In this document: piece by piece, positions 1 through 51,064 of the stretch
Position numbering within the stretch: the first letter of the stretch is position 1
Layout of the letters: every line of letters starts with the position of its first letter
Translations under genes and position numbers: made by a program
IMG/VR virus record: IMGVR_UViG_2534681675_000014
Reading direction: 5' to 3' (one strand)
Length of the DNA stretch: 51,064 nt
Origin: a virus
Lineage: Duplodnaviria; Heunggongvirae; Uroviricota; Caudoviricetes
The notes under the pieces: model-generated
What the model was told of the DNA's origin: nothing
The model's database searches: none
What the model saw: the letters and a program-made list of their open reading frames with translations, nothing else

Positions 1-1236
1 CTATGATAACCGCGCATTCAACATGGCTATCTGTTCGTCGTTCATGTCATCAATCCACATACCGTAAATTTCATACACCATCTGCGCAGTTTCATGCCCC
101 ATTTGGCTGGCTATAAATGCCGGGTTCGCTCCTGCCGTCAACAGCCAGCAGGCAAAAGTATGCCGCGTATGGTACGGATTACGGCGGCGAATACCAGCAC
201 GTTTTACTGCTGCATTCCACCTTGCCCCCAAACTGCTTACCGAGTAATAAGGTTTTTGTTTTCCGTTACACACCCTGGGCATGAAAACAAAATGCAGTTT
301 TTGCTTTTCGGTTCTGCCGTACTCCCGATGATAAAAGGTGATTTCGCTTTTGCGATGATGCCCGGTCAGTTTGTATTGCTCCTTCAGTGCTTCAAGAGCA
401 GGCTGCAGTAGTGTTACTGTCCGGATCCCGGCATTTGTTTTTGGGGGACCGAACATATCAAGTATCGTCAGGTTTCTTCTGACATTCACTATTCCCTTTT
501 CGAGATCCACATCCTCCCACGCCAGAGCTGCCAGTTCCCCGTGACGAAGTCCTGAGTAAACTGCAAATTTCCACATGTTCTGGCTCTGTCCTTTTTCACT
601 TTCCATTAATGCATTGAATTCTGTTTTAGATAACGGATCAGGCTTTATTCTGTTTCGCTGTAATTTTTTTACTCCTTCAAATGGTTTGGTTGATATAAAT
701 CCCGACTGATACGCAAAACGTAACAGCGAACAGAGCAGGGCGATATAGTTATCAACTGTGCGCACGGTTCTTCCTTTTTTGTTGGATCTTGGATTATCCA
801 GGTAAAGCGTTTCTCCATGCAGCAGTTCATTCCGGTAGTTTAAGATATCGCTATAACGAATATGTGATATCAGGGTACTTTCACAAATTATTATTCTGAG
901 TGTTTTTAATTGTGATTTCGTTTTCTTCATTGTGTTTGTTGTTAACTCTGTCTCTTTAATTTTCGTCCAGATATCACAAAGCTCTCCGAACGTTTTTATG
1001 ACTCTCGTTGTCACCATTTTTGCCCCAGTGCTGGACTGGGGAAAACGTCTTAAATACTCAAATTTACCGGAGTTTATTTCATGAACTATCAGCGCTCTTA
1101 AATTTCCGGCCTTTTTAATATTACTGTTTGTAATCTCCCAGCCTTTTAATGTTTCCCGACATCGTTTTCCTCGAAACATGAACCAGATGCGAATGTATCT
1201 ACCTCTAATCTCGACACCTGTTGGTAATTTAGACAT
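1..1236 (-). CDS. intR: Tyrosine recombinase, phage integrase (Rac IntR-like)
   Basis: 411-aa ORF ending at window edge; sequence recalled as Rac-type integrase; followed upstream by xis-like gene on same strand. Confidence 0.85.
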   Translation of the reverse strand: MSKLPTGVEIRGRYIRIWFMFRGKRCRETLKGWEITNSNIKKAGNLRALIVHEINSGKFEYLRRFPQSSTGAKMVTTRVIKTFGELCDIWTKIKETELTTNTMKKTKSQLKTLRIIICESTLISHIRYSDILNYRNELLHGETLYLDNPRSNKKGRTVRTVDNYIALLCSLLRFAYQSGFISTKPFEGVKKLQRNRIKPDPLSKTEFNALMESEKGQSQNMWKFAVYSGLRHGELAALAWEDVDLEKGIVNVRRNLTILDMFGPPKTNAGIRTVTLLQPALEALKEQYKLTGHHRKSEITFYHREYGRTEKQKLHFVFMPRVCNGKQKPYYSVSSLGARWNAAVKRAGIRRRNPYHTRHTFACWLLTAGANPAFIASQMGHETAQMVYEIYGMWIDDMNDEQIAMLNARLS

Positions 1237-1237
1237 A

Positions 1238-1477
1238 TCATGAGTCTTTGATAAACTGATTTATCTTTGGATAGTTGTACCAGATAATCCCTCGTTTGCT
1301 GTCTGGCTTACCTAAAGGAGATACTCGTTTGAAGTGGAAGCCCTCCACCCAACAGTTCTGGCGGTATGCTTCAATTTGTCTGGCCCCCAGACCAGTGCGA
1401 AGCATCAGGCCGTATTCAACCATCCACTCTTCATTAAAGATTACTTGTGCCATCGCATCACCTCTGGCAGGCGCCAA
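1238..1477 (-). CDS. ydaQ: Excisionase-like small protein
   Basis: 79-aa ORF immediately upstream of int, same strand, 1-nt spacing; Rac YdaQ-like by position. Confidence 0.6.
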
Positions 1478-1531
1478 TGTTAGACTGAAATTGACGCCCG
1501 ATGTTGATTATTAATAATCAGCTATGAAGTT

Positions 1532-1741
1532 TTAATTTGAATACAATGCAATTCTCGAGGACTGAAGTTTCTCGCAATTAAAATTTATCAGTTTTACTTT
1601 CTGCTCTCTGGAAACGCCTGCTTCTTTTTTACCTGAGAGCATTTTTTCGCATTCTGATTTCGTTAGTTTAGATTTTGAATATCTTGTCCAGTTAGTAGGA
1701 GTGCCACCTTCCTTTTCAATAGTGGCGGTAATTTTATACAT
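1532..1741 (-). CDS. Small protein, YdaC-like (69 aa)
   Basis: ORF 1532..1813; ATG at 1741 preceded by GGAGGTG Shine-Dalgarno; this start overlaps the ralR stop by 8 nt. Confidence 0.5.
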   Translation of the reverse strand: MYKITATIEKEGGTPTNWTRYSKSKLTKSECEKMLSGKKEAGVSREQKVKLINFNCEKLQSSRIALYSN

Positions 1742-1928
1742 GAACACCTCCATTATTATTTCCAGTGGTTCGTTTATTCCATCTTTCGAGTGCTTCTTTT
1801 TCACTTCCACCATAACCGGTTCGGGATTCGCATCCGTTACACTTCGCTCGGTAATATCCTGAAATGGCTTTCACCGTTACTGATGGACAACCACAAAATG
1901 GACATGGTTTAACATTGTCATATCTCAT
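1734..1928 (-). CDS. ralR: RalR/Lar restriction-alleviation protein, type I toxin (64 aa)
   Basis: Product MRYDNVKPCPFCGCPSVTVKAISGYYRAKCNGCESRTGYGG... recalled as Rac RalR; ORF extends to 1967 with alternative upstream starts. Confidence 0.75.
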   Translation of the reverse strand: MRYDNVKPCPFCGCPSVTVKAISGYYRAKCNGCESRTGYGGSEKEALERWNKRTTGNNNGGVHV

Positions 1929-1984
1929 AATTTTTCTCATAAAAAATATTTCAAGTTGGCGGTGCATTACACCGCCAGGCTGAA

Positions 1985-2794
1985 TTATTCCTCTGAATTA
2001 TCGATTACACTGTATTCCCCGGTTAATACAGAGGAATCTGCAGGATCGATTGTCAGTGGTTCCTTTTCATCCATTGATACTGCACGCTGGATCTCAATTG
2101 ATACGGGCAGATATTTGAACAGGCGACGAATAGCCGTTTTCTTTGCCATTTCTTCCCAGTGAGTTACCCACGGCCCGTTATTACCAGCTTTACTCAGGCT
2201 GCGCACCAGCTCAATCTGTTTGCGCGTCATAACTTCAAACTGAGTACCTCCGTCTTTAAGTCTTGCGACAGCATAGACGTGGGTAACCGGGGCATCTTCG
2301 TTTTCTCCCGGGCGGTGTATTAACTTTTCATCAAGGCCAAATTCGAAGCTAAACTCGTCACCTTCACGGACAACACGGGCTGACAGGCTGGCGATTTGAC
2401 CAGAACGGCGAGCCAGATCAATCATGCCGCGATAGCCAATGATTAGCTGAACGTTCTTTTTACCGCTCTTTTCGTTTTTATTACCAAAAGGCAGTAAATA
2501 TGCATGACCGAGGGCGCTACCTGGCTCAAGTCCGAGCTGTGAACACTGTACGATCGCACTGACAAAACTCATAGTGTCACAGTTTCCTAACGCCGGAACT
2601 TTACGAATTTCTGTGGTGGCGATACGGATCATACGTTCAGCCGTCATATGGCGTGGAAGAGCTGCTGCCAGTTGCTCTTTCATTGATGGCTGGTTAATAA
2701 AACTAATCACGTCGCTATTTTTAACTGCTGCTGGTGCACGGTTTCCCTGAGTTTTTTGCAGATCGGCTTTTGCGATTGGTGGTTGCTTAGTCAT
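1985..2794 (-). CDS. recT: RecT single-strand annealing recombinase
   Basis: 269-aa product from internal Met [13 protein letters not shown]... recalled as RecT; start overlaps recE stop by 8 nt. Confidence 0.9.
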
Positions 2795-5387
2795 TTGCAT
2801 ATTCCTTAGCCCTGCGGGGCAGTGATAATGTCTTAATAGCTGGCCATTCATCGGTATTCAGGCAGTCAGACAGGGTTCGCAGATTGCGGTGATATTCCTG
2901 TTGACCTGCCAGTTTTGCTTCTTCGCCCATCATGAAAATTTCAACCGGATAACGTCCGCACTCAATAGTTGTGCTGGCAACCAGAAAAACGAAAGTTGGC
3001 TGCACTCCAAACTGTGCTTCATAACCGTCACTGTAGAATGCATCCTGAACGTGATAGCGGTAGTCGTAATAAGCGGTTTTGAATCGTTGAATATCCGCCG
3101 TAGTTTTCACGTCCATGATCCAGTGAAATTCAGGGATAATTTTGTCCGGACGGCACCGACACAAAATTCCTGTTTCAGGATCTTCCCAGTAAATTGATGA
3201 TTCAGCGTGTCCGGCGCTTTCAACAAGCCATTGCCCCAGCGGCAAAGCCATAACGCTTTGATACATGAGTTCAATTTTCCGGCCTTCTTCCGCAGTGATA
3301 ACTGTTTTTCCTGTGCTTGCGCATTCCATCAGAAACGCTTTCTCTTCTTCTTTTCCGGCGTTTGTACGGCGGTTAAATTCAGGTGCTACGATAAAGCGGT
3401 TACTGAATTCTTCCGGTTCAAGTACCCGGCAGTGGAAAGCGGTTCCTAAATCGAGCGTTTTTGTCTTTGTGGTGTCCACGGGGGCATTTTTACGCCACAA
3501 ATATAGTGCCGGAGTATCAGCAATGTCATCGAGCTGAGACTTACTGACACCGGGACCCGCGTGGTAATTCTCATTCGAAATTCCGTAATAAATACCTGGC
3601 TCTATGTCTTCTACGATTACGGGATCTGCGACTTCGCCAGTTTCATCACTGCAATCGCGATGCGGATCGCTGCCAGCATTCTCATTGTGCGGATGTTCAG
3701 CGCCTTCCATTTCCTCCGGATCATTTTCCTTAGCTTCAACCTGACTCTCTTCATCGAATGTTTCCTGGTATGTTGCGTCGCCCATCACCGCACCACAGTC
3801 AGGGCAGTTATCCCCGCCAGTCTGGCCGCAGGCATTGCAGGCTATTTCCGGTTCCTGTTGCACTACTGGCTCAGGTTGATTCATATCCGGGCTGGTTTTT
3901 TCCGTTTCTGGCTGGTTCTGGTACACACAATTGCGAGTCTGGATCCCCTTTACCCATTTCGGATCGTTCGGGTCGCTAATTCCGTCAACAAATTCACCAC
4001 GTGATGCAGCAAGCAATTTATCGGCATCGACAGGATCTTTTGATGGAATGTTTTTCCGGGCTTCATGGAGTTCTGCCCGCAGTTCCTGATATTTCGCATC
4101 AACAGAATTTACCTGTGACTGAGCATCCAGCGGCTGCGTGTCCTGATGATGTTCAGTTGCGTCCGGTTCCATTGTTTCAGCCTCTCCCTGTTCAACTGCC
4201 GTTGTTCCAGATGGTTGCGGTTTTTCTTCATCATCCTGTTTTCCTTCTTCTGTTACTCGCTGCGGCATCGGGGCAGAGGAGCGACCGCAGGCAATATCCA
4301 CGATTTCCGGATCAGGGTTGGCATGATCGGTTTCAGTCAGTACTTTGTTCAGATATTCAGTGACGTGCGCGGGGATGACCTCGATCCCAATTGGTGCTTC
4401 TTTTACGGACGCAACCACGATGGCGCGGGAATAATCCAGCCCGCCAGGCATGGTGATGAATTTGTCGCGGAAAACAGAAAAGGGCGGTTTATTTTCAGCG
4501 ATAATTTCCTCAATGCGTTTAGCGTGTGCCGGATGAAGGTTATAGATGTCCAGATCCATTGAACGGGCCAGTACGCCAGTGGCTACGTCGCGCGCCAGTG
4601 ACGTCAGATCGTGTACGAAACCTTCGCCGCGATCGGTGAGGTTTCCGCCGCCAGCATTAGCACCGGAAGCCGTGCGAGTGATGTGTGAAACACGATTACC
4701 CTTCATCCACTCTTTTGTCAGCAGTCCTCGATCGGTGTAGTCAGCGTTCAGGTATGCTTCGAAAAAAGCAGTTATCAGTCCCAGGTTTGAATTACCAGGA
4801 TTAGGGAAAACTTTGTCAGTGTCACGAACCAGTTTGTGGAGTTCGCGAATTTCCAGCGGGTCGAGCAGGCTGGTTTTGTGGGAAACAGCCAGGGCAGTAA
4901 CAGCCGGTAGTTCTTCAGCCCGAGCAATGTGTAATGCCTGGAGTCCTTCGCGTGAAACGTGCGTTACCGGTTTTTCGCTGCCGTGTTGAGCAAGCCAACG
5001 AATGGGCAGTTCCTGGCCAGAAATTGGGAGTAGCATATTCTCCTCAATCTCAGTCATGTCTTCGCCGTTGACGTTGGTATTGCCTTGATAGTGAGCGTTG
5101 TCTGGTGCTGCTCCCGGTTTTAGTTCCCATGTCATGGAGTCTTTGCTGAGTTGATAGCGTTCACTCCAGGTAAAATCGATCTCACCTTCAGCGGGCAGGT
5201 CATTAACGACAGGAAAATTCGTGGCAACAGCTTTAAAATAGCTGCTCAGTTTTTTACCTGACTTAACGATCAGGTAGTCCAGAGTGGCACTGGTCGATTC
5301 AAAATCGTTGCTTGCCCACAGGACGACGTCAGGTTCACCGGATGATTTTTTCGCTTTCCGTAACAGGAAGAGTGGTTTTGTGCTCAT
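2787..5387 (-). CDS. recE: RecE exonuclease VIII
   Basis: 866-aa ORF, sequence recalled as Rac RecE; recE-recT order. Confidence 0.9.
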
Positions 5388-5488
5388 TGTTTTTTAACCT
5401 CAACTCAGATTAAAATTCGTTTTGTTCAGTGAATGATCTTGCCGGATACACACTGTTCATAGCCTGCGCCATACGCAGGCTATTTCTT

Positions 5489-5764
5489 TCAGATTTCACC
5501 TTTTAATTTCATTGCAATTAGAGTTGCCAGAAATTCGGCTTTTTTTTCTGCGGGCAGATTCTTTCCGATATGCACCAGGCACATTTTTTTGACACCTTCA
5601 TCAAGTGTTTTTACGTTGCCTGATGGACCATCGATATCAACCACAGTGAATGGGGTTTCTTTATTTTCTGTTTTAATTACGTAGCCAATGCGCTTTCCTT
5701 CCAGATTCACCTCGTGAACAATGTCATCGGTAGTTACAACAGTGGCTTCATAATTGGTAATCAT
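5489..5764 (-). CDS. racC: RacC-like small protein (91 aa)
   Basis: ORF 5489..5812; internal Met MITNYEATVVTTDD... gives 91 aa; position upstream of recE as in Rac. Confidence 0.65.
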   Translation of the reverse strand: MITNYEATVVTTDDIVHEVNLEGKRIGYVIKTENKETPFTVVDIDGPSGNVKTLDEGVKKMCLVHIGKNLPAEKKAEFLATLIAMKLKGEI

Positions 5765-5838
5765 GTTTTTCTCCTTAATTAAGGTTGAGCGAATACCTGC
5801 CATTTCTGGCATAAATTCAGTTTCAAATAGTCAATTAA

Positions 5839-6009
5839 TTAAAGTTCATGTGCCATCTGGTCTTTTTCGGCACAAGCTTCACTGCAATATTTTCTCGGTT
5901 CGTCTTTTGATAAAATCCCGTGCATGAAGTGAAGCATTCTTTCAATAGCTTTGCTTTCTTCAACGTCTTTTTTGCAAAGGTGGTAAGCACATTTTATTTT
6001 CTTAGTCAT
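5839..6009 (-). CDS. ydaE: YdaE-like zinc-binding small protein (56 aa), below the ORF-track length cutoff
   Basis: Hand translation [56 protein letters not shown]; Cys/His-rich; ATG overlaps kilR stop (TGATG). Confidence 0.6.
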   Translation of the reverse strand: MTKKIKCAYHLCKKDVEESKAIERMLHFMHGILSKDEPRKYCSEACAEKDQMAHEL

Positions 6010-6242
6010 CACCATGACTCCGCCTTTACAGGTAAACCATCACGACCGAGGAAGACTTTAATCATGCGGTCAGTAATGCATGTTTTTGTGGTCAGGTTAC
6101 GAATATATAGTTTTCGCTTTTTAATATTGTTTGCCGAGGCAATATATGTCCGGCCTTCATGAAGAACATAATCGCCAGGAGTCACACACTGACGTGGTAT
6201 TTCATCAGTTCCGAAGTGATGTGCAATCATAATTATCTCCAT
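6009..6242 (-). CDS. kilR: KilR-like FtsZ inhibitor / host killing protein
   Basis: 77-aa ORF (73 aa from [14 protein letters not shown]...); recalled as Rac KilR; early-left operon position. Confidence 0.7.
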
Positions 6243-6671
6243 TTTTACAAATGAACTTTGTTGATGCGGTGCCTGGTGCCTCCAGGTGACTGCAACCAGT
6301 TAACAATTACAGTCGGCTTTCCCACCCAAACCAATAAGGACTAACATGACTTTTAACTGTGCCACGTGCGCTTAGCCGCATTCACCGCATCACAAAATTC
6401 ACTTTAAAAAGGGCGGACATCAGCCGAACTTCAAGAAAAAAACTGATGCCGCCAGGACTACACACAGCAATGTCGTTATTTACAACCGGAGGCGCACTCC
6501 CACCATTTAAATTTAACAGACAAGACCGACTCTTTATGGATATCGGAAATGCGCCTTCGTGTTGTGCCCGGTTTTATTTCACCACCTCCGGGCTTCGGTG
6601 GTCTCGGCTATACCCCTACAGCGAGAGCTTGTGTTAACATTTCAATACCCTTACAGTTGAGAGTTATTGAT

Positions 6672-7160
6672 ATGTTGGATGTATTTACTCCATTGTTGAA
6701 ACTTTTTGCTAACGAGCCACTCGAAAGACTTATGTATACGATTATCATTTTTGGTCTCACTCTCTGGCTGATACCGAAAGAGTTTACTGTCGCATTCAAT
6801 GCTTATACTGAAATACCTTGGCTCTTTCAGATTATCGTTTTTGCCTTTTCTTTCGTGGTCGCCATTTCCTTCTCAAGATTGCGAGCACATATTCAAAAGC
6901 ATTATTCATTACTACCAGAGCAACGAGTATTGCTTCGTTTATCTGAGAAAGAAATCGCTGTATTTAAAGATTTCCTTAAAACAGGAAATCTTATTATCAC
7001 TTCTCCTTGCCGTAACCCGGTTATGAAAAAATTAGAACGGAAGGGCATCATTCAACATCAGAGTGATAGCGCAAACTGTTCTTATTATCTCGTCACCGAA
7101 AAATACTCCCATTTTATGAAGTTATTCTGGAACAGCAGGAGTAGACGTTTTAATCGTTAG
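6672..7160 (+). CDS. sieB: Superinfection exclusion protein B (inner-membrane)
   Basis: 162-aa product from ATG 6672 (MLDVFTPLLKLFANEPLERL...), hydrophobic segments; only plus-strand gene in the early-left region. Confidence 0.8.
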   Translation: MLDVFTPLLKLFANEPLERLMYTIIIFGLTLWLIPKEFTVAFNAYTEIPWLFQIIVFAFSFVVAISFSRLRAHIQKHYSLLPEQRVLLRLSEKEIAVFKDFLKTGNLIITSPCRNPVMKKLERKGIIQHQSDSANCSYYLVTEKYSHFMKLFWNSRSRRFNR

Positions 7161-7312
7161 CTTACTGTGTGCTTCTCCAACCATCGGCGCGCACCAGTTT
7201 CGGTTTTAAATGTTTTGCTTTTGGTATACGTCATGGCAGTGAACGTTCCATCCTGGTTGGGGAACACGCCGCACACCAGGGATTCGTTGTTGCCGAGGTC
7301 GATTTTTTGCAT
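7157..7312 (-). CDS. ydaF: Small protein, YdaF-like (51 aa), below the ORF-track length cutoff
   Basis: Hand translation MQKIDLGNNESLVCGVFPNQDGTFTAMTYTKSKTFKTETGARRWLEKHTVS; stop overlaps sieB stop; length and position match Rac ydaF. Confidence 0.5.
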   Translation of the reverse strand: MQKIDLGNNESLVCGVFPNQDGTFTAMTYTKSKTFKTETGARRWLEKHTVS

Positions 7313-7322
7313 TTTGCGAATC

Positions 7323-7457
7323 TCACATCTTGTTGCTGTGTATAGCGACTTCTGCCTGCCAGAGATCCCAGTCGTTGCTGCGTAAAGCCTGCACAGCCTG
7401 GTTGTAAGTGATACCGCAACAATCCATCAAATACTGAACTACTTCGTAATGCACCAT
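7323..7457 (-). CDS. ydaG: Small protein, YdaG-like (44 aa)
   Basis: ORF 7323..7505; internal Met MVHYEVVQYLMDCCGITYNQ... gives 44 aa; first gene of leftward operon. Confidence 0.45.
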   Translation of the reverse strand: MVHYEVVQYLMDCCGITYNQAVQALRSNDWDLWQAEVAIHSNKM

Positions 7458-7742
7458 CTTATCTCTCCCCTTAACGCCGGGTGGCGGAACTGAAACCTGC
7501 TGCACTGCAAAATCTGAACCCTGCCGTCATGTTCATACGCCTCGGGCTGGCTACTTAACCCCTGACCACTGCCTGGTAACTCGAAGTATTGCCCTGCATT
7601 CTGTGGGGTGGGGTGAGGGAATGAATGAAGTTTAGAAAAATGAACTTTTCAGGTCAATGTTTTTTTTATCAAAACATTTTAGGCAGGCAGCTGTTAAGCC
7701 ATCAGCACGATGGCATACAGTTAATCAAATAGATGAGGTTGG

Positions 7743-8381
7743 TTAAATATCTTGTTGAATTTTAAAGCATACGCCCAATATGCAAGATAGATCATCCAGC
7801 ATAATTGAAGGGTAGCGAGGATTCGTGGGGACTAAAAGAATATCCGGCCCTTCTATCTCCAGTTTACGAATGACAGGTGTTGTGGTCCCTTTGGGTAAGG
7901 CAAGGACAATATTTCCTGGTTGTACGGTTCGATCGGGATCAACAAAAACTGTTGAACCATTTGGGATGGAAACTCCCCCACCAGATGTTGACATACTGTC
8001 ACTCTCTAGAACAACTGCAAAGGTATTGGCCGGGATTTCTCCGACAAGCTGCACACAAGAGGTTATTGAGGAATTTTTCATATAATCACTCCAGCTTGCT
8101 GCCTGCTGAAGTGATAGTAGCGGAACCGTTTTTATCGGCGGTAAAGATAGATCAAGCGAATCACCTGTATTTAACTCTCCTCCATTAAGAAGCCAATTTT
8201 CGTTTACTTTCAATATCTTTGCCAGTGAACTTATGTAACGCGAGGACGGCGCTCCTCCACCGTTCATCCATTGACTTACGGAGCCTTTTGATGCGCCAGT
8301 GGCATTGACAAGGTCTTTGCCTTTCAGGTTTAGCGCATGCATACGTTGGGTTATGCGTTCAGATATTGTTTGCTTGCTCAT
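7743..8381 (-). CDS. CI-type prophage repressor (N-terminal HTH, C-terminal LexA/S24-like autopeptidase)
   Basis: 212 aa; N-terminus SERITQRMHALNLKGKDLVNATGASKGSVSQW is HTH-like; C-terminal half S24-peptidase-like; divergent from cro-like gene; ATG directly abuts operator repeats. Confidence 0.75.
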   Translation of the reverse strand: MSKQTISERITQRMHALNLKGKDLVNATGASKGSVSQWMNGGGAPSSRYISSLAKILKVNENWLLNGGELNTGDSLDLSLPPIKTVPLLSLQQAASWSDYMKNSSITSCVQLVGEIPANTFAVVLESDSMSTSGGGVSIPNGSTVFVDPDRTVQPGNIVLALPKGTTTPVIRKLEIEGPDILLVPTNPRYPSIMLDDLSCILGVCFKIQQDI

Positions 8382-8472
8382 GTTTTGATTTTAAAACACA
8401 GATGGTTTTGTTTCTTGACTTTCTTTGGTTTTGATTATTAAACTTTTGGCGTTCAGTTTTATGGAGCGACTC
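8382..8472. promoter_or_regulatory. Divergent immunity promoter/operator region (OR-like)
   Basis: 91-bp gap between divergent repressor and cro-like genes; three direct GTTTTGWTT repeats at 8382, 8405, 8428 (23-bp period); TTGACT -35-like hexamer at 8415..8420. Confidence 0.5.
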
Positions 8473-8715
8473 ATGAAAAAATCAGAAGTATTAGGCTATT
8501 TTGGCGGAGTTGTTAAAACAGCCGCAGCTCTAGGAACGTCAAAAACCACAGTCAGCATGTGGGGGGAAGAGGTTCCGTGGAAATGGGCGTTGCTAATTCA
8601 GGCAGTCACTGCCGGGGCGCTCAAATATGAGTTACACATACCGACGGTTGTCATTCCTGGTTCTGATCATAATCCGCCTTCTAACCAAGGGGGGATTCAT
8701 GAAAATCAAGCATGA
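8473..8715 (+). CDS. Cro-like HTH regulator (YdaS-like)
   Basis: 80 aa from ATG 8473 (GGAG 6 nt upstream); HTH-like VKTAAALGTSKTTVSMW; divergent from repressor. Confidence 0.65.
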   Translation: MKKSEVLGYFGGVVKTAAALGTSKTTVSMWGEEVPWKWALLIQAVTAGALKYELHIPTVVIPGSDHNPPSNQGGIHENQA

Positions 8716-9124
8716 ACACATCCGCATGGCGATGAATGCCTGGGCGCGTCCTGATGGCGAAAAAGTTCCAGCAGCTGGAATAACCCAGGCTTATTTTGAG
8801 TTGGGTATGACGTTTCCTGAACTGTATGACGACAGCCATCCGGAAGCCCTGGCTCGCAATACCCAGAAAATTTTCCGCTGGGTAGAGAAAGACACCCCTG
8901 ATGCAGTTGAAAAAATTCAGGCGTTGTTACCAGCGATCGAAAAGGCAATGCCACCTTTGCTGGTGGCCAGAATGCGCAGCCACAGTTCAGCTTATTTTCG
9001 GGAGCTGGTGGAGACGCGGGAGCGATTGGTGAGAGACGCTGATGATTTTGTCGCAGTGGCAATCGCCGGTTTCAATCAGATGAACCGTGGTGGCCCGGCA
9101 GGAAATGCTGTGGCAGTACATTGA
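8699..9124 (+). CDS. YdaT-like protein (141 aa)
   Basis: ATG 8699 with AAGGGGGG Shine-Dalgarno; starts MKIKHEHI as recalled for Rac YdaT; overlaps cro-like gene by 17 nt. Confidence 0.6.
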   Translation: MKIKHEHIRMAMNAWARPDGEKVPAAGITQAYFELGMTFPELYDDSHPEALARNTQKIFRWVEKDTPDAVEKIQALLPAIEKAMPPLLVARMRSHSSAYFRELVETRERLVRDADDFVAVAIAGFNQMNRGGPAGNAVAVH

Positions 9125-9195
9125 CTGACAATAGCCATATCGAATCGCTTCCGGCAACTCGTGAGTAAAAAGATTCGGTATCAGAAGAGGTGAGT

Positions 9196-10278
9196 ATGGC
9201 TAACGCCTGGCTCAGATTATGGCATGACATGCCAAATGACCCTAAGTGGCGAACAATTGCCAGGGTGTCAGGGCAGCCAATTGCAACAGTGATGGCAGTG
9301 TATATCCACCTCCTGGTGAGCGCGTCACGAAATGTCACGCGAGGTCACATTGATATCACGACAGAAGATTTGGCAAGTGCGCTCGACGTGACAGAAGAGG
9401 TAATTGATTCAATTTTGCAGACGATGCAGGGGCGGGTACTTGATGGTGATTTAATCACTGGATGGGAAAAACGCCAGGTGCTTAAAGAGGACAACGGCAA
9501 TATTTCGCAAACCGCAAAATCTCCTGCAGAGCGCAAGAGGGCGCAGCGAGAGAGGGAAAGAAAGCGGGAACAAAATGGCGATTGTCACGGCGCGTCACGA
9601 AATGTCACGCACATGTCACGACGAGTCACGACAGATAAAGATACAGATAAAGATACAGATAAAGATACAGATCAAGAAGATCAAAATACTATGGTCCATG
9701 GCGTAAAAAACGCCACGAACCAGGCAGGGGATGTTCAGACCGTCAATCCTGGTCAGCCAGCAGGCACGACACCGGAAGCCGATTCAGCGTATGCGCTGAA
9801 AGCCGATTCGGGCGCTGTGCAGCAGGTGATGACCGCAAGGCCGGAGCAATCACACCAACTGCAGCAGCCTGAAGCCGATTCCGCCATTCAGCGGGAAGCC
9901 GATCGGGTAGTCCCGGAAAACACCGGGCAGTCTGTGGGACGAGTGGATTATCCGGATGTGTTCGAACAGGTCTGGCGGGAGTACCCGTTGCGTGCCGGGG
10001 CAAACCCGAAGAAATCCGCTTTCAGTGCCTGGAAGGCCAGATTACGTGAGGGGGTGCCACCAGAGGCCATGCTGGATGGCGTTAGGCGTTACGCAAGATA
10101 CCTGGCGGCTACCGGGAAAACGGGAACGGAATTTGTTCAGCGAGCGACGACGTTTTTTGGACCGGACCGGAATTTTGAGAACCCCTGGTTGCTCCCGGTA
10201 AGCGGCACGAACAACCAGCGTTGTGTGAATCATATTTCTGAACCGGATACCGAAATTCCGCCTGGCTTCAGGGGGTAA
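9196..10278 (+). CDS. Putative replication initiator (O-like), iteron-containing
   Basis: 360 aa from ATG 9196; position after the immunity switch; internal GTCACG iterons and DKDT-repeat linker; acidic/basic linker then C-terminal domain. Confidence 0.55.
   Translation: MANAWLRLWHDMPNDPKWRTIARVSGQPIATVMAVYIHLLVSASRNVTRGHIDITTEDLASALDVTEEVIDSILQTMQGRVLDGDLITGWEKRQVLKEDNGNISQTAKSPAERKRAQRERERKREQNGDCHGASRNVTHMSRRVTTDKDTDKDTDKDTDQEDQNTMVHGVKNATNQAGDVQTVNPGQPAGTTPEADSAYALKADSGAVQQVMTARPEQSHQLQQPEADSAIQREADRVVPENTGQSVGRVDYPDVFEQVWREYPLRAGANPKKSAFSAWKARLREGVPPEAMLDGVRRYARYLAATGKTGTEFVQRATTFFGPDRNFENPWLLPVSGTNNQRCVNHISEPDTEIPPGFRG
9321..9364. repeat. Iteron-like cluster 1 (GTCACG-type hexamers at about 10-bp phasing)
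   Basis: Hexamers at 9324, 9334, 9344, 9355; 20-mer cgcgtcacgaaatgtcacgc (9321..9340) repeated exactly at 9591..9610. Confidence 0.5.
9583..9670. repeat. Iteron-like cluster 2 plus three 12-bp tandem repeats (candidate origin core)
   Basis: GTCACG at 9584, 9594, 9604, 9615, 9625, then ataaagatacag x3 (9635..9670); inside the replication gene. Confidence 0.5.
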
Positions 10279-10318
10279 GTGCTGATTTCAGGTCATGAGG
10301 TAATTTTCAGGAGGACTT

Positions 10319-10723
10319 GTGGCAAAAGTTTTTACACAAGAAGAGCGAGAAAAAATTAAAGGGCAGGTTGTTGAACTCGTACGCCAGAGTGGGCGCGAGA
10401 CGTTACGACAACTGGAAGCTAAAACCGGGGCAACAAGATATCTGATGAGCGTTCTGGCCAGAGAGCTGGTTGCCAGTGGCGATGTATACAACTCTGGCTA
10501 CGGGTTATTCCCGTCAGAACAGGCTCGTAAGGACTGGCAAAATGCCCGCAAAAAACTCTCGAGGGCAAAGGTGAAGAAACCATCTGTGGTTGATCCGGAC
10601 CTTATCTGGTCATTACCTGACGGAGAAATACGTCGCTACGACAGGCGTCAGAACATGATTTGCCGTGAGTGCCGGGAAAGCAAAGGTATGCAGCGTATAC
10701 TAACGTTCTATTGGGGAATATAG
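10319..10723 (+). CDS. Hypothetical protein (134 aa)
   Basis: GTG start 4 nt after CAGGAGG Shine-Dalgarno; follows replication gene on same strand. Confidence 0.45.
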   Translation: MAKVFTQEEREKIKGQVVELVRQSGRETLRQLEAKTGATRYLMSVLARELVASGDVYNSGYGLFPSEQARKDWQNARKKLSRAKVKKPSVVDPDLIWSLPDGEIRRYDRRQNMICRECRESKGMQRILTFYWGI

Positions 10724-10738
10724 CCACTAAATAAGGTA

Positions 10739-11050
10739 ATGAACCAAATGAACACGGAAAAAGCGAAAACGCAGCTCAGGATAATGCTTGCCGGTCCGGC
10801 TGCGAGTTATGCGACACATTCACCAGCCATAAAAAAGGTTCTTGATGAACTGGAAGCCAAAGACAAGCGCATTGCAGAACTGGAGGCAAGGGAAGTCCAG
10901 CTACCGGCTGGCTATGAACTTCGATATGGACACCCGATAAATGCTGATGAGCGCCATGTCATGATACCTAAGGAAAATGGCAGCTGGATTTATCTGGCTG
11001 ATTTAGAGCGCGCACTACGTGTTGCTGGCATTCGCATCAAAGGAGAGTGA
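10739..11050 (+). CDS. Hypothetical protein (103 aa)
   Basis: ATG start; tightly packed in the replication/nin block. Confidence 0.45.
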   Translation: MNQMNTEKAKTQLRIMLAGPAASYATHSPAIKKVLDELEAKDKRIAELEAREVQLPAGYELRYGHPINADERHVMIPKENGSWIYLADLERALRVAGIRIKGE

Positions 11051-11051
11051 C

Positions 11052-11408
11052 GTGGAAATAAAACCAGAAGATGAGTTAAGTAATATTGTTTTATTTCCGG
11101 TAAAAGAAGATGATCCACGTAATCAGGTTAATTTTCTTTATGAGCCATCGGAAAGACCATATTGCCATCACGCTTCTGTCCGGGTTGATGAAAAAGAGCG
11201 TCAGGTCCGCTGTAAAATCTGCGGTGCAGTTGTGGAGCCGTTTGACTGGATGCTCTCTGTGGCGAAAAGAGAAAACAGACTGGCAGATAATGTAAGGCTA
11301 TTGCGTCAGGAGGAACGGGAAAGGCGGAAAAATATAGAAAAGCTAATTCAGATTGAGCGTAACGCAAAAGCGCGGATACGCAGAGCGACAAAATCCAGAA
11401 CTGAATAA
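11052..11408 (+). CDS. Hypothetical Cys/His-containing protein (118 aa)
   Basis: GTG 11052 with GGAG 6 nt upstream, 1 nt after previous stop; CHH...CKIC motif suggests a zinc ribbon; ORF track gives a longer 11019 start. Confidence 0.45.
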   Translation: MEIKPEDELSNIVLFPVKEDDPRNQVNFLYEPSERPYCHHASVRVDEKERQVRCKICGAVVEPFDWMLSVAKRENRLADNVRLLRQEERERRKNIEKLIQIERNAKARIRRATKSRTE

Positions 11409-11505
11409 TTAAATTTAGCACTGTTAAAAATTTAATCCTTAACCGGAGGGATTTCTGCACCCTCAGAACATCAGGAGGCCGCCTGAAAGGGCGGTGGAGA
11501 TAATA

Positions 11506-12027
11506 ATGGGAATAACTAAAGAACGATTGTTGGAAATAGCAAACCTTAGTGATTGGGCATTAAGTGATGAGAGAATTATTTCTCCTCATGCTTATGAGTC
11601 AGTTACAAGTATAGAAATAACAACAATGGCTAGAATGCTGCTTGGTTATTTCAAAATAGAAAATAAAAAACAGATGGATAGTAATGTTGATATATGTGAG
11701 ATTTTAGACGATTGGGGGGCTTGGGTTGTGGCTGGTAATAGTTCTATTGATTGGCAGGAAATAGCTGATAAATATAAAAATGTTGTTCCTCATGGTAAAA
11801 AATCACGTCGTCAGTGCAGCAATGATGAAGGGCGAGTTATTGACATTAGTATCCTTAGGTTAGAAAGATATAAGCAACAAGAATATGAGTTAATTGTTGC
11901 TCATTTTGTGATTGGTTTATCTCTTCGTGCTATTGCAAAGCAACAAGGATGTTCAGATGGAACAATTCGTAAAAGATTGCAAAAAGCCTTAGGTTTTTTG
12001 ACTGGATATATAGCAATTACCAGTTAA
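11506..12027 (+). CDS. Q-family antiterminator-like protein (QuuD/933W-Q-like), paralog 1
   Basis: 173 aa from ATG 11506 (GGTGGAG SD); motifs DDWGAWVV, KSRRQCSNDEG, LIVAHFVIGLSLRAIAKQQGCSDGTIRKRLQKA align with recalled DLP12 QuuD sequence. Confidence 0.6.
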   Translation: MGITKERLLEIANLSDWALSDERIISPHAYESVTSIEITTMARMLLGYFKIENKKQMDSNVDICEILDDWGAWVVAGNSSIDWQEIADKYKNVVPHGKKSRRQCSNDEGRVIDISILRLERYKQQEYELIVAHFVIGLSLRAIAKQQGCSDGTIRKRLQKALGFLTGYIAITS

Positions 12028-12665
12028 GAGTCAGCGGGTTTTTTACCAGTGTAATGGTATAAGGATACTCCCATGTGTCTTACATGATATGGAAGCGCTG
12101 TTGCTGGATGCTTTGTGATACTCTTAAAGCGGAGGGGAGAGCCTTCCGCTTCAATTTCTGCGTCCGAAACGGTCGTAGAGAAAAATTCTTTCCATTCATT
12201 GAATTTTACTGCTGATTTGTCAGACTTTATATAAATTAGAATTCCTCCATGATCGTCACGTGACGTACCCGTGCCGTAACGTTCGGTTAGCTGAATCCAG
12301 CCATTATGAATAGATTTGGGGCCTCTCCATAATTTTGCTTCACCGATCCATTCGAATTTTCCGAATTGATGTTTAACTAATAAATCAACGTGACCGCCAT
12401 GTTGAGTATCATGTTCAACATCATAAAACCTACCTTTCAGGAAATTTTTGATCGACGCTGTTAGCTCGTCCTCTCCCCACTTAGCATCTTGATAGAAGTG
12501 TTTGTCATTTTCTAAATTCTGAATAGCGTCGTCTAAATCTTCATAGAGTTGCTTTACAAAAATATTTTTGTCTGCAGCTAATTTTCTTTGAACCATTCCC
12601 CTAAATTCAGGATCCATTCTAATTAATGATTGAAGGTCTGCAGTACAGATGTTTACATCACTCAT
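12024..12665 (-). CDS. Hypothetical protein with PD-(D/E)xK-like nuclease motif (213 aa), operon gene 3
   Basis: ATG 12665 with GGAGAG SD; motif GHVDLLV...FEWIGEAK; stop overlaps the Q-paralog-1 stop; AT-rich. Confidence 0.55.
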   Translation of the reverse strand: MSDVNICTADLQSLIRMDPEFRGMVQRKLAADKNIFVKQLYEDLDDAIQNLENDKHFYQDAKWGEDELTASIKNFLKGRFYDVEHDTQHGGHVDLLVKHQFGKFEWIGEAKLWRGPKSIHNGWIQLTERYGTGTSRDDHGGILIYIKSDKSAVKFNEWKEFFSTTVSDAEIEAEGSPLRFKSITKHPATALPYHVRHMGVSLYHYTGKKPADS

Positions 12666-13086
12666 GCAGACTCTCCAAAAGACTCGAAGGAGTAAAGTAT
12701 GGATAAAGATACTGGCTAAAATTATCAACCAATTCGCCAGTTTCTGGATGGTAAAAACTTCCTGTGTCTAAAGCATAGGAAATAAGATCATCTTCAACTG
12801 GTATTGGTTCTTCCGTTAAATTATCAATGTATTGAAAATGCATATCCAATAGATGTGCTTTATAGCTAGATAAATAATCAGTTGCTTTTATTAGCAGGAT
12901 ATAGTCATCTTTCGTATCAGTTAGATAGGTCAAACCATTGATAAGGGTTTTGTATGTAAAGTGATTGATATTTTTAGCATCTTTACTAACCAGAAAAAGA
13001 AAAAGATCACGACACACACTGCGAACAGGATCATTAAAATCCTGCTCTATTTGCGTGATAATGTCGTGATATATACTCTTTTTCAT
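12658..13086 (-). CDS. Hypothetical acidic protein (142 aa), operon gene 2
   Basis: ATG overlaps upstream gene stop (ATGA at 13083..13086); stop 2 nt before gene 3 start; AT-rich. Confidence 0.5.
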   Translation of the reverse strand: MKKSIYHDIITQIEQDFNDPVRSVCRDLFLFLVSKDAKNINHFTYKTLINGLTYLTDTKDDYILLIKATDYLSSYKAHLLDMHFQYIDNLTEEPIPVEDDLISYALDTGSFYHPETGELVDNFSQYLYPYFTPSSLLESLHE

Positions 13087-14174
13087 TTATGGCCTGATGA
13101 TCTCGCTCTTCTTTTCTCTTCACAGGACTTAACAGAATCCAATATTTTTTCAACAATAAATATAATCGAATCAATGTTGTTACAGTTCTTCGCAATTGCC
13201 TCATGCAACCTAATTCTAGGATTATCAAGCATTGTCCTTTTCCCTGGTAATATTAACTCTACTGATAAAATATGTGAAGAACTTTGTGGTAAATCCCAAA
13301 TTTTTCCCAACTTAAACTTTGTCAATATTGGGCTTGCGGACTCTCCACTATGATGGTAAACATCTTGACGCAAACACTTTTGACTTGGTTTGAGTTTTAA
13401 AGAACTTGTATTGCCATCTGAGGTGATAAAAGATACATGAGAAATTCTGCCATCTACTTTCTCGTAAAGATCTTGTATTGAACCAAATAATTCAAGAGGA
13501 TTGTTTAAAATAACGCCAGCTTCTTTTTTTATAAAATTAGCCACAAGGTATTGTTGAGGCTGTGATTCACTTCTTGGAAGGATAGATAAATCAATCGTAA
13601 GAATTAATATTTTTTCTGCAGGCATTAGCATGATGGTATTAAAGCATTGCGTGACTTGGCGTGTTTTGCATTTTATTTCTCCACCATTAGCACGTAATTC
13701 CATACCCGCATCGCTAAGATGTGTTGGGTCAAGCTCTATCACTTCAGTGTAATACGCTTTGGATAAAAAAACAGCAGTGTCAATTTGTTTATCACGAATG
13801 ATATCTTGACGTAGTTCAGCAAAATGCAGCTCAGTATCAGCAACTAACAGCTCCTCTCTGGATAAAGGAGTTGGGTATTTTTCTGAGAAGGGGCTATTGT
13901 CCTTTTTCTGATTTGTGAAAATTGTTTGTAATTTTGCTACGTCTTCATCGGTGATTCTATAAATAGAAAGTAATCGATTCCCGCTAAAAATTAAACCTTT
14001 CCAGAAATCGTCGATTCTGTCTTTTAGGTCGGGATTATGCTGAACTACACTATTTACACGTTCAATAAAAAGGGGTAATCCTTGGGCCGTTACACCCAGT
14101 GATGAACCAAGAAGCTTACGGGTGTTGCGCCAGCCAAAGCGTGAATTGATGTTTTTTACTGTTTGCTCAAGCAT
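13083..14174 (-). CDS. Hypothetical protein (363 aa), operon gene 1
   Basis: ATG 14174 preceded by AAGGAAG SD (ORF track alternative GTG at 14180); AT-rich; no family recognised. Confidence 0.55.
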   Translation of the reverse strand: MLEQTVKNINSRFGWRNTRKLLGSSLGVTAQGLPLFIERVNSVVQHNPDLKDRIDDFWKGLIFSGNRLLSIYRITDEDVAKLQTIFTNQKKDNSPFSEKYPTPLSREELLVADTELHFAELRQDIIRDKQIDTAVFLSKAYYTEVIELDPTHLSDAGMELRANGGEIKCKTRQVTQCFNTIMLMPAEKILILTIDLSILPRSESQPQQYLVANFIKKEAGVILNNPLELFGSIQDLYEKVDGRISHVSFITSDGNTSSLKLKPSQKCLRQDVYHHSGESASPILTKFKLGKIWDLPQSSSHILSVELILPGKRTMLDNPRIRLHEAIAKNCNNIDSIIFIVEKILDSVKSCEEKRRARSSGHK

Positions 14175-14462
14175 TAACACTTCCTTAATTTTCCCTTAAC
14201 AATTTAGGGTGCTAAACTTTTTTGCGCAGTTTACACAAAAAAATAGTGCGTACGCAAAAACTATCTAACATGATGAGCTTTAACCGGGAAACTTGTATAT
14301 GTTGTGAGCATAAAGTTGGCTGAGAAATCTAAAACGGGTAGAATGACTGCGGGTGCTTGAGGCTATCTGCCTCGGGCATGAACACCAAAGGCAGATAGAG
14401 AAAAGCCCCAGTTAACATTACGCGTCCTGCAAGACGCTTAACATTAATCTGAGGCCAATTTC

Positions 14463-14675
14463 ATGCTTTGCACAAGTAGGTTAGCCTCTTACGTGCCGAA
14501 AGGCAAGGAGAAGCAGGCTATGAAGCAGCAAAAGGCGATGTTAATCGCCATGATCGTCATCTGTTTAACCGTCATAGTGACGGCACTGGTAACGAGGAAA
14601 GACCTCTGCGAGGTGCGAATCCGAACCGGCCAGACGGAGGTCGCTGTCTTCGTAGACTACGAATCTAGAGAGTAA
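14463..14675 (+). CDS. Mok-like in-frame leader reading frame of the hok locus (70 aa)
   Basis: In-frame N-terminal extension of the Hok-like toxin, as in mok/hok loci. Confidence 0.5.
   Translation: MLCTSRLASYVPKGKEKQAMKQQKAMLIAMIVICLTVIVTALVTRKDLCEVRIRTGQTEVAVFVDYESRE
14520..14675 (+). CDS. hok: Hok/Gef-family type I toxin (51 aa)
   Basis: MKQQKAMLIAMIVICLTVIVTALVTRKDLCEVRIRTGQTEVAVF recalled as Hok family; AAGGAG SD; stable hairpin downstream (14681..14707). Confidence 0.8.
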   Translation: MKQQKAMLIAMIVICLTVIVTALVTRKDLCEVRIRTGQTEVAVFVDYESRE

Positions 14676-15144
14676 GAGTGACCAGGCGGGAGAGTAATCT
14701 CCCCGCCACCTCTGATGTGTCAGGCATCCTCAACGCACCCGCACTTAACCAGCTTTGGCGGGTATATTTTATCTGTGAATATTTTTATAAAAATAATGCC
14801 CACGCACAGCATAAAACAAAAAGTATTACAGATAAAAAAGGAACGTAATGTGCAGATTTGTTGTTTTCCATATTTACTCACCTTAATATGATTAACCCTG
14901 ATAGGGTTGTTATTTCAGCGGTTTTCAAATGAGATATTATGGTGATCTGACAAATTTGCATAACATTAAAATTTAATTTGTTTAACCGCTTTTAATAATA
15001 AGCGTTGTTTGTATCCCAGCAATCTGTTGTTTGGTTTTTATTCCATTAAGGTGGGGGCTTTACACTGGAGCCAGTTTATTTATACTTCATACGTCAGCCT
15101 GAACAACTGGCATCTGCTGCGCTGCGCCATCGAGAGATTGAGAA

Positions 15145-15744
15145 ATGGCGCATATACAACTGGTCAAACAAACCTCTTCCGGATTACTTCTCCCGGCGAC
15201 GCCGGAGAGTTGTGATTTTCTGCATCAAATCAAAATAGGCGAGTGGATACACGCAGACTTTAAGCGTGTGCGTAACTACGCATTCCACAAGCGTTTTTTC
15301 AAACTCCTGCAACTGGGATTCGATTACTGGACTCCGGTCGGTGGGGCGATCACGCCTCGCGAACGAAAACTGCTGTCTGGTTTCGTTGATTACCTGTGCG
15401 AATCAGTTGGTCGGGAACACACGCCAGCCCTGAGTGATGCCGCAGAGCAATATCTGAATACAGTTGCGACACGCAGAACCCGGGATACGGCATTGTTAAA
15501 GTCGTTTGAGGCTTTTCGCGAGTGGGTAACCATTCAGGCTGGATTTTACACCGAACATTTTTATCCGGACGGTAGCCATGGGCGTCGGGCGAAATCCATC
15601 GCTTTTGCGAATATGGACGAAACCGAGTTTCAGCAGGTTTATAAATCTGTTCTGAATGTGCTGTGGAACTGGATTCTGTTCCGTAAATTTTCCTCTCCGG
15701 AACAAGTCGAAAATGTGGCCGCGCAGCTGCTGGAGTTTGCGTAA
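15145..15744 (+). CDS. Conserved lambdoid nin-region protein (YbcN/DUF1367-like, unverified)
   Basis: 199 aa; coupled (TAATG) to the ybcO-like gene downstream; position upstream of Q. Confidence 0.45.
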   Translation: MAHIQLVKQTSSGLLLPATPESCDFLHQIKIGEWIHADFKRVRNYAFHKRFFKLLQLGFDYWTPVGGAITPRERKLLSGFVDYLCESVGREHTPALSDAAEQYLNTVATRRTRDTALLKSFEAFREWVTIQAGFYTEHFYPDGSHGRRAKSIAFANMDETEFQQVYKSVLNVLWNWILFRKFSSPEQVENVAAQLLEFA

Positions 15745-16034
15745 TGGTGGATTTACGTAAAGCGGCGCGGGGGCAGATGTGCACCGTCAGAATTCCTGGC
15801 TACTGCAATCACGATCCGGAAACGTCTGTGCTGGCGCATTACCGACTGGCGGGAACGTGCGGAATAACGACAAAACCACACGATATGCAGGCGGCGATTG
15901 CCTGTAGCTCATGCCACGATCTAATCGACGGGCGGGTAAAAACCAGCGATTACACCAAAGAAGAATTACGCCTGATGCATGCAGAAGGTGTTTTTCGCAC
16001 ACAAGAAATCTGGAGAAAGGAGGGATATTTGTGA
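15744..16034 (+). CDS. YbcO-like Cys/His-rich nin-region protein (putative nuclease)
   Basis: 96 aa; Cys/His pattern CTVRIPGYCNH...CSSCHD; length and position match DLP12 YbcO as recalled. Confidence 0.6.
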   Translation: MVDLRKAARGQMCTVRIPGYCNHDPETSVLAHYRLAGTCGITTKPHDMQAAIACSSCHDLIDGRVKTSDYTKEELRLMHAEGVFRTQEIWRKEGYL

Positions 16035-16573
16035 TTTACCCAACGAATACAGGAAAAAGCGGAGAACACCTTCGTCTCGCCACGCTGGAAAGTGTCTGGA
16101 TTCAGGGCAAACTGCGTATGTGGGGGCGCTGGTCGTATATTGGCGGTGGCAGGTCAGGAAATATGTTCAATCAGTTGTTGGCATCCCAAAAATTGACGAA
16201 AACAGCCATCAATGAAGCCCTGCGCAGAATGAAAAAAGCGGGAATAGAGAAAGCTGAGCTGGAAGCGTTTTTGAGAGAGATGATCAACGGCAAGCAAAAG
16301 AGCTGGCTGGCGCATTGTACTGATGCAGAGGCGTTATGTATTGATCGAGTCATAAGTGAGGTGCTGGCAGAGCATCCAGGATTGATTTGCATTCTCCGGC
16401 AACGCTATGAAGGGCGGGGGATGACTAAGCGTAAAATGGCTGAATTGCTACATGATGCACACCCAGAGTGGTGTTTTAGCACATGCGAAAAACGGATTGC
16501 TAATTGGTTAGCTGTTGCTGAGTATGTCCTATATATTCCCATGCGTGAATCATTTGCTGAGAAAATGGCTTGA
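16031..16573 (+). CDS. Q-family late-gene antiterminator, paralog 2 (likely the functional late activator)
   Basis: GTG 16031 overlapping upstream stop (GTGA), AGGAGGG SD; WGRW motif and Q-like C-terminus; followed by a strong terminator about 85 bp downstream. Confidence 0.55.
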   Translation: MIYPTNTGKSGEHLRLATLESVWIQGKLRMWGRWSYIGGGRSGNMFNQLLASQKLTKTAINEALRRMKKAGIEKAELEAFLREMINGKQKSWLAHCTDAEALCIDRVISEVLAEHPGLICILRQRYEGRGMTKRKMAELLHDAHPEWCFSTCEKRIANWLAVAEYVLYIPMRESFAEKMA

Positions 16574-16656
16574 TTTCTTACGTATAAACTGCTTCAATTT
16601 CGCTATGCTTCGCAAAGCTGTATCGCGAGGCGAACAATCCCACGGATACAAAAAAA

Positions 16657-16677
16657 CCACCTAAAGGTGGTTTTTTT
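16657..16677 (+). terminator. Rho-independent terminator (tR-prime-like) downstream of Q paralog 2
   Basis: ccacc-taaa-ggtgg stem-loop followed by T7. Confidence 0.6.
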
Positions 16678-16952
16678 GTATCTGTAAGAAATGAGATATT
16701 AGTGTTGATATATTGTTGTTGTTTTGATGCATATTTCTATGCCTAAATAATGTGATGTAGATCACTTATATTATTAATGCTGTATTTTAATCTATTAAGG
16801 ATCTTGAGGTGTTCCCCAGGGCGGGGGTGGCAAGGTATAACTGTTTAGCGGGAGGGAAGCCACAGTGTATTAGTCAGGAGCTGATATACTTCGGGAGGCA
16901 CCCGACGCCTCAGATCATAATAATAATGACCTCTTTAGCTAACCATCTTTTT

Positions 16953-16976
16953 ACCGCCTTGACGGGCGGTTTTTTG
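16953..16976 (+). terminator. Rho-independent terminator
   Basis: accgcc-ttgacg-ggcggt hairpin followed by TTTTT. Confidence 0.5.
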
Positions 16977-17098
16977 TTTATATAGAAAGTATTTGGCAGG
17001 GATTTTAGGCTAAAAATCACCACGTAGTCTTAATTCAGGACTGAGGAGACGTTGATGTTGGTGAGATGATGCAGCACGGCTTCTGGCATAATTTCAGG

Positions 17099-17126
17099 CA
17101 AAAAAAACGGCCCGTGAAAGAGCCGT
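17099..17126 (-). terminator. Minus-strand terminator-like hairpin 1
   Basis: acggc/gccgt stem; A-run on plus strand equals T-run after the hairpin on minus strand. Confidence 0.4.
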
Positions 17127-17256
17127 AAAATCTAATGCATTTCAAAATTCGCCTCCAGAAAAACTCTTATATCTTTAGGTGTCATGATTTGTTTTTCCTT
17201 GACCTTAGTCAATATTACTATGTCATTATTAATGGTTGATTGTTTTTCATCCAGAT

Positions 17257-17278
17257 AAAAAAGCCCTCTTGCGAGGGC
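17257..17278 (-). terminator. Minus-strand terminator-like hairpin 2
   Basis: gccctc-ttgc-gagggc with A6 on plus strand (T6 on minus). Confidence 0.45.
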
Positions 17279-17405
17279 ACTAGTATGAAAATATGTGAAG
17301 CAATATTTATTAGCGTTTATGTAGTGGAGTTTTGGATTTTGTGATTTTTTTATAAGTTTTTTTGTGATGCAGATCTTTTTTTGACATTGTGTCGGTGATA
17401 GTCCG

Positions 17406-17432
17406 AAAAAAAGCGACCCGTTAAAGAGTCGC
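17406..17432 (-). terminator. Minus-strand terminator-like hairpin 3
   Basis: gcgac-ccgttaaaga-gtcgc with A7 on plus strand; loop resembles hairpin 1. Confidence 0.4.
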
Positions 17433-17545
17433 TTGTGAATAAAGGAAGTATATAAGTAACCGCGTACGTTATTAATTCTATTGCTCTATGCCTGTGACGG
17501 ATATTGATTTTGGTCAATTCATCTGTAATGAGTGGTTATTTACGA

Positions 17546-17572
17546 TAAAAAATAGCTCCCCGGAAGAGGAGC
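17546..17572 (-). terminator. Minus-strand terminator-like hairpin 4
   Basis: gctcc/ggagc stem with A-run on plus strand. Confidence 0.35.
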
Positions 17573-17822
17573 CCGTGAAAATTCATGGTGAGAAGAACAA
17601 GGATTTACAAAAGATTCCGACAGACAAAGAATCGTAGGTATTTTATGAGGCGATATTGGTTTTGTGGTGATTTATATCAATATCTTGATGGTTTCTTGAA
17701 TGCTTGATGGCTAATTATAATTATGCATATTAAATGATTATTATTGTTTTCATATAGAAATAAGTAGCATCCTTGATATAGTAACAGCACAACTCGAATT
17801 TTCTTTCACTGGGAGACTATTT

Positions 17823-18080
17823 ATGCACTCACACCATCATCAAATATCTATGAGCCAACTTACCATGAGTTCACCCATTAAAGGTTTTTCACTGTATGTA
17901 GAAAGCGAAGACGTGGCTGTCGCGATAGCTGAACTTGAAAAGGCCTTATCACAGCTCAGGAACGGAGATAAGGCATTCAAAGAAAGTGGTACGCTGGTTG
18001 GTAACGTCAGAGCAAGTTATTGCTATCCTTACCGCCCCCATTGTGTCGCGAAAGGTCTTTATTGGGATGAAGGGGATTAA
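17823..18080 (+). CDS. Hypothetical protein (85 aa)
   Basis: ATG with GGGAGA SD; convergent with the 170-aa gene and overlapping its stop. Confidence 0.4.
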   Translation: MHSHHHQISMSQLTMSSPIKGFSLYVESEDVAVAIAELEKALSQLRNGDKAFKESGTLVGNVRASYCYPYRPHCVAKGLYWDEGD

Positions 18081-18589
18081 GCAAGGACTTGTTCACCGAT
18101 AGTTACTGGTAGCGGACAAATGTATTCCCAGACTGGATCAGGGTTAAAGGTTTTACCTGCCCAGTAAAGTTCCATTCTGTAGGTGAATTCCAGTACTGAT
18201 GTATCATTTCTTAATAATGACATATCTCCGCGATGATAACTATCTGTTTGTATTATGAAGATTTTATCAGATGGTTTCCCGTCTGTAAGTCGAAAATGTT
18301 TAGCCTCCTCCAGGTTACCCCATGCGAAGAGTGACGTATAGCGAGAAGGTTTTTGCGGGTAAACTCCTCTTCGGTAAAACTCTAACCCCCAGTCGATGAA
18401 TTCGTTTTTATTATAAATTTTTGCCGCATTGTTAATAAGGTATCCCTCGCCATGTGGTGCAAGCCCGCACGGAAAAAGTTTGTCTACCAGAGATGACATT
18501 TCGACAGGACTTATATCGGAGAATCGCTTTGGTGTAACAATATCGCCAGTTGAGTATATTCCTCGGCGATCAACCAAAAATAGTTCCAT
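18077..18589 (-). CDS. Hypothetical protein (170 aa), cargo gene in the Q-to-lysis region
   Basis: ATG with GGAGAAA SD; minus strand, opposite to late transcription; AT-rich. Confidence 0.5.
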   Translation of the reverse strand: MELFLVDRRGIYSTGDIVTPKRFSDISPVEMSSLVDKLFPCGLAPHGEGYLINNAAKIYNKNEFIDWGLEFYRRGVYPQKPSRYTSLFAWGNLEEAKHFRLTDGKPSDKIFIIQTDSYHRGDMSLLRNDTSVLEFTYRMELYWAGKTFNPDPVWEYICPLPVTIGEQVLA

Positions 18590-18782
18590 TCATTTTCTCC
18601 ATTGATAGTTGTTACTTTTGGCGATGTAACGATATCAAGTGCGAGGTTATGCCGCCAGATTCTTAATCTGGTACTTCATCAGGCCCTTGCATGTACTAGG
18701 GCTTTTTCATTGTCAGGCTACGGATAACATCTCTGACTTCTTGTTAGTAAATCTGAGAGCCTGGACCCTACTGGATTTGCCC

Positions 18783-19688
18783 CTATATTTCCAGACATCT
18801 GTTATCACTTAACCCATTACAAGCCCGCTGCCGCAGATATTCCCGTGGCGAGCGATAACCCAGCGCACTATGCGGATGCCATTCGTTATAATGCTCGAAC
18901 GCCTCTGCAAGGTTCTTTGCTGCCGTTAACCCGTCTGGTTTGGGCATGATACTGATGTAGTCACGCTTTATCGTTTTCACGAAGCTCTCTGCTATTCCGT
19001 TACTCTCCGGACTCCGCACCGCCGTGTTCTTCGGTTCAAGTCCCAACATCCGGGCGAACTGGCGTGTTTCATTAGCCCGGTAGCATGAACCATTATCCGT
19101 CAGCCACTCCACTGGAGACGACGGAAGATCGTTGCCGAAGCGGCGTTCCACCGCTCCCAGCATGACGTCCTGTACTGTTTCACTGTTGAAGCCGCCAGTA
19201 GTCACCGCCCAGTGCAGTGCCTCACGATCACAGCAGTCCAGCGCGAACGTGACACGCAGTCTCTCTCCGTTATCACAGCAGAACTCGAACCCGTCAGAGC
19301 ACCATCGCTGATTGCTTTCTTTCACGGCCACTCTGCCTGTATGTGCCCGTTTCGATGGCGGTACAGCAGGTTTTCGCTCAAGCAACAGCGCATTCTGGCG
19401 CATGATCCGGTAAACACGTTTGGCATTGATCGCAGGCATACCATCAAGTTCTGCCTGTCTGCGAAGCAGCGCCCATACCCGACGATAACCATACGTGGGC
19501 AGCTCTCCGATAACATGGTGTATACGGAGAAGCACATCCGTATCATCAGTGTGACGACTGCGGCGGCCATCCATCCAGTCATCGGTTCGTCTGAGAATGA
19601 CGTGCAACTGCGCACGCGACACCCGGAGACAACGGCTGACTAAGCTTACTCCCCATCCCCGGGCAATAAGGGCGCGTGCGCTATCCAC
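18783..19688 (-). CDS. insD: IS2 transposase OrfB (InsD)
   Basis: 301 aa, recalled as IS2 InsD. Confidence 0.9.
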
Positions 19689-20011
19689 TTTTTTGCCCGT
19701 CCATATTCAACGGCTTCTTTGAGGAGTTCATTTTCCATCGTTTTCTTGCCGAGCAGGCGCTGGAGTTCTTTAATCTGCTTCATGGCGGCAGCAAGTTCAG
19801 AGGCAGGAACAACCTGTTCTCCGGCGGCGACAGCAGTAAGACTTCCTTCCTGGTATTGCTTACGCCAGAGAAATAACTGGCTGGCTGCTACACCATGTTG
19901 CCGGGCAACGAGGGAGACCGTCATCCCCGGTTCAAAGCTCTGCTGAACAATTGCGATCTTTTCCTGTGTGGTACGCCGTCTGCGTTTCTCCGGCCCTAAG
20001 ACATCAATCAT
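19646..20011 (-). CDS. insC: IS2 OrfA (InsC)
   Basis: 121 aa from [18 protein letters not shown]...; overlaps insD as expected for the InsCD frameshift fusion. Confidence 0.85.
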
Positions 20012-20141
20012 CTGTTCTCCAATGACTAGTCTAAAAACTAGTATTAAGACTATCACTTATTTAAGTGATACTGGTTGTCTGGAGATTCAGGGGGCCAGTC
20101 TACCTACGTTTAGCACCATCCGAATTCTCGGAGGTGAGGCT

Positions 20142-20357
20142 ATGAAATCCATGGACAAGTTAACAACGGGCATTGCCTACGGCACCTCCGCAGGCAGTGC
20201 TGGATACTGGTTTTTACAGTGGCTGGATCAGGTCAGTCCGTCACAGTGGGCTGCAATTGGTGTGCTGGGAAGTCTGGTTCTGGGCTTTTTGACTTATCTG
20301 ACAAATCTGTACTTCAAAATCAGAGAAGACAGAAGAAAGGCTGCGAGAGGAGAGTAA
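20142..20357 (+). CDS. Class II holin (phage 21 S21-type pinholin)
   Basis: 71 aa [30 protein letters not shown]...; dual-start Met1/Met4; GGAGGTGAGG SD. Confidence 0.85.
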
Positions 20358-20361
20358 TATA

Positions 20362-20706
20362 ATGACCCAAGACTATGAACTGATTGTGAAAGGGATCCGC
20401 AATTTTGAGAATAAAGTTGCGGTAACTGTAGCATTACAAGACAAAAAACGCTTTGACGGTGAAATTTTTGACCTGGACATCTCGCTGGACCGTGTTGAAG
20501 GTGCTGCGCTGGAGTTTTATGAGGCTGCAGCCAGAAGGAGCATCAGACAGGTCTTCCTGGATGTTGCTGCCGGGTTATGTGAAGGGGATGAGCAGTCACC
20601 GGAAAAGCGCCCCGTAATTTTAGAGGCGCAGAATGTGTGGATAACCTACAAAGGAAAGCTACCAGGAAGAATTACTGATTTTCTGAAGACTCCACCGAAA
20701 TGGTAA
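20362..20706 (+). CDS. Hypothetical protein (114 aa) between holin and endolysin
   Basis: ATG 5 nt after holin stop, GAGAGGAGAG SD; no family recognised. Confidence 0.5.
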   Translation: MTQDYELIVKGIRNFENKVAVTVALQDKKRFDGEIFDLDISLDRVEGAALEFYEAAARRSIRQVFLDVAAGLCEGDEQSPEKRPVILEAQNVWITYKGKLPGRITDFLKTPPKW

Positions 20707-20944
20707 TTTTACCAGCATATTTTTCTTCCAGTAATGTCGCCAGCCACTTAAAAGAATTTTGTTGTTCCTGGGACCATTTGGGGTTGCGTGATTCAAGCAG
20801 GAGCGATGCCAGTGTTGGTTGCATTTGTTCTCTGGGAATTGATAAGGCCAGATATGAAAATGCAACAGTGAGGGCATTTACATCATCCCGAAGCCTGGAA
20901 ATGCAGTCGAGCAACTCCTGTAGAGAAATGGTGTTATTGTCCAT
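20672..20944 (-). CDS. Hypothetical protein (90 aa), antisense gene within the lysis cassette
   Basis: ATG with AAGAGGA SD; 3-prime end overlaps the 114-aa gene by 35 nt. Confidence 0.45.
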   Translation of the reverse strand: MDNNTISLQELLDCISRLRDDVNALTVAFSYLALSIPREQMQPTLASLLLESRNPKWSQEQQNSFKWLATLLEEKYAGKITISVESSENQ

Positions 20945-21049
20945 AAATAATCCTCTTGATTGTATTTACCTTTTCCCCGCCTGATTCAACAGGCCGGGGC
21001 AGATAAACATATCCAGGGTTCAGAAACCGATAAATCCTGATAAATATCC

Positions 21050-21583
21050 ATGAACGCAAAAATCAAATACGGCCTGTCAGCGGCCGTTCTGGCGCTGATT
21101 GGAGCAGGCGCATCTGCTCCTGAGATACTTGACCAGTTTCTGGATGAAAAAGAGGGTAACCACACTACGGCATACCGCGATGGTTCCGGCATATGGACCA
21201 TCTGTCGCGGTGCCACGATAGTAGATGGTAAACCTGTTATTCCGGGCATGACACTGACGAAGGAAAAATGCGATCAGGTTAATGCCATTGAGCGTGATAA
21301 GGCGCTGGCATGGGTGGATCGCAATATTAAAGTAACACTGACCGAACCACAAAAAGCGGGTATCGCGTCATTTTGTCCCTATAACATTGGCCCCGCTAAG
21401 TGTTTTCCGTCGACATTTTATAAGCGGCTGAATGCAGGTGATCGTAAAGGTGCCTGCGAGGCGATTCGCTGGTGGATTAAGGACAGGGGGCGCGATTGCC
21501 GCCTTCGTTCAAATAACTGTTACGGTCAGGTTATTCGTCGTGATCAGGAGAGCGCATTAGCCTGTTGGGGGATAGAGCAGTGA
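21050..21583 (+). CDS. SAR endolysin (lysozyme-type, R21-like)
   Basis: 177 aa; hydrophobic N-terminal signal-anchor-release segment; lysozyme-like core; between holin and Rz. Confidence 0.8.
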
Positions 21584-22044
21584 GCAGAGTTGCCGTGATT
21601 ATTTATGCTCTGGTTATCTGCATCATCGTCTGCCTGTCATGGGCTGTTAATCATTACCGTGATAATGCCATTACCTACAAAGCGCAACGCGATAATGTGA
21701 CGGAAAAACTCAACCAGGCGACCGCAATCATTACTGACATGCAGATACGCCAGCGTGATGTTGCTGCACTCGATGCAAAATACCTGAAGGAGTTAGCTGA
21801 TGCGAAAGCTGAAAATGATGCTCTGCGTGATGATGTTGCCGCTGGTCGTCGTCGGTTGCGCATCAAAGCAGTCTGTCAGTCAGTGCGTGAAGCCACCGCC
21901 ACCTCCAGCGTGGATAATGCAGTCTCCCCCAGACTGGCAGACACCGCTGAACGGGATTATTTCACCCTCCGGGAACGACTGGTAATGATGCAGGCCCAAC
22001 TTGAAGGTGCTCAGCAATACATAACCGAACAGTGTTTAAAGTAA
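21580..22044 (+). CDS. rzpR: Rz i-spanin
   Basis: GTG overlapping endolysin stop; N-terminal TM segment, coiled-coil region, contains Rz1 in the +1 frame. Confidence 0.8.
21800..21985 (+). CDS. rzoR: Rz1 o-spanin lipoprotein (embedded in Rz)
   Basis: 61 aa; lipobox LVVVGC then proline-rich PPPPPAW; fully nested in Rz in another frame. Confidence 0.8.
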
Positions 22045-22181
22045 AATCTTAACTACAATATGATTCATTTTGATGATTGTTTCATAAGGAACAGTGAAGT
22101 AAGATCTAAGAGGAGTTAAATTTTATACAGTATAATCATAATATTGCAGCAAGGTGGTTATAATTGAAAGAATATTTAGAT

Positions 22182-23639
22182 ATGAATACATCTCATGTAA
22201 GAGTTGTTACTCATATGTGTGGGTTCCTGGTTTGGCTCTATAGTCTTTCAATGTTGCCACCAATGGTTGTAGCATTGTTTTATAAAGAAAAAAGCCTGTT
22301 CGTTTTCTTTATAACTTTCGTTATATTTTTTTGCATTGGTGGCGGAGCGTGGTATACAACTAAGAAATCTGGCATTCAATTACGTACCCGTGATGGGTTT
22401 ATTATAATTGTAATGTTTTGGATTTTGTTTTCTGTTATTAGTGCATTCCCTTTATGGATTGACTCAGAACTTAATTTAACGTTCATTGATGCTCTGTTTG
22501 AAGGGGTTTCTGGAATAACAACAACAGGAGCAACTGTAATTGATGATGTTAGTTCATTACCTCGGGCATATTTGTACTATCGGTCACAGTTAAATTTTAT
22601 AGGTGGTTTAGGAGTTATTGTTCTGGCGGTTGCAGTATTGCCATTATTGGGTATTGGTGGTGCAAAGCTTTATCAGTCAGAAATGCCGGGGCCATTTAAG
22701 GATGACAAACTCACTCCCCGCCTGGCCGATACGTCACGGACACTGTGGATAACTTATTCTTTATTAGGTATTGCTTGTATTGTCTGTTATAGACTTGCAG
22801 GAATGCCTTTGTTTGATGCTATTTGTCACGGGATTTCCACAGTTTCGCTTGGTGGTTTCTCAACTCATAGCGAGAGTATCGGATATTTTAATAACTATTT
22901 GGTTGAGCTGGTGGCTGGTGCTTTTTCCCTGCTATCGGCTTTCAACTTTACTCTTTGGTATATTGTTATTAGCAGAAAAACGATAAAACCTTTAATCAGA
23001 GATATTGAACTTCGTTTCTTTCTGTTAATAGCCTTAGGGGTGATCATTGTTACCTCTTTCCAGGTCTGGCATATAGGTATGTATGACTTGCATGGAAGTT
23101 TTATTCATTCGTTTTTTCTTGCCAGCTCCATGCTCACTGATAATGGTTTAGCTACGCAGGATTATGCAAACTGGCCCACGCACACGATAGTGTTTTTGCT
23201 GTTGTCAAGTTTCTTTGGGGGATGTATAGGTTCAACCTGTGGTGGAATTAAGTCACTTCGATTTCTTATACTTTTCAAACAAAGCAAACACGAGATAAAT
23301 CAACTTTCTCATCCCAGAGCGTTGTTGAGTGTAAATGTAGGAGGGAAGATAGTTACAGATCGTGTAATGAGGTCTGTATGGAGTTTCTTTTTTCTTTATA
23401 CTCTCTTCACGGTGTTTTTTATACTGGTGTTAAATGGTATGGGATATGATTTTCTTACATCATTTGCAACAGTGGCTGCATGTATTAATAATATGGGATT
23501 AGGTTTTGGGGCTACTGCATCGTCATTCGGAGTGCTTAATGACATTGCAAAATATTTAATGTGCATAGCTATGATTCTTGGTCGCCTTGAAATTTATCCT
23601 GTTATTATATTGTTTTCAGGTTTTTTTTGGCGCTCCTAA
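22182..23639 (+). CDS. trkG: TrkG potassium uptake protein (Trk/Ktr family membrane protein)
   Basis: 485 aa from MNTSHVRVVTHMCGF..., recalled as Rac TrkG; AT-rich; ORF track offers a TTG start at 22164 with AAGGTGG SD. Confidence 0.9.
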   Translation: MNTSHVRVVTHMCGFLVWLYSLSMLPPMVVALFYKEKSLFVFFITFVIFFCIGGGAWYTTKKSGIQLRTRDGFIIIVMFWILFSVISAFPLWIDSELNLTFIDALFEGVSGITTTGATVIDDVSSLPRAYLYYRSQLNFIGGLGVIVLAVAVLPLLGIGGAKLYQSEMPGPFKDDKLTPRLADTSRTLWITYSLLGIACIVCYRLAGMPLFDAICHGISTVSLGGFSTHSESIGYFNNYLVELVAGAFSLLSAFNFTLWYIVISRKTIKPLIRDIELRFFLLIALGVIIVTSFQVWHIGMYDLHGSFIHSFFLASSMLTDNGLATQDYANWPTHTIVFLLLSSFFGGCIGSTCGGIKSLRFLILFKQSKHEINQLSHPRALLSVNVGGKIVTDRVMRSVWSFFFLYTLFTVFFILVLNGMGYDFLTSFATVAACINNMGLGFGATASSFGVLNDIAKYLMCIAMILGRLEIYPVIILFSGFFWRS

Positions 23640-23776
23640 TATATGGCTGATTTATAATTGTGAGTTTAATATTATGTTGACTCACTCATTGATCCAATAC
23701 CTAACTTTACCAGCAACACCTCCGCCCCCAGTAGCACTGGCTGCTGGGGTGCGTTTTATTCATAAAGCAAGGCTGT

Positions 23777-24568
23777 ATGAGCGAGAAATTAAAGATAGTC
23801 TATCGCCCATTACAAGAATTGTCACCGTATGCGCACAACGCCAGGACGCACAGTACTGAGCAGGTGGCACAACTGGTAGAAAGTATTAAGCAATTCGGCT
23901 GGACTAATCCGGTGCTGATTGACGAAAAGGGCGAAATTATTGCGGGTCACGGTCGTGTTATGGCGGCTGAAATGCTCAAAATGGATTCTGTTCCGGTCAT
24001 TGTTCTGTCTGGCCTGACGGATGAGCAGAAAAAGGCGTACCGCCTGGCAGATAATCGCCTGCCGATGAATGCTGGCTGGGATGAAGATCTGTTGCGGATG
24101 GAGCTGTCGGACCTAATCAATGCTGATTTTGATGTCTCCCTGACAGGCTTCATCCCGACAGAAATTGATGAACTGTTGACGGATGTTTTGCCCGGTACAG
24201 GAAATGAGGAGGAGCCGTATACGACGAAAATTGATACGCCTGTTTATGAGCCGTCGGACGGTAAACCGGATATCAGTGAACTGTACGACGATACGAAAAC
24301 TCAGGAGCTGATCAGCCGGATACGTTCGGCGTCCCTTGATCCTGATATTGAGAAATTCCTCCTGTGTGCGGCAGAACGTCACACAGTGTTTAATTTCAGC
24401 AGAATTGCGGACTATTACGCTCATGCCCCCGCTGAAATTCAGTGCCTTTTCGAGGAGTCGGCGCTGGTGATCATTGATTATCAGCAGGCTATTGAAAATG
24501 GATTTGTCCGAATGACGCAGCGCATGGTGGAGATCATGCATGGCGGGGAGGAGGAGGAATATGCGTGA
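23777..24568 (+). CDS. ParB-like nuclease-domain protein (YnaK-like)
   Basis: 263 aa; N-terminal ParB/Srx-like motifs (IIAGHGR); position after trkG matches ynaK in Rac. Confidence 0.65.
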   Translation: MSEKLKIVYRPLQELSPYAHNARTHSTEQVAQLVESIKQFGWTNPVLIDEKGEIIAGHGRVMAAEMLKMDSVPVIVLSGLTDEQKKAYRLADNRLPMNAGWDEDLLRMELSDLINADFDVSLTGFIPTEIDELLTDVLPGTGNEEEPYTTKIDTPVYEPSDGKPDISELYDDTKTQELISRIRSASLDPDIEKFLLCAAERHTVFNFSRIADYYAHAPAEIQCLFEESALVIIDYQQAIENGFVRMTQRMVEIMHGGEEEEYA

Positions 24569-25493
24569 TGATTTTTGCGCCTTTATTCTGACTCACGGGC
24601 GACCGGACAAAGTTCTGACTTACCGGACGTTGCGTCGTGCTGGCTATACCGGGAAAATTTTTATCGTTGTTGATGATGAAGATAAGACACGGCATCAGTA
24701 CATGGCTGAATTTGGTGAACAGGTGCTGGTATTTTCCAAAGCCGATATTGCCAGTCGTTTTGACGAAGCCGATAATTTTGGTGACCGCCGCTCAATTTTT
24801 TACGCCCGTAATGCCTGTTTCGACCTGGCAAAACTGGTCGGGTGTAAATACTTCATTCAGCTCGATGATGATTATCACGAGTTCCAGTTTCGGGTGGATC
24901 GCAACTATGACCAGGCCTATTTCCCGATAAGGAAACTGGATGCGATCCTTTCTGAAATGCTGGCGTATTACGAATCAATACCCGCGCTTTCCATCGCTAT
25001 GTCGCAGGGCGGGGATTTTCTTGGTGACAATGGCGGCCATGCTTCGTGGGTGAAACGCAAGGCAATGAACAGCTTTATCTGTTCGGTTGATCGACCGTTC
25101 TCATTCATGGGGCGCATTAACGAGGATGTGAATACGTACACGAATCTCGGTCGCTGTGGTGAATTGTTTATGACGATCGGTGCTGTCCAGTTAGGGCAGA
25201 AACAGACGCAGAAAAACAGCGGCGGAATGACCGAGCTGTATCTGGACTCCGGAACCTACGTTAAAAGTTTTTACTCCGTCATGTATTCGCCGTCGTGCGT
25301 AAAAATCTCACTGATGGGTGCCAGCCATAAACGCATTCACCATCAGGTCACCTGGAACAACGCTGCAGTAAAAATCCTTCACGAAAAATACAGGAAGAAG
25401 ACACCCTGCATATCAATGGGGGTGACAAATGATTCCGTATTCGAAAGTCGAGTCTCTGGCAGCGTGCCGGATGACTGCACAACAAATCGCTGA
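24540..25493 (+). CDS. Hypothetical protein with GT-A glycosyltransferase-like motifs
   Basis: 317 aa (alternative start 24561); motifs CAFILTHGRPD, KIFIVVDDEDK and DxD-like IQLDDDY; no predicted TM segments. Confidence 0.45.
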   Translation: MAGRRRNMRDDFCAFILTHGRPDKVLTYRTLRRAGYTGKIFIVVDDEDKTRHQYMAEFGEQVLVFSKADIASRFDEADNFGDRRSIFYARNACFDLAKLVGCKYFIQLDDDYHEFQFRVDRNYDQAYFPIRKLDAILSEMLAYYESIPALSIAMSQGGDFLGDNGGHASWVKRKAMNSFICSVDRPFSFMGRINEDVNTYTNLGRCGELFMTIGAVQLGQKQTQKNSGGMTELYLDSGTYVKSFYSVMYSPSCVKISLMGASHKRIHHQVTWNNAAVKILHEKYRKKTPCISMGVTNDSVFESRVSGSVPDDCTTNR

Positions 25494-25680
25494 CGTTCTG
25501 GATGTTGATCTGAACCGACTGAAAGAAAATCGGGAAGCAATGACAGATTTTTATGCGGCCATCCGTAAGGGCAGAGCGAAAGGTGAAGCCGAGTTACGAG
25601 CGGCATTGTTTAAGCTTGCCAGAAAAGGGGATGCCTTTGCTCTGCGCGAACTACTCAGGGTGGATAAAAATCAGGACTAA
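25471..25680 (+). CDS. Small hypothetical protein (about 69 aa) upstream of terS
   Basis: ORF 25429..25680 overlaps the upstream gene; start uncertain; weak SD. Confidence 0.3.
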   Translation: MTAQQIADVLDVDLNRLKENREAMTDFYAAIRKGRAKGEAELRAALFKLARKGDAFALRELLRVDKNQD

Positions 25681-25683
25681 CTG

Positions 25684-26778
25684 ATGAGCAGACCGGACTG
25701 GGGGGCGTTGCAGCAGGAGTATATTGCTGAATACACCCGCTCCGGTATATCTCCGGTGGCATGGTGTGAAGCAAGGGGACTGAACTACGCAACAGCCCGT
25801 CGTTACATCAAAAAAACTCCGAAAAATGCGCAGAAAGAAATGCGCAAAACTGCGCAAAAAAGTGCGCGAAAAAAAACTGCGCAGACTGCGCAAAGGCAGA
25901 ACGGAAAATCTCAGAAAAAAAAGGCTATATCCGATGCACTCCTGATTGAGGGGGACACGGAAGAAATTTCGTTCTGCCCCGATGAATTCGGTATTTCTGA
26001 CCAGCAGGCAAAATTCGCCATGTTGGTTGCTCAGGGGAAAAAGCCGACAGAGGCATACCGACTGGCTGGTTATGAGGGGCAAGGTGCGACAGCTAACAGC
26101 AACGCCAGCCGTATGCTTAGAAATGCCAGGGTTTATCGTGCTATCAGCTACTTCCGCAATCAGTACCAGAAACGCTATATCGCAGACCTGGATTTACTGG
26201 TGAGCCAGTTGATGGCCATTGTCCAGGCCGACCCCAATCAGTTGGCACAATTTCGCCGTGTTAACTGCCGTTATTGCTGGGGCGAGAATCATCTCTACCA
26301 GTGGCGTGATATTGCAGAATTCGATAAGGCTGCGGCACAGGCCTCCAGAGATGGTAAACCCGAGCCGGAATATGGAGGCCTCGGCTTTGTTGATAACGCC
26401 ATACCCAATCCTGATTGCCCGAAGTGCTGCGGTGAGGGAACAGGACAGCTTTATATGGCTGATACCACACTGCTTGATGGGGATGCGCGGCAATTATATG
26501 CAGGGTCAAAGCTCGGAAAATACGGTGTTGAGATCCTGCTGGAGGATAAGGCTGCCGCCCGGCGTGAATTGTTGCGTTTGTTTTCTGCTGGCGGGGCTTT
26601 ATGTGCAGATAAACGGCTACAGGAACTGGAAATTGAACGGCGCAGAATGGAAAACCAGAAGCTGCGCAAAGAGATCGAAACGGTGGAAGATAATGAACAT
26701 CCCCAGCCTGTGGCGATCAATATTAATGTGGTTGATGCCAGAGTAAGGAGTGATGAAGATGATCTCTCCGACGCTTAA
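25684..26778 (+). CDS. Terminase small subunit
   Basis: 364 aa directly upstream of terL; N-terminal HTH-like region, basic linker. Confidence 0.65.
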   Translation: MSRPDWGALQQEYIAEYTRSGISPVAWCEARGLNYATARRYIKKTPKNAQKEMRKTAQKSARKKTAQTAQRQNGKSQKKKAISDALLIEGDTEEISFCPDEFGISDQQAKFAMLVAQGKKPTEAYRLAGYEGQGATANSNASRMLRNARVYRAISYFRNQYQKRYIADLDLLVSQLMAIVQADPNQLAQFRRVNCRYCWGENHLYQWRDIAEFDKAAAQASRDGKPEPEYGGLGFVDNAIPNPDCPKCCGEGTGQLYMADTTLLDGDARQLYAGSKLGKYGVEILLEDKAAARRELLRLFSAGGALCADKRLQELEIERRRMENQKLRKEIETVEDNEHPQPVAININVVDARVRSDEDDLSDA

Positions 26779-28060
26779 TGTGCCTCAGGCGCGATTTCTT
26801 TCAATGCCCCATAAATTTAAAGCCTATATTGCTGGTTTTGGCTCGGGCAAAACATGGGTTGGGTGTGGCGGCATATGCAAGGGGATTTGGGAGCATCCAG
26901 GTATAAATCAGGGATATTTTGCGCCAACGTATCCCCAAATTCGCGATATTTTTTACCCTACAGTGGAAGAAGTTGCTGCTGACTGGGGATTGAACGTAAA
27001 AATTAATGAGGGAAATAAAGAGGTTCACTTTTATTACGGACGCCAGTATCGGGGAACCACTATCTGCAGATCGATGGAGAAGCCACAAACGATCGTCGGT
27101 TTCAAAATTGGTAATGCGTTGGTGGATGAACTGGACATTTTGCCGAAGGAAAAAGCCAGAACGGCGTGGCGCAAGATAATTGCACGTATGCGTTATAAGA
27201 TTGATGGACTTCGCAACGGTATTGACGTTACAACCACGCCGGAAGGATTCAAATTTGTCTACGAGCAGTTTGTTAAAGCCGTGCGTGAAAAAACAGAGCT
27301 GGCCTCACTGTATGGTCTGGTGCAGGCATCTACTTTCGATAATGAAAAGAACCTGCCAGCAGATTACATTCCTTCGCTTCTTGAATCATACCCTCCAGAG
27401 CTGATTAAAGCCTATCTTCGAGGACAGTTTACTAACCTGACAAGTGGTACTGTTTACCATCAGTTTGACCGGAAACTGAATAATTGCGAAGAAGTGGAGC
27501 AGCCAGGGGAGCCGATTTATATTGGGATGGATTTTAACGTTGGAAAGATGGCGGGAATCGTCCATGTGCTGCGTTTGGGGCTTCCATGTGCGGTAACTGA
27601 AATCATCAATGCCTACGATACGCCGGATATGATCCGCATCATTAAAGAACGCTTCTGGCTGTATGATGGGAATGATTACCGGAAAGTGAGGGAAATTTAT
27701 ATTTATCCAGATGCTTCCGGGGATTCCAGAAAATCAAGTAACGCAAGTACGACGGATATAGCCCAGCTTAAGCAGGCTGGTTTTAACGTTGTGGTGAACA
27801 GCTCGAACCCGCCAGTAAAAGATCGCGTTAACTCAATGAATGCAATGTTCTGCAATGCCAATGGTGAGCGTCGCTATAAAGTTAATGTGAAGCGTTGCCC
27901 GTTATATGCCGAATCTCTGGAGCAACAGGTCTGGGATGAGAAGGGGGAGCCTGATAAAAAATCTGGCAATGATCACCCGAATGATGCCGGAGGTTATTTC
28001 ATCGTTAAGCAATTCCCTATTGTCAAACCGACCGGAAGAGTCACATCACTTCGGATTTAA
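26759..28060 (+). CDS. Terminase large subunit
   Basis: Walker A-like GFGSGKT near N-terminus; ATG 26759 with AAGGAG SD; size and position. Confidence 0.85.
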   Translation: MISPTLNVPQARFLSMPHKFKAYIAGFGSGKTWVGCGGICKGIWEHPGINQGYFAPTYPQIRDIFYPTVEEVAADWGLNVKINEGNKEVHFYYGRQYRGTTICRSMEKPQTIVGFKIGNALVDELDILPKEKARTAWRKIIARMRYKIDGLRNGIDVTTTPEGFKFVYEQFVKAVREKTELASLYGLVQASTFDNEKNLPADYIPSLLESYPPELIKAYLRGQFTNLTSGTVYHQFDRKLNNCEEVEQPGEPIYIGMDFNVGKMAGIVHVLRLGLPCAVTEIINAYDTPDMIRIIKERFWLYDGNDYRKVREIYIYPDASGDSRKSSNASTTDIAQLKQAGFNVVVNSSNPPVKDRVNSMNAMFCNANGERRYKVNVKRCPLYAESLEQQVWDEKGEPDKKSGNDHPNDAGGYFIVKQFPIVKPTGRVTSLRI

Positions 28061-28062
28061 TT

Positions 28063-29469
28063 ATGGCTGATATATCAACACCCAACCTCGACTATAACGA
28101 TATGCTGGAGGCGTGGGATATTAACGACGCACTGATGGGCGGTACGCTTGAAATGCGCAGGCAGGGGGAAAATTATCTCCCAAAATGGCCTAACGAAGAT
28201 GAAGACGCTTATAAAAAACGCCTGTCTGTGGCTACGCTACTTCCTGTGTATGAAGAAAGCATCAAGCAAAATATTGGGCGCATATTTGCAGAGCCGACAG
28301 TATTGAGTGAGGAAACGCCGGCAAAAATCAGGGAATATGCAGAAAATATCGACATGGAGGGGAGCCGACTGGATGTGTGGGCGCAGCAATTTTTCAGCCT
28401 CGCATTTCAGTATGGTGTGGCACATGCGCTGGTGGACTATCCACGAACGGATATGAAAGAGATTCGGACAAAAGCCGATGAAAACGCGACCGGTGGTCGT
28501 CCGTACGTTACGATGCTGAATCCACGCCAGGTTATTGGATGGAAATCGAAAGTTGAAAAAGGGAAAGTTGTTCTCACTGATTTGCGTATAAAAGAGGTCA
28601 TCATTATTGATGGTGATGATTTCGGGCAGAAGAAGGTGGAGCAGATCCGCCATATTATGCCCCGTCGAGTTGAAATTTATCGACGTAGCGAAGGCACTAA
28701 TGGCGAATCTGTCTGGACGCTTCATGAGTCATGGAATACCAGCCGTGATGATATTCCTCTGGTAACACTGTACACGAAGAAAACAGGATTTATGCGTGGT
28801 ACACCGCCATTGCTTAATCTTGGCTTGCTGAATATCAAGCACTGGCAAAGCCAGAGCGAGCAGGACAATATTCTTCATGTTGCCCGCGTTCCATTGCTGG
28901 TGGCCTACGGGCTGGACAGGAATGAAGAACTGACGGTTGGTGCATCCACCGCTACGATTTTTGAGGACAGAACAAAAAATGGCCTCGAATATGTTGAACA
29001 TAGTGGCGCAGCGATAGAATCTGGCGAAACATCACTTGAGAAGCTGGAAAATCAGATGCGTCATGCCGGCGCTAAACTTCTGCGTGCTGAAAATACATCC
29101 ACCAAATCTGTTGATCAGACTAATGAAGAGCGAATGCAGGAAAACTCGCCGCTTTATACAATGGCGAACTCCCTCGAAGATGCCCTCGATAATATTCTCC
29201 AGATAATGGCGGAATGGATCGGAGAGAGTTGCGGTGGCAATGTGGATGTGCGCACTGAACTGGATGTATCTGCCCAGGTGTTTGACTCATCCTCCGCGCT
29301 GGCTGTTCAGTCATTGCGTCAGGGCGGTGATATACGTCAGATTGATGCGGTTCGGGTGTTGCAGGCGTTGAAATTTATCGATCAGGATTCCCGTCCAGAG
29401 GAAGTGATCGATGAATTAAAAAATCAGAGTGTAATGCTGATGGAAATCAATGATGCAAACCGTGAATGA
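28063..29469 (+). CDS. Portal protein
   Basis: 468 aa immediately after terL; acidic C-terminus. Confidence 0.75.
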   Translation: MADISTPNLDYNDMLEAWDINDALMGGTLEMRRQGENYLPKWPNEDEDAYKKRLSVATLLPVYEESIKQNIGRIFAEPTVLSEETPAKIREYAENIDMEGSRLDVWAQQFFSLAFQYGVAHALVDYPRTDMKEIRTKADENATGGRPYVTMLNPRQVIGWKSKVEKGKVVLTDLRIKEVIIIDGDDFGQKKVEQIRHIMPRRVEIYRRSEGTNGESVWTLHESWNTSRDDIPLVTLYTKKTGFMRGTPPLLNLGLLNIKHWQSQSEQDNILHVARVPLLVAYGLDRNEELTVGASTATIFEDRTKNGLEYVEHSGAAIESGETSLEKLENQMRHAGAKLLRAENTSTKSVDQTNEERMQENSPLYTMANSLEDALDNILQIMAEWIGESCGGNVDVRTELDVSAQVFDSSSALAVQSLRQGGDIRQIDAVRVLQALKFIDQDSRPEEVIDELKNQSVMLMEINDANRE

Positions 29470-30565
29470 ACGGCTGCGTGATGAATCAATTGCTCATGCA
29501 GTCTGGATATCCCGCTATAGCACTGGCGTGGCTGCCAGAATGGTGAAAATACTGAATGACAGCGATGCGGAACTTACTGCTCGCCTGCTGATAGCACTGG
29601 ACAGCCTCGATCCAGGTAGTTTTACCGTTAAGCGCCTGGAGTCACTTCTGGCGAGCGTCAGAGAGGTTAACCGCACTGCTATTAACAGCATGTTTACCAG
29701 TCTCTCCGGAGAGCTGAACGAGCTGGCAATTTATGAGGCTGGTTATCAGTTAAGTCTGTTTGATTCTATGCTACCTGATTTTGTTGCTGATGTTCACCCT
29801 CTGGTTGGTATCTCTCCTGATGCACTTTATGCCGCTGCAATGGCGCGACCATTCCAGGGACGACTGCTCAGTGAGTGGGCCTCAGATCTTGAGGCGGATC
29901 GGCTCAGACGCATAACAAATACAGTGCGTCAGGGTTTTTTGCTGGGGGATACCAATGAGCAGATCGCAAGAAAAATTCGGGGACATGTCAGTAAGGGATT
30001 TCAGGATGGTGCATTGCAGATGAGCCGGGCTAATGCGGCCAGCATTGCAAAAACAGCGGTTGGACATCTTGCTGCTACTGCCCGTGAGAGTTTTGCCAGC
30101 GCGAATAATGATTTGATTAAGGGTAAGCAATGGTTATCAACGCTTGATAATCGTACTACGCCACAATGTCGAATCAGGGATCGCCTCAAATATACGCTGA
30201 ATAATAAACCTGTAGGTCACAGCGTGCCTTATTTGCAGGGGCCGGGAAAAATTCATTTCTGCTGCCGCTCAACGGAAACGTTCATTCTGAAATCAGCGAA
30301 GGAACTGGGTATTGATGTTCGCGATATTTCCCCGGCTGAGCGGGCCAGCATGGATGGAGTGGTGGCCGGAGATACAACCTACAGGGAATGGTTTTTGCGT
30401 CAGCCTTACACCAGACAAAAACAGATTGTGGGGGAAACCCGAGCAAAGCTGATTCGGGATGGTGGTATGTCGCCAGATGAATTTTACACCGATAAAGGCG
30501 AATGGCTGACGCTGAAGCAGCTCCGTGAGCGTGATGCACAGGTATTCAGAAAAGCAGGGATTTAA
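29450..30565 (+). CDS. Head morphogenesis protein (Mu gpF / SPP1 gp7-like)
   Basis: 371 aa after portal; position and length. Confidence 0.65.
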   Translation: MMQTVNERLRDESIAHAVWISRYSTGVAARMVKILNDSDAELTARLLIALDSLDPGSFTVKRLESLLASVREVNRTAINSMFTSLSGELNELAIYEAGYQLSLFDSMLPDFVADVHPLVGISPDALYAAAMARPFQGRLLSEWASDLEADRLRRITNTVRQGFLLGDTNEQIARKIRGHVSKGFQDGALQMSRANAASIAKTAVGHLAATARESFASANNDLIKGKQWLSTLDNRTTPQCRIRDRLKYTLNNKPVGHSVPYLQGPGKIHFCCRSTETFILKSAKELGIDVRDISPAERASMDGVVAGDTTYREWFLRQPYTRQKQIVGETRAKLIRDGGMSPDEFYTDKGEWLTLKQLRERDAQVFRKAGI

Positions 30566-30585
30566 ATAAATCATTTATTACAACA

Positions 30586-30609
30586 GGCTACCTTCGGGTG
30601 GCCTTTTTT
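30586..30609 (+). terminator. Terminator-like hairpin after the head morphogenesis gene
   Basis: ggctacc-ttcg-ggtggcc then T6. Confidence 0.4.
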
Positions 30610-30669
30610 ATTGCTGCGATCCGGATGGTGAGCAGCGTAACTGTCGGAAGAATTAAACCAGGTACTAAT

Positions 30670-31434
30670 ATGAAACTGAAAACGGTCGAGATTAACGGAA
30701 AACAATACGCAGAAATTGATACTGCTGGCCTGCCAGTTTATGTGCACGACGATGGTAAAGAAATTGGCTTCGATGCACCGCTGGCGACAAAAAAAATTAC
30801 AGAGCTTAATGGCGAGGCAAAAAATCATCGCCTGGCTAAAGAAGCTGCAGAGGAAAAACTGGCTAAGTTTGCCGCTATCGAAGACCCGAAGAAGGCGATC
30901 GAGGCACTGGAAATGCTGTCAAAAATCGACCAGAAAAAGCTGCTCGATGCGGGACAGGTTGACCAGGTTAAGGCAGAAATTACGAAAAATTTTCAGCAGC
31001 AATTAGATGAAGAAAAGCAACGCTCTCAGATGCTGGAGAAGCAGCTTTACGATTCTATGATTGGCGGTAGTTTTGCGGGTTCAAAATATATTGCCGATAA
31101 AATTGCGATCCCGGCAGATTTATTACAAGCCCGCTTCGGGCAGGCATTCAAAGTGGAAGAAGGGAGGATCGTTGCTTATGACGCTTCCGGCAACAAAATT
31201 TATTCCCGCGCGAAGCCTGGCGAACTGGCGCAGTTTGATGAGGCGCTGGAGTTCCTTGTCGAAAATTACCCTCAGAAAGACTACATCCTGAAAGCCAGTG
31301 GCAACAATGGCGGCGGCTCCCGTCCGACACAGCATGATATTGGTCAGAAAACGATGAAACGCTCTGCTTTTGATGCACTGGATGTTGCAGGTAAGCAAAA
31401 CGCATTGAAAGACGGTATCACAATCGTTGATTAA
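30670..31434 (+). CDS. Scaffolding protein
   Basis: 254 aa from ATG 30670, coiled-coil-like, acidic; immediately upstream of the major capsid gene. Confidence 0.55.
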   Translation: MKLKTVEINGKQYAEIDTAGLPVYVHDDGKEIGFDAPLATKKITELNGEAKNHRLAKEAAEEKLAKFAAIEDPKKAIEALEMLSKIDQKKLLDAGQVDQVKAEITKNFQQQLDEEKQRSQMLEKQLYDSMIGGSFAGSKYIADKIAIPADLLQARFGQAFKVEEGRIVAYDASGNKIYSRAKPGELAQFDEALEFLVENYPQKDYILKASGNNGGGSRPTQHDIGQKTMKRSAFDALDVAGKQNALKDGITIVD

Positions 31435-31532
31435 CACATTTGTCAGCTTCCGGATGGGAGCTGGTGTCAGGGCTGGATAGCTCATTACTCCATCTATTCA
31501 CAATTACGCAAATTTTTAAGGAATATTTAATT

Positions 31533-32672
31533 ATGGCTGGAAATACCCTGACCGGGTTGATCCCGACTATTTATACCGCCCTGGATGTTGTATCCCGTGA
31601 GCAGGTAGGTTTTATCCCTGCGGTAGCAAAAAACGCAAAAGCTGACGCCGCAGCAAAAGATCAGACGGTAACCGCGCCAGTTGCGCCTGAGGCGAAAACC
31701 GAAGATATCGTACCGGGGCCGTCAGCTCCGAATACCGGTGATCAAAATATTGGCACTGTTGATGTAAAAATTACTAAATCCAAAATGGCACCGGTTAAAT
31801 GGAATGGTGAAGAACAACTGGCTCTTGGCCCTTCAGGGACTTACAACACCATTCTGGCTGATCAGTTCAAGCAGGCTTTTCGCGCCCTTGCAAACGAGGT
31901 TGAGGCTGATCTTGGTGCGTTGTATTTCGGTGCTTCCCGCGCCGTGGGAACCGCAGGGACAACGCCGTTTGGTGTTAAAGATGATCTTTCTGATGCTGCT
32001 CTGGCTCGTCAGGTTCTGGAGGATAACGGCGCACCGACAACCGATCTGCAGATGGTGCTTGGCTCCACTGCCATTGCTAATTTGCGCGGAAAACAGTCTG
32101 TATTGTTTAAAGTGAATGAATCCGGCACTGAACAGCTACTGCGTGAGGGCGTGTTGGGGCGTCTGGAGGGATTCAATATTCACAGTTCGGCAGGTGTGAA
32201 ACGAGCGCCAAAGGTTGCTGCAACTGGTTATCTCGTGAATGGAGAGAAAAAAGAAGGCGATGTTCTTATTTCCATTGATACTGGTTCGGGGAGTATTTCT
32301 GCAGGTCAGATTGTTACGTTCGCTGGTGATCCGAATCAGTATGTTGTGGCAGCAGCGACCAGCAATCTGATTACTCTTGCAGCGCCCGGACTGCGTCAGG
32401 ATCTGGCCGATGATACTGCCATCACAGTTGTTGGGGCCTTTACTGCAAATATGGCGTTTGATCGCAACGCGTTTCTGCTGGCATCCCGTACTCCGGCAAT
32501 GCCGGAAGGTGGCGATAATGCTGATGATGTAATGAATGTTACGGACCCGATTTCAGGGATTACGTTCCAGATTGCATTGTATCGTCAGTATCGCCAGGTG
32601 CGCTATGAAGTTGGACTGGCATGGGGTGTTTCATCAGTGAAGCCGGCACATGGTTGTCTGATTCTTGGTTAA
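31533..32672 (+). CDS. Major capsid protein
   Basis: 379 aa from ATG 31533 (AAGGA SD); position after scaffold. Confidence 0.7.
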   Translation: MAGNTLTGLIPTIYTALDVVSREQVGFIPAVAKNAKADAAAKDQTVTAPVAPEAKTEDIVPGPSAPNTGDQNIGTVDVKITKSKMAPVKWNGEEQLALGPSGTYNTILADQFKQAFRALANEVEADLGALYFGASRAVGTAGTTPFGVKDDLSDAALARQVLEDNGAPTTDLQMVLGSTAIANLRGKQSVLFKVNESGTEQLLREGVLGRLEGFNIHSSAGVKRAPKVAATGYLVNGEKKEGDVLISIDTGSGSISAGQIVTFAGDPNQYVVAAATSNLITLAAPGLRQDLADDTAITVVGAFTANMAFDRNAFLLASRTPAMPEGGDNADDVMNVTDPISGITFQIALYRQYRQVRYEVGLAWGVSSVKPAHGCLILG

Positions 32673-32682
32673 ACATTCAAAC

Positions 32683-32702
32683 GGGGCTTCGGCCCCATTT
32701 TT
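32683..32702 (+). terminator. Terminator-like hairpin after the capsid gene
   Basis: ggggc-ttcg-gcccc followed by ATTTTTAAT. Confidence 0.4.
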
Positions 32703-32714
32703 AATGGGGGGCAT

Positions 32715-32891
32715 ATGGCCGGATTAACTAAAGAGCAAAGAGCACAGCGTGAAGCCGCACAAAAAACGCAAATTGAGTTAGTGGTTATGGTGACCGATTA
32801 TCAGATGTTTCCCGGCGCACCAACTATCGCTAATGTTCATCCTGATGAAGTTGACAACTGGAAGGCTATGGGCTGGAAAACTCAGGAGTAA
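32715..32891 (+). CDS. Small hypothetical protein (58 aa), below the ORF-track length cutoff
   Basis: Hand translation MAGLTKEQRAQREAAQKTQIELVVMVTDYQMFPGAPTIANVHPDEVDNWKAMGWKTQE; GGGGGG SD; fills the capsid-connector gap. Confidence 0.4.
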   Translation: MAGLTKEQRAQREAAQKTQIELVVMVTDYQMFPGAPTIANVHPDEVDNWKAMGWKTQE

Positions 32892-32894
32892 CAC

Positions 32895-33290
32895 ATGATC
32901 ACTTACGTGACCTGTGATGACGTTGATAATGCGTTTGGGAACGCCTGGACGAGTGAGAACGCTAAAAATAAAGCTGTTTTAATGGCTAATGCCTGGCTTA
33001 ATGGCTTCAACCTGAAAATTAACCCATCCCGTATTCCGGAAGAGGTAAAACTTGCGGGAGCATATGCAGCCAGAATTGCCTCATTCGGTAAGTTGTTTCA
33101 GCAGAAAAATGATTCTGGCGTTGTTATCAGTAAAGCCGTGTCGGCTGACGGGGTCAGTGTATCGAAATCATTTTCTGAGTTGCCAGCAAACAGTACTGCA
33201 TTGCTTGAACCCGATTTACAGCTTGCGATAGCACTGCTGAAACCGTACGGACTTAGTCGCTCACAAGTCAGGGTTGTGAGGGGGGGATAA
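32895..33290 (+). CDS. Head-tail connector / head completion protein
   Basis: 131 aa; AGGAG SD; position in head-tail joining block. Confidence 0.5.
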   Translation: MITYVTCDDVDNAFGNAWTSENAKNKAVLMANAWLNGFNLKINPSRIPEEVKLAGAYAARIASFGKLFQQKNDSGVVISKAVSADGVSVSKSFSELPANSTALLEPDLQLAIALLKPYGLSRSQVRVVRGG

Positions 33291-33673
33291 TGGGGCTTCG
33301 TGAAGAGATTCAGTCAGAGGTTGCCGCTGCTTTTGATGAGGATTTAGCGGACGCCGTGAGTGATTTTTCTGGTTCTTACGTTACGCACCGGCACTGGGAT
33401 CCTGTGACGGAAACTGGCGGCGAATCCACCGCAATCTATACCGGGCGAGGCGTGTTGACACGTTATAAGCTGGGCAGAATTGATGGGATTAATATTTTGC
33501 ATGGTGACCTTAAATTAACCGCTCTGGTATGCGAGGTTACGGATAAACCAGCTGTCGACCATATTATTGAGATTTATGATCCTGTATTAAGGCAGTTACA
33601 ACGATACGAGGTAATTACAGCGAGTGTAGATCCTTCCGCATCAGTTTACTCTATCCAGTTAAGGAGAGCGTAA
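33290..33673 (+). CDS. Head-tail adaptor protein
   Basis: 127 aa; start overlaps upstream stop; position. Confidence 0.5.
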   Translation: MGLREEIQSEVAAAFDEDLADAVSDFSGSYVTHRHWDPVTETGGESTAIYTGRGVLTRYKLGRIDGINILHGDLKLTALVCEVTDKPAVDHIIEIYDPVLRQLQRYEVITASVDPSASVYSIQLRRA

Positions 33674-34054
33674 ATGGCAAAGGCATGGGATATAGAACCG
33701 TCAATATTTGCCGGGATGATTGAGGAAGATGTGGGGCTGAAAATTCGCTACATCGCTATGCAGATTCTTACTGCTATTGATATTGCTGCTCCGGTTGATA
33801 CCGGACGTTTCAGAAATAACAACCTGGTGTCGTTACAGCATCCCGATTTTGGTATATCTGATAACGTGGATCCGAACGGTACGATTGCGGTTCAGCGTGG
33901 GATCGGGGTTATTTCGAAAGCTGCAAATTACGGAGTTATTTATATCCAGAATAACCTTCCTTATGCAGAGGCTCTTGAAAACGGTCATTCACAACAAGCG
34001 CCAACTGGCGTGTATGCCAACGCTTTTCATGGTGTTTTACAGGCTTACAAATGA
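33674..34054 (+). CDS. Neck/tail component (HK97 gp10-like)
   Basis: 126 aa; position. Confidence 0.5.
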   Translation: MAKAWDIEPSIFAGMIEEDVGLKIRYIAMQILTAIDIAAPVDTGRFRNNNLVSLQHPDFGISDNVDPNGTIAVQRGIGVISKAANYGVIYIQNNLPYAEALENGHSQQAPTGVYANAFHGVLQAYK

Positions 34055-34443
34055 CGTTTACTGAAATCAGAAATACGGTTATTTCCAGAATGACGGCACA
34101 GACGATTATTGATGGAAAAGACGTATTGTATCCGAACGCGCCAACGTTCGATCCTTCCGGTAAGTTAATCTGGGCGCGGTTAAGTAATATTCCCGGGCAG
34201 GCTGGAGTTAATGAAATTGGCGCGGGGCCGATTGTTTATCGCACGGGGATAATCATTATTCAGTTATTTGTCCCCGCAGGTTCTGGTTCAAAACTCATTA
34301 CTGAGACAGCCGATAAATTGCGGGAACTGTTTGAGTTTCAGGATGACGATCGTCTCAGTTACCAGGCTGTTTCCTCAATAGCCGTTGGCGAAAAGAATGG
34401 CTGGTTCCAGCTTAATCTTCAAATTCCATATCGCGCGCTCTAG
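34051..34443 (+). CDS. Tail terminator (gpU-like)
   Basis: 130 aa; immediately upstream of the major tail protein. Confidence 0.5.
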   Translation: MTFTEIRNTVISRMTAQTIIDGKDVLYPNAPTFDPSGKLIWARLSNIPGQAGVNEIGAGPIVYRTGIIIIQLFVPAGSGSKLITETADKLRELFEFQDDDRLSYQAVSSIAVGEKNGWFQLNLQIPYRAL

Positions 34444-34469
34444 CGCAATTAATGACATAGGAGGCTCCT

Positions 34470-35432
34470 GTGAGTTCAGGTGCAAAGGTTATCTCGGCAT
34501 TTATCCGGGAGACGGTTGCAGGCACTACGCCAGCAAGTGGTGACTGGAGTTTATTAAAACGCACAAGCTGGGGAGTAAAACCCACCCAGAATAAAGGCGA
34601 AAATAATGAGATTGGTGGCTCCCGGATGGCTCAGGGGGCGACGCCTGGCACTGTGGATGTCGGCGGTGATGTTGGTACCAAATTTCGCTGGGGTCAACAT
34701 GATGATTTTCTTGCATCCTGTTTCGGCGCGGAATGGTCAGGCGATTCTCTGACAATGGGGAATGAGCGAATAACATTTTCTCTAGCGACCTATGCGTCCG
34801 ATGTCGGAATTGCCTCTGTCGTCAGAGGAGCGCAGGTTGGCTCATGGAAAATGCAGATCCCTAACGACGGCGATATTACAGCGACCGTAACCTTTGCCGG
34901 ACTGGACTGGGAATCAAAGGCCGATGATACGAATTTTATCAAAGGCGAACCTGTGGATAGTGCAGGAAAGCTACGTTATTCGTTTAAGGAGGTTTCAGCA
35001 GTAAGCCTGAATGGTGTTGCCGGAGGTAACGGTTTTTGTATCGACAGTTTTGATATTCAGTTCGATAACAAACTCCAGACACAGCGTTGTATCGGGACTG
35101 GCTCGCCTTATGCAGGAGCAAATATTCCGACTACTTTTACACCGTCCGGTACGGTGACGCTTTCATGGTCTAAAGCCGCGTGGGAAATCTGGAGTAAAAC
35201 ACTGACTGGAGAAACAGTTCCGTTCAACTTTACGCTTTCGAATGGAGAGGGGGCATACACTTTCAGTTTCCCGAAGGTTCAGGTGTCAGGTGAATGGCCT
35301 GATGGGGGTAATAGCGACATTATCCAGGTTCAATTGAGCATTACCGCAGCAGATGAAGCACCTACGATAACCAGAAAAAAAAATTCCCCGGCTGCCGTGA
35401 TCGCAAAAGCCAGTGCTGAGGCGATTAGTTGA
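34470..35432 (+). CDS. Major tail tube protein (gpV-like, with C-terminal Ig-like extension)
   Basis: 320 aa; upstream of the G/GT chaperone pair and tape measure. Confidence 0.7.
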   Translation: MSSGAKVISAFIRETVAGTTPASGDWSLLKRTSWGVKPTQNKGENNEIGGSRMAQGATPGTVDVGGDVGTKFRWGQHDDFLASCFGAEWSGDSLTMGNERITFSLATYASDVGIASVVRGAQVGSWKMQIPNDGDITATVTFAGLDWESKADDTNFIKGEPVDSAGKLRYSFKEVSAVSLNGVAGGNGFCIDSFDIQFDNKLQTQRCIGTGSPYAGANIPTTFTPSGTVTLSWSKAAWEIWSKTLTGETVPFNFTLSNGEGAYTFSFPKVQVSGEWPDGGNSDIIQVQLSITAADEAPTITRKKNSPAAVIAKASAEAIS

Positions 35433-35480
35433 TTTTCCGTTATTCCTCCTGTGGTACTGCCCTACAGGGGGACGCATTGA

Positions 35481-35942
35481 ATGAGGTTATGGATGTTTAT
35501 TCTTAATCAGAAAATTATCATTGGTGGAGAACGCTGGTTTACGCCAATGAAGGACTTAAAACCTGTAGACGGGTTAAAACTGTTGGTGGCAAGCAGCGAT
35601 AACGATCAGTATCGCTCCCGTAATGCATTAATCCGTCGCCACATTGAGAAAATGGATGCCAGTTTGCACGTCGGAACGAAGGAGTTTGATATTTCAAAGG
35701 TTTCCGAGGTGGATTCTGTTGATGATTTACTCATTGATAATGCCGCTCGTTATCTGCTGAAAGACTGGAAAGGGGTTGGTGAACTGGTTAATGGTGTTGA
35801 GGTTGCACTGGAATATACGGCAGAACGAGGGATCGCGCTGCTTAAGCAGAATCCAGAGTTGTACTGGCAGATCCTTGCAGAAGCAGCCAGCATCGCCCAG
35901 GGTAAAGAGCAGCAGAAGCAGGATACGATAAAAAAGCCATAG
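35481..35942 (+). CDS. Tail assembly chaperone G
   Basis: 153 aa ending just after slippery A_AAA_AAG; between V and tape measure. Confidence 0.7.
   Translation: MRLWMFILNQKIIIGGERWFTPMKDLKPVDGLKLLVASSDNDQYRSRNALIRRHIEKMDASLHVGTKEFDISKVSEVDSVDDLLIDNAARYLLKDWKGVGELVNGVEVALEYTAERGIALLKQNPELYWQILAEAASIAQGKEQQKQDTIKKP
35930..35936 (+). other. Programmed -1 ribosomal frameshift slippery heptamer A_AAA_AAG (G to GT)
   Basis: Heptamer in G frame 2 codons before the stop; the -1 frame stays open to 36250. Confidence 0.65.
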
Positions 35943-36250
35943 CTGCCCAGCGGTGGTTATCGGAGTTCGGGGGAGAAAGGGGGGAAAAGGCAAGATGGAA
36001 GCGAGAAAAACTCAGGTTGCCACCGATACCGGAACCAGAAATAGACCCGGTGCTTAAGGAGTTGTTGTACGCCTATTCGGTAATATCCCGTGCCCGACGT
36101 TATGCTGGAATGGCTGGGGTGCCTTTGCCTTTATCTCTGACAGAGATAAATGAATATTTAGCCACTCATCCGGTATTGATTGAGCGCGATGAATTTGAAG
36201 CAGTGATCTTTGCACTGGATGACCAGTATTTTCAGGAGCAGTGTGTGTAG
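35936..36250 (+). CDS. Tail assembly chaperone T segment (expressed as G-T fusion by -1 frameshift)
   Basis: -1 frame open from 35906 to 36250; no independent strong start. Confidence 0.6.
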   Translation, partial: AIAAQRWLSEFGGERGEKARWKREKLRLPPIPEPEIDPVLKELLYAYSVISRARRYAGMAGVPLPLSLTEINEYLATHPVLIERDEFEAVIFALDDQYFQEQCV

Positions 36251-36415
36251 TTGTTAATTACGTACACTCTGTTACAGAGATGTGATGGTGTCTTTAATTA
36301 AATCGATGATGCTCCTGGAGAAAAGCATTGCGTGGCCTCGTAATCGCTATATCTACTATTATGTCGCCTGAAACCCACTTCGCGGTGGGTTTTTTGTTGT
36401 CAGGAGTTTTAATAA

Positions 36416-39400
36416 ATGGCAGAGCAAACCTCGCGTCTCGCAATAATTATTGATAGCACTGGAGCGAAAAATAATGCTGACAATCTGACCTCCTCATTAG
36501 TCAAAATGACGCAGGCTGGGGAAACTGCTGCAAATAGCGCAGGGAAAGTGACTAAGGCAACAGAAGATGAGAAGAACGCGCTCGCAAAATTAAAAGCAGC
36601 TATTGATCCAGTTGGTGCCGCAATTGATACTGTCGGTCGACGCTATTCTGAATTAAAGAAATTTTTCGATAAAGGGCTTATTGATAAAGAAGAATATGAA
36701 TTTCTTGTCCGTAAACTTAATGAAACCACAGAGGAATTGAGCGGGGTTGCGCAAGCGCAGAGAGAAGCCGAGAAGGCCGGAAAACTTGCTGCCGCCCAGC
36801 AGGAAGCGCAGGCTCAGGCCTTTCAAAGAATGCTGGACAAGATCGACCCTCTGGCTGCGGCGCTAAGAAATCTTGAACAACAGCATGATGAACTTAATGC
36901 TGCGTTTGCATCCGGGAAAATAAATGGTTCTCAGTTTGAGAATTATAGCCGAAAAATACAGGAAACACGGCGAGAGCTTATCGGAGAGGCTCAGGCAGAG
37001 CGAGAAGCAGCAAAAGCGCATGATGAACAGGTTGTTGCTTTGCAACGTCTGATTGCTCAACTTGATCCTGTCGGAACTGCTTTTAATCGTCTGGTAGAAC
37101 AACAGAAACAGCTCAATGAAGCAAAAGCTAAGGGGATGCTTTCTCCTGAAATGTATGAGGAGCTTTCTGGAAAACTTCGTGCTATGCGGAGTGAGCTTGA
37201 GGTTACTCAATCACAATTAAGCAAAACCGGAATGTCGGCAAAACAAACGGCTTTTGCTATGCGCATGTTGCCTGCACAAATGACGGATATTGTTGTTGGG
37301 TTGTCCACTGGTCAGTCACCATTTATGGTGTTAATGCAGCAGGGCGGCCAGCTAAAAGATATGTTCGGTGGGATTGGCCCGGCGATCAAAGGTGTAGGTT
37401 CTTATGTGCTGGGATTAGTTAATCCTTTTACCCTGGCCGCAGCAGCCGTTGGGGTCTTAGGACTGGCTTACTATAAAGGCTCTCAGGAGCAGGACGAATT
37501 TAATAAATCTCTTATTCTTACCGGAAATCAGTTGGGGACAACCAGCGGGCAATTGGGCGATATAGCTCAACGTGCCGGGAATGCGGCTGATTCGACAACT
37601 GGTGCTGCGGCGGCAGTATTAAATCAGCTTGTGCGTTCGGGAAAGGTAGCGAGCAGTTCGCTGGAGCAAGTGACGACAGCGATAGTAAAAACGAGCGAAG
37701 TAACAGGAATATCAACCGAACAACTGGTTAATGACTTCAATGAAATTGCAAAGGATCCTGTCAGTGCCATATCAAAACTTAATGATCAGTACCATTTTCT
37801 GACACTTGCGACTTATAACCAGATTAAGGCGCTACAGGATGAAGGGAACCAGCAGGAGGCCGCCCGCATTGCGACAGAAGAATACTCATCCTCAATGATC
37901 CAGCGCACCAACCAGATTAAAGAAAATCTTGGTTATCTTGAGACTGCATGGAAAGCTGTCGCAGACTCCGCAAAATGGGCATGGGATTCCATGCTGGATA
38001 TTGGCCGTGAGACCTCCCTTGATCAAAAAATCTCAGATGTTCTCCGTCAAATTGATGAAATAGAAAAAAATACCCGACCCGGAGTTTTCGGGTTAGGTGG
38101 CATTGGAGATGGCGGAGCTCAAAATAAAAGGCTGGCACGATTAAAGCAGCAATTGGGCGTACTTCAAGCAGAAAAAATTGCTCAGGACGTACTAAATTCA
38201 TCAATAAACGATTACAACAAGCGACAACAGGAAGGAATTGAACTCAGACAGAGAGCAGATGCCTTTTCAAAACAATATCAGACCCGGGAGCAGCAGAGAG
38301 CTAGTGAACTTGCAAAACTGGAAAAGCTAAAGAATCAGTATTCAAAGGAAGAATATAATAATCTTATCGCTCAAATAAATGAGCGTTATAAAGATCCAAA
38401 GCAACCAAAGGCGAAAGGTTATTCTGATGATGCAGCCCAACGAATGATTGATCATCTGAATCAACAGAATGCGTTACTAAGTTCACAAGCTGAGTTGACC
38501 GTTAAATTAAGTTCCTCTGAACAGGAACTGGTTAAGTGGCGTCAGCGGATTGCCGACCTAGAGTCACGACCATCAACGAAATTAACCCAGGATCAGAAAT
38601 CGCTTCTCTTACACCGGGAAGAAATAACCGCGTTGATGGAGAAAAATGTTGCGATTGAAAAAAATAACAGGCTAATCAAGGAATCCGCCGAAATAACAGC
38701 ATGGCGTGATTCATTGCAGGCTTCGATTGATAATCGTCAGCAGGGGTATGATATTCAGATTGCTGGTTATGGGGTTGGCGATAAAAATCAGCAACGCCAG
38801 CAGGAATTACTGCGGATTGAACATGGATATAACAATCAGCGTTTGCAACTTGAACGTGACTATGCAGATAAATCCCGTGGAATGTCAGATCATGTTTTTC
38901 AAGAGAAAATGCAGGCTCTGAATGATGCTCTGGAACGGGAAAAAGAAATTGTCAGACAGAAAAACGAGCAGCTCGATATTCAGGCAGGAGACTGGGTTAG
39001 TGGTGCCTCCCAGGGATTCAATAACTGGCTGGATGACACTAAGGATATCAGTGAGCAGATAAAATCAACCACGACTCAGATGTTTGATGGGATGACCGAT
39101 GCGCTGGGTGATTTTGTCACGACAGGCAAGGCAAATTTTCGTTCTTTCGCTACTTCCGTGATTTCGGATCTTAGTCGAATAGCATTAAAGGCTTCAATTA
39201 CTGGGATTTTCGACAGCATTAGTAACAGTTCTTCTGGGGGGATTTTAGGAACTATCGGGAGTGCTATTAGTAAATTTATTCCGAATGCAAAGGGCGGTGT
39301 TTATGAGTCTCCGTCATTGAGCACGTATTCGAACGGTATTTATGATTCCCCGCAATTTTTTGCTTTTGCAAAAGGGGCTGGTGTTTTTGGTGAGGCTGGA

Positions 39401-39649
39401 CCGGAAGCTATTATGCCATTAACACGAACTTCCGATGGTTCTCTTGGTGTCAGAGCTATTAATAGTAAAAGTGGTAATGGAGGCGGAGATATTACCTATG
39501 CCCCTGTATACCAAATCACTATTCAAAATGACGGCCAGAATGGAGAGATTGGCCCTCAGGCAATAAAAGCACTTATGGGGATGGTTGATCAGCGGGTGCA
39601 GGGCAATCTGTTAAATATGCGACGTGATGGGGGAATGTTAAGTGGCTAA
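36416..39649 (+). CDS. Tail tape measure protein
   Basis: 1077 aa, coiled-coil-rich; position after G/GT. Confidence 0.9.
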
Positions 39650-39683
39650 TACGGAAGAATTTCACTGGTTACCAGAGGATGGA

Positions 39684-39980
39684 ATGAAAACAGAAAATAA
39701 ACCATCGATAAAAACTGTAAGATTTGGTGATGGTTATGAGCAACGAAGTCCAAATGGACTTAACCATTCTCTGCGCGTTTTCACCTGTGATTTCAAAGTT
39801 GAGGCGAATGAACGTGATTCATTTGAAAAATTTTTAGCCCGGCATGAAGGCTATAAATCTTTTTTTTGGCGCCCGCCGGGTATTAACAGAAAAATCAGAG
39901 TGGTGTGTCGAACGTGGTCAGCGACAGAACATATCACCTATACCGATTTTTCGTGTCAGTTTGACGAAGTGGTGATCTGA
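39684..39980 (+). CDS. Minor tail protein M (lambda gpM-like)
   Basis: MKTENKPSIKTVRFGDGY... aligns with lambda M as recalled; ORF track start GTG 39642 overlaps the tape-measure end. Confidence 0.8.
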   Translation: MKTENKPSIKTVRFGDGYEQRSPNGLNHSLRVFTCDFKVEANERDSFEKFLARHEGYKSFFWRPPGINRKIRVVCRTWSATEHITYTDFSCQFDEVVI

Positions 39981-40678
39981 TGCAGGACATACGACAGGAA
40001 ACACTGAATGAATGCATCCGTGTGGAGCAGACGGCCAGCGTGGTGCTCTGGGAAATTGATCTGACAGAGGTCGGTGGGGAGCGTTACTTTTTCTGCAATG
40101 AGCAGAATGAAAAAGGTGAACCGGTTACCTGGCAGGGGCGAAAGTATCAGGCGTACCCCATTCAGGGAAGCGGCTTTGAGATGAACGGTAAGGGCAGCAG
40201 CGCACGTCCCACACTTAAGGTATCTAACCTGTATGGCATGGTCACCGGGATGGCCGAAGACCTGCAGAGTCTGGTCGGCGGAACGGTGGTCAGGCGTAAG
40301 GTTTATGCCCGTTTTCTGGATGCGGTGAACTTCATCAACGGAAACAGCGAAGCCGATCCGGAGCAGGAGGTGATCAGCCGCTGGCGCATCGAGCAGTGCA
40401 GCGAACTGAGCGCGGTCAGTGCCTCTTTTGTACTGTCCACACCGACTGAAACGGATGGTGCCGTTTTTCCGGGGCGCATCATGCTGGCTAATACCTGCAC
40501 CTGGACCTATCGCGGTGATGAGTGCGGTTATAACGGTCCGGTTGTTGCGGATGAATATGACCAGCCGACGTCCGATATCACGAAGGATAAATGCAGCAAA
40601 TGCCTGAGCGGTTGTAAGTTTCGCAATAATGTCGGCAACTTTGGCGGCTTCCTTTCCATTAACAAACTTTCGCAGTAA
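39980..40678 (+). CDS. Minor tail protein L (lambda gpL-like)
   Basis: 232 aa; ATGA overlap with M stop; Cys cluster near C-terminus. Confidence 0.85.
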   Translation: MQDIRQETLNECIRVEQTASVVLWEIDLTEVGGERYFFCNEQNEKGEPVTWQGRKYQAYPIQGSGFEMNGKGSSARPTLKVSNLYGMVTGMAEDLQSLVGGTVVRRKVYARFLDAVNFINGNSEADPEQEVISRWRIEQCSELSAVSASFVLSTPTETDGAVFPGRIMLANTCTWTYRGDECGYNGPVVADEYDQPTSDITKDKCSKCLSGCKFRNNVGNFGGFLSINKLSQ

Positions 40679-40683
40679 ATCCC

Positions 40684-41427
40684 ATGACACAGACAGAATC
40701 AGCGATTCTGGCGCACGCCCGGCGATGTGCGCCAGCGGAGTCGTGCGGCTTCGTGGTGAGAGCGCCGGAGGGGGAAAGATATTTTCCCTGCGTGAATATT
40801 TCCGGTGAGCCGGAGGATTATTTCCGGATGGCTCCGGAGGACTGGCTGCAGGCAGAAATGCAGGGTGAGATTGTGGCGCTGGTCCACAGCCACCCCGGTG
40901 GTCTGCCCTGGCTGAGTGAGGCCGACCGGCGGCTGCAGGTGCAGAGTGATTTGCCGTGGTGGCTGGTCTGCCGGGGGACGATTCATAAGTTCCGCTGTGT
41001 GCCGCATCTCACCGGGCGGCGCTTTGAGCACGGGGTGACGGACTGTTACACGCTGTTCCGGGATGCTTATCATCTGGCGGGGATTGAGATGCCGGATTTT
41101 CATCGCGAGGATGACTGGTGGCGTCACGGTCAGAATCTCTATCTGGATAATCTGGAGGCCACAGGGCTGTATCAGGTGCCGTTGTCATCAGCACAACCGG
41201 GCGATGTGCTGCTGTGCTGTTTTGGTTCATCGGTGCCGAATCATGCCGCCATTTACTGTGGTGATGGCGAGCTGCTGCACCATATTCCTGAACAACTGAG
41301 CAAACGAGAGAGGTATACCGACAAATGGCAGCGACGCACACACTCCCTCTGGCGTCACCGGGCATGGCGCGCATCTGCCTTTACGGGGATTTGCAACGAT
41401 TTGGCCGCCGCATCGACCTTCGTGTGA
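40684..41427 (+). CDS. Tail tip assembly protein K (lambda gpK-like)
   Basis: 247 aa; HSHP metal site of the JAB/MPN domain; lambda order. Confidence 0.85.
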   Translation: MTQTESAILAHARRCAPAESCGFVVRAPEGERYFPCVNISGEPEDYFRMAPEDWLQAEMQGEIVALVHSHPGGLPWLSEADRRLQVQSDLPWWLVCRGTIHKFRCVPHLTGRRFEHGVTDCYTLFRDAYHLAGIEMPDFHREDDWWRHGQNLYLDNLEATGLYQVPLSSAQPGDVLLCCFGSSVPNHAAIYCGDGELLHHIPEQLSKRERYTDKWQRRTHSLWRHRAWRASAFTGICNDLAAASTFV

Positions 41428-41972
41428 AAACGGGGGCCGAAGCCATCCGGGCGCTGGCCACACAGCTCCCGGCGTTTCGTCAGAAACTGAATGAGGGCTG
41501 GTATCAGGTGCGCATTGTCGGGCGTGATGCAGGAGAAAATGAATTATCTGCCCGTCTTAATGAGCCGCTGGCAAATGGTGCCGTGATCCACATTGTGCCG
41601 CGTCTGGCGGGAGCTAAAAGTGGCGGTGTTTTTCAGGCAGTGCTGGGTGCGGCGCTGATTGCGGTGGCATGGTGGAACCCTGTGGGCTGGCTGGGTGCCG
41701 CGGCTGTATCGGGCATGTATGCGGCAGGGGCCAGTATGATCCTGGGCGGTGTGGCTCAGATGCTGGCACCGAAAGCCAGAACTCCCCGCACACAGACAAC
41801 GGATAACGGTAAGCAGAACACCTATTTCTCCTCACTGGATAACATGGTTGCCCAGGGCAATGTTCTGCCGGTTCTGTACGGTGAAATGCGCGTGGGGTCA
41901 CGGGTGATTTCTCAGGAGATCAGCACGGCAGATGAAGGAGATGGTGGTCAGGTTGTGGTGATTGGTCGCTGA
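41325..41972 (+). CDS. Tail assembly protein I (lambda gpI-like)
   Basis: 215 aa MAATHTLPLASPGMARICLYGDLQRFGRR...; overlaps the K 3-prime end. Confidence 0.8.
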   Translation: MAATHTLPLASPGMARICLYGDLQRFGRRIDLRVKTGAEAIRALATQLPAFRQKLNEGWYQVRIVGRDAGENELSARLNEPLANGAVIHIVPRLAGAKSGGVFQAVLGAALIAVAWWNPVGWLGAAAVSGMYAAGASMILGGVAQMLAPKARTPRTQTTDNGKQNTYFSSLDNMVAQGNVLPVLYGEMRVGSRVISQEISTADEGDGGQVVVIGR

Positions 41973-42032
41973 TGCAGAATGTTTTGTGTGAAACCGCCTG
42001 CGGGCGGTTTTGTCGTTTATGGAGCGTGAGGA

Positions 42033-45000
42033 ATGGGTAAAGGCAGCAGTAAGGGACATACCCCGCGTGAAGCGAGGGACAACCTGAAGTCCACGCAGTT
42101 GCTGAGTGTGATCGATGCCATCAGTGAAGGGCCGATTGAAGGTCCGGTGGACGGATTAAAAAGTGTGCTGCTGAACAGTACGCCAGTGCTGGACAGTGAG
42201 GAGAATACCAATATCTCCGGTGTCACGGTGGTTTTCCGGGCAGGTGAGCAGGAGCAGACACCGCCGGAGGGATTTGAATCCTCCGGCTCCGAGACGGTGC
42301 TGGGTACGGAAGTGAAGTACGACACGCCGATTACCCGGACCATCACGTCTGCAAACATCGACCGTCTGCGCTTTACCTTCGGTGTGCAGGCACTGGTGGA
42401 AACCACCTCAAAGGGGGACCGGAATCCGTCGGAAGTCCGCCTGCTGGTTCAGATACAGCGTAACGGTGGCTGGGTGACGGAAAAAGACATCACCATTAAG
42501 GGCAAAACCACCTCGCAGTATCTGGCCTCGGTGGTGGTGGATAACCTGCCGCCGCGCCCGTTTAATATCCGGATGCGCAGGATGACGCCGGACAGCGCCA
42601 CAGACCAGCTGCAGAACAAAACGCTCTGGTCGTCATACACAGAAATCATCGATGTGAAACAGTGCTACCCGAACACGGCACTGGTCGGCGTGCAGGTGGA
42701 CTCGGAGCAGTTCGGCAGCCAGCAGGTGAGCCGTAATTATCATCTTCGCGGGCGCATTCTGCAGGTGCCGTCGAACTATAACCCGCAGACGCGGCAATAC
42801 AGCGGTATCTGGGACGGAACGTTTAAGCCAGCATACAGCAACAACATGGCCTGGTGTCTGTGGGATATGCTGACCCATCCGCGCTACGGCATGGGGAAAC
42901 GTCTTGGTGCAGCAGATGTGGATAAATGGACGCTGTATGTCATCGGCCAGTACTGCGACCAGTTGGTACCGAATGGTTTTGGCGGCACGGAGCCGCGCAT
43001 CACCTGTAATGCCTGGCTGACCACACAGCGTAAGGCGTGGGATGTGCTCAGCGATTTCTGCTCGGCGATGCGCTGTATGCCGGTATGGAACGGGCAGACT
43101 CTGACGTTCGTGCAGGACCGACCGTCGGATAAGGTGTGGACCTATAACCGCAGTAATGTGGTGATGCCGGATGATGGCGCGCCGTTCCGCTACAGCTTCA
43201 GCGCCCTGAAGGACCGCCATAATGCCGTTGAGGTGAACTGGATTGACCCGAACAACGGCTGGGAGACGGCGACAGAGCTTGTTGAAGATACGCAGGCCAT
43301 TGCCCGTTACGGTCGTAATGTCACGAAGATGGATGCCTTTGGCTGTACCAGCCGGGGGCAGGCACACCGCGCCGGGCTGTGGCTGATTAAAACGGAACTG
43401 CTGGAGACGCAGACCGTGGATTTCAGCGTGGGTGCTGAAGGGCTTCGCCATGTACCGGGCGATGTCATTGAAATCTGCGATGATGACTATGCCGGTATCA
43501 GCATCGGCGGGCGCGTGCTGGCGGTAAACAGCCAGACCCGGACGCTGACGCTCGACCGTGAAATCACTCTGCCATCCTCCGGTACCACGCTGATAAGCCT
43601 GGTTGACGGAAGTGGCAATCCGGTCAGCGTGGAGGTTCAGTCCGTCACCGACGGCGTGAAGGTGAAAGTGAGCCGTGTTCCTGACGGCGTTGCTGAATAC
43701 AGCGTGTGGGGGCTGAAGCTGCCGACGCTGCGCCAGCGCCTGTTCCGCTGCGTGAGTATCCGTGAGAACGACGACGGCACGTATGCCATCACCGCCGTGC
43801 AGCATGTACCGGAAAAAGAAGCCATCGTGGATAACGGGGCGCACTTTGACGGCGACCAGAGCGGCACGGTGAATGGTGTCACGCCGCCAGCGGTGCAGCA
43901 CCTGACCGCCGAAGTCACCGCAGACAGCGGGGAATATCAGGTGCTGGCGCGCTGGGACACGCCGAAGGTGGTGAAGGGCGTGAGCTTCCTGCTCCGTCTG
44001 ACCGTAACAGCGGATGACGGCAGTGAGCGGCTGGTCAGCACGGCCCGGACGACGGAAACCACATACCGCTTCAGGCAGCTGGCGCTGGGAAATTACAGGC
44101 TGACAGTCCGGGCGGTAAATGCATGGGGACAGCAGGGCGATCCTGCATCGGTATCGTTCCGGATCGCCGCACCGGCAGCGCCGTCGCGGATTGAGCTGAC
44201 GCCGGGCTATTTTCAGATAACCGCCACGCCGCATCTTGCCGTTTATGACCCGACGGTACAGTTTGAGTTCTGGTTCTCGGAAAAGCGGATTACCGATATC
44301 AGGCAGGTTGAAACCACAGCCCGCTATCTTGGTACGGCGCTGTACTGGATAGCCGCCAGTATCAATATCAAACCGGGCCATGATTATTACTTTTATATCC
44401 GCAGTGTGAACACCGTTGGCAAATCGGCATTCGTGGAGGCCGTCGGTCGGGCGAGCGATGATGCGGAAGGTTACCTGGATTTTTTCAAAGGCAAGATAAC
44501 CGAATCCCATCTCGGCAAGGAGCTGCTGGAAAAAGTCGAGCTGACGGAGGATAACGCCAGCAGACTGGAGGAGTTTTCGAAAGAGTGGAAGGACGCCAAC
44601 GATAAGTGGAATGCCATGTGGGCTGTCAAAATTGAGCAGACCAAAGACGGCAAACATTATGTCGCGGGTATTGGCCTCAGCATGGAGGACACGGAGGAAG
44701 GCAAACTGAGTCAGTTTCTGGTTGCCGCTAACCGTATCGCATTTATTGACCCGGCAAACGGGAATGAAACGCCGATGTTTGTGGCGCAGGGCAATCAGAT
44801 ATTCATGAACGACGTGTTCCTGAAGCGCCTGACGGCCCCCACCATTACCAGTGGTGGCAGTCCTCCGGTATTTTCCCTGACATCAGACGGAAAGCTGACC
44901 GCTAAAAATGCGGATATCAGTGGCAGTGTGAATGCGAACTCAGGAACGCTCAACAATGTCACGATTAACCAGAACTGTACGATTAAGGGCATGCTGGAGG

Positions 45001-45446
45001 CGACCCAGGTCAGAGGAGATTTCGTTAAAGCTGTATCAAAAGCCTTCCCGAAAAAAGTCGGTACGTGGGGTAACACGGAAACACCAGACGGTACGGTTAC
45101 AGTCACCATCAGCGATGATCATAACTTTGACCGCCAGATTATTATTCCGCCCATTATTTTTAACGGTATAGCGTATGACGATCCGGGGAGCGGAAATAAC
45201 CCAGGAGGCACGCGATACACGGGTTATGGTTTTGAAGTTCGCAAAAACGGCGTATTAATCGCATCCAGAGAAACTAAAGGGGCCATTCCCGGTAGTTACA
45301 GTGCAGTTATTGATATGCCTAGTGGTGGTGGTAGCGTCACTCTGGAGTTTAAGATTTTCCAGAAAGGCAATCAGGGGGCAGGCAATATCACCGACTGTAC
45401 GGTGATTGTGACCAAAAAAGCTGCTTCCGGCATCAGTATTCGTTGA
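42033..45446 (+). CDS. Tail tip / host specificity protein J
   Basis: 1137 aa; lambda J-like length and position. Confidence 0.9.
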
Positions 45447-45468
45447 AATATTTATAACCCCAATAAAG

Positions 45469-45492
45469 GGCGTCAGGAATGACGCCTTTTTT
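45469..45492 (+). terminator. Rho-independent terminator after J
   Basis: ggcgtca-ggaa-tgacgcc then T6. Confidence 0.6.
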
Positions 45493-45516
45493 ATTGCAGA
45501 AAAGCGAGAGGTAATT

Positions 45517-46116
45517 ATGCGTAAAGTTTGTGCAGCAATTTTGTCCGCAGCCATTTGTCTGGCCGTATCCGGTGCGCCTGCATGGGCGTCTGAACATCAG
45601 TCCACGCTGAGCGCGGGGTATCTTCATGCCTCGACGAACGTCCCCGGCAGTGATGATCTGAACGGGATTAACGTGAAATACCGTTATGAGTTTACGGATA
45701 CGTTGGGGCTGGTGACGTCATTCAGCTATGCAGGAGACAAGAATCGCCAGCTGACCCGTTACAGCGATACCCGCTGGCATGAAGATTCCGTTCGTAACCG
45801 CTGGTTCAGCGTAATGGCGGGGCCGTCTGTGCGCGTGAATGAATGGTTCAGCGCGTATGCGATGGCGGGTGTGGCTTACAGACGTGTGTCGACTTTCTCC
45901 GGGGATTATCTCCGCGTAACTGACAACAAGGGGAAAACGCACGATGTGCTGACCGGAAGTGATGACGGTCGCCACAGCAACACGTCTCTGGCGTGGGGAG
46001 CTGGCGTGCAGTTTAACCCGACCGAATCCGTGGCCATTGATATTGCTTATGAAGGCTCCGGCAGTGGCGACTGGCGCACTGACGGTTTCATCGTGGGTGT
46101 CGGTTATAAATTCTGA
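45517..46116 (+). CDS. lom: Lom-like outer-membrane beta-barrel protein (Ail/Lom family)
   Basis: 199 aa with signal peptide; C-terminus DIAYEGSGSGDWRTDGFIVGVGYKF matches lambda Lom as recalled. Confidence 0.85.
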   Translation: MRKVCAAILSAAICLAVSGAPAWASEHQSTLSAGYLHASTNVPGSDDLNGINVKYRYEFTDTLGLVTSFSYAGDKNRQLTRYSDTRWHEDSVRNRWFSVMAGPSVRVNEWFSAYAMAGVAYRRVSTFSGDYLRVTDNKGKTHDVLTGSDDGRHSNTSLAWGAGVQFNPTESVAIDIAYEGSGSGDWRTDGFIVGVGYKF

Positions 46117-46141
46117 TTAGCCAGGTAACACAGTGTTATGA

Positions 46142-46170
46142 CAGCCCGCCGGTTCAGGCGGGCTTTTTTG
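46142..46170 (+). terminator. Rho-independent terminator after lom
   Basis: cagcccgcc-ggttca-ggcgggct then T6. Confidence 0.6.
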
Positions 46171-46180
46171 TGGGGTGAAT

Positions 46181-49100
46181 ATGGCAGTAAAGATTTCAGG
46201 TGTACTGAAAGACGGCACAGGAAAACCGGTACAGAACTGCACAATCCAGCTGAAAGCAAAACGTAACAGCACCACGGTGGTGGTGAACACGCTGGCCTCA
46301 GAAAATCCGGATGAAGCCGGGCGTTACAGCATGGACGTTGAGTACGGTCAGTACAGCGTTATTCTGTTGGTGGAAGGATTCCCGCCGTCACATGCCGGGA
46401 CCATCACCGTGTATGAAGATTCCCAACCCGGTACGCTGAATGATTTTCTCGGTGCCATGACGGAGGATGATGCCCGTCCTGAGGCACTGCGCCGTTTTGA
46501 ACTGATGGTGGAAGAGGTGCGCGTAACGCGTCTGCGGTGGCACAGAACACGGCAGCCGCGAAGAAGTCAGCCGGCGATGCCAGCACATCAGCCCGTGAGG
46601 CGGCAACCCATGCGACTGATGCTGCAGGCTCAGCACGCGCAGCCAGCACGTCAGCCGGACAGGCCGCGTCGTCGGCTCAGTCAGCGTCTTCCAGCGCAGG
46701 AACGGCATCAACAAAGGCCACTGAAGCGGAAAAAAGTGCTGCCGCTGCAGAGTCCTCAAAAAGCGCGGCGGCCACCAGTGCCGCTGCGGCGAAAACGTCA
46801 GAAACGAATGCGGCAGCGTCACAACAATCAGCAGCCACTTCTGCATCCACCGCGACCACGAAAGCGTCAGAAGCTGCCACCTCAGCCCGGGATGCGTCGG
46901 CTTCAAAAGAGGCGGCAAAATCATCAGAAACGAGCGCAGCCTCGAGCGCCAGCAGCGCAGCTTCCTCGGCAACGGCGACAGCAAATTCTGCGAAGGCGGC
47001 AAAAACGTCCGAGACGAACGCTAAGTCTTCTGAAACGGCAGCGGGACAGAGTGCCTCAGCTGCGGCAGGCTCAAAAACAGCGGCTGCGTCGTCTGCCAGT
47101 GCAGCGTCAACAAGTGCCGGGCAGGCCTCAGCCAGTGCTAGCGCCGCCGGTAAATCGGCAGAAAGCGCCGCATCGTCCGCTTCAACAGCCACAACGAAGG
47201 CTGGCGAAGCCACTGAACAGGCCAGTGCAGCAGCGAGGTCTGCTTCCGCAGCGAAGACATCCGAGACGAACGCGAAAGCGTCGGAAACCAGCGCAGAATC
47301 CTCAAAAACGGCTGCCGCATCGTCCGCCAGTTCGGCGGCGTCATCGGCATCATCGGCGTCTGCTTCAAAAGATGAGGCGACCAGACAAGCGTCCGCAGCG
47401 AAGGGCAGCGCCACGACAGCATCCACGAAGGCGACAGAGGCAGCTGGCAGTGCGACGGCGGCAGCACAGAGCAAAAGTACGGCGGAATCTGCAGCAACGC
47501 GCGCTGAGACAGCGGCAAAACGGGCAGAGGATATTGCATCCGCCGTGGCGCTTGAGGATGCGAGCACGACGAAAAAGGGGATAGTACAGCTCAGTAGTGC
47601 GACTAACAGCACTTCCGAGTCACTGGCGGCAACACCAAAAGCCGTTAAGGCCGCGTATGACCTGGCTAACGGGAAATACACCGCACAGGATGCAACGACA
47701 GCACAGAAAGGGATAATCCAGCTAAGCAGCGCGACCAACAGCACGTCTGAAACGCTTGCCGCGACACCAAAGGCAGTAAAAACAGCCTATGACAATGCTG
47801 AGAAACGTCTGCAGAAAGATCAGAACGGTGCGGATATCCCTGGCAAAGACACCTTTACGAAAAATATTGGTGCCTGCCGTGCCTTTGGTGGGTCAGTAAG
47901 CACAATAACAGGAAACTGGACGACTGCACAGTTTATCGAGTGGCTGGATTCTCAGGGAGCATTTAACCATCCCTACTGGATGTGCAAGGGTTCCTGGTCT
48001 TATGGCAATAATAAAATCATTACTGATACTGACTGCGGTAATATTCATCTCGCCGGAGCTGTCATTGAAGTAATGGGGATAAAGTCAGCGATGACGATCC
48101 GCATTACCACACCGACCACCTCCACTGGTGGTGGAACAACTAACGCCCAGTTTACCTATATTAATCACGGAACAGATTATTCACCTGGCTGGCGAAGGGA
48201 CTATAACTCCAGAAATAAGCCAACGGCATCAGAGATCGGGGCGTTACCGTCAGGTGGAACAGCAGTATCATCAGTTAATCTGTCTTCAAAAGGTCGGGTA
48301 ACCGCGCTGACAGACAATACACAGGGGGCAACAGGTCTTGAGTTATACGAGGTGTATAACAACGGATATCCAACAGCGTATGGAAATATCATTCACCTGA
48401 AAGGGATGACAGCCGTTGGCGAAGGTGAGTTACTCATCGGCTGGAGTGGTACAAGCGGTGCTCATGCTCCGGCATTTATTCGTTCACGACGGGATACGAC
48501 CGACGCAAACTGGTCGCCGTGGGCGCAGCTTTACACCTCGGCTCATCCTCCTGCAGAGTTTTATCCAGTCGGTGCACCAATCCCGTGGCCATCAGATACC
48601 GTTCCGTCTGGCTATGCCCTGATGCAGGGGCAGACTTTTGACAAATCTGCATACCCGAAACTTGCAGCGGCTTATCCGTCAGGCGTGATCCCTGATATGC
48701 GTGGCTGGACGATTAAGGGCAAACCTGCCAGTGGTCGGGCCGTATTGTCTCAGGAACAGGACGGCATTAAATCGCATACCCACAGCGCCAGCGCATCCAG
48801 TACGGATTTGGGGACGAAAACCACATCGTCGTTTGATTACGGCACTAAATCCACGAATAACACTGGTGCGCATACCCATAGTTTAAGTGGTAGCACGAAT
48901 GCAGCTGGTAATCACAGCCATAGAGATGGCCGTCGATTTAACCCCAGTGTTTTTAAAGATACTTATCAATATGGTTATACAAGCTCAGGTCAAAATACCT
49001 GGGGTGTACAAGGCTCAGTAGGTATGTCTACGGGGTGGTTAGCTAATACCAGTACAGATGGTAATCATAGCCACTCACTGTCCGGCACAGCAGCATCTGC

Positions 49101-49251
49101 AGGTGCACACGCGCATACTGTCGGTATTGGTGCTCATACGCACTCCGTTGCGATTGGTTCACATGGACACACCATCACCGTTAACGCTGCTGGTAACGCG
49201 GAAAACACCGTCAAAAACATCGCATTTAACTATATTGTGAGGCTTGCATAA
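46181..49251 (+). pseudogene. stfR: Side tail fibre gene (StfR-like) interrupted by a 1-nt frameshift near codon 113
   Basis: N-terminal frame reads ...[10 protein letters not shown] then switches to -1 frame [22 protein letters not shown]... which continues to 49251; could be a sequencing error. Confidence 0.65.
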
Positions 49252-49826
49252 TGGCATTCAGAATGAGTGAACAACCACGGACCATAAAAATTTATAATCT
49301 GCTGGCCGGAACTAATGAATTTATTGGTGAAGGTGATGCATATATTCCGCCTCATACAGGTCTGCCAGCAAACAGTACCGATATTGCACCGCCAGATATT
49401 CCGGCTGGCTTCGTGGCTGTTTTCAACAGTGATGAGTCATCGTGGCATCTCGTTGAAGATCATCGGGGTAAAACGGTTTATGACGTGGCTTCCGGCGACG
49501 CGTTATTTATTTCTGAACTCGGTCCGTTACCGGAAAATGTTACCTGGTTATCGCCGGAAGGGGAGTTTCAGAAGTGGAACGGCACAGCCTGGGTGAAGGA
49601 TACGGAAGCAGAAAAACTGTTCCGGATCCGGGAGGCGGAAGAAACAAAAAACAACCTGATGCAGGTAGCCAGTGAGCATATTGCGCCGCTTCAGGATGCT
49701 GCAGATCTGGAAATTGCAACGGAGGAAGAAATCTCGTTGCTGGAAGCATGGAAAAAGTATCGGGTATTGCTGAACCGTGTTGATACGTCAACTGCACAGG
49801 ATATTGAATGGCCAGCACTGCCGTAG
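49251..49826 (+). CDS. tfaR: Tail fibre assembly protein (Tfa)
   Basis: 191 aa; start overlaps stf stop (ATAATG); position. Confidence 0.8.
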
Positions 49827-49923
49827 GGTAAAACATATAAATTCTATAATTAGATGTATCTTTCCATTTACGGCAAGGAAGGGGGCTTGGAAGACGTAAA
49901 GCATCTCACACCGAGATTATTTT

Positions 49924-50514
49924 TTATATGTCAGGTGTCTGAAGTTTTGCTTTGGCTCTTAAAATGGTTTGCCGCGAGGTTTTGAATTCCCGGGCAATGG
50001 CACTTATACTTACACCTGACTTAATTCGTTCGAATACCACCTGTTTCTGTTCTTCATTTAACACAGGTGGTCGACCAAAACGTTTCCCTGCGCCGCGGGC
50101 TCTTACTATCCCGGAATGAGTGCGTTCAAGTAAAAGGTCTCGTTCAAATTCAGCGACTGCTGAAATTACTTGCATCATCATTTTTCCTGTTGGACTGGTC
50201 AGGTCAATGCCACCCAATGCTAAGCAATGCACTCTGATACCTGTTTCGGTCAGTTGTTCCACTGTTTTCCTGATATCCATTGCATTACAACCAAGGCGAT
50301 CCAGTTTTGTCACAATCAATTGATCACCACATTTCAGGCGAGCAAGCAACCGGTTAAAACCAGGACGCTCACTGGTTGCTGCTGAGCCGCTAATGTGTTC
50401 TTCGATTATTTGCTGAGGTTTGATTTTAAAACCTGCACTTTCGATTTCCCGGCGTTGATTTTCGGTGGTCTGATCCAGCGTTGATATCCGACAGTAAGCA
50501 AAAATTCGAGACAT
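49924..50514 (-). CDS. pinR: Serine recombinase / DNA invertase Pin
   Basis: 196 aa; sequence recalled as PinR, Gin/Hin/Cin family. Confidence 0.9.
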
Positions 50515-50830
50515 AGTGAGACTCTATACGAAATTGGTGTTCATATCATAATGCATCTCAGAAAATAATTATGATTATTTTTGTGCATATTTGTATGTAC
50601 ACGTTCGAAAATAAACGAATGCGTATGCAACCCCGTAATTTTGGTGAGACCCAAAATCGATTTTGTGAAAAATGGCTTTAACTCGGTTTGTTTTTCGAGT
50701 TCCGGGCGGACTCAAGGAAGAAGAATAGTGTTGCGTGTTATTTTAACCAGATTTCAAGTTGTTTGGTCGTGGAAAAGTGGAGCAAAATGTTGTTAAAGTG
50801 GAAAAATGATAAAAAAGTAAGTTTATTATA

Positions 50831-51064
50831 TTATATTTTACCATTTAAATTTTGGTTGTCTTTAAGAACTGATATCGCTGTTTGTAATAATTCTTTGTTA
50901 TCCAGCCATGATTTTTTCTTTATGTTTCCTTCAATGTAATCAAGCAATGTTCTGGTATTGATAGGTCTTCCCTGTTTTGCTACTTCCACTACAGCATCCC
51001 CTAGGATAATTCTTACTTCAGGAAGCTGCGCAGGGAACCACTTTAGGGTGTCTTTTGATTTCAT
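50831..51064 (-). CDS. ynaE: YnaE/YdfK-like cold-shock-induced prophage protein
   Basis: 77 aa MKSKDTLKWFPAQLPEVRIILGDAVVEVAKQ...; ATG is the last codon of the window; AT-rich. Confidence 0.7.
   Translation of the reverse strand: MKSKDTLKWFPAQLPEVRIILGDAVVEVAKQGRPINTRTLLDYIEGNIKKKSWLDNKELLQTAISVLKDNQNLNGKI

What the first reader, a model, noticed from the sequence alone, without database searches (positions are those of the whole stretch)
17823..18589. Convergent, overlapping unknown gene pair in the Q-to-lysis cargo site
An 85-aa plus-strand gene (GGGAGA SD) and a 170-aa minus-strand gene (GGAGAAA SD) converge and share their stop region (18077..18080). The 170-aa gene is transcribed against the late operon and is followed on its own strand by the terminator-like array. 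I recognise neither protein. The Q-to-holin interval is where lambdoid phages carry fitness or virulence cargo, and a convergent overlapping pair resembles toxin/antitoxin or effector/immunity layouts.
Basis: partly seen in the sequence, partly recalled or inferred. Interest (0 to 1): 0.5.

Follow-up and report, generated by a model that had tools for sequence, protein, structure and literature searches.

The report
Prophage ADP-ribosyltransferase-like gene with convergent partner
The two overlapping genes are real and always travel together in prophages of gut bacteria; the larger one has the fold of NAD-using ADP-ribosyltransferase toxins (an uncharacterised family, DUF2441) and faces against the phage's late genes, so it is probably a lysogen-expressed accessory or defence enzyme with a dedicated small partner, though no function has been shown.

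Summary
An 85-aa ORF (17823-18080, +) and a 170-aa ORF (18077-18589, -) converge and share TTAA. They lie between the Q antiterminator (16031-16573) and a P21-type holin (20142-20357).

Both genes are under purifying selection (dN/dS 0.05-0.39). They are inherited as one block in different prophage backbones of Escherichia, Salmonella, Providencia and Arsenophonus. All 27 held loci with a DUF2441 at least 70% identical also carry the partner; none of 18 more distant loci does.

The larger gene is antisense to the late operon. It sits behind a roughly 130-bp conserved cassette that precedes various other antisense accessory genes in lambdoid phages.

My best reading is a two-gene moron. The ART-like enzyme would be made in the lysogen. 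On induction it would be silenced by late transcription and neutralised by the partner. The toxin/antitoxin reading is only partly supported: the layout is not an operon, and most DUF2441 genes are solitary. An IS2 (18772-20102) separates the module from the holin.

The parts
17823..18080 (+). 85-aa partner gene, an orphan family. It has a His-rich N-terminus and the invariant motifs ESED (27-30), FKES (52-55) and H73-C74...KGLYWDE. It runs in the same direction as Q and the late operon.
   Evidence: ORF; 16 homologues, none with a Pfam domain; invariant columns; dN/dS 0.09-0.39. It is found next to the DUF2441 gene in every case. The AF2 model is poor (pLDDT 60) and has no fold or sequence match.
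18077..18589 (-). 170-aa DUF2441/BC2332-like protein with an ADP-ribosyltransferase fold. Family-invariant residues are G47, R73, R83, Y142, W143 and E155. It is antisense to the late operon.
18590..18643 (-). Conserved leader palindrome just upstream of the DUF2441 start. The SD GGAGAAA is the complement of 18594-18600. The outer arms are TTGATA (18602-18607) and TATCAA (18633-18638), the inner arms GTTAC (18611-18615) and GTAAC (18626-18630), and the invariant 15-mer ATCGCCAAAAGTAAC is the complement of 18611-18625. It is either a 5'-UTR hairpin that occludes the SD or a DNA operator.
   Evidence: Conserved from E. coli to Arsenophonus. The same element lies 21-23 nt before the ATG of unrelated cargo genes in 42 viral contigs. 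Cognate arms pair better than non-cognate arms, with 0 of 2000 permutations reaching the observed value. No Rfam match.
18655..18671 (.). Perfect palindrome CCAGAT-N5-ATCTGG, which overlaps a candidate weak sigma-70 promoter of the DUF2441 gene (-35 GTACCA, -10 CATAAC on the minus strand). It may be an operator.
   Evidence: It is the only perfect match in the window. It is conserved in most cassette copies. The promoter assignment was made by eye and is an inference.
18681..18708 (+). Hairpin plus T-run that reads as an intrinsic terminator on the late (+) strand. It lies just past the DUF2441 promoter region and before the holin.
   Evidence: Sequence. The stem sequence differs between loci while the hairpin-plus-T-run arrangement is kept. 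The fold of the + strand shows the hairpin. The consensus scan did not call it because the loop is 12 nt.
17107..17573 (-). Four terminator-like hairpins with T-runs on the minus strand (17573-17554, 17434-17411, 17278-17263, 17126-17107). They are the likely 3' end(s) of the DUF2441 transcript after it has crossed the partner gene in antisense.
   Evidence: They are not repeats of one another.
16575..16680 (+). Likely late promoter P_R' with a short leader and the terminator tR', immediately after Q. Candidate elements are -35 TTGATT, a 17-nt spacer, -10 TTCAAT, then a -10-like TATGCT, then the hairpin 16652-16680.
   Evidence: The sequence is conserved next to the same Q type in the window, in Salmonella L003 and in phage vB_EcoS-666R9. 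The functional assignment is an inference from lambdoid architecture.
18772..20102 (-). IS2 (1331 bp, transposase genes on the minus strand) with the target duplication CCTAC. It is inserted between the cassette and the holin and is absent from all related loci.
16031..16573 (+). Q-type antiterminator (DUF1133 / Phage_antitermQ). It marks the left border of the cargo site.
20142..20357 (+). Class II (P21-type) holin. It marks the right border of the cargo site.

Best explanation
The pair is a self-contained two-gene accessory module (a 'moron') of lambdoid prophages. It is inserted between the Q/late-promoter region and the lysis genes.

The 170-aa gene encodes a DUF2441/BC2332-type protein with the ADP-ribosyltransferase fold. 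It is transcribed against the late operon from its own conserved promoter/leader cassette. I therefore infer that it is made in the lysogen, where late transcription is off. There it would use NAD+ to modify a target that is still unknown (a component of an incoming phage, a host factor, or a small molecule), to the benefit of the lysogen.

The 85-aa gene lies on the late strand without a conserved promoter of its own. In Salmonella and related phages it is the first ORF after Q, P_R' and tR'. I infer that it is made mainly when Q switches on late transcription.

At that moment two things would happen. First, strong convergent late transcription runs antisense through the whole DUF2441 gene and its promoter, shutting it off by transcriptional interference or duplex RNA. 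Second, the partner protein neutralises or re-tunes the enzyme already present, so that the prophage's own lytic growth is not harmed.

Shown here: both genes are real; they are linked and diverge together; the larger protein's family and fold; the orientation; the conserved cassette; the terminators.

Inferred: when each gene is expressed; enzymatic activity; the target; the partner's neutralising role.
For: Both genes are real and under purifying selection.

They are strictly linked. All 27 held loci with a DUF2441 at least 70% identical carry the partner, and none of 18 more distant loci does. Identity of the two proteins falls in parallel: 100/100, 93/95, 77/87, 71/80 and 60/70% for small/large.

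The same 4-bp stop overlap occurs in at least five prophage contexts in four genera. DNA homology between backbones is limited to 17801/17878 through 18660/18694. That span is the two genes plus about 70-105 bp upstream of the DUF2441 start, and it does not include any promoter for the small gene. Both genes are degraded together in L014.

Antisense placement relative to late genes recurs in other DUF2441 phage clades. In a Mu-like Salmonella prophage the DUF2441 gene follows the repressor gene on the same strand, which fits expression in the lysogen.

The conserved cassette upstream of the gene is documented. A late-strand terminator lies behind it. Minus-strand terminators lie downstream of the pair.

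In Salmonella and Providencia a terminator followed by an SD lies directly before the small gene, after the Q-proximal promoter-like region.

Two further cassette-borne DUF2441 clades also have a convergent small late-strand ORF at their 3' end.
Against: There are no expression data of any kind. The cassette's promoter is weak by consensus and was not called by the scan.

In the window, a candidate extended -10 promoter lies before the small gene (17755-17782). It could make the partner constitutive here.

The partner has no detectable fold or domain, and its AF2 model is poor.

Most DUF2441 genes elsewhere lack any conserved partner, so the enzyme need not be harmful.

Homology between the 85-aa partner and the 69-74-aa partner of the 179-aa clade is not significant (hhalign E 0.15-0.39).

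The catalytic residues were not placed on a superposed structure, so activity is not established. This sequence itself scores below the Pfam gathering cut-off (12.3 against 25 bits).

There are no PADLOC or NCBIfam hits.

In this window the IS2 separates the late promoter from the lysis genes. The prophage may be defective, and the proposed logic may no longer operate here.
Confidence: 0.45

Rival explanations
1. Classical toxin-antitoxin or addiction module. The DUF2441 enzyme is a growth-arresting ART toxin (as DarT, ParT/RES or CmdT are), and the 85-aa protein is its constitutively made proteic antitoxin. The module would stabilise the prophage or act by abortive infection.
For: The larger protein has an ART fold shared with DarT, RES toxins and Rhs ART toxins. 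A small partner is tightly co-inherited and evolves faster than the enzyme. In the window, a candidate extended -10 promoter lies before the small gene. Both genes decay together in L014.
Against: The genes are convergent, not a bicistronic operon. The partner has no DNA-binding or known antitoxin domain. No promoter for the partner is conserved between contexts. Relatives at 30-46% identity occur without any conserved partner. No PADLOC model matches. In L019 an insertion of about 1.3 kb separates the two genes, and both stay intact.
Confidence: 0.2
2. The enzyme serves the phage or mobile element rather than the lysogen. It would be a counter-defence or host-takeover ART (as T4 Alt/Mod or the anti-CRISPR AcrIF11 are), or an Arr-like enzyme that modifies a small molecule. 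The small ORF would be an accessory factor or be functionally unrelated.
Against: In lambdoid prophages the gene is consistently antisense to the lytic transcripts. In a Mu-like prophage it runs in the same direction as the repressor gene. A takeover gene would be expected on an early lytic transcript.
Confidence: 0.15
3. There is no protein-level coupling. The 85-aa gene is simply the first gene of the late transcript, with a function of its own. The DUF2441 gene is an independent antisense moron, and the two stay together only because they are adjacent and move by the same recombination events.
For: Cargo genes behind the same cassette are diverse and are mostly flanked by unrelated late-strand ORFs. 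An example is the 189-aa ORF convergent with the 53-aa cargo. Homology between partners of different DUF2441 clades is not demonstrable.
Against: Co-occurrence is 27 of 27 across four genera and at least five backbones. Recombination boundaries fall outside the pair, never between the genes. The 4-bp overlap is conserved down to 60-70% identity. Three DUF2441 clades each have a convergent small ORF abutting their stop codon.
Confidence: 0.15
4. The fold is retained but the chemistry is not ADP-ribosylation. DUF2441 could be an NAD(P)/nucleotide-binding or RNA 2'-phosphotransferase-like protein, or a catalytically inactive scaffold.
For: No DUF2441 member has been characterised in the literature I could search. 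Tpt1 and the CC0527-like protein are also among the structural matches. The middle motif of the ART triad could not be assigned.
Against: Arg and Glu are strictly invariant across about 50 diverse members (R83, E155). These positions are identical in the solved BC2332 structure. The depositors' template analysis matched that structure's site to the diphtheria-toxin active site (PMC3024214).
Confidence: 0.05

Closest known systems
BC2332 of Bacillus cereus (PDB 2AUA) / Pfam DUF2441 (PF10386), SCOP 'BC2332-like' family of the ADP-ribosylation fold
   Different: Identity is only 17%. BC2332 is longer (224 aa), with an N-terminal extension. No function, partner or phage context has been described for it. 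The window sequence itself is below the Pfam gathering score.
ART toxin systems with a cognate neutraliser: DarT-DarG, ParT-ParS (RES-Xre), Rhs/T6SS ART toxins with immunity proteins (e.g. TreX-TriX, Tre1-Tri1), CmdTAC
   Different: In those systems the partner is co-transcribed, and it is a macrodomain, an Xre-type repressor or a defined immunity fold. Here the partner is convergent, overlaps only at the stop codon and has no recognisable fold. Toxicity is untested, and most DUF2441 genes have no partner.
Lambdoid 'morons' and lysogenic-conversion genes in the late region (lambda bor and lom, HK97/HK022 morons, stx downstream of Q); this comparison rests on my own knowledge of the literature
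   Same: It is an independent transcription unit inserted between conserved late-region genes. It is present in a few relatives only: 7 of 5426 complete E. coli genomes. It is oriented against late transcription, as lambda bor is, and it has terminators on its own strand.
   Different: It is a two-gene convergent unit rather than a single gene. It uses a promoter/leader cassette that is shared with unrelated cargo genes, which has not been described for morons as far as I know.
Prophage defence with built-in self-immunity (BstA with its aba element); recalled from memory, not tested here
   Same: The proposed logic is the same: the lysogen expresses a defence protein, and the prophage carries a device that spares its own lytic cycle.
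   Different: The aba element is a DNA sequence inside bstA, not a protein. BstA is not an ART. Nothing in this window has been shown to be a defence.
Arr rifampin ADP-ribosyltransferase
   Different: Arr uses an H-Y-D motif. DUF2441 conserves Arg and Glu instead. There is no sequence similarity.

Membership tests
Pfam DUF2441 (PF10386) / BC2332-like | Sequence scores above the Pfam gathering threshold | tested here: not met
   hmmscan of the window protein against PF10386.15 gives 12.3 bits against a cut-off of 25, E 0.17. Close homologues do carry precomputed PF10386.17 hits, and 41 of 51 family members pass at E <= 0.01.
Pfam DUF2441 (PF10386) / BC2332-like | Profile-level homology to the founding structure BC2332 (2AUA) | tested here: met
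   A profile of 51 relatives hits 2aua_A at E 4.8e-14 over profile positions 60-170, with the conserved motifs aligned.
Pfam DUF2441 (PF10386) / BC2332-like | Same three-dimensional fold as BC2332 | tested here: met
ADP-ribosyltransferase superfamily (Pfam ADP-ribosyl clan) | ART split beta-sheet core fold | tested here: met
ADP-ribosyltransferase superfamily (Pfam ADP-ribosyl clan) | Catalytic triad (R-S-E or H-Y-E) in the NAD+ pocket | tested here: inconclusive
   R83 (with S82 just before a strand) and E155 (on a late strand) are invariant, and R73, Y142 and W143 are also invariant. The middle motif could not be assigned, and no structural superposition onto a liganded ART was possible with these tools.
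ADP-ribosyltransferase superfamily (Pfam ADP-ribosyl clan) | NAD+-dependent transfer of ADP-ribose to a substrate | not testable with these tools
   This needs biochemistry. No characterised DUF2441 member was found in the searchable literature.
Type II toxin-antitoxin system | Toxin and antitoxin co-transcribed from one autoregulated operon | tested here: not met
   The genes are convergent and share only the stop codons, in every locus.
Type II toxin-antitoxin system | Antitoxin with a recognisable DNA-binding or neutralising domain | tested here: not met
   There are no Pfam, NCBIfam, PADLOC or PDB matches, and PHROG hits are only at E >= 0.07. There is no fold match, though the model is poor.
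Type II toxin-antitoxin system | Toxicity of one component relieved by the other | not testable with these tools
   This needs expression experiments.
Known anti-phage defence systems (PADLOC-DB 2.0) | Match to a model of a described defence protein | tested here: not met
   No family reaches E <= 1 for either protein.
Phage 'moron' (independently transcribed accessory unit) | Present or absent among otherwise related phages at the same site | tested here: met
   The pair is in 7 of 5426 complete E. coli genomes. The same site in related phages holds other cargo, such as the 189-aa/53-aa genes in vB_EcoS-666R9 and in 254 genomes. Homology between backbones is limited to the module.
Phage 'moron' (independently transcribed accessory unit) | Own promoter and own terminator | tested here: inconclusive
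   A conserved upstream cassette holds a candidate weak promoter, and minus-strand terminators lie downstream. There is no transcript evidence, and the consensus scan did not call the promoter.

The most novel reading that the evidence does not exclude
The module is a previously undescribed prophage defence. A DUF2441 ADP-ribosyltransferase made in the lysogen blocks superinfecting phages. A late-expressed 85-aa protein, together with convergent late transcription, gives the prophage immunity to its own weapon.

In addition, the roughly 130-bp cassette in front of the gene (a palindromic leader with the invariant ATCGCCAAAAGTAAC, an operator-like palindrome and a late-strand terminator) would be a new portable regulatory element. 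Lambdoid phages would use it to plug diverse antisense cargo genes in between Q and the lysis genes.
Probability: 0.2. Interest if true: 0.75.

Novelty: new variant of a known kind. Interest (0 to 1): 0.55.

Why it matters
DUF2441 is a widespread ART-fold family with a solved structure (2AUA, 2005) but no known activity, target or biological role. A search of 50%-identity cluster representatives found 1472 matches.

This prophage clade offers a tractable entry point. It is a small enzyme in E. coli and Salmonella prophages. It has a co-evolving partner that should report on its activity. Its defined genomic switch position predicts when each product is made.

If the enzyme is a defence or lysogenic-conversion factor, it would add a new ART family to phage-host conflict systems. 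It would also add a new layout: a convergent, late-expressed self-immunity gene.

Independently, the shared upstream cassette suggests that lambdoid phages have a standard socket for antisense accessory genes. That would help to find and annotate such genes, many of them 50-100 aa and easily missed.

Tried and rejected
1. Direct family scans of both proteins (Pfam, NCBIfam, PADLOC) gave nothing significant. Only PHROG 5663 (unknown function) matched the large protein.

2. Structure of the small protein. The AF2 model is poor (pLDDT 60). Foldseek against PDB gave no match at E <= 0.001. The PDB sequence hits are artefacts of His-tags matching its HHHH N-terminus.

3. I tested whether the cassette might itself be the late promoter P_R'. 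I rejected this as the main reading. A better candidate (promoter, -10-like pause element, terminator) lies directly after Q and is conserved with that Q type. In addition, real protein-coding cargo starts 21-23 nt from the cassette core on the opposite strand. It is not formally excluded.

4. I looked for the cassette palindromes at the prophage immunity region, on the idea that CI or Cro regulates the gene. No related sites were found.

5. I tried to decide which strand of the leader palindrome functions as RNA. The late strand folds somewhat better: -12.8 against -8.5 kcal/mol, z -2.2 against -1.5, and more G.U pairs. The SD-occluding pairs make sense only on the cargo strand. This is unresolved.

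6. Homology between the 85-aa partner and the 69-74-aa partner of another DUF2441 clade was not significant.

7. A search for a conserved partner across the wider DUF2441 family found none.

8. The Aravind ART review could not be retrieved. Literature searches for DUF2441, PF10386 and BC2332 gave only classification statements.

9. The INPHARED phage collection holds no copy of the pair. A megablast of a tRNA-adjacent cassette variant found nothing useful.

10. The terminator 'array' is not made of repeats, and its count is not above chance.
Full report
**The observation**

The window carries an 85-aa ORF at 17823-18080 on the plus strand and a 170-aa ORF at 18077-18589 on the minus strand. 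Their TAA stop codons interlock in the palindrome TTAA at 18077-18080. Both have plausible ribosome-binding sites.

The pair lies in a Rac-like lambdoid prophage. The prophage has RecE at 2787-5387 and an S24/HTH repressor at 7743-8381. The pair sits between a Q-type antiterminator (16031-16573; DUF1133 at 1e-106, and Phage_antitermQ above its cut-off) and a P21-type holin (20142-20357).

In this window only, an IS2 (18772-20102, target duplication CCTAC) has landed between the pair and the holin.

**Are the genes real?**

Both are real. I compared six loci that differ by up to dS of about 2. Pairwise dN/dS is 0.09-0.39 for the small gene and 0.05-0.20 for the large one. Only the annotated frame of the small gene is open in all loci.

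Ten homologues of the small protein keep the His-rich N-terminus (H5 and H6 are invariant). This supports the 85-aa start over the 76-aa start that PGAP uses in some genomes.

**What the large protein is**

Direct scans gave only PHROG 5663 (unknown function, 3e-59) and a sub-threshold DUF2441 hit. Its homologues, however, carry PF10386.

An exhaustive profile search found 1472 cluster representatives. A profile of 51 of them hits the solved structure BC2332 (2AUA) at E 4.8e-14. The motifs VRR, PSR, YW and the Glu are aligned. Of the 51 members, 41 hit Pfam DUF2441.

Pfam files DUF2441 in the ART clan (PMC7955679). SCOP has a BC2332-like family in the ADP-ribosylation fold (PMC3000352). The depositors' template analysis matched the BC2332 site to the diphtheria-toxin active site (PMC3024214).

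Family-invariant residues are G47, R73, R83, Y142, W143 and E155. An Arg before an early strand and a Glu on a late strand fit the ART signature. I could not assign the middle motif or superpose on a liganded ART, so catalysis is inferred, not shown.

I found no experimental work on any DUF2441 member. There is no match to known defence models.

**What the small protein is**

It is an orphan. It has 16 homologues, none with a Pfam domain. Invariant features are H5-H6, ESED (27-30), FKES (52-55), Y66, Y68-P69, R71, H73-C74 and KGLYWDE.

The AF2 model is poor (pLDDT 60) and has no meaningful fold or sequence match.

**Linkage of the two genes**

The pair occurs with the same 4-bp overlap in several contexts:
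- a second E. coli backbone (strain C311), with a different Q, a methyltransferase and a lambda-type holin;
- Salmonella prophages, where the order is Q, then the 85-aa gene, then the convergent DUF2441 gene, then the holin;
- Providencia;
- Arsenophonus-type phages, where the pair lies between RusA and a methyltransferase.

DNA homology between these backbones starts at 17801 or 17878 and ends at 18660-18694. That span is the two genes plus 70-105 bp upstream of the DUF2441 start.

Over all loci held, 27 of 27 with a DUF2441 at least 70% identical carry the partner, and 0 of 18 with 46% identity or less do. Identity of small and large proteins falls in parallel: 100/100, 93/95, 77/87, 71/80 and 60/70%.

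In L014 both genes are degraded. In L019 an insertion of about 1.3 kb separates them while both stay intact.

The pair is rare. It is in 7 of 5426 complete E. coli genomes and in no INPHARED phage.

**The expression architecture**

Immediately after Q there is a conserved stretch: TTGATT, a 17-nt spacer, TTCAAT, then a -10-like TATGCT, then a terminator at 16652-16680. The same stretch occurs in Salmonella and in phage vB_EcoS-666R9 next to the same Q type. I take this to be P_R'/tR', by inference from lambdoid architecture.

In Salmonella, the small gene's SD follows a terminator downstream of the Q-proximal promoter-like region. Providencia has a comparable terminator just upstream of its small gene. 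The small gene would therefore be the first ORF of the Q-dependent late transcript there.

No promoter for the small gene is conserved between contexts. The window has a candidate extended -10 promoter at 17755-17782.

The DUF2441 gene points the other way. Its transcript would cross the partner gene in antisense and meet four terminator-like sites at 17573-17107.

A late-strand hairpin plus T-run at 18681-18708 lies just beyond the DUF2441 promoter region. The two transcription units would therefore be fully complementary over more than 0.7 kb. Antiterminated late transcription would run head-on through the DUF2441 gene and its promoter.

**The cassette**

The roughly 130 bp upstream of the DUF2441 ATG is conserved from E. 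coli to Arsenophonus. In Providencia it occurs twice in the same Q-holin gap, once before DUF2441 and once before an unrelated 176-aa gene.

Of these, 42 carry the extended element, in 38 unique versions.

The gene that starts 21-23 nt downstream differs between loci:
- three DUF2441 clades (170, 179 and 176 aa);
- a 51-55-aa family;
- a 67-69-aa zinc ribbon;
- an 80-99-aa family;
- a 148-aa protein.

In almost every locus the cargo is antisense to the flanking phage genes. The cassette abuts the holin or the phage tRNA genes. The version with the 53-aa cargo is in 254 of 5426 E. coli genomes.

The core of the cassette is a palindrome. Its outer arms differ between versions yet stay complementary: cognate arms give -8.6 kcal/mol against -6.6 for non-cognate arms, and 0 of 2000 permutations reach the observed value. 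This test does not correct for relatedness among the sequences.

The flanks of the palindrome pair with the SD. The late-strand RNA folds slightly better. I therefore cannot say which strand is functional, or whether the DNA itself is. No Rfam family matches.

**Context of the wider family**

- A clade at 45% identity in enterobacterial phages sits between the lysis genes and terS. It is again antisense and has no partner.
- A Mu-like Salmonella prophage has the gene after the repressor gene, on the same strand.
- Other members lie in a Burkholderia conjugative element, next to an AAA_15/HNH pair in Photobacterium, in an integrase island, or alone among housekeeping genes. The Nocardia member sits among genes with no family annotation.
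- No partner is conserved family-wide.
- The two other cassette-borne clades each have a convergent small late-strand ORF at their 3' end. The 179-aa clade has a 69-74-aa ORF with a gap of 12-15 bp, in six loci. The 176-aa clade has a 63-aa ORF with a 23-bp overlap. Homology to the 85-aa protein is not significant.

**Interpretation**

The best-supported reading is a two-gene moron. An ART-fold enzyme is expressed from its own cassette in the lysogen. A dedicated partner is encoded on the late strand. Convergent late transcription and the partner protein would switch the enzyme off when the prophage is induced.

The identity of the parts, their linkage and their orientation are shown. The timing, the chemistry, the target and the partner's role are inferred.

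A classical toxin-antitoxin pair is less likely, given the layout, the absence of an antitoxin-type domain and the solitary relatives. A phage-serving counter-defence or small-molecule-modifying enzyme, or mere adjacency without protein coupling, remain possible.

In this particular window the IS2 separates the late promoter and the module from the lysis genes. The prophage may be defective, but the module and its cassette are intact.

**Verdict**

The finding is a new variant of a known kind: an ART-based accessory or conflict module in a lambdoid cargo site. Its enzyme family is uncharacterised, its convergent partner is unusual, and its shared regulatory cassette is, as far as I know, undescribed. 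Interest 0.55.

Noticed in passing
window 18590-18720 (minus strand); also L012 4831-4961 and 5768-5898, L156 3480-3600, and 42 IMG/VR loci (L037-L148): A portable cassette of about 130 bp precedes unrelated antisense cargo genes between Q and the lysis genes or tRNA genes of many lambdoid phages. It consists of a late-strand terminator, the palindrome CCAGAT-N5-ATCTGG, and a roughly 45-nt palindromic leader with the invariant ATCGCCAAAAGTAAC ending 21-23 nt before the ATG. The outer arms co-vary and the flanks pair with the SD. There is no Rfam match. The functional strand is unresolved.
   Followed up: partly
window 18772-20102: An IS2 (1331 bp, transposase on the minus strand) with the 5-bp target duplication CCTAC is inserted 40 bp upstream of the holin start. 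It is absent from all related loci. It separates Q/P_R' and the module from the lysis and morphogenesis genes. Its transposase is transcribed towards the DUF2441 gene.
   Followed up: partly
window 16575-16680 and 16775-16979 (+): A conserved promoter-like stretch plus terminator lies directly after Q and is probably P_R'/tR'. It is followed by a sub-threshold match to the Rfam sRNA family STnc100 (26 bits against a gathering score of 47; E 0.004-0.014), which ends at a second plus-strand terminator (16953-16970).
   Followed up: partly
window 16980-17820: An AT-rich stretch of 0.85 kb holds no ORF of convincing length and four minus-strand terminator-like hairpins spaced about 150 bp apart. 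They are not repeats of one another. The stretch is present in the six closest E. coli genomes but absent from the C311, Salmonella, Providencia and Arsenophonus versions of the module.
   Followed up: partly
L058 10102-10326, L076 9739-9948 (also L081, L096, L135, L139); L094 2420-2611, L074: Two other DUF2441 clades (179 aa and 176 aa) that sit behind the same cassette each have their own convergent small late-strand ORF (69-74 aa and 63 aa) abutting or overlapping their stop codon. The 69-74-aa family resembles the 85-aa protein in layout: an N-terminal His, a beta-strand, an acidic patch and a helix. Similarity is not significant (hhalign E 0.15).
   Followed up: partly
L156 2781-3350 (+) and about 3320-3481 (-); 254 of 5426 E. 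coli genomes: In the commonest version of the cargo site, a 189-aa late-strand gene of unknown function converges on and overlaps a 53-aa antisense gene (MSEKNKPQ...FATRRVFVGDSA) driven by the cassette. This is the same convergent layout as the finding. Neither protein has a Pfam match.
   Followed up: partly
L019 about 5516-6845: In one IMG/VR prophage an insertion of about 1.3 kb lies exactly at the junction of the two genes. About 10 bp around the overlap is duplicated, and both ORFs stay intact. The inserted element was not identified.
   Followed up: no
window 12024-14180 (minus strand): Three consecutive minus-strand ORFs (234, 142 and 365 aa) in the nin region, antisense to the early-right operon, have no Pfam or PADLOC match. 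At the corresponding place, the related genome T-HYM1 has an AAA ATPase plus a DUF4435 protein (L001 268-2426), a pairing reminiscent of a PARIS-type defence.
   Followed up: partly
L031 3948-6308: In a Mu-like Salmonella prophage a 188-aa DUF2441 gene follows the CI-like repressor gene and a 124-aa ORF on the same strand. It converges (10-bp gap) on a 243-aa P-loop-like protein. This is a different possible partner arrangement.
   Followed up: no

Follow-up and report, generated by a model that had tools for sequence, protein, structure and literature searches.

An intact IS2 element immediately upstream of the lysis cassette in a Rac-type lambdoid prophage

IS2 is among the best-studied bacterial insertion sequences, and IS elements in resident lambdoid prophages are commonplace; in DLP12 of Escherichia coli K-12, an IS5 lies in nmpC between quuD and essD. 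The principle that lambda Q allows transcription to read through polar sequence was established decades ago. Disruption of lambdoid prophages by IS elements is well documented, as with the IS in the terminase gene of Sp4 of O157 Sakai (PMC2669165). Q proteins make RNA polymerase resistant to pausing and termination (PMC12360218). The account given there, citing Forbes and Herskowitz (1982) and Yang and Roberts (1989), documents the suppression of polarity by Q-lambda; for Q82, it describes suppressed pausing at a Rho-dependent terminator.

Promoter elements are known in both ends of IS2. The left inverted repeat (IRL) contains PIRL, a weak promoter of the extended -10 type, which is directed into the element and subject to repression by OrfA (PMC3219604; PMC3299598); the outward -35 is located in the right inverted repeat (IRR) (PMC3219604; PMC3299598; PMC9330008). 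The minicircle junction promoter pairs the IRR -35 with the -10 TAGACT, which lies at the tip of IRL; the spacer of 17 bp between them is mandatory and consists of 16 IRR bases plus 1 (PMC3219604; PMC3299598). The same -35 builds the IS2 fusion promoters that activate ampC, acrEF and neoR (PMC9330008).

The DNA analysed here (the window; 51,064 nt, IMG/VR record IMGVR_UViG_2534681675_000014) contains one IS2 with the following features.

18772..20102, transposase genes on the minus strand: complete IS2, 1331 bp, recognized by 100% identity and coverage against annotated IS2 copies and by its anatomy
18772..18812, minus strand: IRR, the 41-bp right inverted repeat; the minus strand ends ...CAAATCCA-3' and carries the outward -35 (PMC3219604; PMC3299598)
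20061..20102, minus strand: IRL, the 42-bp left inverted repeat, starting TAGACTGGCCCC...; PIRL reads inward, away from the holin (PMC3299598)
20011..19646, minus strand: orfA (insC), 121 aa, HTH_Tnp_1
19688..18783, minus strand: orfB (insD), 301 aa, rve (DDE) integrase core
19694..19688, minus strand: A6G slippery heptamer for the -1 frameshift to OrfAB, a motif described in PMC3219604
18767..18771, no strand: left copy of the target-site duplication CCTAC, which is single at the empty site of relatives
20103..20107, no strand: right copy of the target-site duplication CCTAC

Position 18772 is the first base of TGGATTTGCCCC and position 20102 is the last base of GGGGCCAGTCTA. Across its whole length, the element was 100% identical to copies that are listed in complete E. 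coli genomes as 'IS3-like element IS2 family transposase'; IS2 was found in 4854 of 5426 such genomes, at a median of four places per genome. Its terminal repeats are imperfect (IRR CA-3', IRL TA-3', with one extra IRL base on aligning the ends). Each IS2 end occurs once in the window and no further IS2 end is present. A -1 shift at A6G is predicted to yield a 409-aa OrfAB. The features by which IS2 membership can be tested on sequence (near-identity, the repeats, two overlapping ORFs with A6G and a 5-bp duplication) were all found, and the copy appears to carry all of the sequence determinants for transposition. The sole difference from the IRL oligonucleotide printed in PMC3219604 is a G instead of an A at IRL position 32, which is natural allelic variation; the G allele is also present in other genomic copies with 100% identity. 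The initial annotation had described an intact 1331-bp IS2 at 18772..20102 and a perfect CCTAC repeat on both sides (18767-18771 and 20103-20107) marking a fairly recent transposition, and it had proposed a comparison with related prophages lacking the element. The 100% identity, the intact orfA, orfB and A6G and the 41/42-bp repeats confirm the first of these points; the duplication and the recent transposition were borne out by the empty site.

For the empty-site search, 700 nt from each flank were joined with one CCTAC and searched against the complete E. coli genomes. The joined flanks matched six complete genomes ungapped over 1400 of 1400 nt with 99.4-99.8% identity; these six are uninterrupted and contain a single CCTAC. 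Residue-level alignment with strain T-HYM1 reads ...GGACCCTACGTTTAGC... at this point, with one CCTAC. The left flank itself is present in just seven of the 5426 genomes, and the six near-identical occurrences are the six uninterrupted genomes. None of the 5426 shares the insertion. The exact 38-nt left junction gave no match in the GTDB species representatives, a set that is uninformative here because it holds one genome per species. A match of the 5-bp flanks alone would be expected by chance in 1 of 1024 cases; it is the empty site that serves as the decisive control. Taken together, the unshared insertion, the perfectly duplicated target and an IS copy with 100% identity indicate a transposition that is recent and private to the source strain.

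The lambdoid prophage that carries the insertion is of the Rac type and full length. The window begins within the prophage, at the end of intR, and is collinear from intR through the tail genes with NZ_CP141767 and, at about 98-99% identity, with the T-HYM1 prophage adjoining ttcA (intR at 4..1236 of the window). All 44 ORFs compared with the relative are full length; identity to it is 100% for the holin, YdfR, lysozyme and Rz1. The Rac-type early-left set intR/xisR/ralR/recET/kilR/sieB, and trkG after the lysis genes, show 96-100% protein identity, with YdaE at 73%. The lysis cassette (holin, endolysin, Rz/Rz1) is followed on one strand by terminase, head and tail genes, the order of a lambdoid late operon.

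Several other features of the prophage were observed. Segment 7615-14338 is mosaic with respect to the closest Rac-type relative. The repressor gene (7743..8381, minus strand) encodes, in place of RacR, a CI/LexA-like protein with a Peptidase_S24 domain, suggestive of a switch that is cleavable in the SOS response. A hok/sok type I toxin-antitoxin is found at 14351..14525 and 14520..14672 (both plus strand); the Rfam sok match scores 111 bits, above gathering, and Hok is 98% identical to that of the relative. The side tail fibre is split near 46518 into ORFs 46175..47584 and 46537..49251, with one G missing relative to strain C11, which is otherwise identical over 3.2 kb and in which the tail fibre is annotated as intact (1023 aa); the split may be a true frameshift or may stem from a sequencing error. 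In other respects the prophage looks complete, and it is not to be presumed dead on account of IS2.

The region between the late antiterminator gene and the lysis cassette contains the following.

16031..16573, plus strand: Q-like late antiterminator gene, DUF1133, assigned from profiles and from 'antitermination protein Q' in induced phages
16574..16685, plus strand: presumed late promoter/Q-loading region, placed from co-conservation and the terminator
16642-16685, both strands: strong bidirectional intrinsic terminator (dG -29 kcal/mol, z -9.5)
16953..16978, plus strand: second intrinsic terminator between Q and the holin (z -2.3)
20114..20136, plus strand: predicted hairpin pairing the Shine-Dalgarno GGAGGTG (dG -16 kcal/mol for 20103-20160, with a modest z of -1.95)
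20142..20357, plus strand: class II (phage 21 S-type) holin, 71 aa, dual-start MKSM (PF04971, E 2e-35), 100% identical to the empty-site relative

Homology is the basis for calling the DUF1133 protein Q-like: it matches PF06576, phrog_753 ('anti-termination protein Q-like', E 3e-78) and, weakly, Phage_antitermQ (PF06530, 26.5 bits against a cut-off of 26). The 62 nt past its stop codon are co-conserved with Q in induced phages, homology ending at about 16635, and phage vB_EcoS-666R9 has an intrinsic terminator of different sequence at the equivalent place. This layout supports, and fits, a Q gene followed by its cognate late promoter (presumed), loading site and first terminator; the putative late region yielded neither a promoter nor a Q-binding element. 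The initial annotation had placed IS2 between the presumed late promoter/Q site and the holin, 39 bp upstream of the holin start and with InsC/InsD antisense to late transcription. All three statements hold: the Q-like gene, the co-conserved 62 nt and the terminator precede the element, exactly 39 bp (20103-20141) separate its end from the holin ATG at 20142, and the IS2 genes are on the minus strand and the late genes on the plus strand.

The spacer downstream of Q holds further signals. A promoter-like site at 16724-16751 (plus strand, TTGATG-16-AATAAT), with an intrinsic terminator about 200 nt further on, complicates the picture of the late promoter. A full-length sub-threshold STnc100 match spans 16775-16979 (Rfam, 26 bits where gathering requires 47, E 0.017), and the interval 16724..16979 may encode a small RNA or serve as an alternative late leader. 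This match and several others at 16594-16715 all fall far under their Rfam gathering scores and are signs of structured RNA only. Four terminator-like hairpins are spaced by about 150 nt on the minus strand (17107..17573), in the AT-rich spacer between Q and the 170-aa cargo gene described below; neither repeats nor convincing ORFs were found in this stretch, which could comprise small antisense transcription units. A search of the spacer 16680-17830 for repeated units was negative. Two candidates closer to the insertion were discarded. A hairpin and T-run at 18681-18710, considered as a terminator, folded no better than shuffled sequences (z 0.17) and was not counted; for an anticodon-like stem-loop at 18640-18680, considered as a tRNA remnant, ARAGORN reported no tRNA in the window and Rfam nothing at that place at E <= 1.

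A second Q-family gene (11494..12027, plus strand; PF06530, E 1e-31) with a sigma-70 region-4-like C-terminus lies far upstream of the late region and also complicates the picture. It is followed at 12024..14180 (minus strand) by three ORFs without a family match and then by hok/sok. The module with the second Q gene also occurs in the E2348/69 prophage; in T-HYM1 the slot is occupied by a DUF4435 and AAA ATPase pair, and it may be a variable cargo or defence hotspot.

The lysis cassette encodes the S21-type holin, YdfR, lysozyme and Rz/Rz1. The predicted Shine-Dalgarno hairpin lies wholly 3' of the insertion, 11 nt from the IS end, and is intact. The holin frame is open upstream into the IRL end, giving a 129-aa ORF (19968..20357, plus strand) with a GTG start at 19968; no Shine-Dalgarno was seen at its upstream starts, and its 58 stop-free codons would arise by chance in about 6% of cases. 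Homology of the lysis module to hundreds of E. coli prophages begins 0-24 bp from the insertion point (20107..20131; query 700-724), which places IS2 almost exactly on a mosaic module boundary.

The distance from the Q gene to the holin is about 2.2 kb in the empty-site ancestor and about 3.5 kb in the window with IS2. Between 18700 and 19999, each 100-nt window shows negative GC skew on the plus strand (C > G), a pattern that the flanking phage DNA does not share. A scan revealed no intrinsic-terminator-like site on the plus strand inside IS2, and the 1.3 kb antisense IS2 RNA contains no convincing translated ORF. Since the plus strand of IS2 is untranslated, C-rich and free of an intrinsic terminator, any polarity would be of the Rho type.

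We propose that an intact canonical IS2 transposed by copy-out/paste-in into the untranslated leader just upstream of the lysis cassette, duplicating CCTAC. The insertion would add about 1.3 kb of untranslated RNA, with C in excess over G and antisense to insCD, to the late transcript; the ribosome-binding hairpin, dual start and coding sequence of the holin would be left untouched. In an ordinary elongation complex, the antisense IS2 RNA would favour Rho-dependent polarity. At least two intrinsic terminators and a convergent gene stand in the way of the holin, so that it would be expressed only by Q-modified polymerase. If the late transcript is made by this terminator-resistant enzyme, the insertion would be tolerated or partly polar. 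Antitermination is seldom 100% efficient, and a partial drop across the downstream late genes is therefore possible. We infer that toleration or partial polarity is most likely and that strong polarity is doubtful. The probability of this reading, in which IS2 recently transposed to a site upstream of the lysis cassette and is most likely tolerated, or polar only in part, without trapping the prophage, is put at about 0.7. In a phage of about 50 kb that packages by the head-full mechanism, an additional 1.3 kb could also matter. Literature on IS2 orientation and polarity in gal was searched and nothing usable was found.

The minus-strand side of the insertion contains two further features.

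18080..18589, minus strand: 170-aa cargo gene of the DUF2441 family, 182 bp from the IRR end of IS2
18765..18793, minus strand: candidate hybrid promoter read from the sequence, with the IRR -35 TGGAAA (18793-18788), a 17-nt spacer and the -10 TAGGGT (18770-18765) in the flank

The 170-aa protein belongs to phrog_5663 (function unknown) and its homologues carry a precomputed DUF2441 assignment; at the thresholds applied, searches of Pfam, NCBIfam, PADLOC and PDB sequences gave no match. R9, S86 and E155 are invariant among 13 homologues, and by fold comparison the protein is ADP-ribosyltransferase-like, a resemblance at the fold level only. The hexamers of the candidate promoter were placed from the junction-promoter geometry in PMC3219604 together with the sequence. 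TAGGGT agrees with the -10 consensus at three of six positions, and T-A-N-N-N-T would occur at such a position by chance about once in 64.

Four other readings of the insertion were weighed. IS2 might be strongly polar on the whole late operon, covering lysis and morphogenesis, so that the prophage could be derepressed without lysis or particles, a domestication step. The plus-strand IS2 RNA is a typical Rho substrate, being untranslated and C-rich/G-poor throughout, and the insertion precedes every late gene; IS insertion is a known route to defective lambdoid prophages (PMC2669165), and a possible second lesion, the 1-nt deletion frameshifting the side tail fibre gene, is consistent with early decay. 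Against this, the late genes already need read-through of at least two intrinsic terminators and hence Q-modified polymerase, Q is a documented polarity suppressor in the account of PMC12360218, and the downstream lysis and morphogenesis ORFs are intact and nearly identical to those of relatives, so that relaxed selection is not yet seen. We regard such a block as rather unlikely. Nor would it entail the outcome raised in the initial annotation, a prophage trapped as non-inducible: repressor loss, excision and replication come before late transcription. That the IS2 copy was placed here by misassembly is worth considering for an element that is multicopy (median four places per genome), since repeats often cause misassembly and a repeat-collapsed copy may be misplaced. 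The base-exact boundaries and the perfect duplication of a target that is single-copy in six relatives are, however, the signature of transposition; a misjoin would not double five bases of a single-copy target, and an artefact is so unlikely that we give it almost no weight.

The two readings that invoke promoters at the IS2 ends differ in direction. An outward IS2 promoter giving low constitutive holin expression had been suggested, and it was not borne out. The end on the holin side is IRL, whose promoter is directed inward and repressed by OrfA, and the outward -35 is in IRR (PMC3219604; PMC3299598), which at 18772 faces left, away from the holin. By eye, the best plus-strand pair near IRL is TTAAGA-17-GATACT (8/12), and at the far junction a promoter-like hybrid site (18762-18789, plus strand) is directed at the holin from 1.35 kb off. 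The consensus scan found no holin-facing site at its threshold near the IRL end (20000-20141), and the region contains about as many promoter-like sites as chance predicts (8 found, 7.8 expected); holin expression from such a promoter is very improbable. In the other direction, the insertion might activate the DUF2441 gene (18589..18080) through the IRR hybrid promoter or through insCD read-through, which is compatible with the other explanations. The geometry copies that of the IS2 minicircle junction promoter (PMC3219604; PMC3299598), fusion promoters of this type are documented at ampC, acrEF and neoR (PMC9330008), and the scan showed no minus-strand terminator-like site between IS2 and the gene. 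As the -10 is poor (3/6), is matched by chance once in 64 and belongs to a site at 18765..18793 that the consensus scan did not call, we consider this activation unlikely. Less probable again is a combined outcome in which the hybrid promoter would turn on the ART-fold cargo gene while Q-dependent lysis is attenuated, so that an active Rac-type phage would become an element that is retained and expresses its cargo. A tolerated or only partly polar insertion is the reading that we prefer.

With Rac of E. coli K-12 and with full-length Rac-type phages (the T-HYM1 prophage; the induced vB_EcoS-666R9 and relatives), the prophage shares the intR-xisR-ralR-recT-recE-kilR-sieB series, the lysis cassette-trkG-ynaK order after it and stf/tfa/pin invertase at the end of the series. 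It differs from them in a replaced immunity/replication segment (7615-14338), in a CI-like S24 repressor instead of RacR and in an extra Q-family gene, and it is full length whereas K-12 Rac is deleted. The element agrees with reference IS2 (IS3 family, IS2 group, E. coli) in length, repeats, orfA/orfB with A6G, HTH and rve domains and 5-bp duplication (PMC3219604; PMC3299598).

Like the classical polar IS2 insertions, this copy lies within a transcription unit in antisense orientation, where its untranslated C-rich RNA is expected to recruit Rho. Classical IS2 polarity is suppressed by lambda N and Q (Forbes and Herskowitz, 1982, as cited in PMC12360218), and the unit in the window likewise carries a gene for a Q-like antiterminator. 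The Q of the window is a DUF1133-type homologue, not Q-lambda, Q21 or Q82; the locus could be a natural substrate for gauging how well a DUF1133-type Q carries RNA polymerase through 1.3 kb of antisense IS2. The insertion is of an already known kind, routine and strain-specific, and it has little weight beyond strain annotation. In the E2348/69 prophage (L003 17868..19241), we observed an ISEc13 (IS4-like) transposase that has the Q gene and its tRNAs on one side and the holin on the other, an independent insertion in the same interval. Like this resident lambdoid prophage and K-12 DLP12, the window has a mobile element in the cargo/leader interval from the late antiterminator gene to the holin. 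The IS family and the site differ from those of ISEc13 and IS5: IS2 in the window occupies a non-coding site at the mosaic boundary of the lysis module, and 39 bp separate it from the holin start.

Follow-up and report, generated by a model that had tools for sequence, protein, structure and literature searches.

A YdfR-family gene and an optional, reverse-oriented gene between holin and endolysin in the lysis cassette of a Rac-type E. coli prophage

Organization of the lysis cassette

We analyzed a stretch of viral DNA of 51,064 nucleotides (hereafter, the window), which corresponds to a Rac-type prophage of Escherichia coli, as determined from its synteny with E. coli T-HYM1. The genes are arranged in the order intR, xisR, ralR, recET, kilR, sieB, racR, ydaS/T, lysis genes, trkG, terminase, and head and tail genes. 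The lysis regions of the two are 100% identical, and the T-HYM1 locus is annotated in RefSeq as class II holin, YdfR family protein, hypothetical protein and lysozyme.

The first gene of the cassette encodes a class II (phage 21 S-type) holin of 71 aa (positions 20142–20357, plus strand; Pfam Phage_holin_2_1, E = 2.2e-35), which carries the dual start motif MKSM (MKSMDKL...) and one strongly hydrophobic 19-aa window (KD 1.72). It is followed on the same strand by a YdfR-family (DUF1327) gene of 114 aa (20362–20706; Pfam PF07041, E = 9.5e-44). The ATG of this gene at position 20362 lies 4 nt after the holin stop codon, and a purine-rich, Shine–Dalgarno-like sequence, GAGAGGAGAG (20345–20354, plus strand), is located 7 nt upstream of this ATG, within the last codons of the holin gene. 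A previous interpretation of this locus, made from the sequence alone (hereafter, the sequence-only reading), had placed the gene 5 nt after the holin stop with a strong Shine–Dalgarno (SD) sequence; the purine-rich sequence is indeed present, but the gap is 4 nt.

On the minus strand, a 90-aa accessory gene (20672–20944; PHROG 2411, E = 4.9e-57) is preceded by the SD sequence AAGAGGA (20951–20957, minus strand) at a distance of 6 nt from its ATG. Among five aligned copies of this gene, the GAGGA core of the SD sequence is invariant, and the two leading bases vary. The 114-aa and 90-aa ORFs, both confirmed in the ORF list and in the raw sequence, are convergent and overlap by 35 nt (20672–20706). 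The start codon of the 90-aa gene is separated by 105 nt from that of a lysozyme-family endolysin of 177 aa (21050–21583, plus strand; Pfam Phage_lysozyme, E = 9e-24), whose Gly/Ala-rich hydrophobic N-terminus (hydrophobic window at residue 9, KD 1.67) is of the signal-anchor-release type. The cassette ends with an Rz spanin gene (21565–22044, plus strand; Pfam Phage_lysis, E = 1.3e-48), in which an Rz1-type lipoprotein ORF is embedded (21800–21985, plus strand), as determined from the ORF list and from the RefSeq annotation of rzoD in the identical T-HYM1 locus. With regard to the two ORFs, the AAGAGGA sequence, the 35-nt overlap and an endolysin about 100 bp further on, the layout given by the sequence-only reading was confirmed.

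In phage 21, the endolysin gene directly follows the holin gene. The cassette of the window resembles that of phage 21 (S21-R21-Rz/Rz1, with a pinholin and a signal-anchor-release endolysin), and also essD-rrrD of DLP12, in its Phage_holin_2_1-family holin with a dual start, in the Gly/Ala-rich N-terminal anchor of the lysozyme and in the Rz gene with an embedded Rz1. However, the window contains two extra genes between holin and endolysin. In the Qin prophage of E. coli K-12 (essQ-ydfR-rrrQ-rzpQ/rzoQ), the order and the families of the genes are the same as in the window (class II holin, YdfR, lysozyme and spanins), although K-12 YdfR consists of 103 aa with another C-terminal tail, ydfR overlaps rrrQ by 4 nt, and the joint between ydfR and rrrQ lacks a reverse-oriented gene. 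It is near-certain that the segment represents a standard form, already catalogued, in which lambdoid (phage-21-type) lysis cassettes occur, and that it is carried by a Rac-type prophage. The order of this cassette is S21-type holin, ydfR, an optional reverse-oriented gene, signal-anchor-release type lysozyme and Rz/Rz1.

The YdfR-family gene

The 114-aa protein, which the sequence-only reading had not recognized, belongs to a named family. It matched the Pfam DUF1327 model with 148 bits (cut-off, 25), with residues 1–112 aligned to positions 1–92 of the 93 model positions, and the identical protein in RefSeq (WP_000189896.1) is named ‘YdfR family protein’. Compared with YdfR of E. coli K-12, residues 1–74 showed 84% identity and 95% positives, whereas the C-terminal tails of the two proteins did not align. 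The protein accordingly consists of a conserved N-terminal domain (residues 1–74) and a tail, which is of the commonest type and ends in ...KTPPKW. In the AF2 model, which as a whole is of low confidence (pLDDT 58), three strands and a helix were predicted, and the tail was likewise of low confidence. The protein is acidic (pI 5.2), its maximum 19-residue hydropathy is 0.84, and the hydropathy scan found neither a membrane segment nor an N-terminal signal.

Sequence searches with the 114-aa protein against Pfam, NCBIfam, PADLOC and the PDB returned nothing informative except DUF1327, and neither this protein nor the 90-aa protein matched a defence-system model of PADLOC-DB at E ≤ 1. The complete five-stranded sheet and the catalytic acidic residues of an RNase H-like fold were not found, and Foldseek searches against viral models gave nothing at E ≤ 0.001. 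Fold and family searches found no match that would assign a biochemical activity to either protein, and literature searches under DUF1327, Ybl58, the protein accessions and the PHROG ids found nothing functional.

Of the 5426 complete E. coli genomes searched, 4016 (74%) contained ydfR-like DNA, with up to nine copies per genome. The YdfR family is essentially restricted to Escherichia and Shigella. Seven distinct cassettes were inspected, and in each of them a holin gene was located directly upstream of ydfR: window/T-HYM1, the Qin prophage of K-12, the Rac prophage of E. coli B, the ST131 type (two loci with identical cassettes), an Stx2k prophage, and the phages Chlobot and 689R5. A class II holin gene was also located directly upstream in loci containing a 176-aa form of ydfR. 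In the window and all other loci inspected, the DUF1327 gene lies between a class II holin gene and a lysozyme gene.

Because ydfR-like DNA is present in such a large number of genomes, the holin-ydfR-endolysin order is a standard form of the cassette and not an anomaly. The assumption that an endolysin gene normally comes right after the holin gene is not borne out in E. coli prophages, although direct holin-lysozyme cassettes without ydfR do exist, for example essD-rrrD of DLP12. The arrangement is ordinary, widespread and already catalogued, and K-12 itself holds its core of holin, ydfR and lysozyme. More than a thousand complete E. coli genomes contain it in annotated form, and it carries little weight as a discovery. 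The sequence-only reading had named one circumstance that would speak against it, namely that the pair is a widespread, already characterized component of lysis cassettes; the first half of this holds, but the second does not. Nevertheless, ydfR, often present in several copies, is among the commonest prophage genes of E. coli and is always wired into the lysis operon.

Considering the 4-nt gap after the holin stop and a ribosome binding site that lies within the final codons of the holin, the 114-aa gene is built into the late lysis operon. It is an integral gene of this operon and a member of the YdfR/DUF1327 family, in agreement with the proposal that it is co-expressed with the lysis genes. 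Its product would be a soluble, acidic cytoplasmic protein that is produced alongside the lysis proteins.

Phage modulators such as T7 gp0.7 and phiKZ Dip bind the catalytic half of RNase E. The only functional data that we found, and the sole lead on the role of YdfR, come from a 2026 report of RNase E binding by the K-12 protein (RNA Biol 2026; PMC13232886). In that study, residues 1–72 of YdfR were recovered as a fragment from a two-hybrid screen with RNase G as the bait, and follow-up two-hybrid assays indicated that YdfR binds RNase G and, preferentially, the N-terminal (catalytic) half of RNase E. The conserved N-terminal domain of the 114-aa protein corresponds to this fragment. Rne(1–598) co-purified with Strep-tagged YdfR, and DNase-resistant nucleic acid was present in the eluate, although the authors could not rule out that the RNA came from a contaminant (PMC13232886). 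Overproduction of YdfR altered few transcripts and caused no growth defect (PMC13232886). K-12 YdfR thus binds Rne(1–597/598) and co-purifies with RNA (PMC13232886). By its binding to this half of RNase E it can be placed beside RapZ, RraA, T7 gp0.7 and phiKZ Dip; we found no sequence or fold relation of YdfR to any of these four. The link to RNase E comes from one paper and from overproduced, tagged K-12 YdfR, and the C-terminal tail of the window protein differs from that of K-12.

These data are consistent with the possibility that the N-terminal domain of the 114-aa protein acts late in infection on RNase E, on host RNA decay or on RNA, and that its target is not the membrane or the cell wall.

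Antiholins and holin-binding lysis regulators include S21-71, T4 RI and P1 LydB. We also considered the possibility, close to the role of lysis regulator suggested by the sequence-only reading, that the 114-aa protein modulates the timing or efficiency of lysis by acting on the pinholin or the signal-anchor-release endolysin, perhaps as a chaperone or an inhibitor in the cytoplasm. That its gene separates holin and endolysin in all the cassettes inspected and is tightly coupled to the holin is in line with such a role, and a screen for leakiness of the cell envelope lists the K-12 ydfR deletion among its hits (supplement of PMC3879167). However, we infer that the resistance cassette could have had a polar effect on the lysozyme gene downstream, to which this phenotype may be due. 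Moreover, the 114-aa protein contains neither a membrane segment nor a signal peptide; the membrane or periplasmic segment of an antiholin or holin-binder is missing from both proteins, the hydropathy maxima being 0.84 for the 114-aa protein and 0.93 for the 90-aa protein, compared with 1.72 for the holin. Searches of PHROG, Pfam and NCBIfam revealed no similarity of the 114-aa or the 90-aa protein to any lysis category, and all their PHROG matches were of ‘unknown function’. The holin already has a dual-start antiholin motif of its own, overproduced K-12 YdfR caused no growth defect (PMC13232886), and some cassettes, such as essD-rrrD, do without ydfR. A role in the regulation of lysis thus appears unlikely, and an action on RNase E or RNA is the reading that we prefer for this protein, although tentatively.

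The reverse-oriented gene and the variable ydfR/endolysin joint

Residues 1–90 of the 90-aa protein aligned with model positions 1–90 of PHROG 2411, and the distant members P0186 and P0189 also matched this family; in Pfam, NCBIfam, PADLOC and the PDB, the protein had no match. An exhaustive HMMER search revealed full-length relatives with identities down to 28% in Klebsiella, Atlantibacter, Sodalis and Brenneria. We compared five diverged copies of the locus, in which the DNA differed by up to 15%, and found that the 90-aa ORF was intact in all of them.

It could be argued that the minus-strand ORF is not a gene and is merely the shadow of a 94-aa ORF on the plus strand (20700–20984), the ATG of which overlaps the ydfR stop codon. 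The two frames share wobble positions, and dN/dS was equally low or lower in the plus frame (0.10–0.33) compared with the minus frame (0.20–0.49), values that are uninformative on the coding strand because these wobble positions are common to both frames. However, stop codons break the plus frame in two of the five diverged copies, whereas the minus frame is always intact; the minus-strand protein has distant homologues with ORFs of their own elsewhere, a strong ribosome binding site and a confident helical model. The shadow explanation is effectively refuted, and these comparisons indicate that the 90-aa ORF does encode a protein. Together with the 148-bit match of the 114-aa protein to DUF1327, the end-to-end match to PHROG 2411 and the intact minus-strand ORF bear out the view that both ORFs are genuine genes.

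In the AF2 model of the 90-aa protein (pLDDT 72.6), four helices were predicted, and residues 80–90 were disordered. These are exactly the last 11 residues, which are encoded by the antisense of the 3΄ end of ydfR. The 35-nt overlap may be a by-product of insertion, in which the frame runs on into the ydfR antisense and adds 11 disordered residues. Fold searches returned only generic helical matches. The protein is acidic (pI 4.6) with a maximum 19-residue hydropathy of 0.93; the hydropathy scan identified no membrane segment, and neither a signal peptide nor a lipobox was found, the N-terminus (MDNNTISLQELLD...) being without a hydrophobic leader. The product would be a small, soluble four-helix protein, which most likely binds another protein.

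Alignment with phage 689R5 displayed a clean indel of ~290 bp, which extends from the ydfR stop (directly after ...KTPP) to the inside of a GC-rich hairpin (20975–20999) located upstream of the 90-aa gene. This optional module (20707–20995) comprises the body of the 90-aa gene and the upstream hairpin. It was found in 1125 of the 5426 complete E. coli genomes; among the 121 phage records matching the cassette, only 3 had it. The Rac prophage of E. coli B contains the cassette of the window, phage Chlobot carries ydfR as well as the 90-aa gene, and in phages of the 689R5 type ydfR alone is present. The joint between ydfR and the endolysin shows at least four states: the 4-nt overlap of ydfR and rrrQ in K-12; a 63-nt spacer without the 90-aa module in phage 689R5; a 343-nt spacer containing the 90-aa gene in the window; and, in 353 genomes, a module of ~515 bp that extends ydfR in frame to 176 aa. 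The last module carries another convergent ORF overlapping ydfR, which encodes 86 aa (PHROG 2572). We examined whether this ORF is a homologue of the 90-aa gene, for which BLASTP and hhalign found nothing. An invertible segment was likewise rejected: the 90-aa protein and the C-terminal extension of the 176–183-aa YdfR forms gave no significant BLASTP alignment. In the Stx2k prophage, the lysis genes located after holin, ydfR and the 90-aa gene are different ones and encode two holins and an M15 peptidase.

We found relatives (28–57% identity) of the 90-aa protein in other settings, none of them with a DUF1327 gene nearby. For example, one is located in reverse orientation between the tail genes L and M of an Atlantibacter prophage, one downstream of an autotransporter on conjugative IncF plasmids, one in the Sodalis ligni chromosome, and one between dinI and bssS in an ENA metagenome assembly, the latter also in a Logan read-set assembly. 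A scan of genome contigs with a profile of the distant relatives confirmed no loci. Because relatives occur in unrelated, non-lysis places without ydfR, the 90-aa gene is an independent unit (a presumed ‘moron’), and not a partner of ydfR or a component of lysis, and it resides in a variable slot at the ydfR/endolysin joint.

This result bears on the idea that the two genes were inserted as a pair, and on the related possibility that their products work together, for example as an effector and its inhibitor. The genes are adjacent and overlapping; every copy of the module seen in E. coli prophages lay beside a ydfR gene ending in ...KTPPKW, and in the Stx2k prophage both genes stay with the holin gene although the endolysin has been exchanged. 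However, genomes with ydfR outnumber those with the module ~3.5-fold (4016 versus 1125), the 90-aa gene has relatives that are not accompanied by any DUF1327 gene, and a recombination joint at the ydfR stop explains the adjacency. A functional pair is therefore very improbable, and the differing distributions, together with the occurrence of the relatives outside lysis contexts, speak against the insertion of the two genes as a pair.

Expression signals and possible role of the reverse-oriented gene

A promoter scan of the window found no consensus σ70 promoter upstream of the 90-aa gene, and scans of the Atlantibacter and plasmid loci found no consensus promoter upstream of its relatives. By eye, a weak candidate can be recognized, consisting of TTGAAT, 19 nt and an invariant TACAAT (20964–20959, minus strand). 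The candidate –35 element TTGAAT sits in the loop of the hairpin at 20975–20999, and a very short leader would result. We computed the folding energy of the 105-nt region upstream of the gene (20945–21049, minus strand), in which this hairpin was found, and obtained –32.5 kcal/mol (z = –2.6 compared with shuffled sequences). No T-run comes after the hairpin on either strand. In an alignment with the ST131-type copy, its stem appeared by eye to be kept with changed pairs. Downstream of the 90-aa gene, ~45 nt from its stop codon and inside the ydfR antisense, folding revealed a weak terminator-like stem-loop (20603–20629, minus strand; 7 bp, a 9-nt loop, then UUUU). The same sequence is also present in ydfR genes without the module, and the stem-loop could therefore be coincidental.

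Morons are accessory genes with their own signals in late operons, often reversed, and lambda bor is one such gene. Bor is a lipoprotein. The 90-aa gene resembles bor and other morons as a small, optional, reverse-oriented unit in or next to the lysis genes, and its Atlantibacter relative is placed in a moron-like manner between tail genes. However, the 90-aa protein differs from Bor in the lack of a signal peptide and a lipobox, and of sequence or fold similarity to any named family. Going by its orientation and by how other morons behave, the 90-aa gene would be transcribed in the lysogen from its own promoter, against the direction of the late operon. That it is separate and oppositely oriented is as expected for expression independent of late transcription, and this much agrees with the sequence-only reading, which had proposed expression in the lysogen.

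An alternative is that the unit acts mainly as an antisense element, with a transcript that runs into ydfR, and perhaps the holin gene, and dampens the leaky expression of lysis genes during lysogeny; the protein would then be secondary. The convergent orientation and the 35-nt overlap are compatible with this, as is the lack of a strong terminator before the weak stem-loop ~45 nt inside ydfR; furthermore, the second, unrelated module at the same site also has a convergent ORF overlapping ydfR. However, the 90-aa protein is conserved across genera and in contexts without nearby lysis genes, its ORF is intact in all copies compared, and the promoter scan found no consensus promoter. A mainly antisense function is accordingly quite improbable, and we favour a moron whose protein product matters.

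We estimate the overall probability of the preferred reading, in which identity, architecture and mechanism are blended, at about 0.6: a standard lysis cassette with a late-operon YdfR protein acting on RNase E or RNA, and an independent reversed gene expressed in the lysogen. The identity and architecture of the cassette are near-certain, and the mechanistic parts are a tentative proposal. The slot behind ydfR would be a convenient place to seek prophage functions expressed in the lysogen.

A bolder extension of this reading is that the ydfR/endolysin joint is a dedicated cargo slot in which small reversed genes, such as those of PHROG 2411 and PHROG 2572, are swapped, these genes being expressed in the lysogen and silenced by incoming late transcription, and that YdfR is a late protein of the phage that blocks the RNase E of the host, or reprograms it, shortly before lysis. 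We regard this extension as speculative and rather unlikely. If true, it would add RNA-decay and lysogen-specific functions to a cassette that has been thought to be purely envelope-disrupting.

Elsewhere in the window, the region 12024–14180 was examined as a possible counterpart of the AAA-ATPase/DUF4435 pair of T-HYM1; the ORFs there had no Pfam or PADLOC match, and the assignment was rejected. An Rfam search of positions 17500–23000 found no RNA families. The window is distinguished from T-HYM1, whose locus is uninterrupted, by an IS2 insertion of 1331 bp (18772–20102, minus strand), which was identified by NCBIfam matches to IS2 TnpA and TnpB and by the T-HYM1 alignment. It is flanked by a 5-bp duplication, CCTAC (18767–18771 and 20103–20107), and it ends 40 nt upstream of the start codon of the holin gene. 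In this window, IS2 may block late transcription of the whole cassette.

Modules at the ydfR/endolysin joint

In an E. coli locus (L018, positions 2501..3353; GCA_002950135.1), and likewise in the compared loci L019 and L020, we found that the joint between ydfR and the endolysin gene is occupied by a different module, in which an in-frame extension brings the ydfR product to 176 aa. The 3' end of this longer ydfR shares 53 nt with an 86-aa ORF (PHROG 2572, with no assigned function) that runs convergently to it. Among 5426 complete E. coli genomes, 353 carry this module. In the Stx2k prophage of E. coli STEC367 (L008, positions 2917..3954), the holin gene, ydfR and the 90-aa gene lead not into the lysozyme gene but into a second and unrelated set of lysis genes, encoding a putative holin, a holin and an M15 metallopeptidase; the changeover point is exactly the lysozyme start codon. 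Some YdfR-family proteins, among them P0133 (196 aa) and P0161 (169 aa), have their N-terminal strands and helix duplicated internally.

Opposite the 90-aa gene, a 94-aa shadow ORF lies on the plus strand (20700..20984); its ATG start codon shares nucleotides with the ydfR stop codon. Its dN/dS values of 0.10-0.33 are spuriously low because the wobble positions are common to the shadow ORF and the 90-aa gene; the shadow ORF is a pitfall for coding-potential tests.

Relatives of the 90-aa protein at other sites

A relative with 36% identity to the 90-aa protein is encoded in an Atlantibacter hermannii prophage (L011, positions 4001..4267), where its gene, inserted in the reverse direction, separates tail genes L and M and is convergent with a 71-aa ORF, with an overlap of 7 nt. 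The style of insertion is the same as that of the 90-aa gene in the window, whereas the position within the late operon is different. We also identified an 89-aa paralogue (57% identity), named Ybl58 in one UniProt entry, on E. coli IncF plasmids (L009, positions 2542..2811; L010, positions 5001..5270). It is located in an AT-rich region downstream of a large autotransporter gene; of the 75 plasmids on which we detected it, 70 are conjugative.

Features upstream of the lysis cassette

A complete IS2 element (18772..20102), with minus-strand genes for TnpA and TnpB, is flanked by a 5-bp target duplication, CCTAC, at 18767-18771 and 20103-20107. It lies between the late promoter and the lysis cassette, with the holin start codon 40 nt downstream of its end, and may silence the cassette or change its expression; the locus in E. 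coli T-HYM1 lacks IS2 and is otherwise identical to the window. Upstream of both IS2 and the holin gene, inspection by eye of the T-HYM1 alignment revealed a terminator-like hairpin on the plus strand (GCCCT...AGGGC followed by TTTTT, ~18680..18710), which may be a late-operon terminator read through by an antiterminator. A reverse-oriented 170-aa ORF just upstream of the cassette (18077..18589, minus strand), whose T-HYM1 counterpart is annotated as "hypothetical" in RefSeq and which had no match in Pfam or PADLOC, is a further moron-like gene.

The prophage contains two Q-like antiterminator genes (11494..12027 and 15911..16573) that differ in type, one being Phage_antitermQ and the other DUF1133. 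Between the first of these and a DUF1367 gene, three consecutive minus-strand ORFs of 365, 142 and 234 aa (12024..14180) had no match in Pfam or PADLOC. T-HYM1 carries an AAA ATPase and a DUF4435 protein at the matching position. This interval looks like a variable slot for cargo or defence, occupied in the window by a cassette of uncharacterised ORFs.

Follow-up and report, generated by a model that had tools for sequence, protein, structure and literature searches.

Related systems

TAGT proteins (TET-associated glycosyltransferases), among them the beta-glucosyl-HMC-alpha-glucosyltransferase of T2 and T6, are GT-A DNA glycosyltransferases, as reportedly described by Iyer et al. in 2013. For members of this family to glycosylate DNA, 5hmC or 5hmU must usually be supplied first, either by a TET/JBP dioxygenase or by a hydroxymethylase. 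Among the TAGT enzymes is that of T2/T6, which attaches a second glucose to DNA bearing glucosyl-5hmC, and 288 of 753 phage genomes carry "solitary TAGT homologs" of undefined function (PMC13216743). Phage GT-A enzymes glycosylate 5hmC DNA (Pyle 2024, bioRxiv 10.1101/2023.12.21.572611), and the authors of that phage glycosyltransferase survey judge enzymes without an adjacent 5mYOX or ThyS to be "less likely" to act on DNA. Glycosyltransferases without either neighbor are found on ~65% of contigs and are left unexplained in recent papers. A eukaryotic member of the TAGT family, GREB1, is a protein O-GlcNAc transferase (PMC7968844).

ParB-like proteins also have a place among DNA-modifying systems. 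The phage thymine dioxygenase 5mYOX176 needs a ParB-like protein on dsDNA (O'Toole et al. 2026, PMC13229309). This protein, ParB176, is composed of a nucleotide-binding domain, a flexible linker, and a C-terminal domain, with no HTH (PMC13229309). The commonest neighbors of 5mYOX systems are glycosyltransferases and terminases, and the ParB-dependent 5mYOXs are tied mainly to kinase and amino-acid-transferase pathways (PMC13229309). In addition, phages encode fusions of ParB-N to DNA methyltransferases, which are enriched in prophages (PMC12704722).

A coupled gene pair at the start of the packaging module

The window, which is the whole stretch of 51,064 nucleotides analyzed here (IMG/VR record IMGVR_UViG_2534681675_000014), is an intact Rac-like E. 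coli prophage of the lambdoid temperate type, with int, recET, a cI-like repressor gene, and Q. Just 5' of its DNA-packaging genes, within the late operon and 22 kb from int, lies a two-gene unit that encodes a ParB-like protein and a TAGT; this unit and all other features given here with coordinates are on the + strand. The ParB-like ORF (23777..24568, 263 aa) is the full-length form of K-12 ynaK. A terminator-like hairpin at 23726..23749 (10-bp stem and T-run), found by a consensus scan and a pattern match only, separates its start from a low-GC trkG moron.

The 263-aa frame and a 317-aa frame at 24540-25493, both named in an earlier sequence-only reading of this DNA, are present, and the latter is the longest ORF for the TAGT gene. 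However, the true start of this gene is almost certainly not 24540 but the ATG at 24561, because the NCBI models and almost every one of the 17 aligned relatives begin at the corresponding position (MRDDFCAF...), the Shine-Dalgarno sequence GGAGGAGGAGG lies upstream, and this ATG overlaps the ParB stop within the 8 nt of ATGCGTGA. The TAGT gene is thus taken as 24561..25493, with a product of 310 aa. The two genes are translationally coupled through the ATGCGTGA overlap. As read from the sequence, the junction extends over 24546..24568 and comprises the Shine-Dalgarno run GGGGAGGAGGAGGA, the ATG at 24561, and the TGA at 24566-24568.

The pair had been placed directly upstream of the terminase. 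It does lie 5' of terS (25684-26778) and terL (26750-28060), which together (25684..28060) match Terminase_2, Terminase_6N, and Terminase_6C, but a basic HTH-like ORF of 83 aa (25429..25680) intervenes. This small ORF matches phrog_309 (E 8e-23), and the similarity is to an internal segment, 145-218 of 319, of that "terminase small subunit" profile. It accompanies the cassette in enterobacterial phages, where its identity stays at 59-70% in loci whose terS proteins are only 36-47% identical; distant cassettes contained no detectable homologue.

Of 5,426 complete E. coli genomes, 1,580 (~29%) contain at least part of the pair, and in 889 of these (16% of the total) it is near-complete, with at least 80% of it present. 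The ynaK gene of the K-12 Rac prophage is the same gene as the partner, with 98% nucleotide identity, but BLASTN shows that K-12 has lost the DNA between window positions 24030 and 35591, which are now joined. Consequently, ynaK represents the first 85 codons only, and the K-12 Rac prophage lacks the TAGT, the terminase, and the portal and head genes. K-12 ydaY was considered as a possible glycosyltransferase remnant and rejected, since BLASTN places its origin in the tail region (24030-35591 deletion). Literature searches on ynaK/ydaY, on DNA modification in HHTV-2, and on ParB together with a glucosyl-HMC transferase found nothing relevant.

The TAGT glycosyltransferase

The 310-aa protein is soluble and belongs to the PF20691 TAGT family of GT-A glycosyltransferases. 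Its match to PF20691 (121.5 bits, E 6e-35, curated cut-off 27.5 bits) covers residues 15-229 when the 317-aa form is used, and phrog_842 is matched at E 1.5e-103. Its translation contains FILTHGRPD, IFIVVDDEDK, and QLDDDY, and an alignment of 18 relatives (60-82% identity) reveals that G13, R14, D38, D41, and D102-D104 (numbered on the 310-aa form) are invariant. The last three of these residues, encoded at 24864..24872, form the DxD motif expected to bind metal and nucleotide-sugar. Further invariant blocks are NEDVNTY (187-193), GGMT (221-224), GTYVKSFY (231-238), and RIHH (258-261).

Structural comparison agrees with the family assignment. The top PDB matches of the AF2 model in Foldseek are all GT-A enzymes (ColGalT1, glycogenin, SpsA, LARGE1, and SunS), with probability 1.0 and E values down to 5e-5. 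The TM-scores are only ~0.3, because residues 228-310 are poorly modeled: pLDDT is ~85-95 for residues 1-150 and below 50 in the C-terminal third, which is unreliable. The GT-A fold that had been proposed from the motifs is thereby confirmed. The TAGT profile found no match among PDB sequences, and PADLOC and NCBIfam have no model for the TAGT or for the C-terminal domain of its partner. The name given to the TAGT protein by PGAP is "GREB1-related protein".

Also as had been claimed, the protein lacks a membrane segment; its 19-residue Kyte-Doolittle mean peaks at 1.08. O-antigen seroconversion, from which the pair had been set apart, is excluded because there is no TM segment, no GtrA or GtrB family is detected in the window, and the cassette is shared by viruses of Gram-positive bacteria, Bacteroidota, actinobacteria, and archaea; the late-operon site, far from int, likewise does not fit a GtrA/GtrB system.

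The cassette ORFs are not a matter of chance: more than 7,900 homologues were scored, and there are 1,489 clusters at 50% identity. Some proteins are fusions in which the TAGT is joined by a carbohydrate sulfotransferase, a SAM methyltransferase, or another TAGT, suggesting further tailoring of the glycan of the kind known from DNA sugar hypermodification. The TAGT of the window is one of the "solitary TAGT homologs" mentioned above. It shares with the T2/T6 enzyme the Pfam family and PHROG, the GT-A fold with DxD, phage encoding, and solubility. However, the T-even enzyme acts on glucosyl-5hmC, made through dCMP hydroxymethylase and an alpha- or beta-glucosyltransferase, and none of these is among the Pfam families listed for the window ORFs. 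The sole T4-like match is 24.7% identical, and T2/T6 are unmatched at E 1e-5; unlike the window TAGT, the T4-like homologue has neither a ParB nor a C-terminal-domain partner in its vicinity. The GT-A fold is also common to the 5mYOX-associated enzymes (Burke 2021, PMC8256090; Pyle 2024) and to the trypanosome base-J glucosyltransferase and GREB1, and glycan tailoring by secondary glycosyltransferases and methyltransferases is a further likeness. The acceptors set these systems apart: a hydroxymethyl group from an adjacent dioxygenase for the 5mYOX-associated enzymes and protein for GREB1, whereas no acceptor-generating enzyme was found for the window TAGT.

The ParB-like partner

The partner is built from a ParB-CTPase/Srx-fold N-domain, a disordered acidic linker, and a helical C-terminal domain specific to TAGT-associated proteins. 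It is acidic throughout (pI 4.45). As a whole it matches phrog_620 at E 1.7e-90, and residues 23-90 match Pfam ParB_N (PF02195) at 29.3 bits, above the cut-off of 26.3 bits. In the AF2 model (pLDDT 79), residues 7-135 and 160-240 form confident domains, and residues 137-153 are disordered. Foldseek matches with probability 1.0 include ParB-CDP, PadC, Noc, and KorB (6sdk, 6ryk, 7nfu, 7bnr, 8qa9) as well as sulfiredoxin. These results uphold the ParB/Srx-like N-terminus that had been recognized by motif. The term "ParB-like nuclease", on the other hand, is an old Pfam name only, and there is no sign of nuclease activity.

The N-domain (aa 1-135, 23777..24181) has a ParB-CTPase fold and is putatively nucleotide-binding. 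Its boxes read NAR (I), GHGR with R60 (II), and ADN (III). An alignment of 20 cassette partners indicates that box II differs among them (GGNMR, AGNHT, AGNKT), and thus the box II arginine is not universal. No recognizable DNA-binding domain was detected with Pfam, and there is no HTH_ParB or dimerization-domain match. A chromosome or plasmid partition ParB of the ParABS kind was rejected on the same grounds, together with the lack of a ParA among the window ORFs and a TIGR00180 score of 38 bits, below the cut-off of 58.

This domain groups with enzymes that modify DNA. It matches phrog_498 "DNA methyltransferase" at E 7e-51 and the N-terminal region of PADLOC MTase_II at E 1.7e-38. Among the phage matches listed outside the prophage group, the closest (46-57% identity) for the most part carry the annotation adenine DNA methyltransferase, and the N-domain appears, from the phrog_498 and MTase_II matches, to correspond to their N-terminal part. 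Domains 65-70% identical to it are joined to unrelated C-termini in four other proteins (P0215, P0219, P0234, P0236). The window protein differs from the ParB-N::methyltransferase fusions (phrog_498, PADLOC MTase_II) in that its closely related domain belongs to a separate polypeptide with a C-terminal domain of its own, and the predicted transfer is of a sugar rather than of a methyl group. M.EcoGII, a non-specific prophage methyltransferase, was considered as an analogue with a ParB domain and dropped; the M.EcoGII paper reports no additional domains.

Conservation is greatest in the other half of the partner, exceeding that of the ParB domain. The linker motif Y148-T-T-K-I-D-T-P155-V-Y157-E-P159 (24218..24253), with the consensus YTxKIxxPxYEP, contains a tyrosine, Y157, that is invariant in partners from bacterial and archaeal viruses, and Y148, P155, P159, and P164 are conserved in at least 90% of the 20 partners. 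The C-terminal domain that follows (aa 160-250, 24254..24526; AAERHTVFNF..IADYYAHA..SALVIIDYQQAIENGF) is modeled with pLDDT 90-96, has no PDB match in Foldseek, and has invariant R201, A211, Y214, E226, and D234 in the same alignment. Pfam "Phage_Gene47" matches to this domain (E 0.05-0.09) were too weak to use.

This domain can be found by itself. In Vibrio phage pv27, a protein of 139 aa consisting only of the C-terminal domain (53% identical) lies directly upstream of the TAGT, and metagenomic proteins of 127-145 aa with the same content lie upstream of a TAGT either directly or with one methyltransferase gene between. Such a protein precedes the TAGT in 4 of the 4 contexts examined, within replication modules with PolA, primase, and helicase. 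Thus, the C-terminal domain is the part of the partner that always accompanies the TAGT, and it is separable from the ParB domain.

An obligate cassette in viruses of Bacteria and Archaea

The ParB-like and TAGT genes behave as an obligate cassette. A ParB homologue is present directly upstream of the TAGT, ending within a few tens of bases of it, in 80 of 80 IMG/VR loci, even where the TAGT is 56-61% identical and the ParB 32-54% identical. The order is retained in phi jlb1, Lactobacillus phage c5, Porphyromonas phage005b, Nocardia NTR1, and haloarchaeal virus HHTV-2, as well as in metagenomic contigs. Relative to the window, distant cassettes have TAGTs that are 27-47% identical and partners that are 26-40% identical; the TAGT is 43-47% identical between the E. 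coli prophage and the Lactobacillus phage, the Nocardia phage, and the haloarchaeal virus, and the partner is 40% identical over its full length to c5 ORF1 and HHTV-2 gp21. The carriers are both temperate and virulent and, besides E. coli, infect Gram-positive, Bacteroidota, actinobacterial, and archaeal hosts. Their cassettes adjoin terminases of at least four Pfam families (Terminase_6N, Terminase_3, TerL_ATPase, and GpA). This synteny strongly supports the earlier suggestion that the two proteins work together.

"Rosetta stone" fusions of ParB to TAGT were sought among the 150 best representatives, and none was found. Long TAGTs with N-terminal extensions (P0357, P0359, P0386) were rejected as partner fusions, having no similarity to the partner, and chimeras that join ParB to TAGT were seen only as products of deletions in E. 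coli (P0156). When the N-domain was used by itself as the query, the matches were dominated by truncated or chimeric E. coli variants, in which ParB is fused to Lom, Tfa, or tail proteins as a result of Rac decay.

Search for an acceptor-generating enzyme

No TET/JBP dioxygenase (TET_JBP) was found among the window ORFs or in ~25 neighbourhoods (15 distant IMG/VR; contigs L082-L086, L093-L097, L100-L104); for the remainder of the window and for the 15 IMG/VR neighbourhoods, this covers the best 25 Pfam families. No thymidylate-synthase-type hydroxymethylase appears among the listed Pfam families or in the records' own annotation, and neither a dCMP hydroxymethylase nor a primary alpha- or beta-glucosyltransferase is among the families listed for the window ORFs, again the best 25 for the remainder of the window. 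The other ORFs of the window belong to the usual lambdoid repertoire. In phage c5 (31.8 kb, 50 genes), nine proteins were scanned, seven of them of unknown function, and gave no dioxygenase-like match. At locus L093, a C5 DNA methylase lies 1 kb from the TAGT. Thus, the cassette is without a detectable acceptor-generating enzyme in the neighbourhoods and genome regions examined.

What the pair may glycosylate

The sequence-only reading had suggested that the pair modifies DNA or a packaging component, and modification of one or the other may indeed be its role. The reading we tentatively prefer, at somewhat less than an even chance, is that of a late-expressed, two-subunit DNA-glycosylating module. 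Both proteins would be made late with the packaging machinery, and a sugar would be placed on replicated phage DNA before or during packaging. The 310-aa TAGT would be the catalyst, a metal-dependent GT-A enzyme (DDD motif) with a nucleotide-sugar donor, and the 263-aa protein its dedicated adaptor or activator. In such a complex, the C-terminal domain and the YTxKIxxPxYEP motif would hold or complete the transferase, and the ParB-CTPase-fold N-domain, a module also found fused to DNA adenine methyltransferases in phages, would couple it to duplex DNA. The arrangement would resemble the ParB-like activator of the phage thymine dioxygenase on dsDNA. The likeness to 5mYOX176/ParB176 lies in a small HTH-less ParB-like protein of matching domain plan beside an enzyme that, here putatively, modifies DNA after replication; the window enzyme, however, is a glycosyltransferase rather than a dioxygenase, and no 5mYOX was found. 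With DNA as the acceptor and the partner activating or targeting the TAGT, the purpose would presumably be to shield progeny DNA from host nucleases.

Several observations favor DNA glycosylation. The characterized phage member of PF20691 glycosylates DNA (PMC13216743), and the TAGT is conserved though hosts, virion proteins, and terminase families differ, implying a universal acceptor such as DNA. The obligate pairing (80/80 loci), the grouping of the N-domain with DNA-modifying enzymes (phrog_498, MTase_II, adenine methyltransferases), and the domain plan shared with the ParB176 precedent point the same way, as do the occurrence of C-terminal-domain-only partners with TAGTs in replication modules, the fusions that indicate a further-tailored glycan, and the late-operon position with translational coupling. 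Other observations weaken it. No 5hmC or 5hmU source was detected, and canonical bases lack a hydroxyl of the kind that the TAGT family is known to use; the partner is acidic, without a detectable DNA-binding domain and without a universal box II arginine; GREB1 glycosylates protein (PMC7968844); the phage survey judges enzymes lacking a 5mYOX or ThyS neighbor "less likely" to act on DNA; and the C-terminal third of the TAGT is poorly modeled.

Glycosylation of protein is a rather unlikely alternative. The acceptor would then be the partner itself, at Y157 or a nearby Thr/Ser in a glycogenin-like priming reaction, or another conserved phage protein, and the ParB-like protein would be a substrate or scaffold rather than a DNA-targeting factor. 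An acidic partner with no DNA-binding domain, whose linker motif and C-terminal domain are its best-conserved parts and whose Y157 is invariant, would suit such a role, as would GREB1 as a family precedent, glycogenin among the Foldseek matches, and the failure to find a hydroxymethyl-pyrimidine source; the sulfotransferase, methyltransferase, and second-glycosyltransferase fusions suit a protein-linked glycan equally well. However, the GT-A matches are generic (TM ~0.3), most of the linker motif lies not in a free loop of the AF2 model but on the ordered margin of the C-terminal domain, the N-domain is common to DNA methyltransferases, and the viruses that carry the cassette have no conserved virion or packaging protein in common.

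Returning to DNA as the acceptor, the pair could be self-sufficient, adding a sugar to canonical, unmodified DNA with no hydroxymethyl-pyrimidine precursor, whether on a nitrogen or oxygen atom of a base, on the backbone, or at an end. We regard this specific chemistry as unlikely. In such an enzyme, the C-terminal domain of the partner and the motif with the invariant tyrosine would lie within the active complex.

Still less probable is a classical acceptor, that is, 5hmC, 5hmU, or a DNA-borne sugar, with the precursor supplied by an unrecognized, highly divergent oxidase or hydroxymethylase encoded at another site in these genomes or by the DNA of another phage; in this last version, the prophage TAGT would act on invading T-even-like DNA. 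Every characterized DNA-acting member of the TAGT family uses such an acceptor, thousands of 5mYOX-like contigs carry no Pfam TET/JBP annotation (PMC13229309), the possibility that prophage glycosyltransferases act against phages is raised by Pyle et al. (bioRxiv 10.1101/2023.12.21.572611), and the methylase at L093 could be counted in its favor. Yet c5 has only 50 genes, with no dioxygenase-like match in the seven scanned ORFs of unknown function, and the window otherwise contains ordinary lambdoid genes. Moreover, a late-operon site and virulent phage and archaeal virus carriers fit lysogen defense poorly, and the T-even TAGTs are only ~25% identical and without a partner.

Finally, it is very improbable that the two genes have unrelated functions, with the ParB-like protein a terminase accessory or nuclease (compare the HNH proteins of HK97-like phages) and the glycosyltransferase a moron for the envelope or a host molecule, for although the constant position beside terS/terL, the old family name, and the trkG moron upstream would suit this idea, the genes are translationally coupled and never apart in any locus examined, C-terminal-domain-only versions keep the TAGT and leave the terminase, the TAGT has no TM segment, and hosts that span archaea to Gram-positives offer no common envelope target.

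Implications

TAGT enzymes and ParB-like proteins are each already known from phage DNA-hypermodification clusters. In every characterized case, the hydroxyl that accepts the sugar has to be introduced beforehand by a dioxygenase or hydroxymethylase. No such enzyme was detected with the cassette described here, in which a TAGT and a dedicated ParB-like partner make up a minimal, extremely conserved unit in viruses of hosts from E. coli to haloarchaea. Consisting of just two coupled genes in a Rac-like E. coli prophage, the cassette is a tractable test case. If neither DNA nor protein proves to be the target, the cassette would still be a useful marker for the start of the packaging module, and a protein target would extend ParB-fold biology and phage protein glycosylation. 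A DNA target would mean either new acceptor chemistry or a hidden precursor pathway, with a bearing on restriction evasion, on sequencing artefacts from induced prophages, and on DNA-labeling tools. Were canonical DNA itself to be glycosylated, this would be a new DNA modification chemistry, represented by ~1,500 sequence clusters in viruses of Bacteria and Archaea.

A conserved partner/TAGT pair

Two overlapping plus-strand genes encode a 263-aa ParB-like protein (23777-24568), here called the partner, and a GT-A glycosyltransferase of the TAGT family (24561-25493). This family takes its name from its association with TET/JBP dioxygenases and was reportedly defined by Iyer et al. in 2013. Both ORFs lie where the sequence-only reading had placed them. 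The partner matches Pfam ParB_N just over the cut-off and phrog_620 strongly, while the 317-aa ORF of that reading matches PF20691 (TAGT; E 6e-35) and phrog_842 (E 1.5e-103). The glycosyltransferase motifs it quoted are present, with key residues invariant among 18 relatives, and no membrane segment is found in either protein. The AlphaFold model of TAGT is confident for residues 1-150 and poor after 228 (310-aa numbering); its leading Foldseek matches in the PDB are all GT-A glycosyltransferases, namely collagen galactosyltransferase, glycogenin, SpsA, LARGE1, and SunS. Translation of TAGT probably starts at ATG 24561, giving 310 aa. A Shine-Dalgarno run rich in GGAGG precedes this codon, which overlaps the partner stop as ATGCGTGA, the classic arrangement for translational coupling.

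TAGT relatives are encoded in at least 594 IMG/VR stretches (594/600 among the matches listed). In all 80 IMG/VR loci kept, the gene for a partner homologue ends at the TAGT start or shortly ahead of it, which strongly supports the earlier suggestion that the two proteins work together. The pairing persists where identity falls to 56-61% for TAGT and 32-54% for the partner. The partner gene again precedes TAGT, with terminase genes adjacent or a few genes further on, in Lactobacillus phages phi jlb1 and c5, in a Porphyromonas phage, in Nocardia phage NTR1, in the haloarchaeal virus HHTV-2, and in metagenomic contigs; in c5 the cassette provides the first two genes after cos. Full-length partner identity is 40% between E. 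coli, c5, and HHTV-2. The terminases 3' of the cassette fall in different families (Terminase_6N, Terminase_3, TerL_ATPase, GpA), indicating that the cassette is a mobile module, placed in front of packaging operons that are otherwise unrelated. In a profile search, 1.84 billion representatives yielded 1,489 clusters, 704 of them with E 1e-30 or better. The TAGTs of T-even phages are distant relatives only; the single T4-like match is 24.7% identical and, unlike the cassette, has no partner gene nearby.

Prophage setting

The window is a complete E. coli prophage of 51 kb, lambdoid and of the Rac type. It begins with the integrase gene (1-1236, minus), followed by recET, sieB, genes for an S24-peptidase (cI-like) repressor and a Q antiterminator, and an IS3-family insertion sequence (18780-20093, minus; orfA 19646-20056 and orfB 18783-19688, both minus; imperfect 33-nt terminal inverted repeats at 18780-18812 and 20061-20093). 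The element lies between the Q region and the late genes, directly 5' of the holin gene, and may impair late-operon expression, cassette included, in this particular prophage. Two Q-type antiterminator homologues are present (11494-12027 and 15911-16573), one matching Phage_antitermQ at E 1e-31, the other a DUF1133 protein whose antitermQ match is weak. Adjoining the Q gene is a row of three low-GC (0.35-0.37) ORFs (12024-14180, minus; 234, 142, and 365 aa). Neither Pfam nor NCBIfam matches them, and PADLOC gives just a marginal hit (PDC-S54, E 0.002); they could form an as yet uncharacterised moron or defence cassette.

Downstream of the element come holin, lysozyme, and Rz, then trkG (22164-23639; TrkH family, E 2e-144), a low-GC potassium-transporter moron with its own terminator-like hairpin (23726-23749), and then the cassette. 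Several IMG/VR relatives carry the cassette without trkG. The cassette had been placed directly before terS; packaging genes do follow, but an 83-aa basic helix-turn-helix ORF (25429-25680) intervenes, and the order continues with terS, terL, portal, head and tail genes, and pinR. This ORF resembles an internal segment of a terminase small subunit profile. Its position between TAGT and terS is constant in the enterobacterial phages compared; among them it keeps 59-70% identity where that of terS is down to 36-47%. A role as a packaging-specificity factor or as an accessory to the cassette is possible.

Of 5,426 complete E. coli genomes, 1,580 have the cassette region at least in part and 889 have it nearly complete. 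In K-12 Rac (NC_000913.3 1425377-1425980), an 11.5-kb deletion joins window position 24030 to 35591, so that ynaK retains just 85 codons from the start of the ParB-like gene, and the genes for glycosyltransferase, terminase, and head are lost. The K-12 gene ydaY, rejected as a remnant of the glycosyltransferase, is an ORF fragment from the tail region. Different deletion chimeras occur in many other E. coli genomes, where the ParB N-terminus is fused to Lom, tail-fibre-assembly, or tail proteins.

Anatomy of the partner

In its AlphaFold model (pLDDT 79), the partner divides into a predicted ParB-CTPase/sulfiredoxin-fold domain (aa 7-135), a disordered acidic linker (aa 137-153), and a helical C-terminal domain modelled with very high confidence (aa 160-240). 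By Foldseek, the first matches ParB-CDP, PadC, Noc, KorB, sulfiredoxin, and SerK structures, and the last matches no solved structure. Among 20 aligned partners, the best-conserved regions fall outside the ParB domain, whose box II arginine is not universal: they are the linker motif YTxKIxxPxYEP, with invariant Tyr157, and the C-terminal domain, with invariant R201, A211, Y214, E226, and D234.

The two halves are separable, since each occurs without the other. Vibrio jumbo phages encode, directly 5' of TAGT, a 139-aa protein consisting of motif and C-terminal domain only, 53% identical to the window partner. Such proteins (127-145 aa) are common in metagenomes; among the contexts examined, the gene is directly 5' of TAGT in contigs L095, L096, and L097. 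TAGTs of this type lie amid replication genes (Vibrio phage pv27, L093, L097) or after tail genes (L095, L096), and in none of these five loci beside terminase. Conversely, other enterobacterial proteins carry ParB domains 65-70% identical ahead of unrelated C-termini, and the nearest ParB-domain relatives in phage records (46-57% identity) are, among the matches listed, mostly annotated as adenine DNA methyltransferases. This distribution leads us to see the C-terminal domain as the subunit dedicated to TAGT and the ParB domain as a putative interchangeable part, one that phages add to DNA-modifying enzymes.

What is glycosylated?

The best-supported reading, which we hold tentatively and at somewhat less than even odds, is that TAGT and partner would be made late as a two-subunit enzyme that puts sugar on DNA. 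Several observations point to DNA as the acceptor: the known chemistry of the TAGT family; the relationship between the ParB domain and DNA methyltransferases; and the 43-47% identity of TAGTs across viruses with no common hosts or virion proteins, which argues for a universal acceptor. A phage thymine dioxygenase likewise requires, specifically on dsDNA, a ParB-like protein with the same domain plan as the partner (PMC13229309), and an older proposal, as cited in Burke et al. (PMC8256090), has ParB proteins directing modification machinery to DNA during packaging.

TAGT is itself found fused to a second TAGT, SAM methyltransferases, or a carbohydrate sulfotransferase, always with the partner upstream; in the four contigs that extend far enough, terminase follows. 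Such fusions indicate further elaboration of the sugar in some viruses. Three metagenomic loci are cassette variants with extra tailoring genes: L093 (10394-13982) has a single SAM methyltransferase gene between its C-terminal-domain-only partner and TAGT, after which come an HNH gene and a C5 DNA methylase; L097 (8246-8650) has a cytidylyltransferase-like gene 3' of TAGT; and L100 (2222-2614) has a GT-B fragment 5' of the partner. In one metagenomic phage (L082 15837-16894; L083 8659-9716), the cassette is accompanied by two GT2-family glycosyltransferase genes right after the capsid gene, which suggests a separate glycosylation system of the structural module.

Against DNA stand the acidity of the partner throughout (pI 4.45), with no helix-turn-helix or other DNA-binding domain detected, and the precedent of GREB1, which glycosylates protein (PMC7968844). 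Glycosylation of a protein, possibly at the partner's own invariant tyrosine motif, is the leading alternative, although an unlikely one. The lack of a precursor pathway in the genes scanned also weighs against DNA. Cited DNA-acting family members take 5hmC, 5hmU, or a pre-existing sugar on DNA as acceptor (PMC13216743; bioRxiv 10.1101/2023.12.21.572611), and glycosyltransferases without 5mYOX (TET/JBP-type dioxygenase) or ThyS neighbours have been judged less likely to act on DNA (bioRxiv 10.1101/2023.12.21.572611). No TET_JBP domain appears in the scanned window ORFs (for part of them, among the 25 top families listed), in 114 neighbour proteins of 15 distant loci (among the 25 top families listed), in metagenomic contigs L082-L086, L093-L097, and L100-L104, or in nine proteins scanned, seven of unknown function, from the 50 genes of c5. 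Highly divergent oxidases do exist (PMC13229309), and a hidden or foreign source of hydroxymethyl-pyrimidine is conceivable, if less probable still. That the two proteins have unrelated functions is very improbable. O-antigen seroconversion, already set aside by the sequence-only reading, is excluded, with no membrane segment in TAGT and no GtrA/GtrB among the families listed for the window ORFs; so is plasmid-type partition, with no helix-turn-helix detected in the partner and no ParA among the window ORFs scanned.

Solitary TAGTs of "yet-to-be-defined function" have been described (PMC13216743), as have prophage-encoded fusions of ParB-fold domains to methyltransferases (PMC12704722). The literature searched by term contains no description of the obligate ParB-partner/TAGT pair, of the C-terminal-domain-only partner, or of the cassette in Rac-type prophages; Iyer et al. 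2013, outside that literature, may note a ParB linkage. Together, the results uphold the fold, family, and partnership first proposed and leave DNA as a candidate target of glycosylation, for which the cassette offers a system directly testable in E. coli.

Follow-up and report, generated by a model that had tools for sequence, protein, structure and literature searches.

Is a tail assembly chaperone of this virus made in two forms, the longer one by ribosomes that change frame near the end of its gene? The question was raised by a preliminary description of the window, i.e. the whole stretch of 51,064 nucleotides that was analysed (IMGVR_UViG_2534681675_000014), which had proposed a G/GT chaperone pair with a programmed -1 frameshift. 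We are highly confident that the locus is a lambda-type G/GT programmed -1 ribosomal frameshift in the tail module of an intact Rac-type prophage. The proposal was supported by synteny, by a match to PHROG 313, by a -1 frame relation conserved among relatives, by a missing start for T, by a slip site that is either conserved or replaced, and by a precedent in Acinetobacter phage vB_AbaS_TRS1. Every architectural feature of the lambda G/GT system that could be tested was found in the window.

In a first view of the locus, the flanking genes and signals were assigned as follows.

34051..34443, + strand: tail terminator gene (Pfam Phage_tail_terminator_5, E 4e-08; PHROG 179 "tail terminator", E 3e-41).
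34470..35432, + strand: major tail (tube) protein gene, 320 aa (full-length match to Pfam Phage_tube_2, E 1.1e-31; RefSeq "phage tail tube protein").
36370..36403, + strand: terminator-like hairpin followed by a T-run, found by a terminator scan (10-bp stem, 4-nt loop, TTTTTTGTTG tail).
36416..39649, + strand: tape measure protein gene, 1077 aa (TMP_2, E 3e-81; Tape_meas_lam_C, E 4e-26; TMP_4, E 2e-24; PHROG 24).
Downstream of 39642: lambda-like M, L and K homologues (M from Pfam Phage_min_tail; L and K from ORF sizes and RefSeq names).

The G/T pair had been placed between the genes for the major tail protein and the tape measure protein, and this position was confirmed with Pfam, which matched Phage_tube_2 before the pair and TMP_2 after it. 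The window carries a complete head-tail module that includes a P22-like capsid, a lambda-like tail tip, Lom and tail fibres; trkG and ynaK are also present. T is separated from the tape measure gene by a gap of 165 nt (36251-36415), which hosts the terminator-like hairpin. We regard this hairpin as context and do not count it as part of the frameshift device. The equivalent gap holds an inserted Lom/Ail gene in E. coli MB07081 and two to five inserted ORFs in Klebsiella, Pseudomonas and Acinetobacter phages.

Three features make up the proposed frameshift device.

35493..35942, + strand: G gene, tail assembly chaperone, zero-frame product (PHROG 313, E 4e-46).
35930..35936, + strand: slippery heptamer A_AAA_AAG, the candidate -1 shift site, seen in the sequence and kept at the junction in 78 of 80 IMG/VR loci.
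35936..36250, + strand: T extension in the -1 frame, 104 codons (AIAAQRWLSEF...QEQCV) plus TAG 36248-36250, from the translation (PHROG 1189, E 1e-36), predicted to be made solely as the C-terminal portion of GT.

The G ORF itself covers 35481..35942 on the + strand and, according to the sequence, the ORF list and the translation, ends with CAG GAT ACG ATA AAA AAG CCA TAG (QDTIKKP*), the TAG being at 35940-35942. Its product comprises 153 aa if counted from ATG 35481 and 149 aa if counted from ATG 35493. Comparative data favour ATG 35493, which is almost certainly the real start, since this codon has a GAGG Shine-Dalgarno sequence 5 nt upstream, since residues W15 and P18 are conserved, and since the G frame of IMG/VR loci L050-52 opens exactly at MFIL.... 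In the G alignment, W15 and P18 lie in the N-terminal part, upstream of the start used by RefSeq (TTG 35583), and the resulting 119-aa "YdaY" model omits 30 conserved residues. The RefSeq start is inherited from the deletion remnant in K-12 and is 5'-truncated for intact prophages. At the other end of the protein, the lysine encoded by AAG at the junction is among the five invariant columns of the alignment, and the G tails beyond it vary freely in length.

We then inspected the junction between the two frames. A heptamer A_AAA_AAG had been reported at 35930..35936, where the G frame reads ATA AAA AAG close to the TAG at 35940..35942, and both the sequence and the translation agreed with this. 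The heptamer is in the X_XXY_YYZ phase of G, with one sense codon (CCA) before the TAG, and its AAA AAG (Lys-Lys) in the zero frame becomes AAA AAA in the -1 frame. The -1 frame had been described as open from the heptamer to 36250; this held true in the ORF list and the translation, in which it is open from as early as 35906 up to TAG 36248-36250 and reads GCC ATA GCT... after the slip. G and T overlap by 37 nt, and A_AAA_AAG is the sole in-phase canonical heptamer in this overlap. Its 3' neighbour is CC, a feature that is confounded because these bases belong to GCC, the codon for the first Ala of T. The conceptual GT fusion reads ...QDTIKK|AIAAQRWLSEF...QEQCV and is 252 aa long from ATG 35493 (256 aa from ATG 35481). 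The sequence QQKQDTIKKAIAAQRW falls within the G|T junction region of this conceptual fusion.

The bare pattern of a heptamer followed by an open -1 frame has no statistical significance, and it is synteny and comparison that carry the case. We counted heptamers of the form X_XXY_YYZ that were in phase, no more than 15 codons from the stop and followed by at least 60 open codons in the -1 frame, and found about 5 cases among 163 open stretches in the window. The remaining cases were mostly ordinary gene overlaps or non-coding or out-of-frame ORFs. AAAAAAG itself is common, with 28 copies in the window versus 16.7 expected. Rarity of the motif was for these reasons rejected as evidence. Two further frameshift candidates were also discarded: TTTAAAG at 32106, for which the -1 frame is an out-of-frame ORF within the capsid gene, and GGGGGGA at 33281, which is part of an ordinary overlap with the next gene (ATG 33290).

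T might be an independent small gene that is translated from a start of its own, either TTG 36017 (77 aa) or GTG 36050 (66 aa), with no frameshift involved. The gene tracks agree with this explanation: the ORF lister shows T solely as a separate 77-aa ORF, as the preliminary description had stated, which opens at TTG (36017..36250), and RefSeq likewise has a separate "hypothetical protein" of 77 or 66 aa. Moreover, the T core (PHROG 1189, Phage_TAC_18-like) is located downstream of both starts. However, the 27 codons between the heptamer and TTG 36017 are already conserved at the amino acid level and show substitutions biased towards third positions. This was seen in a coding-constraint test of the 81 nt (35936-36016) that precede every potential start of T, in which the window was compared with Klebsiella/Flyfo phages. 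The differences were distributed over T-frame codon positions 1, 2 and 3 as 6, 7-8 and 14-15, and amino acid identity in the T frame was 18-19/27. For the other two frames, identity was 7-9/26, and stops were present in at least one of those frames in every relative. Only in the T frame do these 81 nt show the evolution of coding sequence.

Consistent results were obtained from an alignment of the open T frames, in which the conserved part sets in right at the lysine of the junction, whose column is one of nine that are invariant. The junction reads KK|AIAAQRW, KK|AIEAQKW, RK|VIEAQEW, GK|AIARFQW or GK|V... in this alignment. The first ATG, GTG or TTG is found 25-89 residues into the open frame among the relatives, and the first start-like codon of the window is TTG 36017. 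In Acinetobacter relatives it comes only at residue 76-89 of ~118, past most of the domain, so that initiation from this shifting codon would remove most of the conserved domain. Inspection of the sequence revealed no Shine-Dalgarno element before TTG 36017 or GTG 36050. T has no start codon of its own at the place where its conservation begins. An independent T would also leave the strict -1 relation and the conserved slippery site unexplained, and we consider it very improbable.

The frame relation expected for a -1 frameshift was found throughout the relatives. Each of the 13 annotated relatives (27-100% G identity) had T in frame -1 with respect to G; the set was made up of E. coli variants and of Klebsiella (~64% identity), Erwinia (55%), Pseudomonas (~27-32%) and Acinetobacter (~20-30%) phages. 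The same relation was observed in 78/80 IMG/VR loci; of the two exceptions, one has an indel inside T and in the other G was unmatched. The 43 Pseudomonas-type and 80 Acinetobacter-type loci analysed displayed the same junction geometry. Over 43 distinct junction contexts the position of the heptamer was constant, and it was the G stop that moved, being located at +7, +10, +28 or +82 nt, counted from the first base of the heptamer. In loci L050-52 the G stop is lost (TAG to TTG), which gives G a 30-aa out-of-frame tail and leaves T intact.

The composition of the slip site was more variable than its position. IMG/VR locus L067 reads GTG GGA AAG TCT TAG, and thereby has G_GGA_AAG at the identical position. 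G_GGA_AAG, the heptamer of lambda itself, was found in 80/80 Acinetobacter-type and 7/43 Pseudomonas-type loci, and the remaining 36 Pseudomonas-type loci have the non-canonical G_GAA_AAG. Many of the G_GAA_AAG loci have a T-frame stop 6 nt before the site and the G stop 10 nt after it, which confines the shift to ~19 nt. Erwinia phage Gungnir39 has GCA AAG TAA at the junction. The only family-wide invariant is A_AAG, corresponding to the junction lysine, and the preceding P-site triplet has changed several times, being AAA in enteric prophages, GGA in Acinetobacter and some Pseudomonas phages, GAA in most Pseudomonas relatives and GCA, beside a stop codon, in Gungnir39. Across ~200 loci, the slip site is conserved or functionally replaced. 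In E. coli, A_AAA_AAG is the most shift-prone heptamer, G_GGA_AAG is also highly shift-prone, and CC is the most shift-prone 3' context (PMC5009743). A_AAG is the minimal -1 shift site in this host, and its use at A_CGA_AAG and G_CGA_AAG has been cited (PMC5009743).

The variation of the slip site also bears on the notion that GT arises by transcriptional slippage, RNA polymerase dropping one A in the A6 run and the ribosome not slipping at all. There is indeed a run of six A at the site, and transcriptional slippage on A/T runs is known for frameshifted products in bacteria and IS elements (PMC5009743). This route is disfavoured because the homologues keep the junction without a homopolymer: those with G_GGA_AAG, G_GAA_AAG or GCA_AAG do not have a sufficient run, yet retain the tRNA-Lys A_AAG core. 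In addition, A_AAA_AAG with the right codon phase is a textbook site of ribosomal slippage, as in dnaX. A run of six A is also less than E. coli RNA polymerase usually needs to slip efficiently, about 8-9 or more being typical. We hold transcriptional slippage to be as improbable as an independent T, and ribosomal slippage remains the preferred reading.

We further investigated which protein families the two products belong to. G matched PHROG 313 "tail assembly chaperone" at profile positions 13-149/258 (E 4e-46), and the conceptual -1 fusion lengthened this match to 13-246/258 (E 6e-51), indicating that the profile already includes fused GT proteins. The T core matched Pfam Phage_TAC_18 only below the cut-off (E 5e-4, 20.7 vs 27 bits; 3/11 homologues). 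Homologues bear a precomputed PF27119.1 match. No match of G was found in the local Pfam copy or in NCBIfam, and PDB sequence searches that started from the fusion protein or from profiles of G and T returned nothing significant. For G, AlphaFold2 was run on an alignment of 33 sequences (57-95% identity), and the resulting model was unusable (mean pLDDT 44). Lambda G, which is Phage_TAC_2-like, gave no BLASTP alignment with the window G at E <= 100, and lambda T was compared with the T profile by hhalign at a probability of 0.2%, i.e. without detectable similarity. Since neither protein resembles lambda G or T detectably, the label "chaperone" rests on PHROG naming, synteny and architecture.

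Stimulatory elements were sought on both sides of the heptamer. Folding of 35937-36020 yielded a weak, G-U-rich hairpin directly after the heptamer that was less stable than shuffled sequences (z +1.5), and RNAalifold on 20 diverged junctions gave -2.3 kcal/mol with 0 compensatory pairs. An Rfam scan of 35400-36500 detected no frameshift element; its sole match was sub-threshold and terminator-like (36370-36393). No conserved stimulatory RNA structure was found. Upstream, an AGGA (35920-35923) precedes the heptamer by 6 nt and is retained in most enteric relatives. We do not claim it as a Shine-Dalgarno-like stimulator, given that it overlies conserved Gln-Asp/Glu codons and is absent in loci L014 and L067 and in Acinetobacter relatives. 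Its distance of 6 nt from the heptamer also counted against such a role, the Shine-Dalgarno-like stimulator of dnaX being spaced by about 10 nt. Lambda G/GT is not known to need a stimulator either.

Of 5,426 complete E. coli genomes, about 1,074 contained the region, in most cases with an identity of >=99%. The window carries the intact form of the tail module of Rac, the prophage that is cryptic in K-12. E. coli K-12 is 100% identical to window positions 35591-36420, which correspond to ydaY (b1366) and the start of ynaA, a remnant of the tape measure gene; the heptamer of K-12 lies at NC_000913.3 1425968-1425974. Salmonella phage SPF_0923 has 99.8% DNA identity, and its G and T are 100% identical in protein, which indicates that the module works in a real virion producer. 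Several Escherichia vB_EcoS phages have the same genes at 98.2% identity.

The K-12 copy could suggest that heptamer and open -1 frame serve no purpose here and are either a non-functional relic or present by coincidence in a prophage undergoing decay. Indeed, the same DNA persists at 100% identity in the defective Rac remnant, where function is impossible, and the bare pattern is not rare. Against this, the head-tail module in the window is complete and phage isolates possess the same genes. T is, furthermore, under purifying selection across genera, and the conservation or functional replacement of the slip site over the ~200 loci would be unexpected of a relic. We therefore rate this explanation as the least credible of the alternatives, with hardly any chance of being correct, and retain the programmed frameshift.

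Annotation of the locus does not reflect such a frameshift. RefSeq records contain "YdaY" and sometimes a 66-aa hypothetical protein, GenBank phage records contain two hypothetical proteins, and none of the E. coli or phage records of this Rac-type element that we examined annotates a frameshift or a fusion. A collection of ~15 billion public protein sequences contains neither the 252-aa nor the 256-aa fusion as an exact entry; G and T occur in it separately as "YdaY" or "hypothetical protein". Apparent in-frame GT proteins did come up, and we rejected them as annotated frameshift products: P0031 stems from a rare deletion between GCAGAAGCAG repeats, and P0032 and P0033 look like assembly errors. 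The literature on ydaY holds incidental mentions only, with nothing on function or frameshifting.

The following course of events is proposed. Most ribosomes would translate G (35493..35942) up to the TAG and yield the 149-aa chaperone. A minority would slip back by one base with AAA AAG (35931-35936) in the P and A sites, where the single E. coli tRNA-Lys, which pairs better with AAA than with AAG, would allow both tRNAs to re-pair on A_AAA_AA. Such ribosomes would next read GCC (35936) and continue for 104 codons in the -1 frame to TAG 36248, producing a 252-aa GT. We infer the production of the GT fusion, the G:GT ratio and the binding partners of the two proteins. By analogy with lambda, the tape measure protein would become covered with G domains, and the less abundant T domain would recruit the tube protein, which might then polymerise around the tape measure. 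Neither chaperone would be retained in the virion if lambda is a valid guide.

It is conceivable, although we think it rather unlikely, that the P-site triplet preceding the invariant A_AAG acts as an evolutionary rheostat that tunes G:GT for each host. The GT fraction of the window would then far exceed the ~3% of lambda, with a different stoichiometry. A higher fraction would be expected under this idea because the window combines the shiftiest heptamer of E. coli and the most shift-prone 3' CC with no stimulator. If the idea is true, chaperone stoichiometry would differ for the tube and tape measure pair of the window.

The biology of the locus is textbook and not surprising, and its value lies mainly in annotation: the lambda-style -1 frameshift described here is an ordinary, previously unannotated instance of a well-known kind. 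The element is found in roughly one-fifth of complete E. coli genomes and, as a fossil, in K-12. Recognition of the frameshift assigns a function to the K-12 y-gene ydaY, as a remnant of the tail assembly chaperone G, and corrects the start of ydaY in intact prophages. It also reveals a predicted GT product that is missing from the annotation of >1,000 E. coli genomes. Moreover, the locus offers studies of frameshift efficiency a clean natural A_AAA_AAG site without apparent stimulators. Around the invariant A_AAG, the P-site triplet has been exchanged over the whole family, which makes for an attractive comparative data set, with no conceptual surprise.

Among known systems, G/GT-type chaperone pairs with a programmed -1 frameshift are reportedly a class that goes back to Xu, Hendrix and Duda in 2004 and in which G and a minor GT product are both made and both required to assemble tails, and the "spiral" TAC fold is said to come from Pell and colleagues in 2013. 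The closest architectural counterpart of our locus is gpG/gpGT of lambda. In both phages, two overlapping ORFs lie between the major tail and tape measure genes, T is in the -1 frame without a start of its own, and a heptamer ending in A_AAG precedes the G stop by a few codons. The downstream tail module of the window also contains homologues of lambda M, L, K, I and J. The two systems differ in the heptamer (A_AAA_AAG here, G_GGA_AAG in lambda) and in the tube protein, which is here from a different family (Phage_tube_2). Whereas T of lambda overlaps H, a gap of 165 nt with a terminator-like hairpin precedes the tape measure gene here, and lambda G and T have no sequence similarity to their counterparts in the window that BLASTP or hhalign could detect. 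Work on lambda gpG/gpGT (Levin, Hendrix & Casjens 1993; Xu, Hendrix & Duda 2004, 2013, 2014), as summarised in PMC5009743, has reported that the G and T domains bind the tape measure and major tail proteins, respectively, that the G:GT ratio is ~30:1, and that G/GT frameshifting is widely conserved.

Acinetobacter phage vB_AbaS_TRS1 provides a distant but true homologue in gp18/gp19, the T parts being ~36-39% identical. It has the same -1 architecture, with a shift site at the homologous junction lysine, and gp19 is a precedent for the joined product, annotated as a frameshifted CDS, "putative tail assembly chaperone". In contrast to the window, TRS1 uses G_GGA_AAG, its G runs 85 nt past the heptamer and is only ~20% identical, and extra genes are found between T and the tape measure gene.

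The shift site itself is best compared with that of E. coli dnaX (tau/gamma), which has the identical A_AAA_AAG, read by the single tRNA-Lys (mnm5s2UUU) with a -1 tandem slip (PMC5009743). However, dnaX has strong stimulators, namely an upstream Shine-Dalgarno-like element and a downstream stem-loop, and no conserved counterpart was found here. The outcome differs as well, since the shift in dnaX leads to early termination and that in the window to an extension of 104 codons.

Finally, ydaY (b1366) of the K-12 Rac prophage consists of the same DNA as our locus, including the heptamer and the whole T frame. Unlike in the window, deletion has removed from K-12 the 5' portion of G together with every head and tail gene that lies upstream, and the tape measure gene of K-12 is truncated (ynaA). 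These deletions and the truncation make the K-12 copy a fossil, of which the window carries the intact module.

The start of G, the tail assembly chaperone gene, was examined by setting its annotation against the conservation of the residues upstream of the annotated start, in the following region of the window.

35481-35600, plus strand: N-terminal region of G

In intact prophages, RefSeq/PGAP names G "protein YdaY", a product of 119 aa starting at TTG 35583, and this model is copied from the remnant left by the deletion in K-12. Ahead of TTG 35583 lie 30 residues that are kept across genera, with W15 and P18 invariant, and in relatives the frame begins at MFIL... The true start of G is thus almost certainly ATG 35493, giving a protein of 149 aa; ATG 35481 is a less likely start. 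In K-12 itself (NC_000913.3, 1425377-1425980), an internal deletion of Rac has brought the ParB-like gene ynaK up against the middle of G, at window 35591. A 246-aa "ParB N-terminal domain-containing protein" (P0069), present in some E. coli records, combines ParB and G-family domains (PF02195 plus PF27119) and looks like a chimeric ORF across the Rac ynaK-G deletion junction. The precomputed Pfam column assigned PF27119.1 to every G homologue and a search of G against our local Pfam-A copy gave no match; YdaY/G-like proteins evidently belong to a family added to Pfam more recently.

The other end of G varies. In the IMG/VR loci L050-L052, the G stop codon TAG is changed to TTG at the position equivalent to window 35940-35942, which lengthens G by 30 aa, out of frame through the T region (PLPPSGGYRSSGEKRVKRQ...). 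The slippery heptamer and T, the -1 frame extension, are unbroken, and the precise C terminus of G is thus not critical. Separately, we observed a rare natural variant from E. coli, a protein of 240 aa (P0031; one contig, 5 member sequences), in which G is joined to T in frame (...QILAEA|GYDKKAIAAQ...) via a deletion between two GCAGAAGCAG repeats, at the equivalent of window about 35875-35925. Since such an allele would produce GT, the predicted frameshift fusion, alone and free G would be absent, it offers a natural test of the need for a G:GT ratio.

Downstream of T, two features precede the tape measure gene.

36251-36415: non-coding gap of 165 nt separating T from the tape measure gene
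36370-36393: terminator-like hairpin within the gap, with a 10-bp stem, followed by a T-run (TTTTTTGTTG tail)

A terminator is annotated in this gap in the record of Acinetobacter phage TRS1. E. coli MB07081 carries an Ail/Lom gene inserted there, and phages of Klebsiella, Pseudomonas and Acinetobacter have two to five small ORFs inserted at this place. The gap looks like a moron insertion slot within the late operon.

The shift site itself differs among relatives. In Pseudomonas phiPSA1-like loci (L098-L143), the junction lies at locus position about 1501; among Pseudomonas-type relatives, the non-canonical G_GAA_AAG occupies the homologous junction in 36 of 43 and G_GGA_AAG in the other 7. 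In many of these loci, stops on either side limit the shift to ~19 nt, one in the T frame 6 nt upstream and that of G 10 nt downstream. Because of this prevalence and the confining stops, G_GAA_AAG appears to be routinely used as a shift heptamer; its P-site re-pairing requires G-U at the middle position. The junction of Erwinia phage Gungnir39 (L004, 1984-1995; GTC GCA AAG TAA) lacks a canonical heptamer, and A_AAG alone directly abuts the G stop codon. This arrangement suggests that one tRNA slips in the P site, with an empty A site or the stop as the stimulus ("shifty stop").

Follow-up and report, generated by a model that had tools for sequence, protein, structure and literature searches.

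A single missing G divides the stfR-type side tail fibre gene of a Rac-family prophage in one draft assembly

Our analysis revealed that the side tail fibre gene stf lacks exactly one nucleotide, a G after codon 113, relative to an otherwise identical intact allele, and is thereby divided between two reading frames, in the 51,064-nucleotide stretch of DNA analysed here (hereafter, the window). The deleted junction was confined to one draft assembly, GCA_000194175.2, whose contig AEZI02000004.1, reached by an exact-sequence look-up of the J protein, was 100% identical to the window in all stretches fetched. On balance, we lean towards a real and very recent loss of one G from this stfR-type gene, which would make it a null allele. 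An under-called G in the consensus of a 2011-era draft, in which case the DNA of the strain carries GG and the gene is intact (1023 aa), is a serious contender that we rate somewhat short of even. These gradings are estimates made by judgement, and they leave a very small remainder for everything else.

The stf reading frame breaks after codon 113

The N-terminal frame opens at ATG 46181, starts MAVKISGVLKDG and, in the translation of the window, remains native through codon 113 (46517-46519). It then runs on for 354 aberrant codons, in which Arg, Gln and Pro make up 28.5%, 16.4% and 14.4%, before terminating at a stop codon whose last base is 47584. In the -1 frame, a TGA at 46498-46500 is followed by open sequence from 46501; this frame carries fibre sequence from 46519 to the stop codon at 49249-49251, and its first possible start, GTG 46537, would give a product of 904 aa. 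When the window was searched by tblastn with an intact 1023-aa Stf, residues 1-113 matched one frame and residues 114-1023 another, with 98-99% identity, and this split over two frames is far beyond chance. The features of the region are as follows.

42033..45446, plus strand: J, central tail fibre / host specificity gene, intact.
45517..46116, plus strand: lom, the Ail/Lom outer-membrane protein gene, upstream neighbour of stf.
46181..46519, plus strand: stf codons 1-113 in the native frame, identified by PF08400 and tblastn; by homology to Ur-lambda, the putative collar (tail-attachment) domain, linker and first ~12 residues of the proximal coiled coil.
46518..46519, plus strand: site of the missing G; GG (GTG GCG) in intact alleles and a single G in the window, from pairwise alignments.
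46520..47584, plus strand: out-of-frame continuation, 354 Arg/Gln/Pro-rich codons and a stop.
46519..49251, plus strand: fibre frame (-1 relative to the start codon), corresponding to codons 114-1023, with the Ala/Ser/Thr-rich shaft, Phage_fiber_2 repeats, Collar domain and receptor-binding C-terminus.
49251..49826, plus strand: tfa, tail fibre assembly gene, intact, with an ATG that shares bases with the stop codon of stf (TAATG) and is preceded by a GAGG 8 nt upstream.

Domain searches gave the same division. The 134-position PF08400 (phage_tail_N) profile matched residues 1-114 of the N-terminal frame (E=3e-64), the match being cut by the frameshift at profile position 114 of 134, and the repaired kin allele matched positions 1-134 in full. 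PF03406 (Phage_fiber_2; E=4e-38) and PF07484 (Collar domain; E=6e-12) matched the product of the -1 frame, and PF02413 (Caudo_TAP) matched Tfa. The gene thus has the PF08400 N-terminus, the J - lom - stf - tfa order, the fibre repeats with a C-terminal collar/receptor-binding region and the adjacent Caudo_TAP gene of a lambda-type Stf, and lacks the single uninterrupted reading frame. As written, it is best classed as a pseudogene of the lambda-type side tail fibre family or as a mis-called intact gene. The preliminary description of this DNA had proposed an stf gene split by a single-nucleotide frameshift, with an Arg/Pro/Gln-rich out-of-frame tail and a -1 frame continuing as typical fibre sequence to 49251; the translations and the alignment to strain C11 described below bear out its coordinates to the base, and the composition of the tail and the fibre domain matches agree with it.

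The window is a Rac-family prophage with close intact kin

By gene content and position, we assign the window to the Rac family as a full-length lambdoid prophage, and the gene as its stfR-type side tail fibre gene. The left end carries intR, xisR, ralR, recT, recE, kilR and sieB, and the right end reads J - lom - stf - tfa - pinR - ydfK. The neighbour of intR in the source contig is ttcA, and locus L035 of that contig shows ttcA, dbpA and zntB flanking intR. A position beside ttcA, intR/xisR, recET, kilR and sieB, and stf-tfaR-pinR-ydfK at the far end, all features of the Rac family, are therefore present. The Rac prophage of K-12 shares with the window intR by ttcA, followed by recE, recT, kilR, sieB, trkG, tfaR, pinR and ydfK. 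Its stfR and the intact stfR-type alleles WP_078331683.1 (of strain C11) and WP_072059964.1 belong to the same prophage type and insertion site; all these alleles are single open frames, whereas the window copy is split.

In the nearest kin, L006 (GCA_048049075.1), this G and one SNP are the sole differences from the window in 15,032 bases, and a few SNPs separate the window from three further loci, L007, L011 and L009. The stf gene is intact (1023 or 1020 codons) in L006, L007 and L009; the L011 contig stops inside stf, and its junction is intact. In another assembly, GCA_015290125.1, a stretch of 21.1 kb matches the window without a single SNP or indel, the only difference being an inserted IS element. 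When ~55 annotated genes of three relatives were translated and searched against the window, every gene with a counterpart there, except stf, was full-length in one frame. The remaining indels relative to these relatives form compensated clusters within divergent patches. At most one SNP in ~51 kb is private to the window, and the SNPs that separate it from individual kin are mostly private to those kin. An apparently truncated cI-like repressor in the kin (a 112-aa against a 212-aa gene call) was rejected as a difference, since the DNA is identical and only the called start differs.

One G is missing relative to intact alleles

Intact alleles read GAG GTG GCG CGT where the window reads GAG GTG CGC GT, one G of the GG pair being gone. 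Of 5,426 complete E. coli genomes, that of strain C11 matched best, and the DNA of its 1023-codon stfR-type allele is identical to that of the window over the whole gene except for the missing G (3072 vs 3071 bases). The alignment of the two contains a single gap, GAGGTGGCGCG against GAGGT-GCGCG, between identical flanks. Pairwise alignments with L001, L004, L006, L007, L009 and L011 gave the identical single gap, and L010 has a synonymous GTA GCG at the junction, with the frame kept. The only homopolymer at the junction is this GG, with no run of 4 or more. The loss of one G in GTGGCG, earlier suggested at about 46519, is thus placed by alignment at 46518/46519, and the lambda Stf sequence that the preliminary description gave across this point, MVEEVARNAS, is indeed what the intact alleles, including lambda orf-401, contain.

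The deletion was sought widely. Among the 39 fetched loci covering the site, 35 keep the frame and four carry the deletion, all four being one contig of GCA_000194175.2. The 161 bases around the site had no perfect match in the 5,426 complete E. coli genomes, and the best seven matches each differ by one gap. Exact-pattern scans for the deleted junction gave no matches in GTDB representative genomes (two patterns), IMG/VR or JGI metagenomes, and the intact junction was present in IMG/VR. Neither truncated product (904 aa, 467 aa) was on record in an exact-sequence search of a 153-billion-gene index. A check for related intact prophages sharing exactly the sequence of the window was accordingly negative. 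This distribution indicates that the site is not a mutational hot spot and that the two-frame layout is not conserved.

Using the 568-aa C-terminal fragment predicted by a gene caller as a probe, we found about 10 other disrupted stf copies, none of which is broken at codon 113/114. These copies show loss of an A from a homopolymer (A6 to A5), N-gaps, rearrangements or truncations. The A6 to A5 loss, at codon 185, was found in two assemblies with multi-megabase contigs and the same stf allele, and N runs inside the Ala/Ser-rich repeat region were found in metagenome scaffolds. Such breaks of this allele at other places occur in L014 (reference codon 185), L020 (codons 186 and 245), L018, L015 and L021, and they look like assembly artefacts. 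Antisense "ghost" ORFs (245 aa and 57 aa) were also used as probes and proved uninformative, being called over intact genes too.

Other private changes in this prophage copy

At 18772-20102 the window carries an IS2-like element, 1,331 bp long, with a target duplication of 5 bp (CCTAC); the site is empty in kin whose sequence on either side is 100% identical to that of the window. The minus strand of the element contains IS3-family transposase ORFs at 19646-20056 and 18783-19688. With a DUF2441 gene on one side and the holin gene on the other, the element is located within the late transcription unit, upstream of every lysis and structural gene, stf among them. The insertion may be polar on late gene expression, and could matter more for the viability of the prophage than the stf lesion. 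At 9673, in a replication-region gene (ORF 9190-10278), one 12-base tandem repeat unit, AAAGATACAGAT, is missing in frame relative to the single covering kin compared.

A second single-base indel lies at 7667, where the window has T8 and both nearest kin have T7. This region is carried by 1,032 complete E. coli genomes, and all the best matches listed are one base shorter than the window. The T-run is intergenic and lies 76 bases beyond the point where the minus-strand gene for the cI-like LexA-family repressor (7743-8381) stops; its extra T could be either real slippage or a homopolymer over-call. Another error was suspected at the T7/T8 run at 17376 and rejected, as the nearest kin have the length found in the window. 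In the Logan assembly of an old run, SRR070451, which contains an identical prophage segment, the only difference was the length of a T-run (T7 vs T8) at 23621, within the 3' end of trkG.

Real mutation or consensus error

Several observations favour a real event. The deletion removes exactly one base from otherwise identical sequence, and it does so in a two-base run with no long homopolymer, an unusual place for a consensus error and one where such errors are rare at normal coverage. The IS2-like insertion and the 12-base contraction cannot be base-calling errors, and the lineage has therefore gained real mutations since its split from the kin; at least one private mutation of this copy, the IS2 insertion, is undoubtedly real. 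All other comparable prophage genes are intact, as would be expected if the event were recent. Losses of this kind are also well documented for stf, in laboratory lambda and in lambda isolates under selection. Nor does the assembly look error-ridden: ~21 kb is identical to kin without a homopolymer indel, the whole window has 26 runs of at least 7, and the T-run at 17376 is common to the nearest kin, hence no error there. On the other hand, the deletion is private to a single draft assembly among thousands of alleles, and the 904 codons downstream of it are perfectly preserved, without secondary damage, which is artefact-like too. The private differences from the nearest kin are almost all indels, with almost no SNPs; the closest relative differs only by this base and one SNP in 15 kb, and the T8 at 7667 is a second private single-base indel absent from kin and from the best-matching genomes listed. 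A pattern of indels with no substitutions is what consensus errors of the pyrosequencing era typically leave. Artefact-like breaks elsewhere in other public assemblies of this stf allele, and the T-run difference in the SRR070451 assembly, which hints at homopolymer-prone data for the lineage, point the same way. Inactivation of the fibre or a homopolymer-type sequencing error had been offered as the two options at the outset; both are kept here, but the term "homopolymer-type" fits poorly, the run being only GG.

Two readings in which the split gene would still yield a working fibre were also considered. Programmed -1 ribosomal frameshifting or transcriptional slippage could in principle join the frames, giving a short collar-only protein together with the full-length fibre, and the geometry alone agrees with this, the fibre frame being the -1 frame and open from 46501, 18 nt before the junction. 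However, no in-frame X XXY YYZ heptamer was found between 46470 and 46545, and no A or T run for transcriptional slippage lies near the junction. A recoding signal would also be conserved, but the gene is in one frame in every other allele examined, lambda included, and the two-frame layout occurred in 0 of the 35 other loci and in none of the best matches among the 5,426 complete genomes. As there is no slippery site and the layout is unique to this assembly, we consider programmed recoding of stf excluded for practical purposes. Internal initiation at GTG 46537 is very improbable as a source of a functional, N-terminally truncated fibre. Although the 904-codon frame that opens there keeps the shaft and receptor-binding region intact, this GTG is not preceded by a Shine-Dalgarno sequence at a usable distance, as the closest stretch rich in purines, GAAGAGG, is ~20 nt upstream, and the site is translated in another frame too. 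The product would moreover be without residues 1-119, including the collar domain (1-91) and linker used for gpV/gpM attachment in Ur-lambda (PMC12617516), and could thus not be mounted on the tail. Functional re-initiation at this GTG was rejected.

Predicted consequences for the fibre and the particle

If the loss of the G is real, ribosomes starting from ATG 46181 would read 113 native and 354 out-of-frame codons and stop at 47584. The whole distal part of the fibre, from the shaft through the Phage_fiber_2 and Collar domains to the receptor-binding tip, lies in another frame, which has no usable ribosome-binding site. Lambda-type Stf forms trimeric side fibres on the virion, and the outer-membrane receptor that it binds is OmpC in the case of lambda. 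In Ur-lambda Stf, the collar domain comprises residues 1-91, and twelve copies of it encircle the gpV/gpM junction; a linker (residues 92-101) follows, and a trimeric coiled coil begins at residue 102 (PMC12617516). The predicted product of the window gene would accordingly retain the collar and linker and essentially no fibre, while any product of the downstream frame would be without a collar domain and probably not attachable to the tail. The tfa gene could still be translated from its own GAGG, but its TAATG coupling to stf is lost.

A tail without side fibres would leave induced particles to adsorb through J alone. On the model of Ur-lambda and lambda PaPa, such J-only particles would be expected to adsorb more slowly and still be infective. 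Virions of laboratory lambda contain no Stf or Tfa (PMC10721106), and by analogy an intact J, as found in the window, can support infection without side fibres. A prophage in a lysogen is presumably under no selection for adsorption, so that such a lesion would be ordinary early decay. A real deletion could also make this copy a natural, wild-strain counterpart of lambda PaPa, truncated earlier, whose collar-only protein might ring the gpV/gpM junction and give collared, fibreless particles with the fibre docking site occupied; we regard this elaboration as improbable.

Comparison with lambda PaPa and other stf frameshifts

The lesion is of the same kind as the classic frameshift in the homologous stf gene of lambda PaPa, which yields orf-401 and orf-314 (Hendrix & Duda 1992, as cited in PMC12617516, PMC10721106 and PMC2762979). 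In both, a gene in the J-lom-stf-tfa position carries a single-nucleotide deletion, the N-terminal ORF ends in a short or aberrant tail, the C-terminal ORF is out of frame and tfa is intact. The phenotype of lambda PaPa, fibreless viable particles that use J alone, would be expected alike for the window. The two differ in the break site, which is at codon 113/114 in the window and near codon 394 in lambda PaPa: lambda orf-401 reads LELMVEEVARNASVVAQ and is intact at the break point of the window, and its own frame breaks at MDETNRKA, which is followed by HWTVRH and a stop. They also differ in the lost base, a G in the window as against the missing C in the description of the HK630 record, and in the surviving part, which would be the collar, linker and ~12 coiled-coil residues in the window as against the whole proximal coiled coil in PaPa. 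From these alleles, we conclude that the deletion in the window is independent of the lambda PaPa mutation. The lambda PaPa allele has been experimentally verified and was fixed by laboratory selection, whereas the window allele is known from a single draft assembly of a prophage.

Under some conditions stf is commonly lost: after selection in a biofilm-like setting, 15 of 21 lambda isolates carried newly acquired stf frameshifts (PMC2762979; Gallet, Shao & Wang 2009). Like the lesion in the window, these were spontaneous single-base indels that inactivate stf, and they were spread along the gene. The mutants arose under selection for low adsorption in plaques; the break in the window is near the 5' end.

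Whether it arose by very recent mutation or by an error in sequencing, the lesion is ordinary and has little importance outside annotation. A real deletion would be one more independent example of lambdoid side tail fibres being dispensable and easily lost, in the prophage of a natural isolate rather than in a laboratory stock, and phages induced from the strain would be predicted to adsorb by J only. An artefact would caution against counting frameshifted stf calls in draft or long-read assemblies as prophage decay unless reads support them; artefact-like stf breaks in public assemblies would inflate the counts of "decayed" stf genes.

Other features of the prophage

The potassium transporter gene trkG (22182-23639) is carried as cargo, with the Rz lysis gene on one side and a ParB-like gene on the other, an arrangement shared with K-12 Rac. 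The window contains two Q-type antiterminator-like genes, one at 11494-12027 with a strong PF06530 match and one at 16031-16573, a DUF1133 gene with a faint antiterminator-Q signal. Three consecutive ORFs (~365, 142 and 197-234 aa) occupy 12024-14180 on the minus strand, with no Pfam match and no significant PADLOC match. At the same position, related Rac prophages carry an AAA ATPase and a DUF4435 protein (T-HYM1) or an 816-aa P-loop NTPase (KK19-02), and the locus looks like a variable cargo or defence-type hot spot with an uncharacterised gene set.
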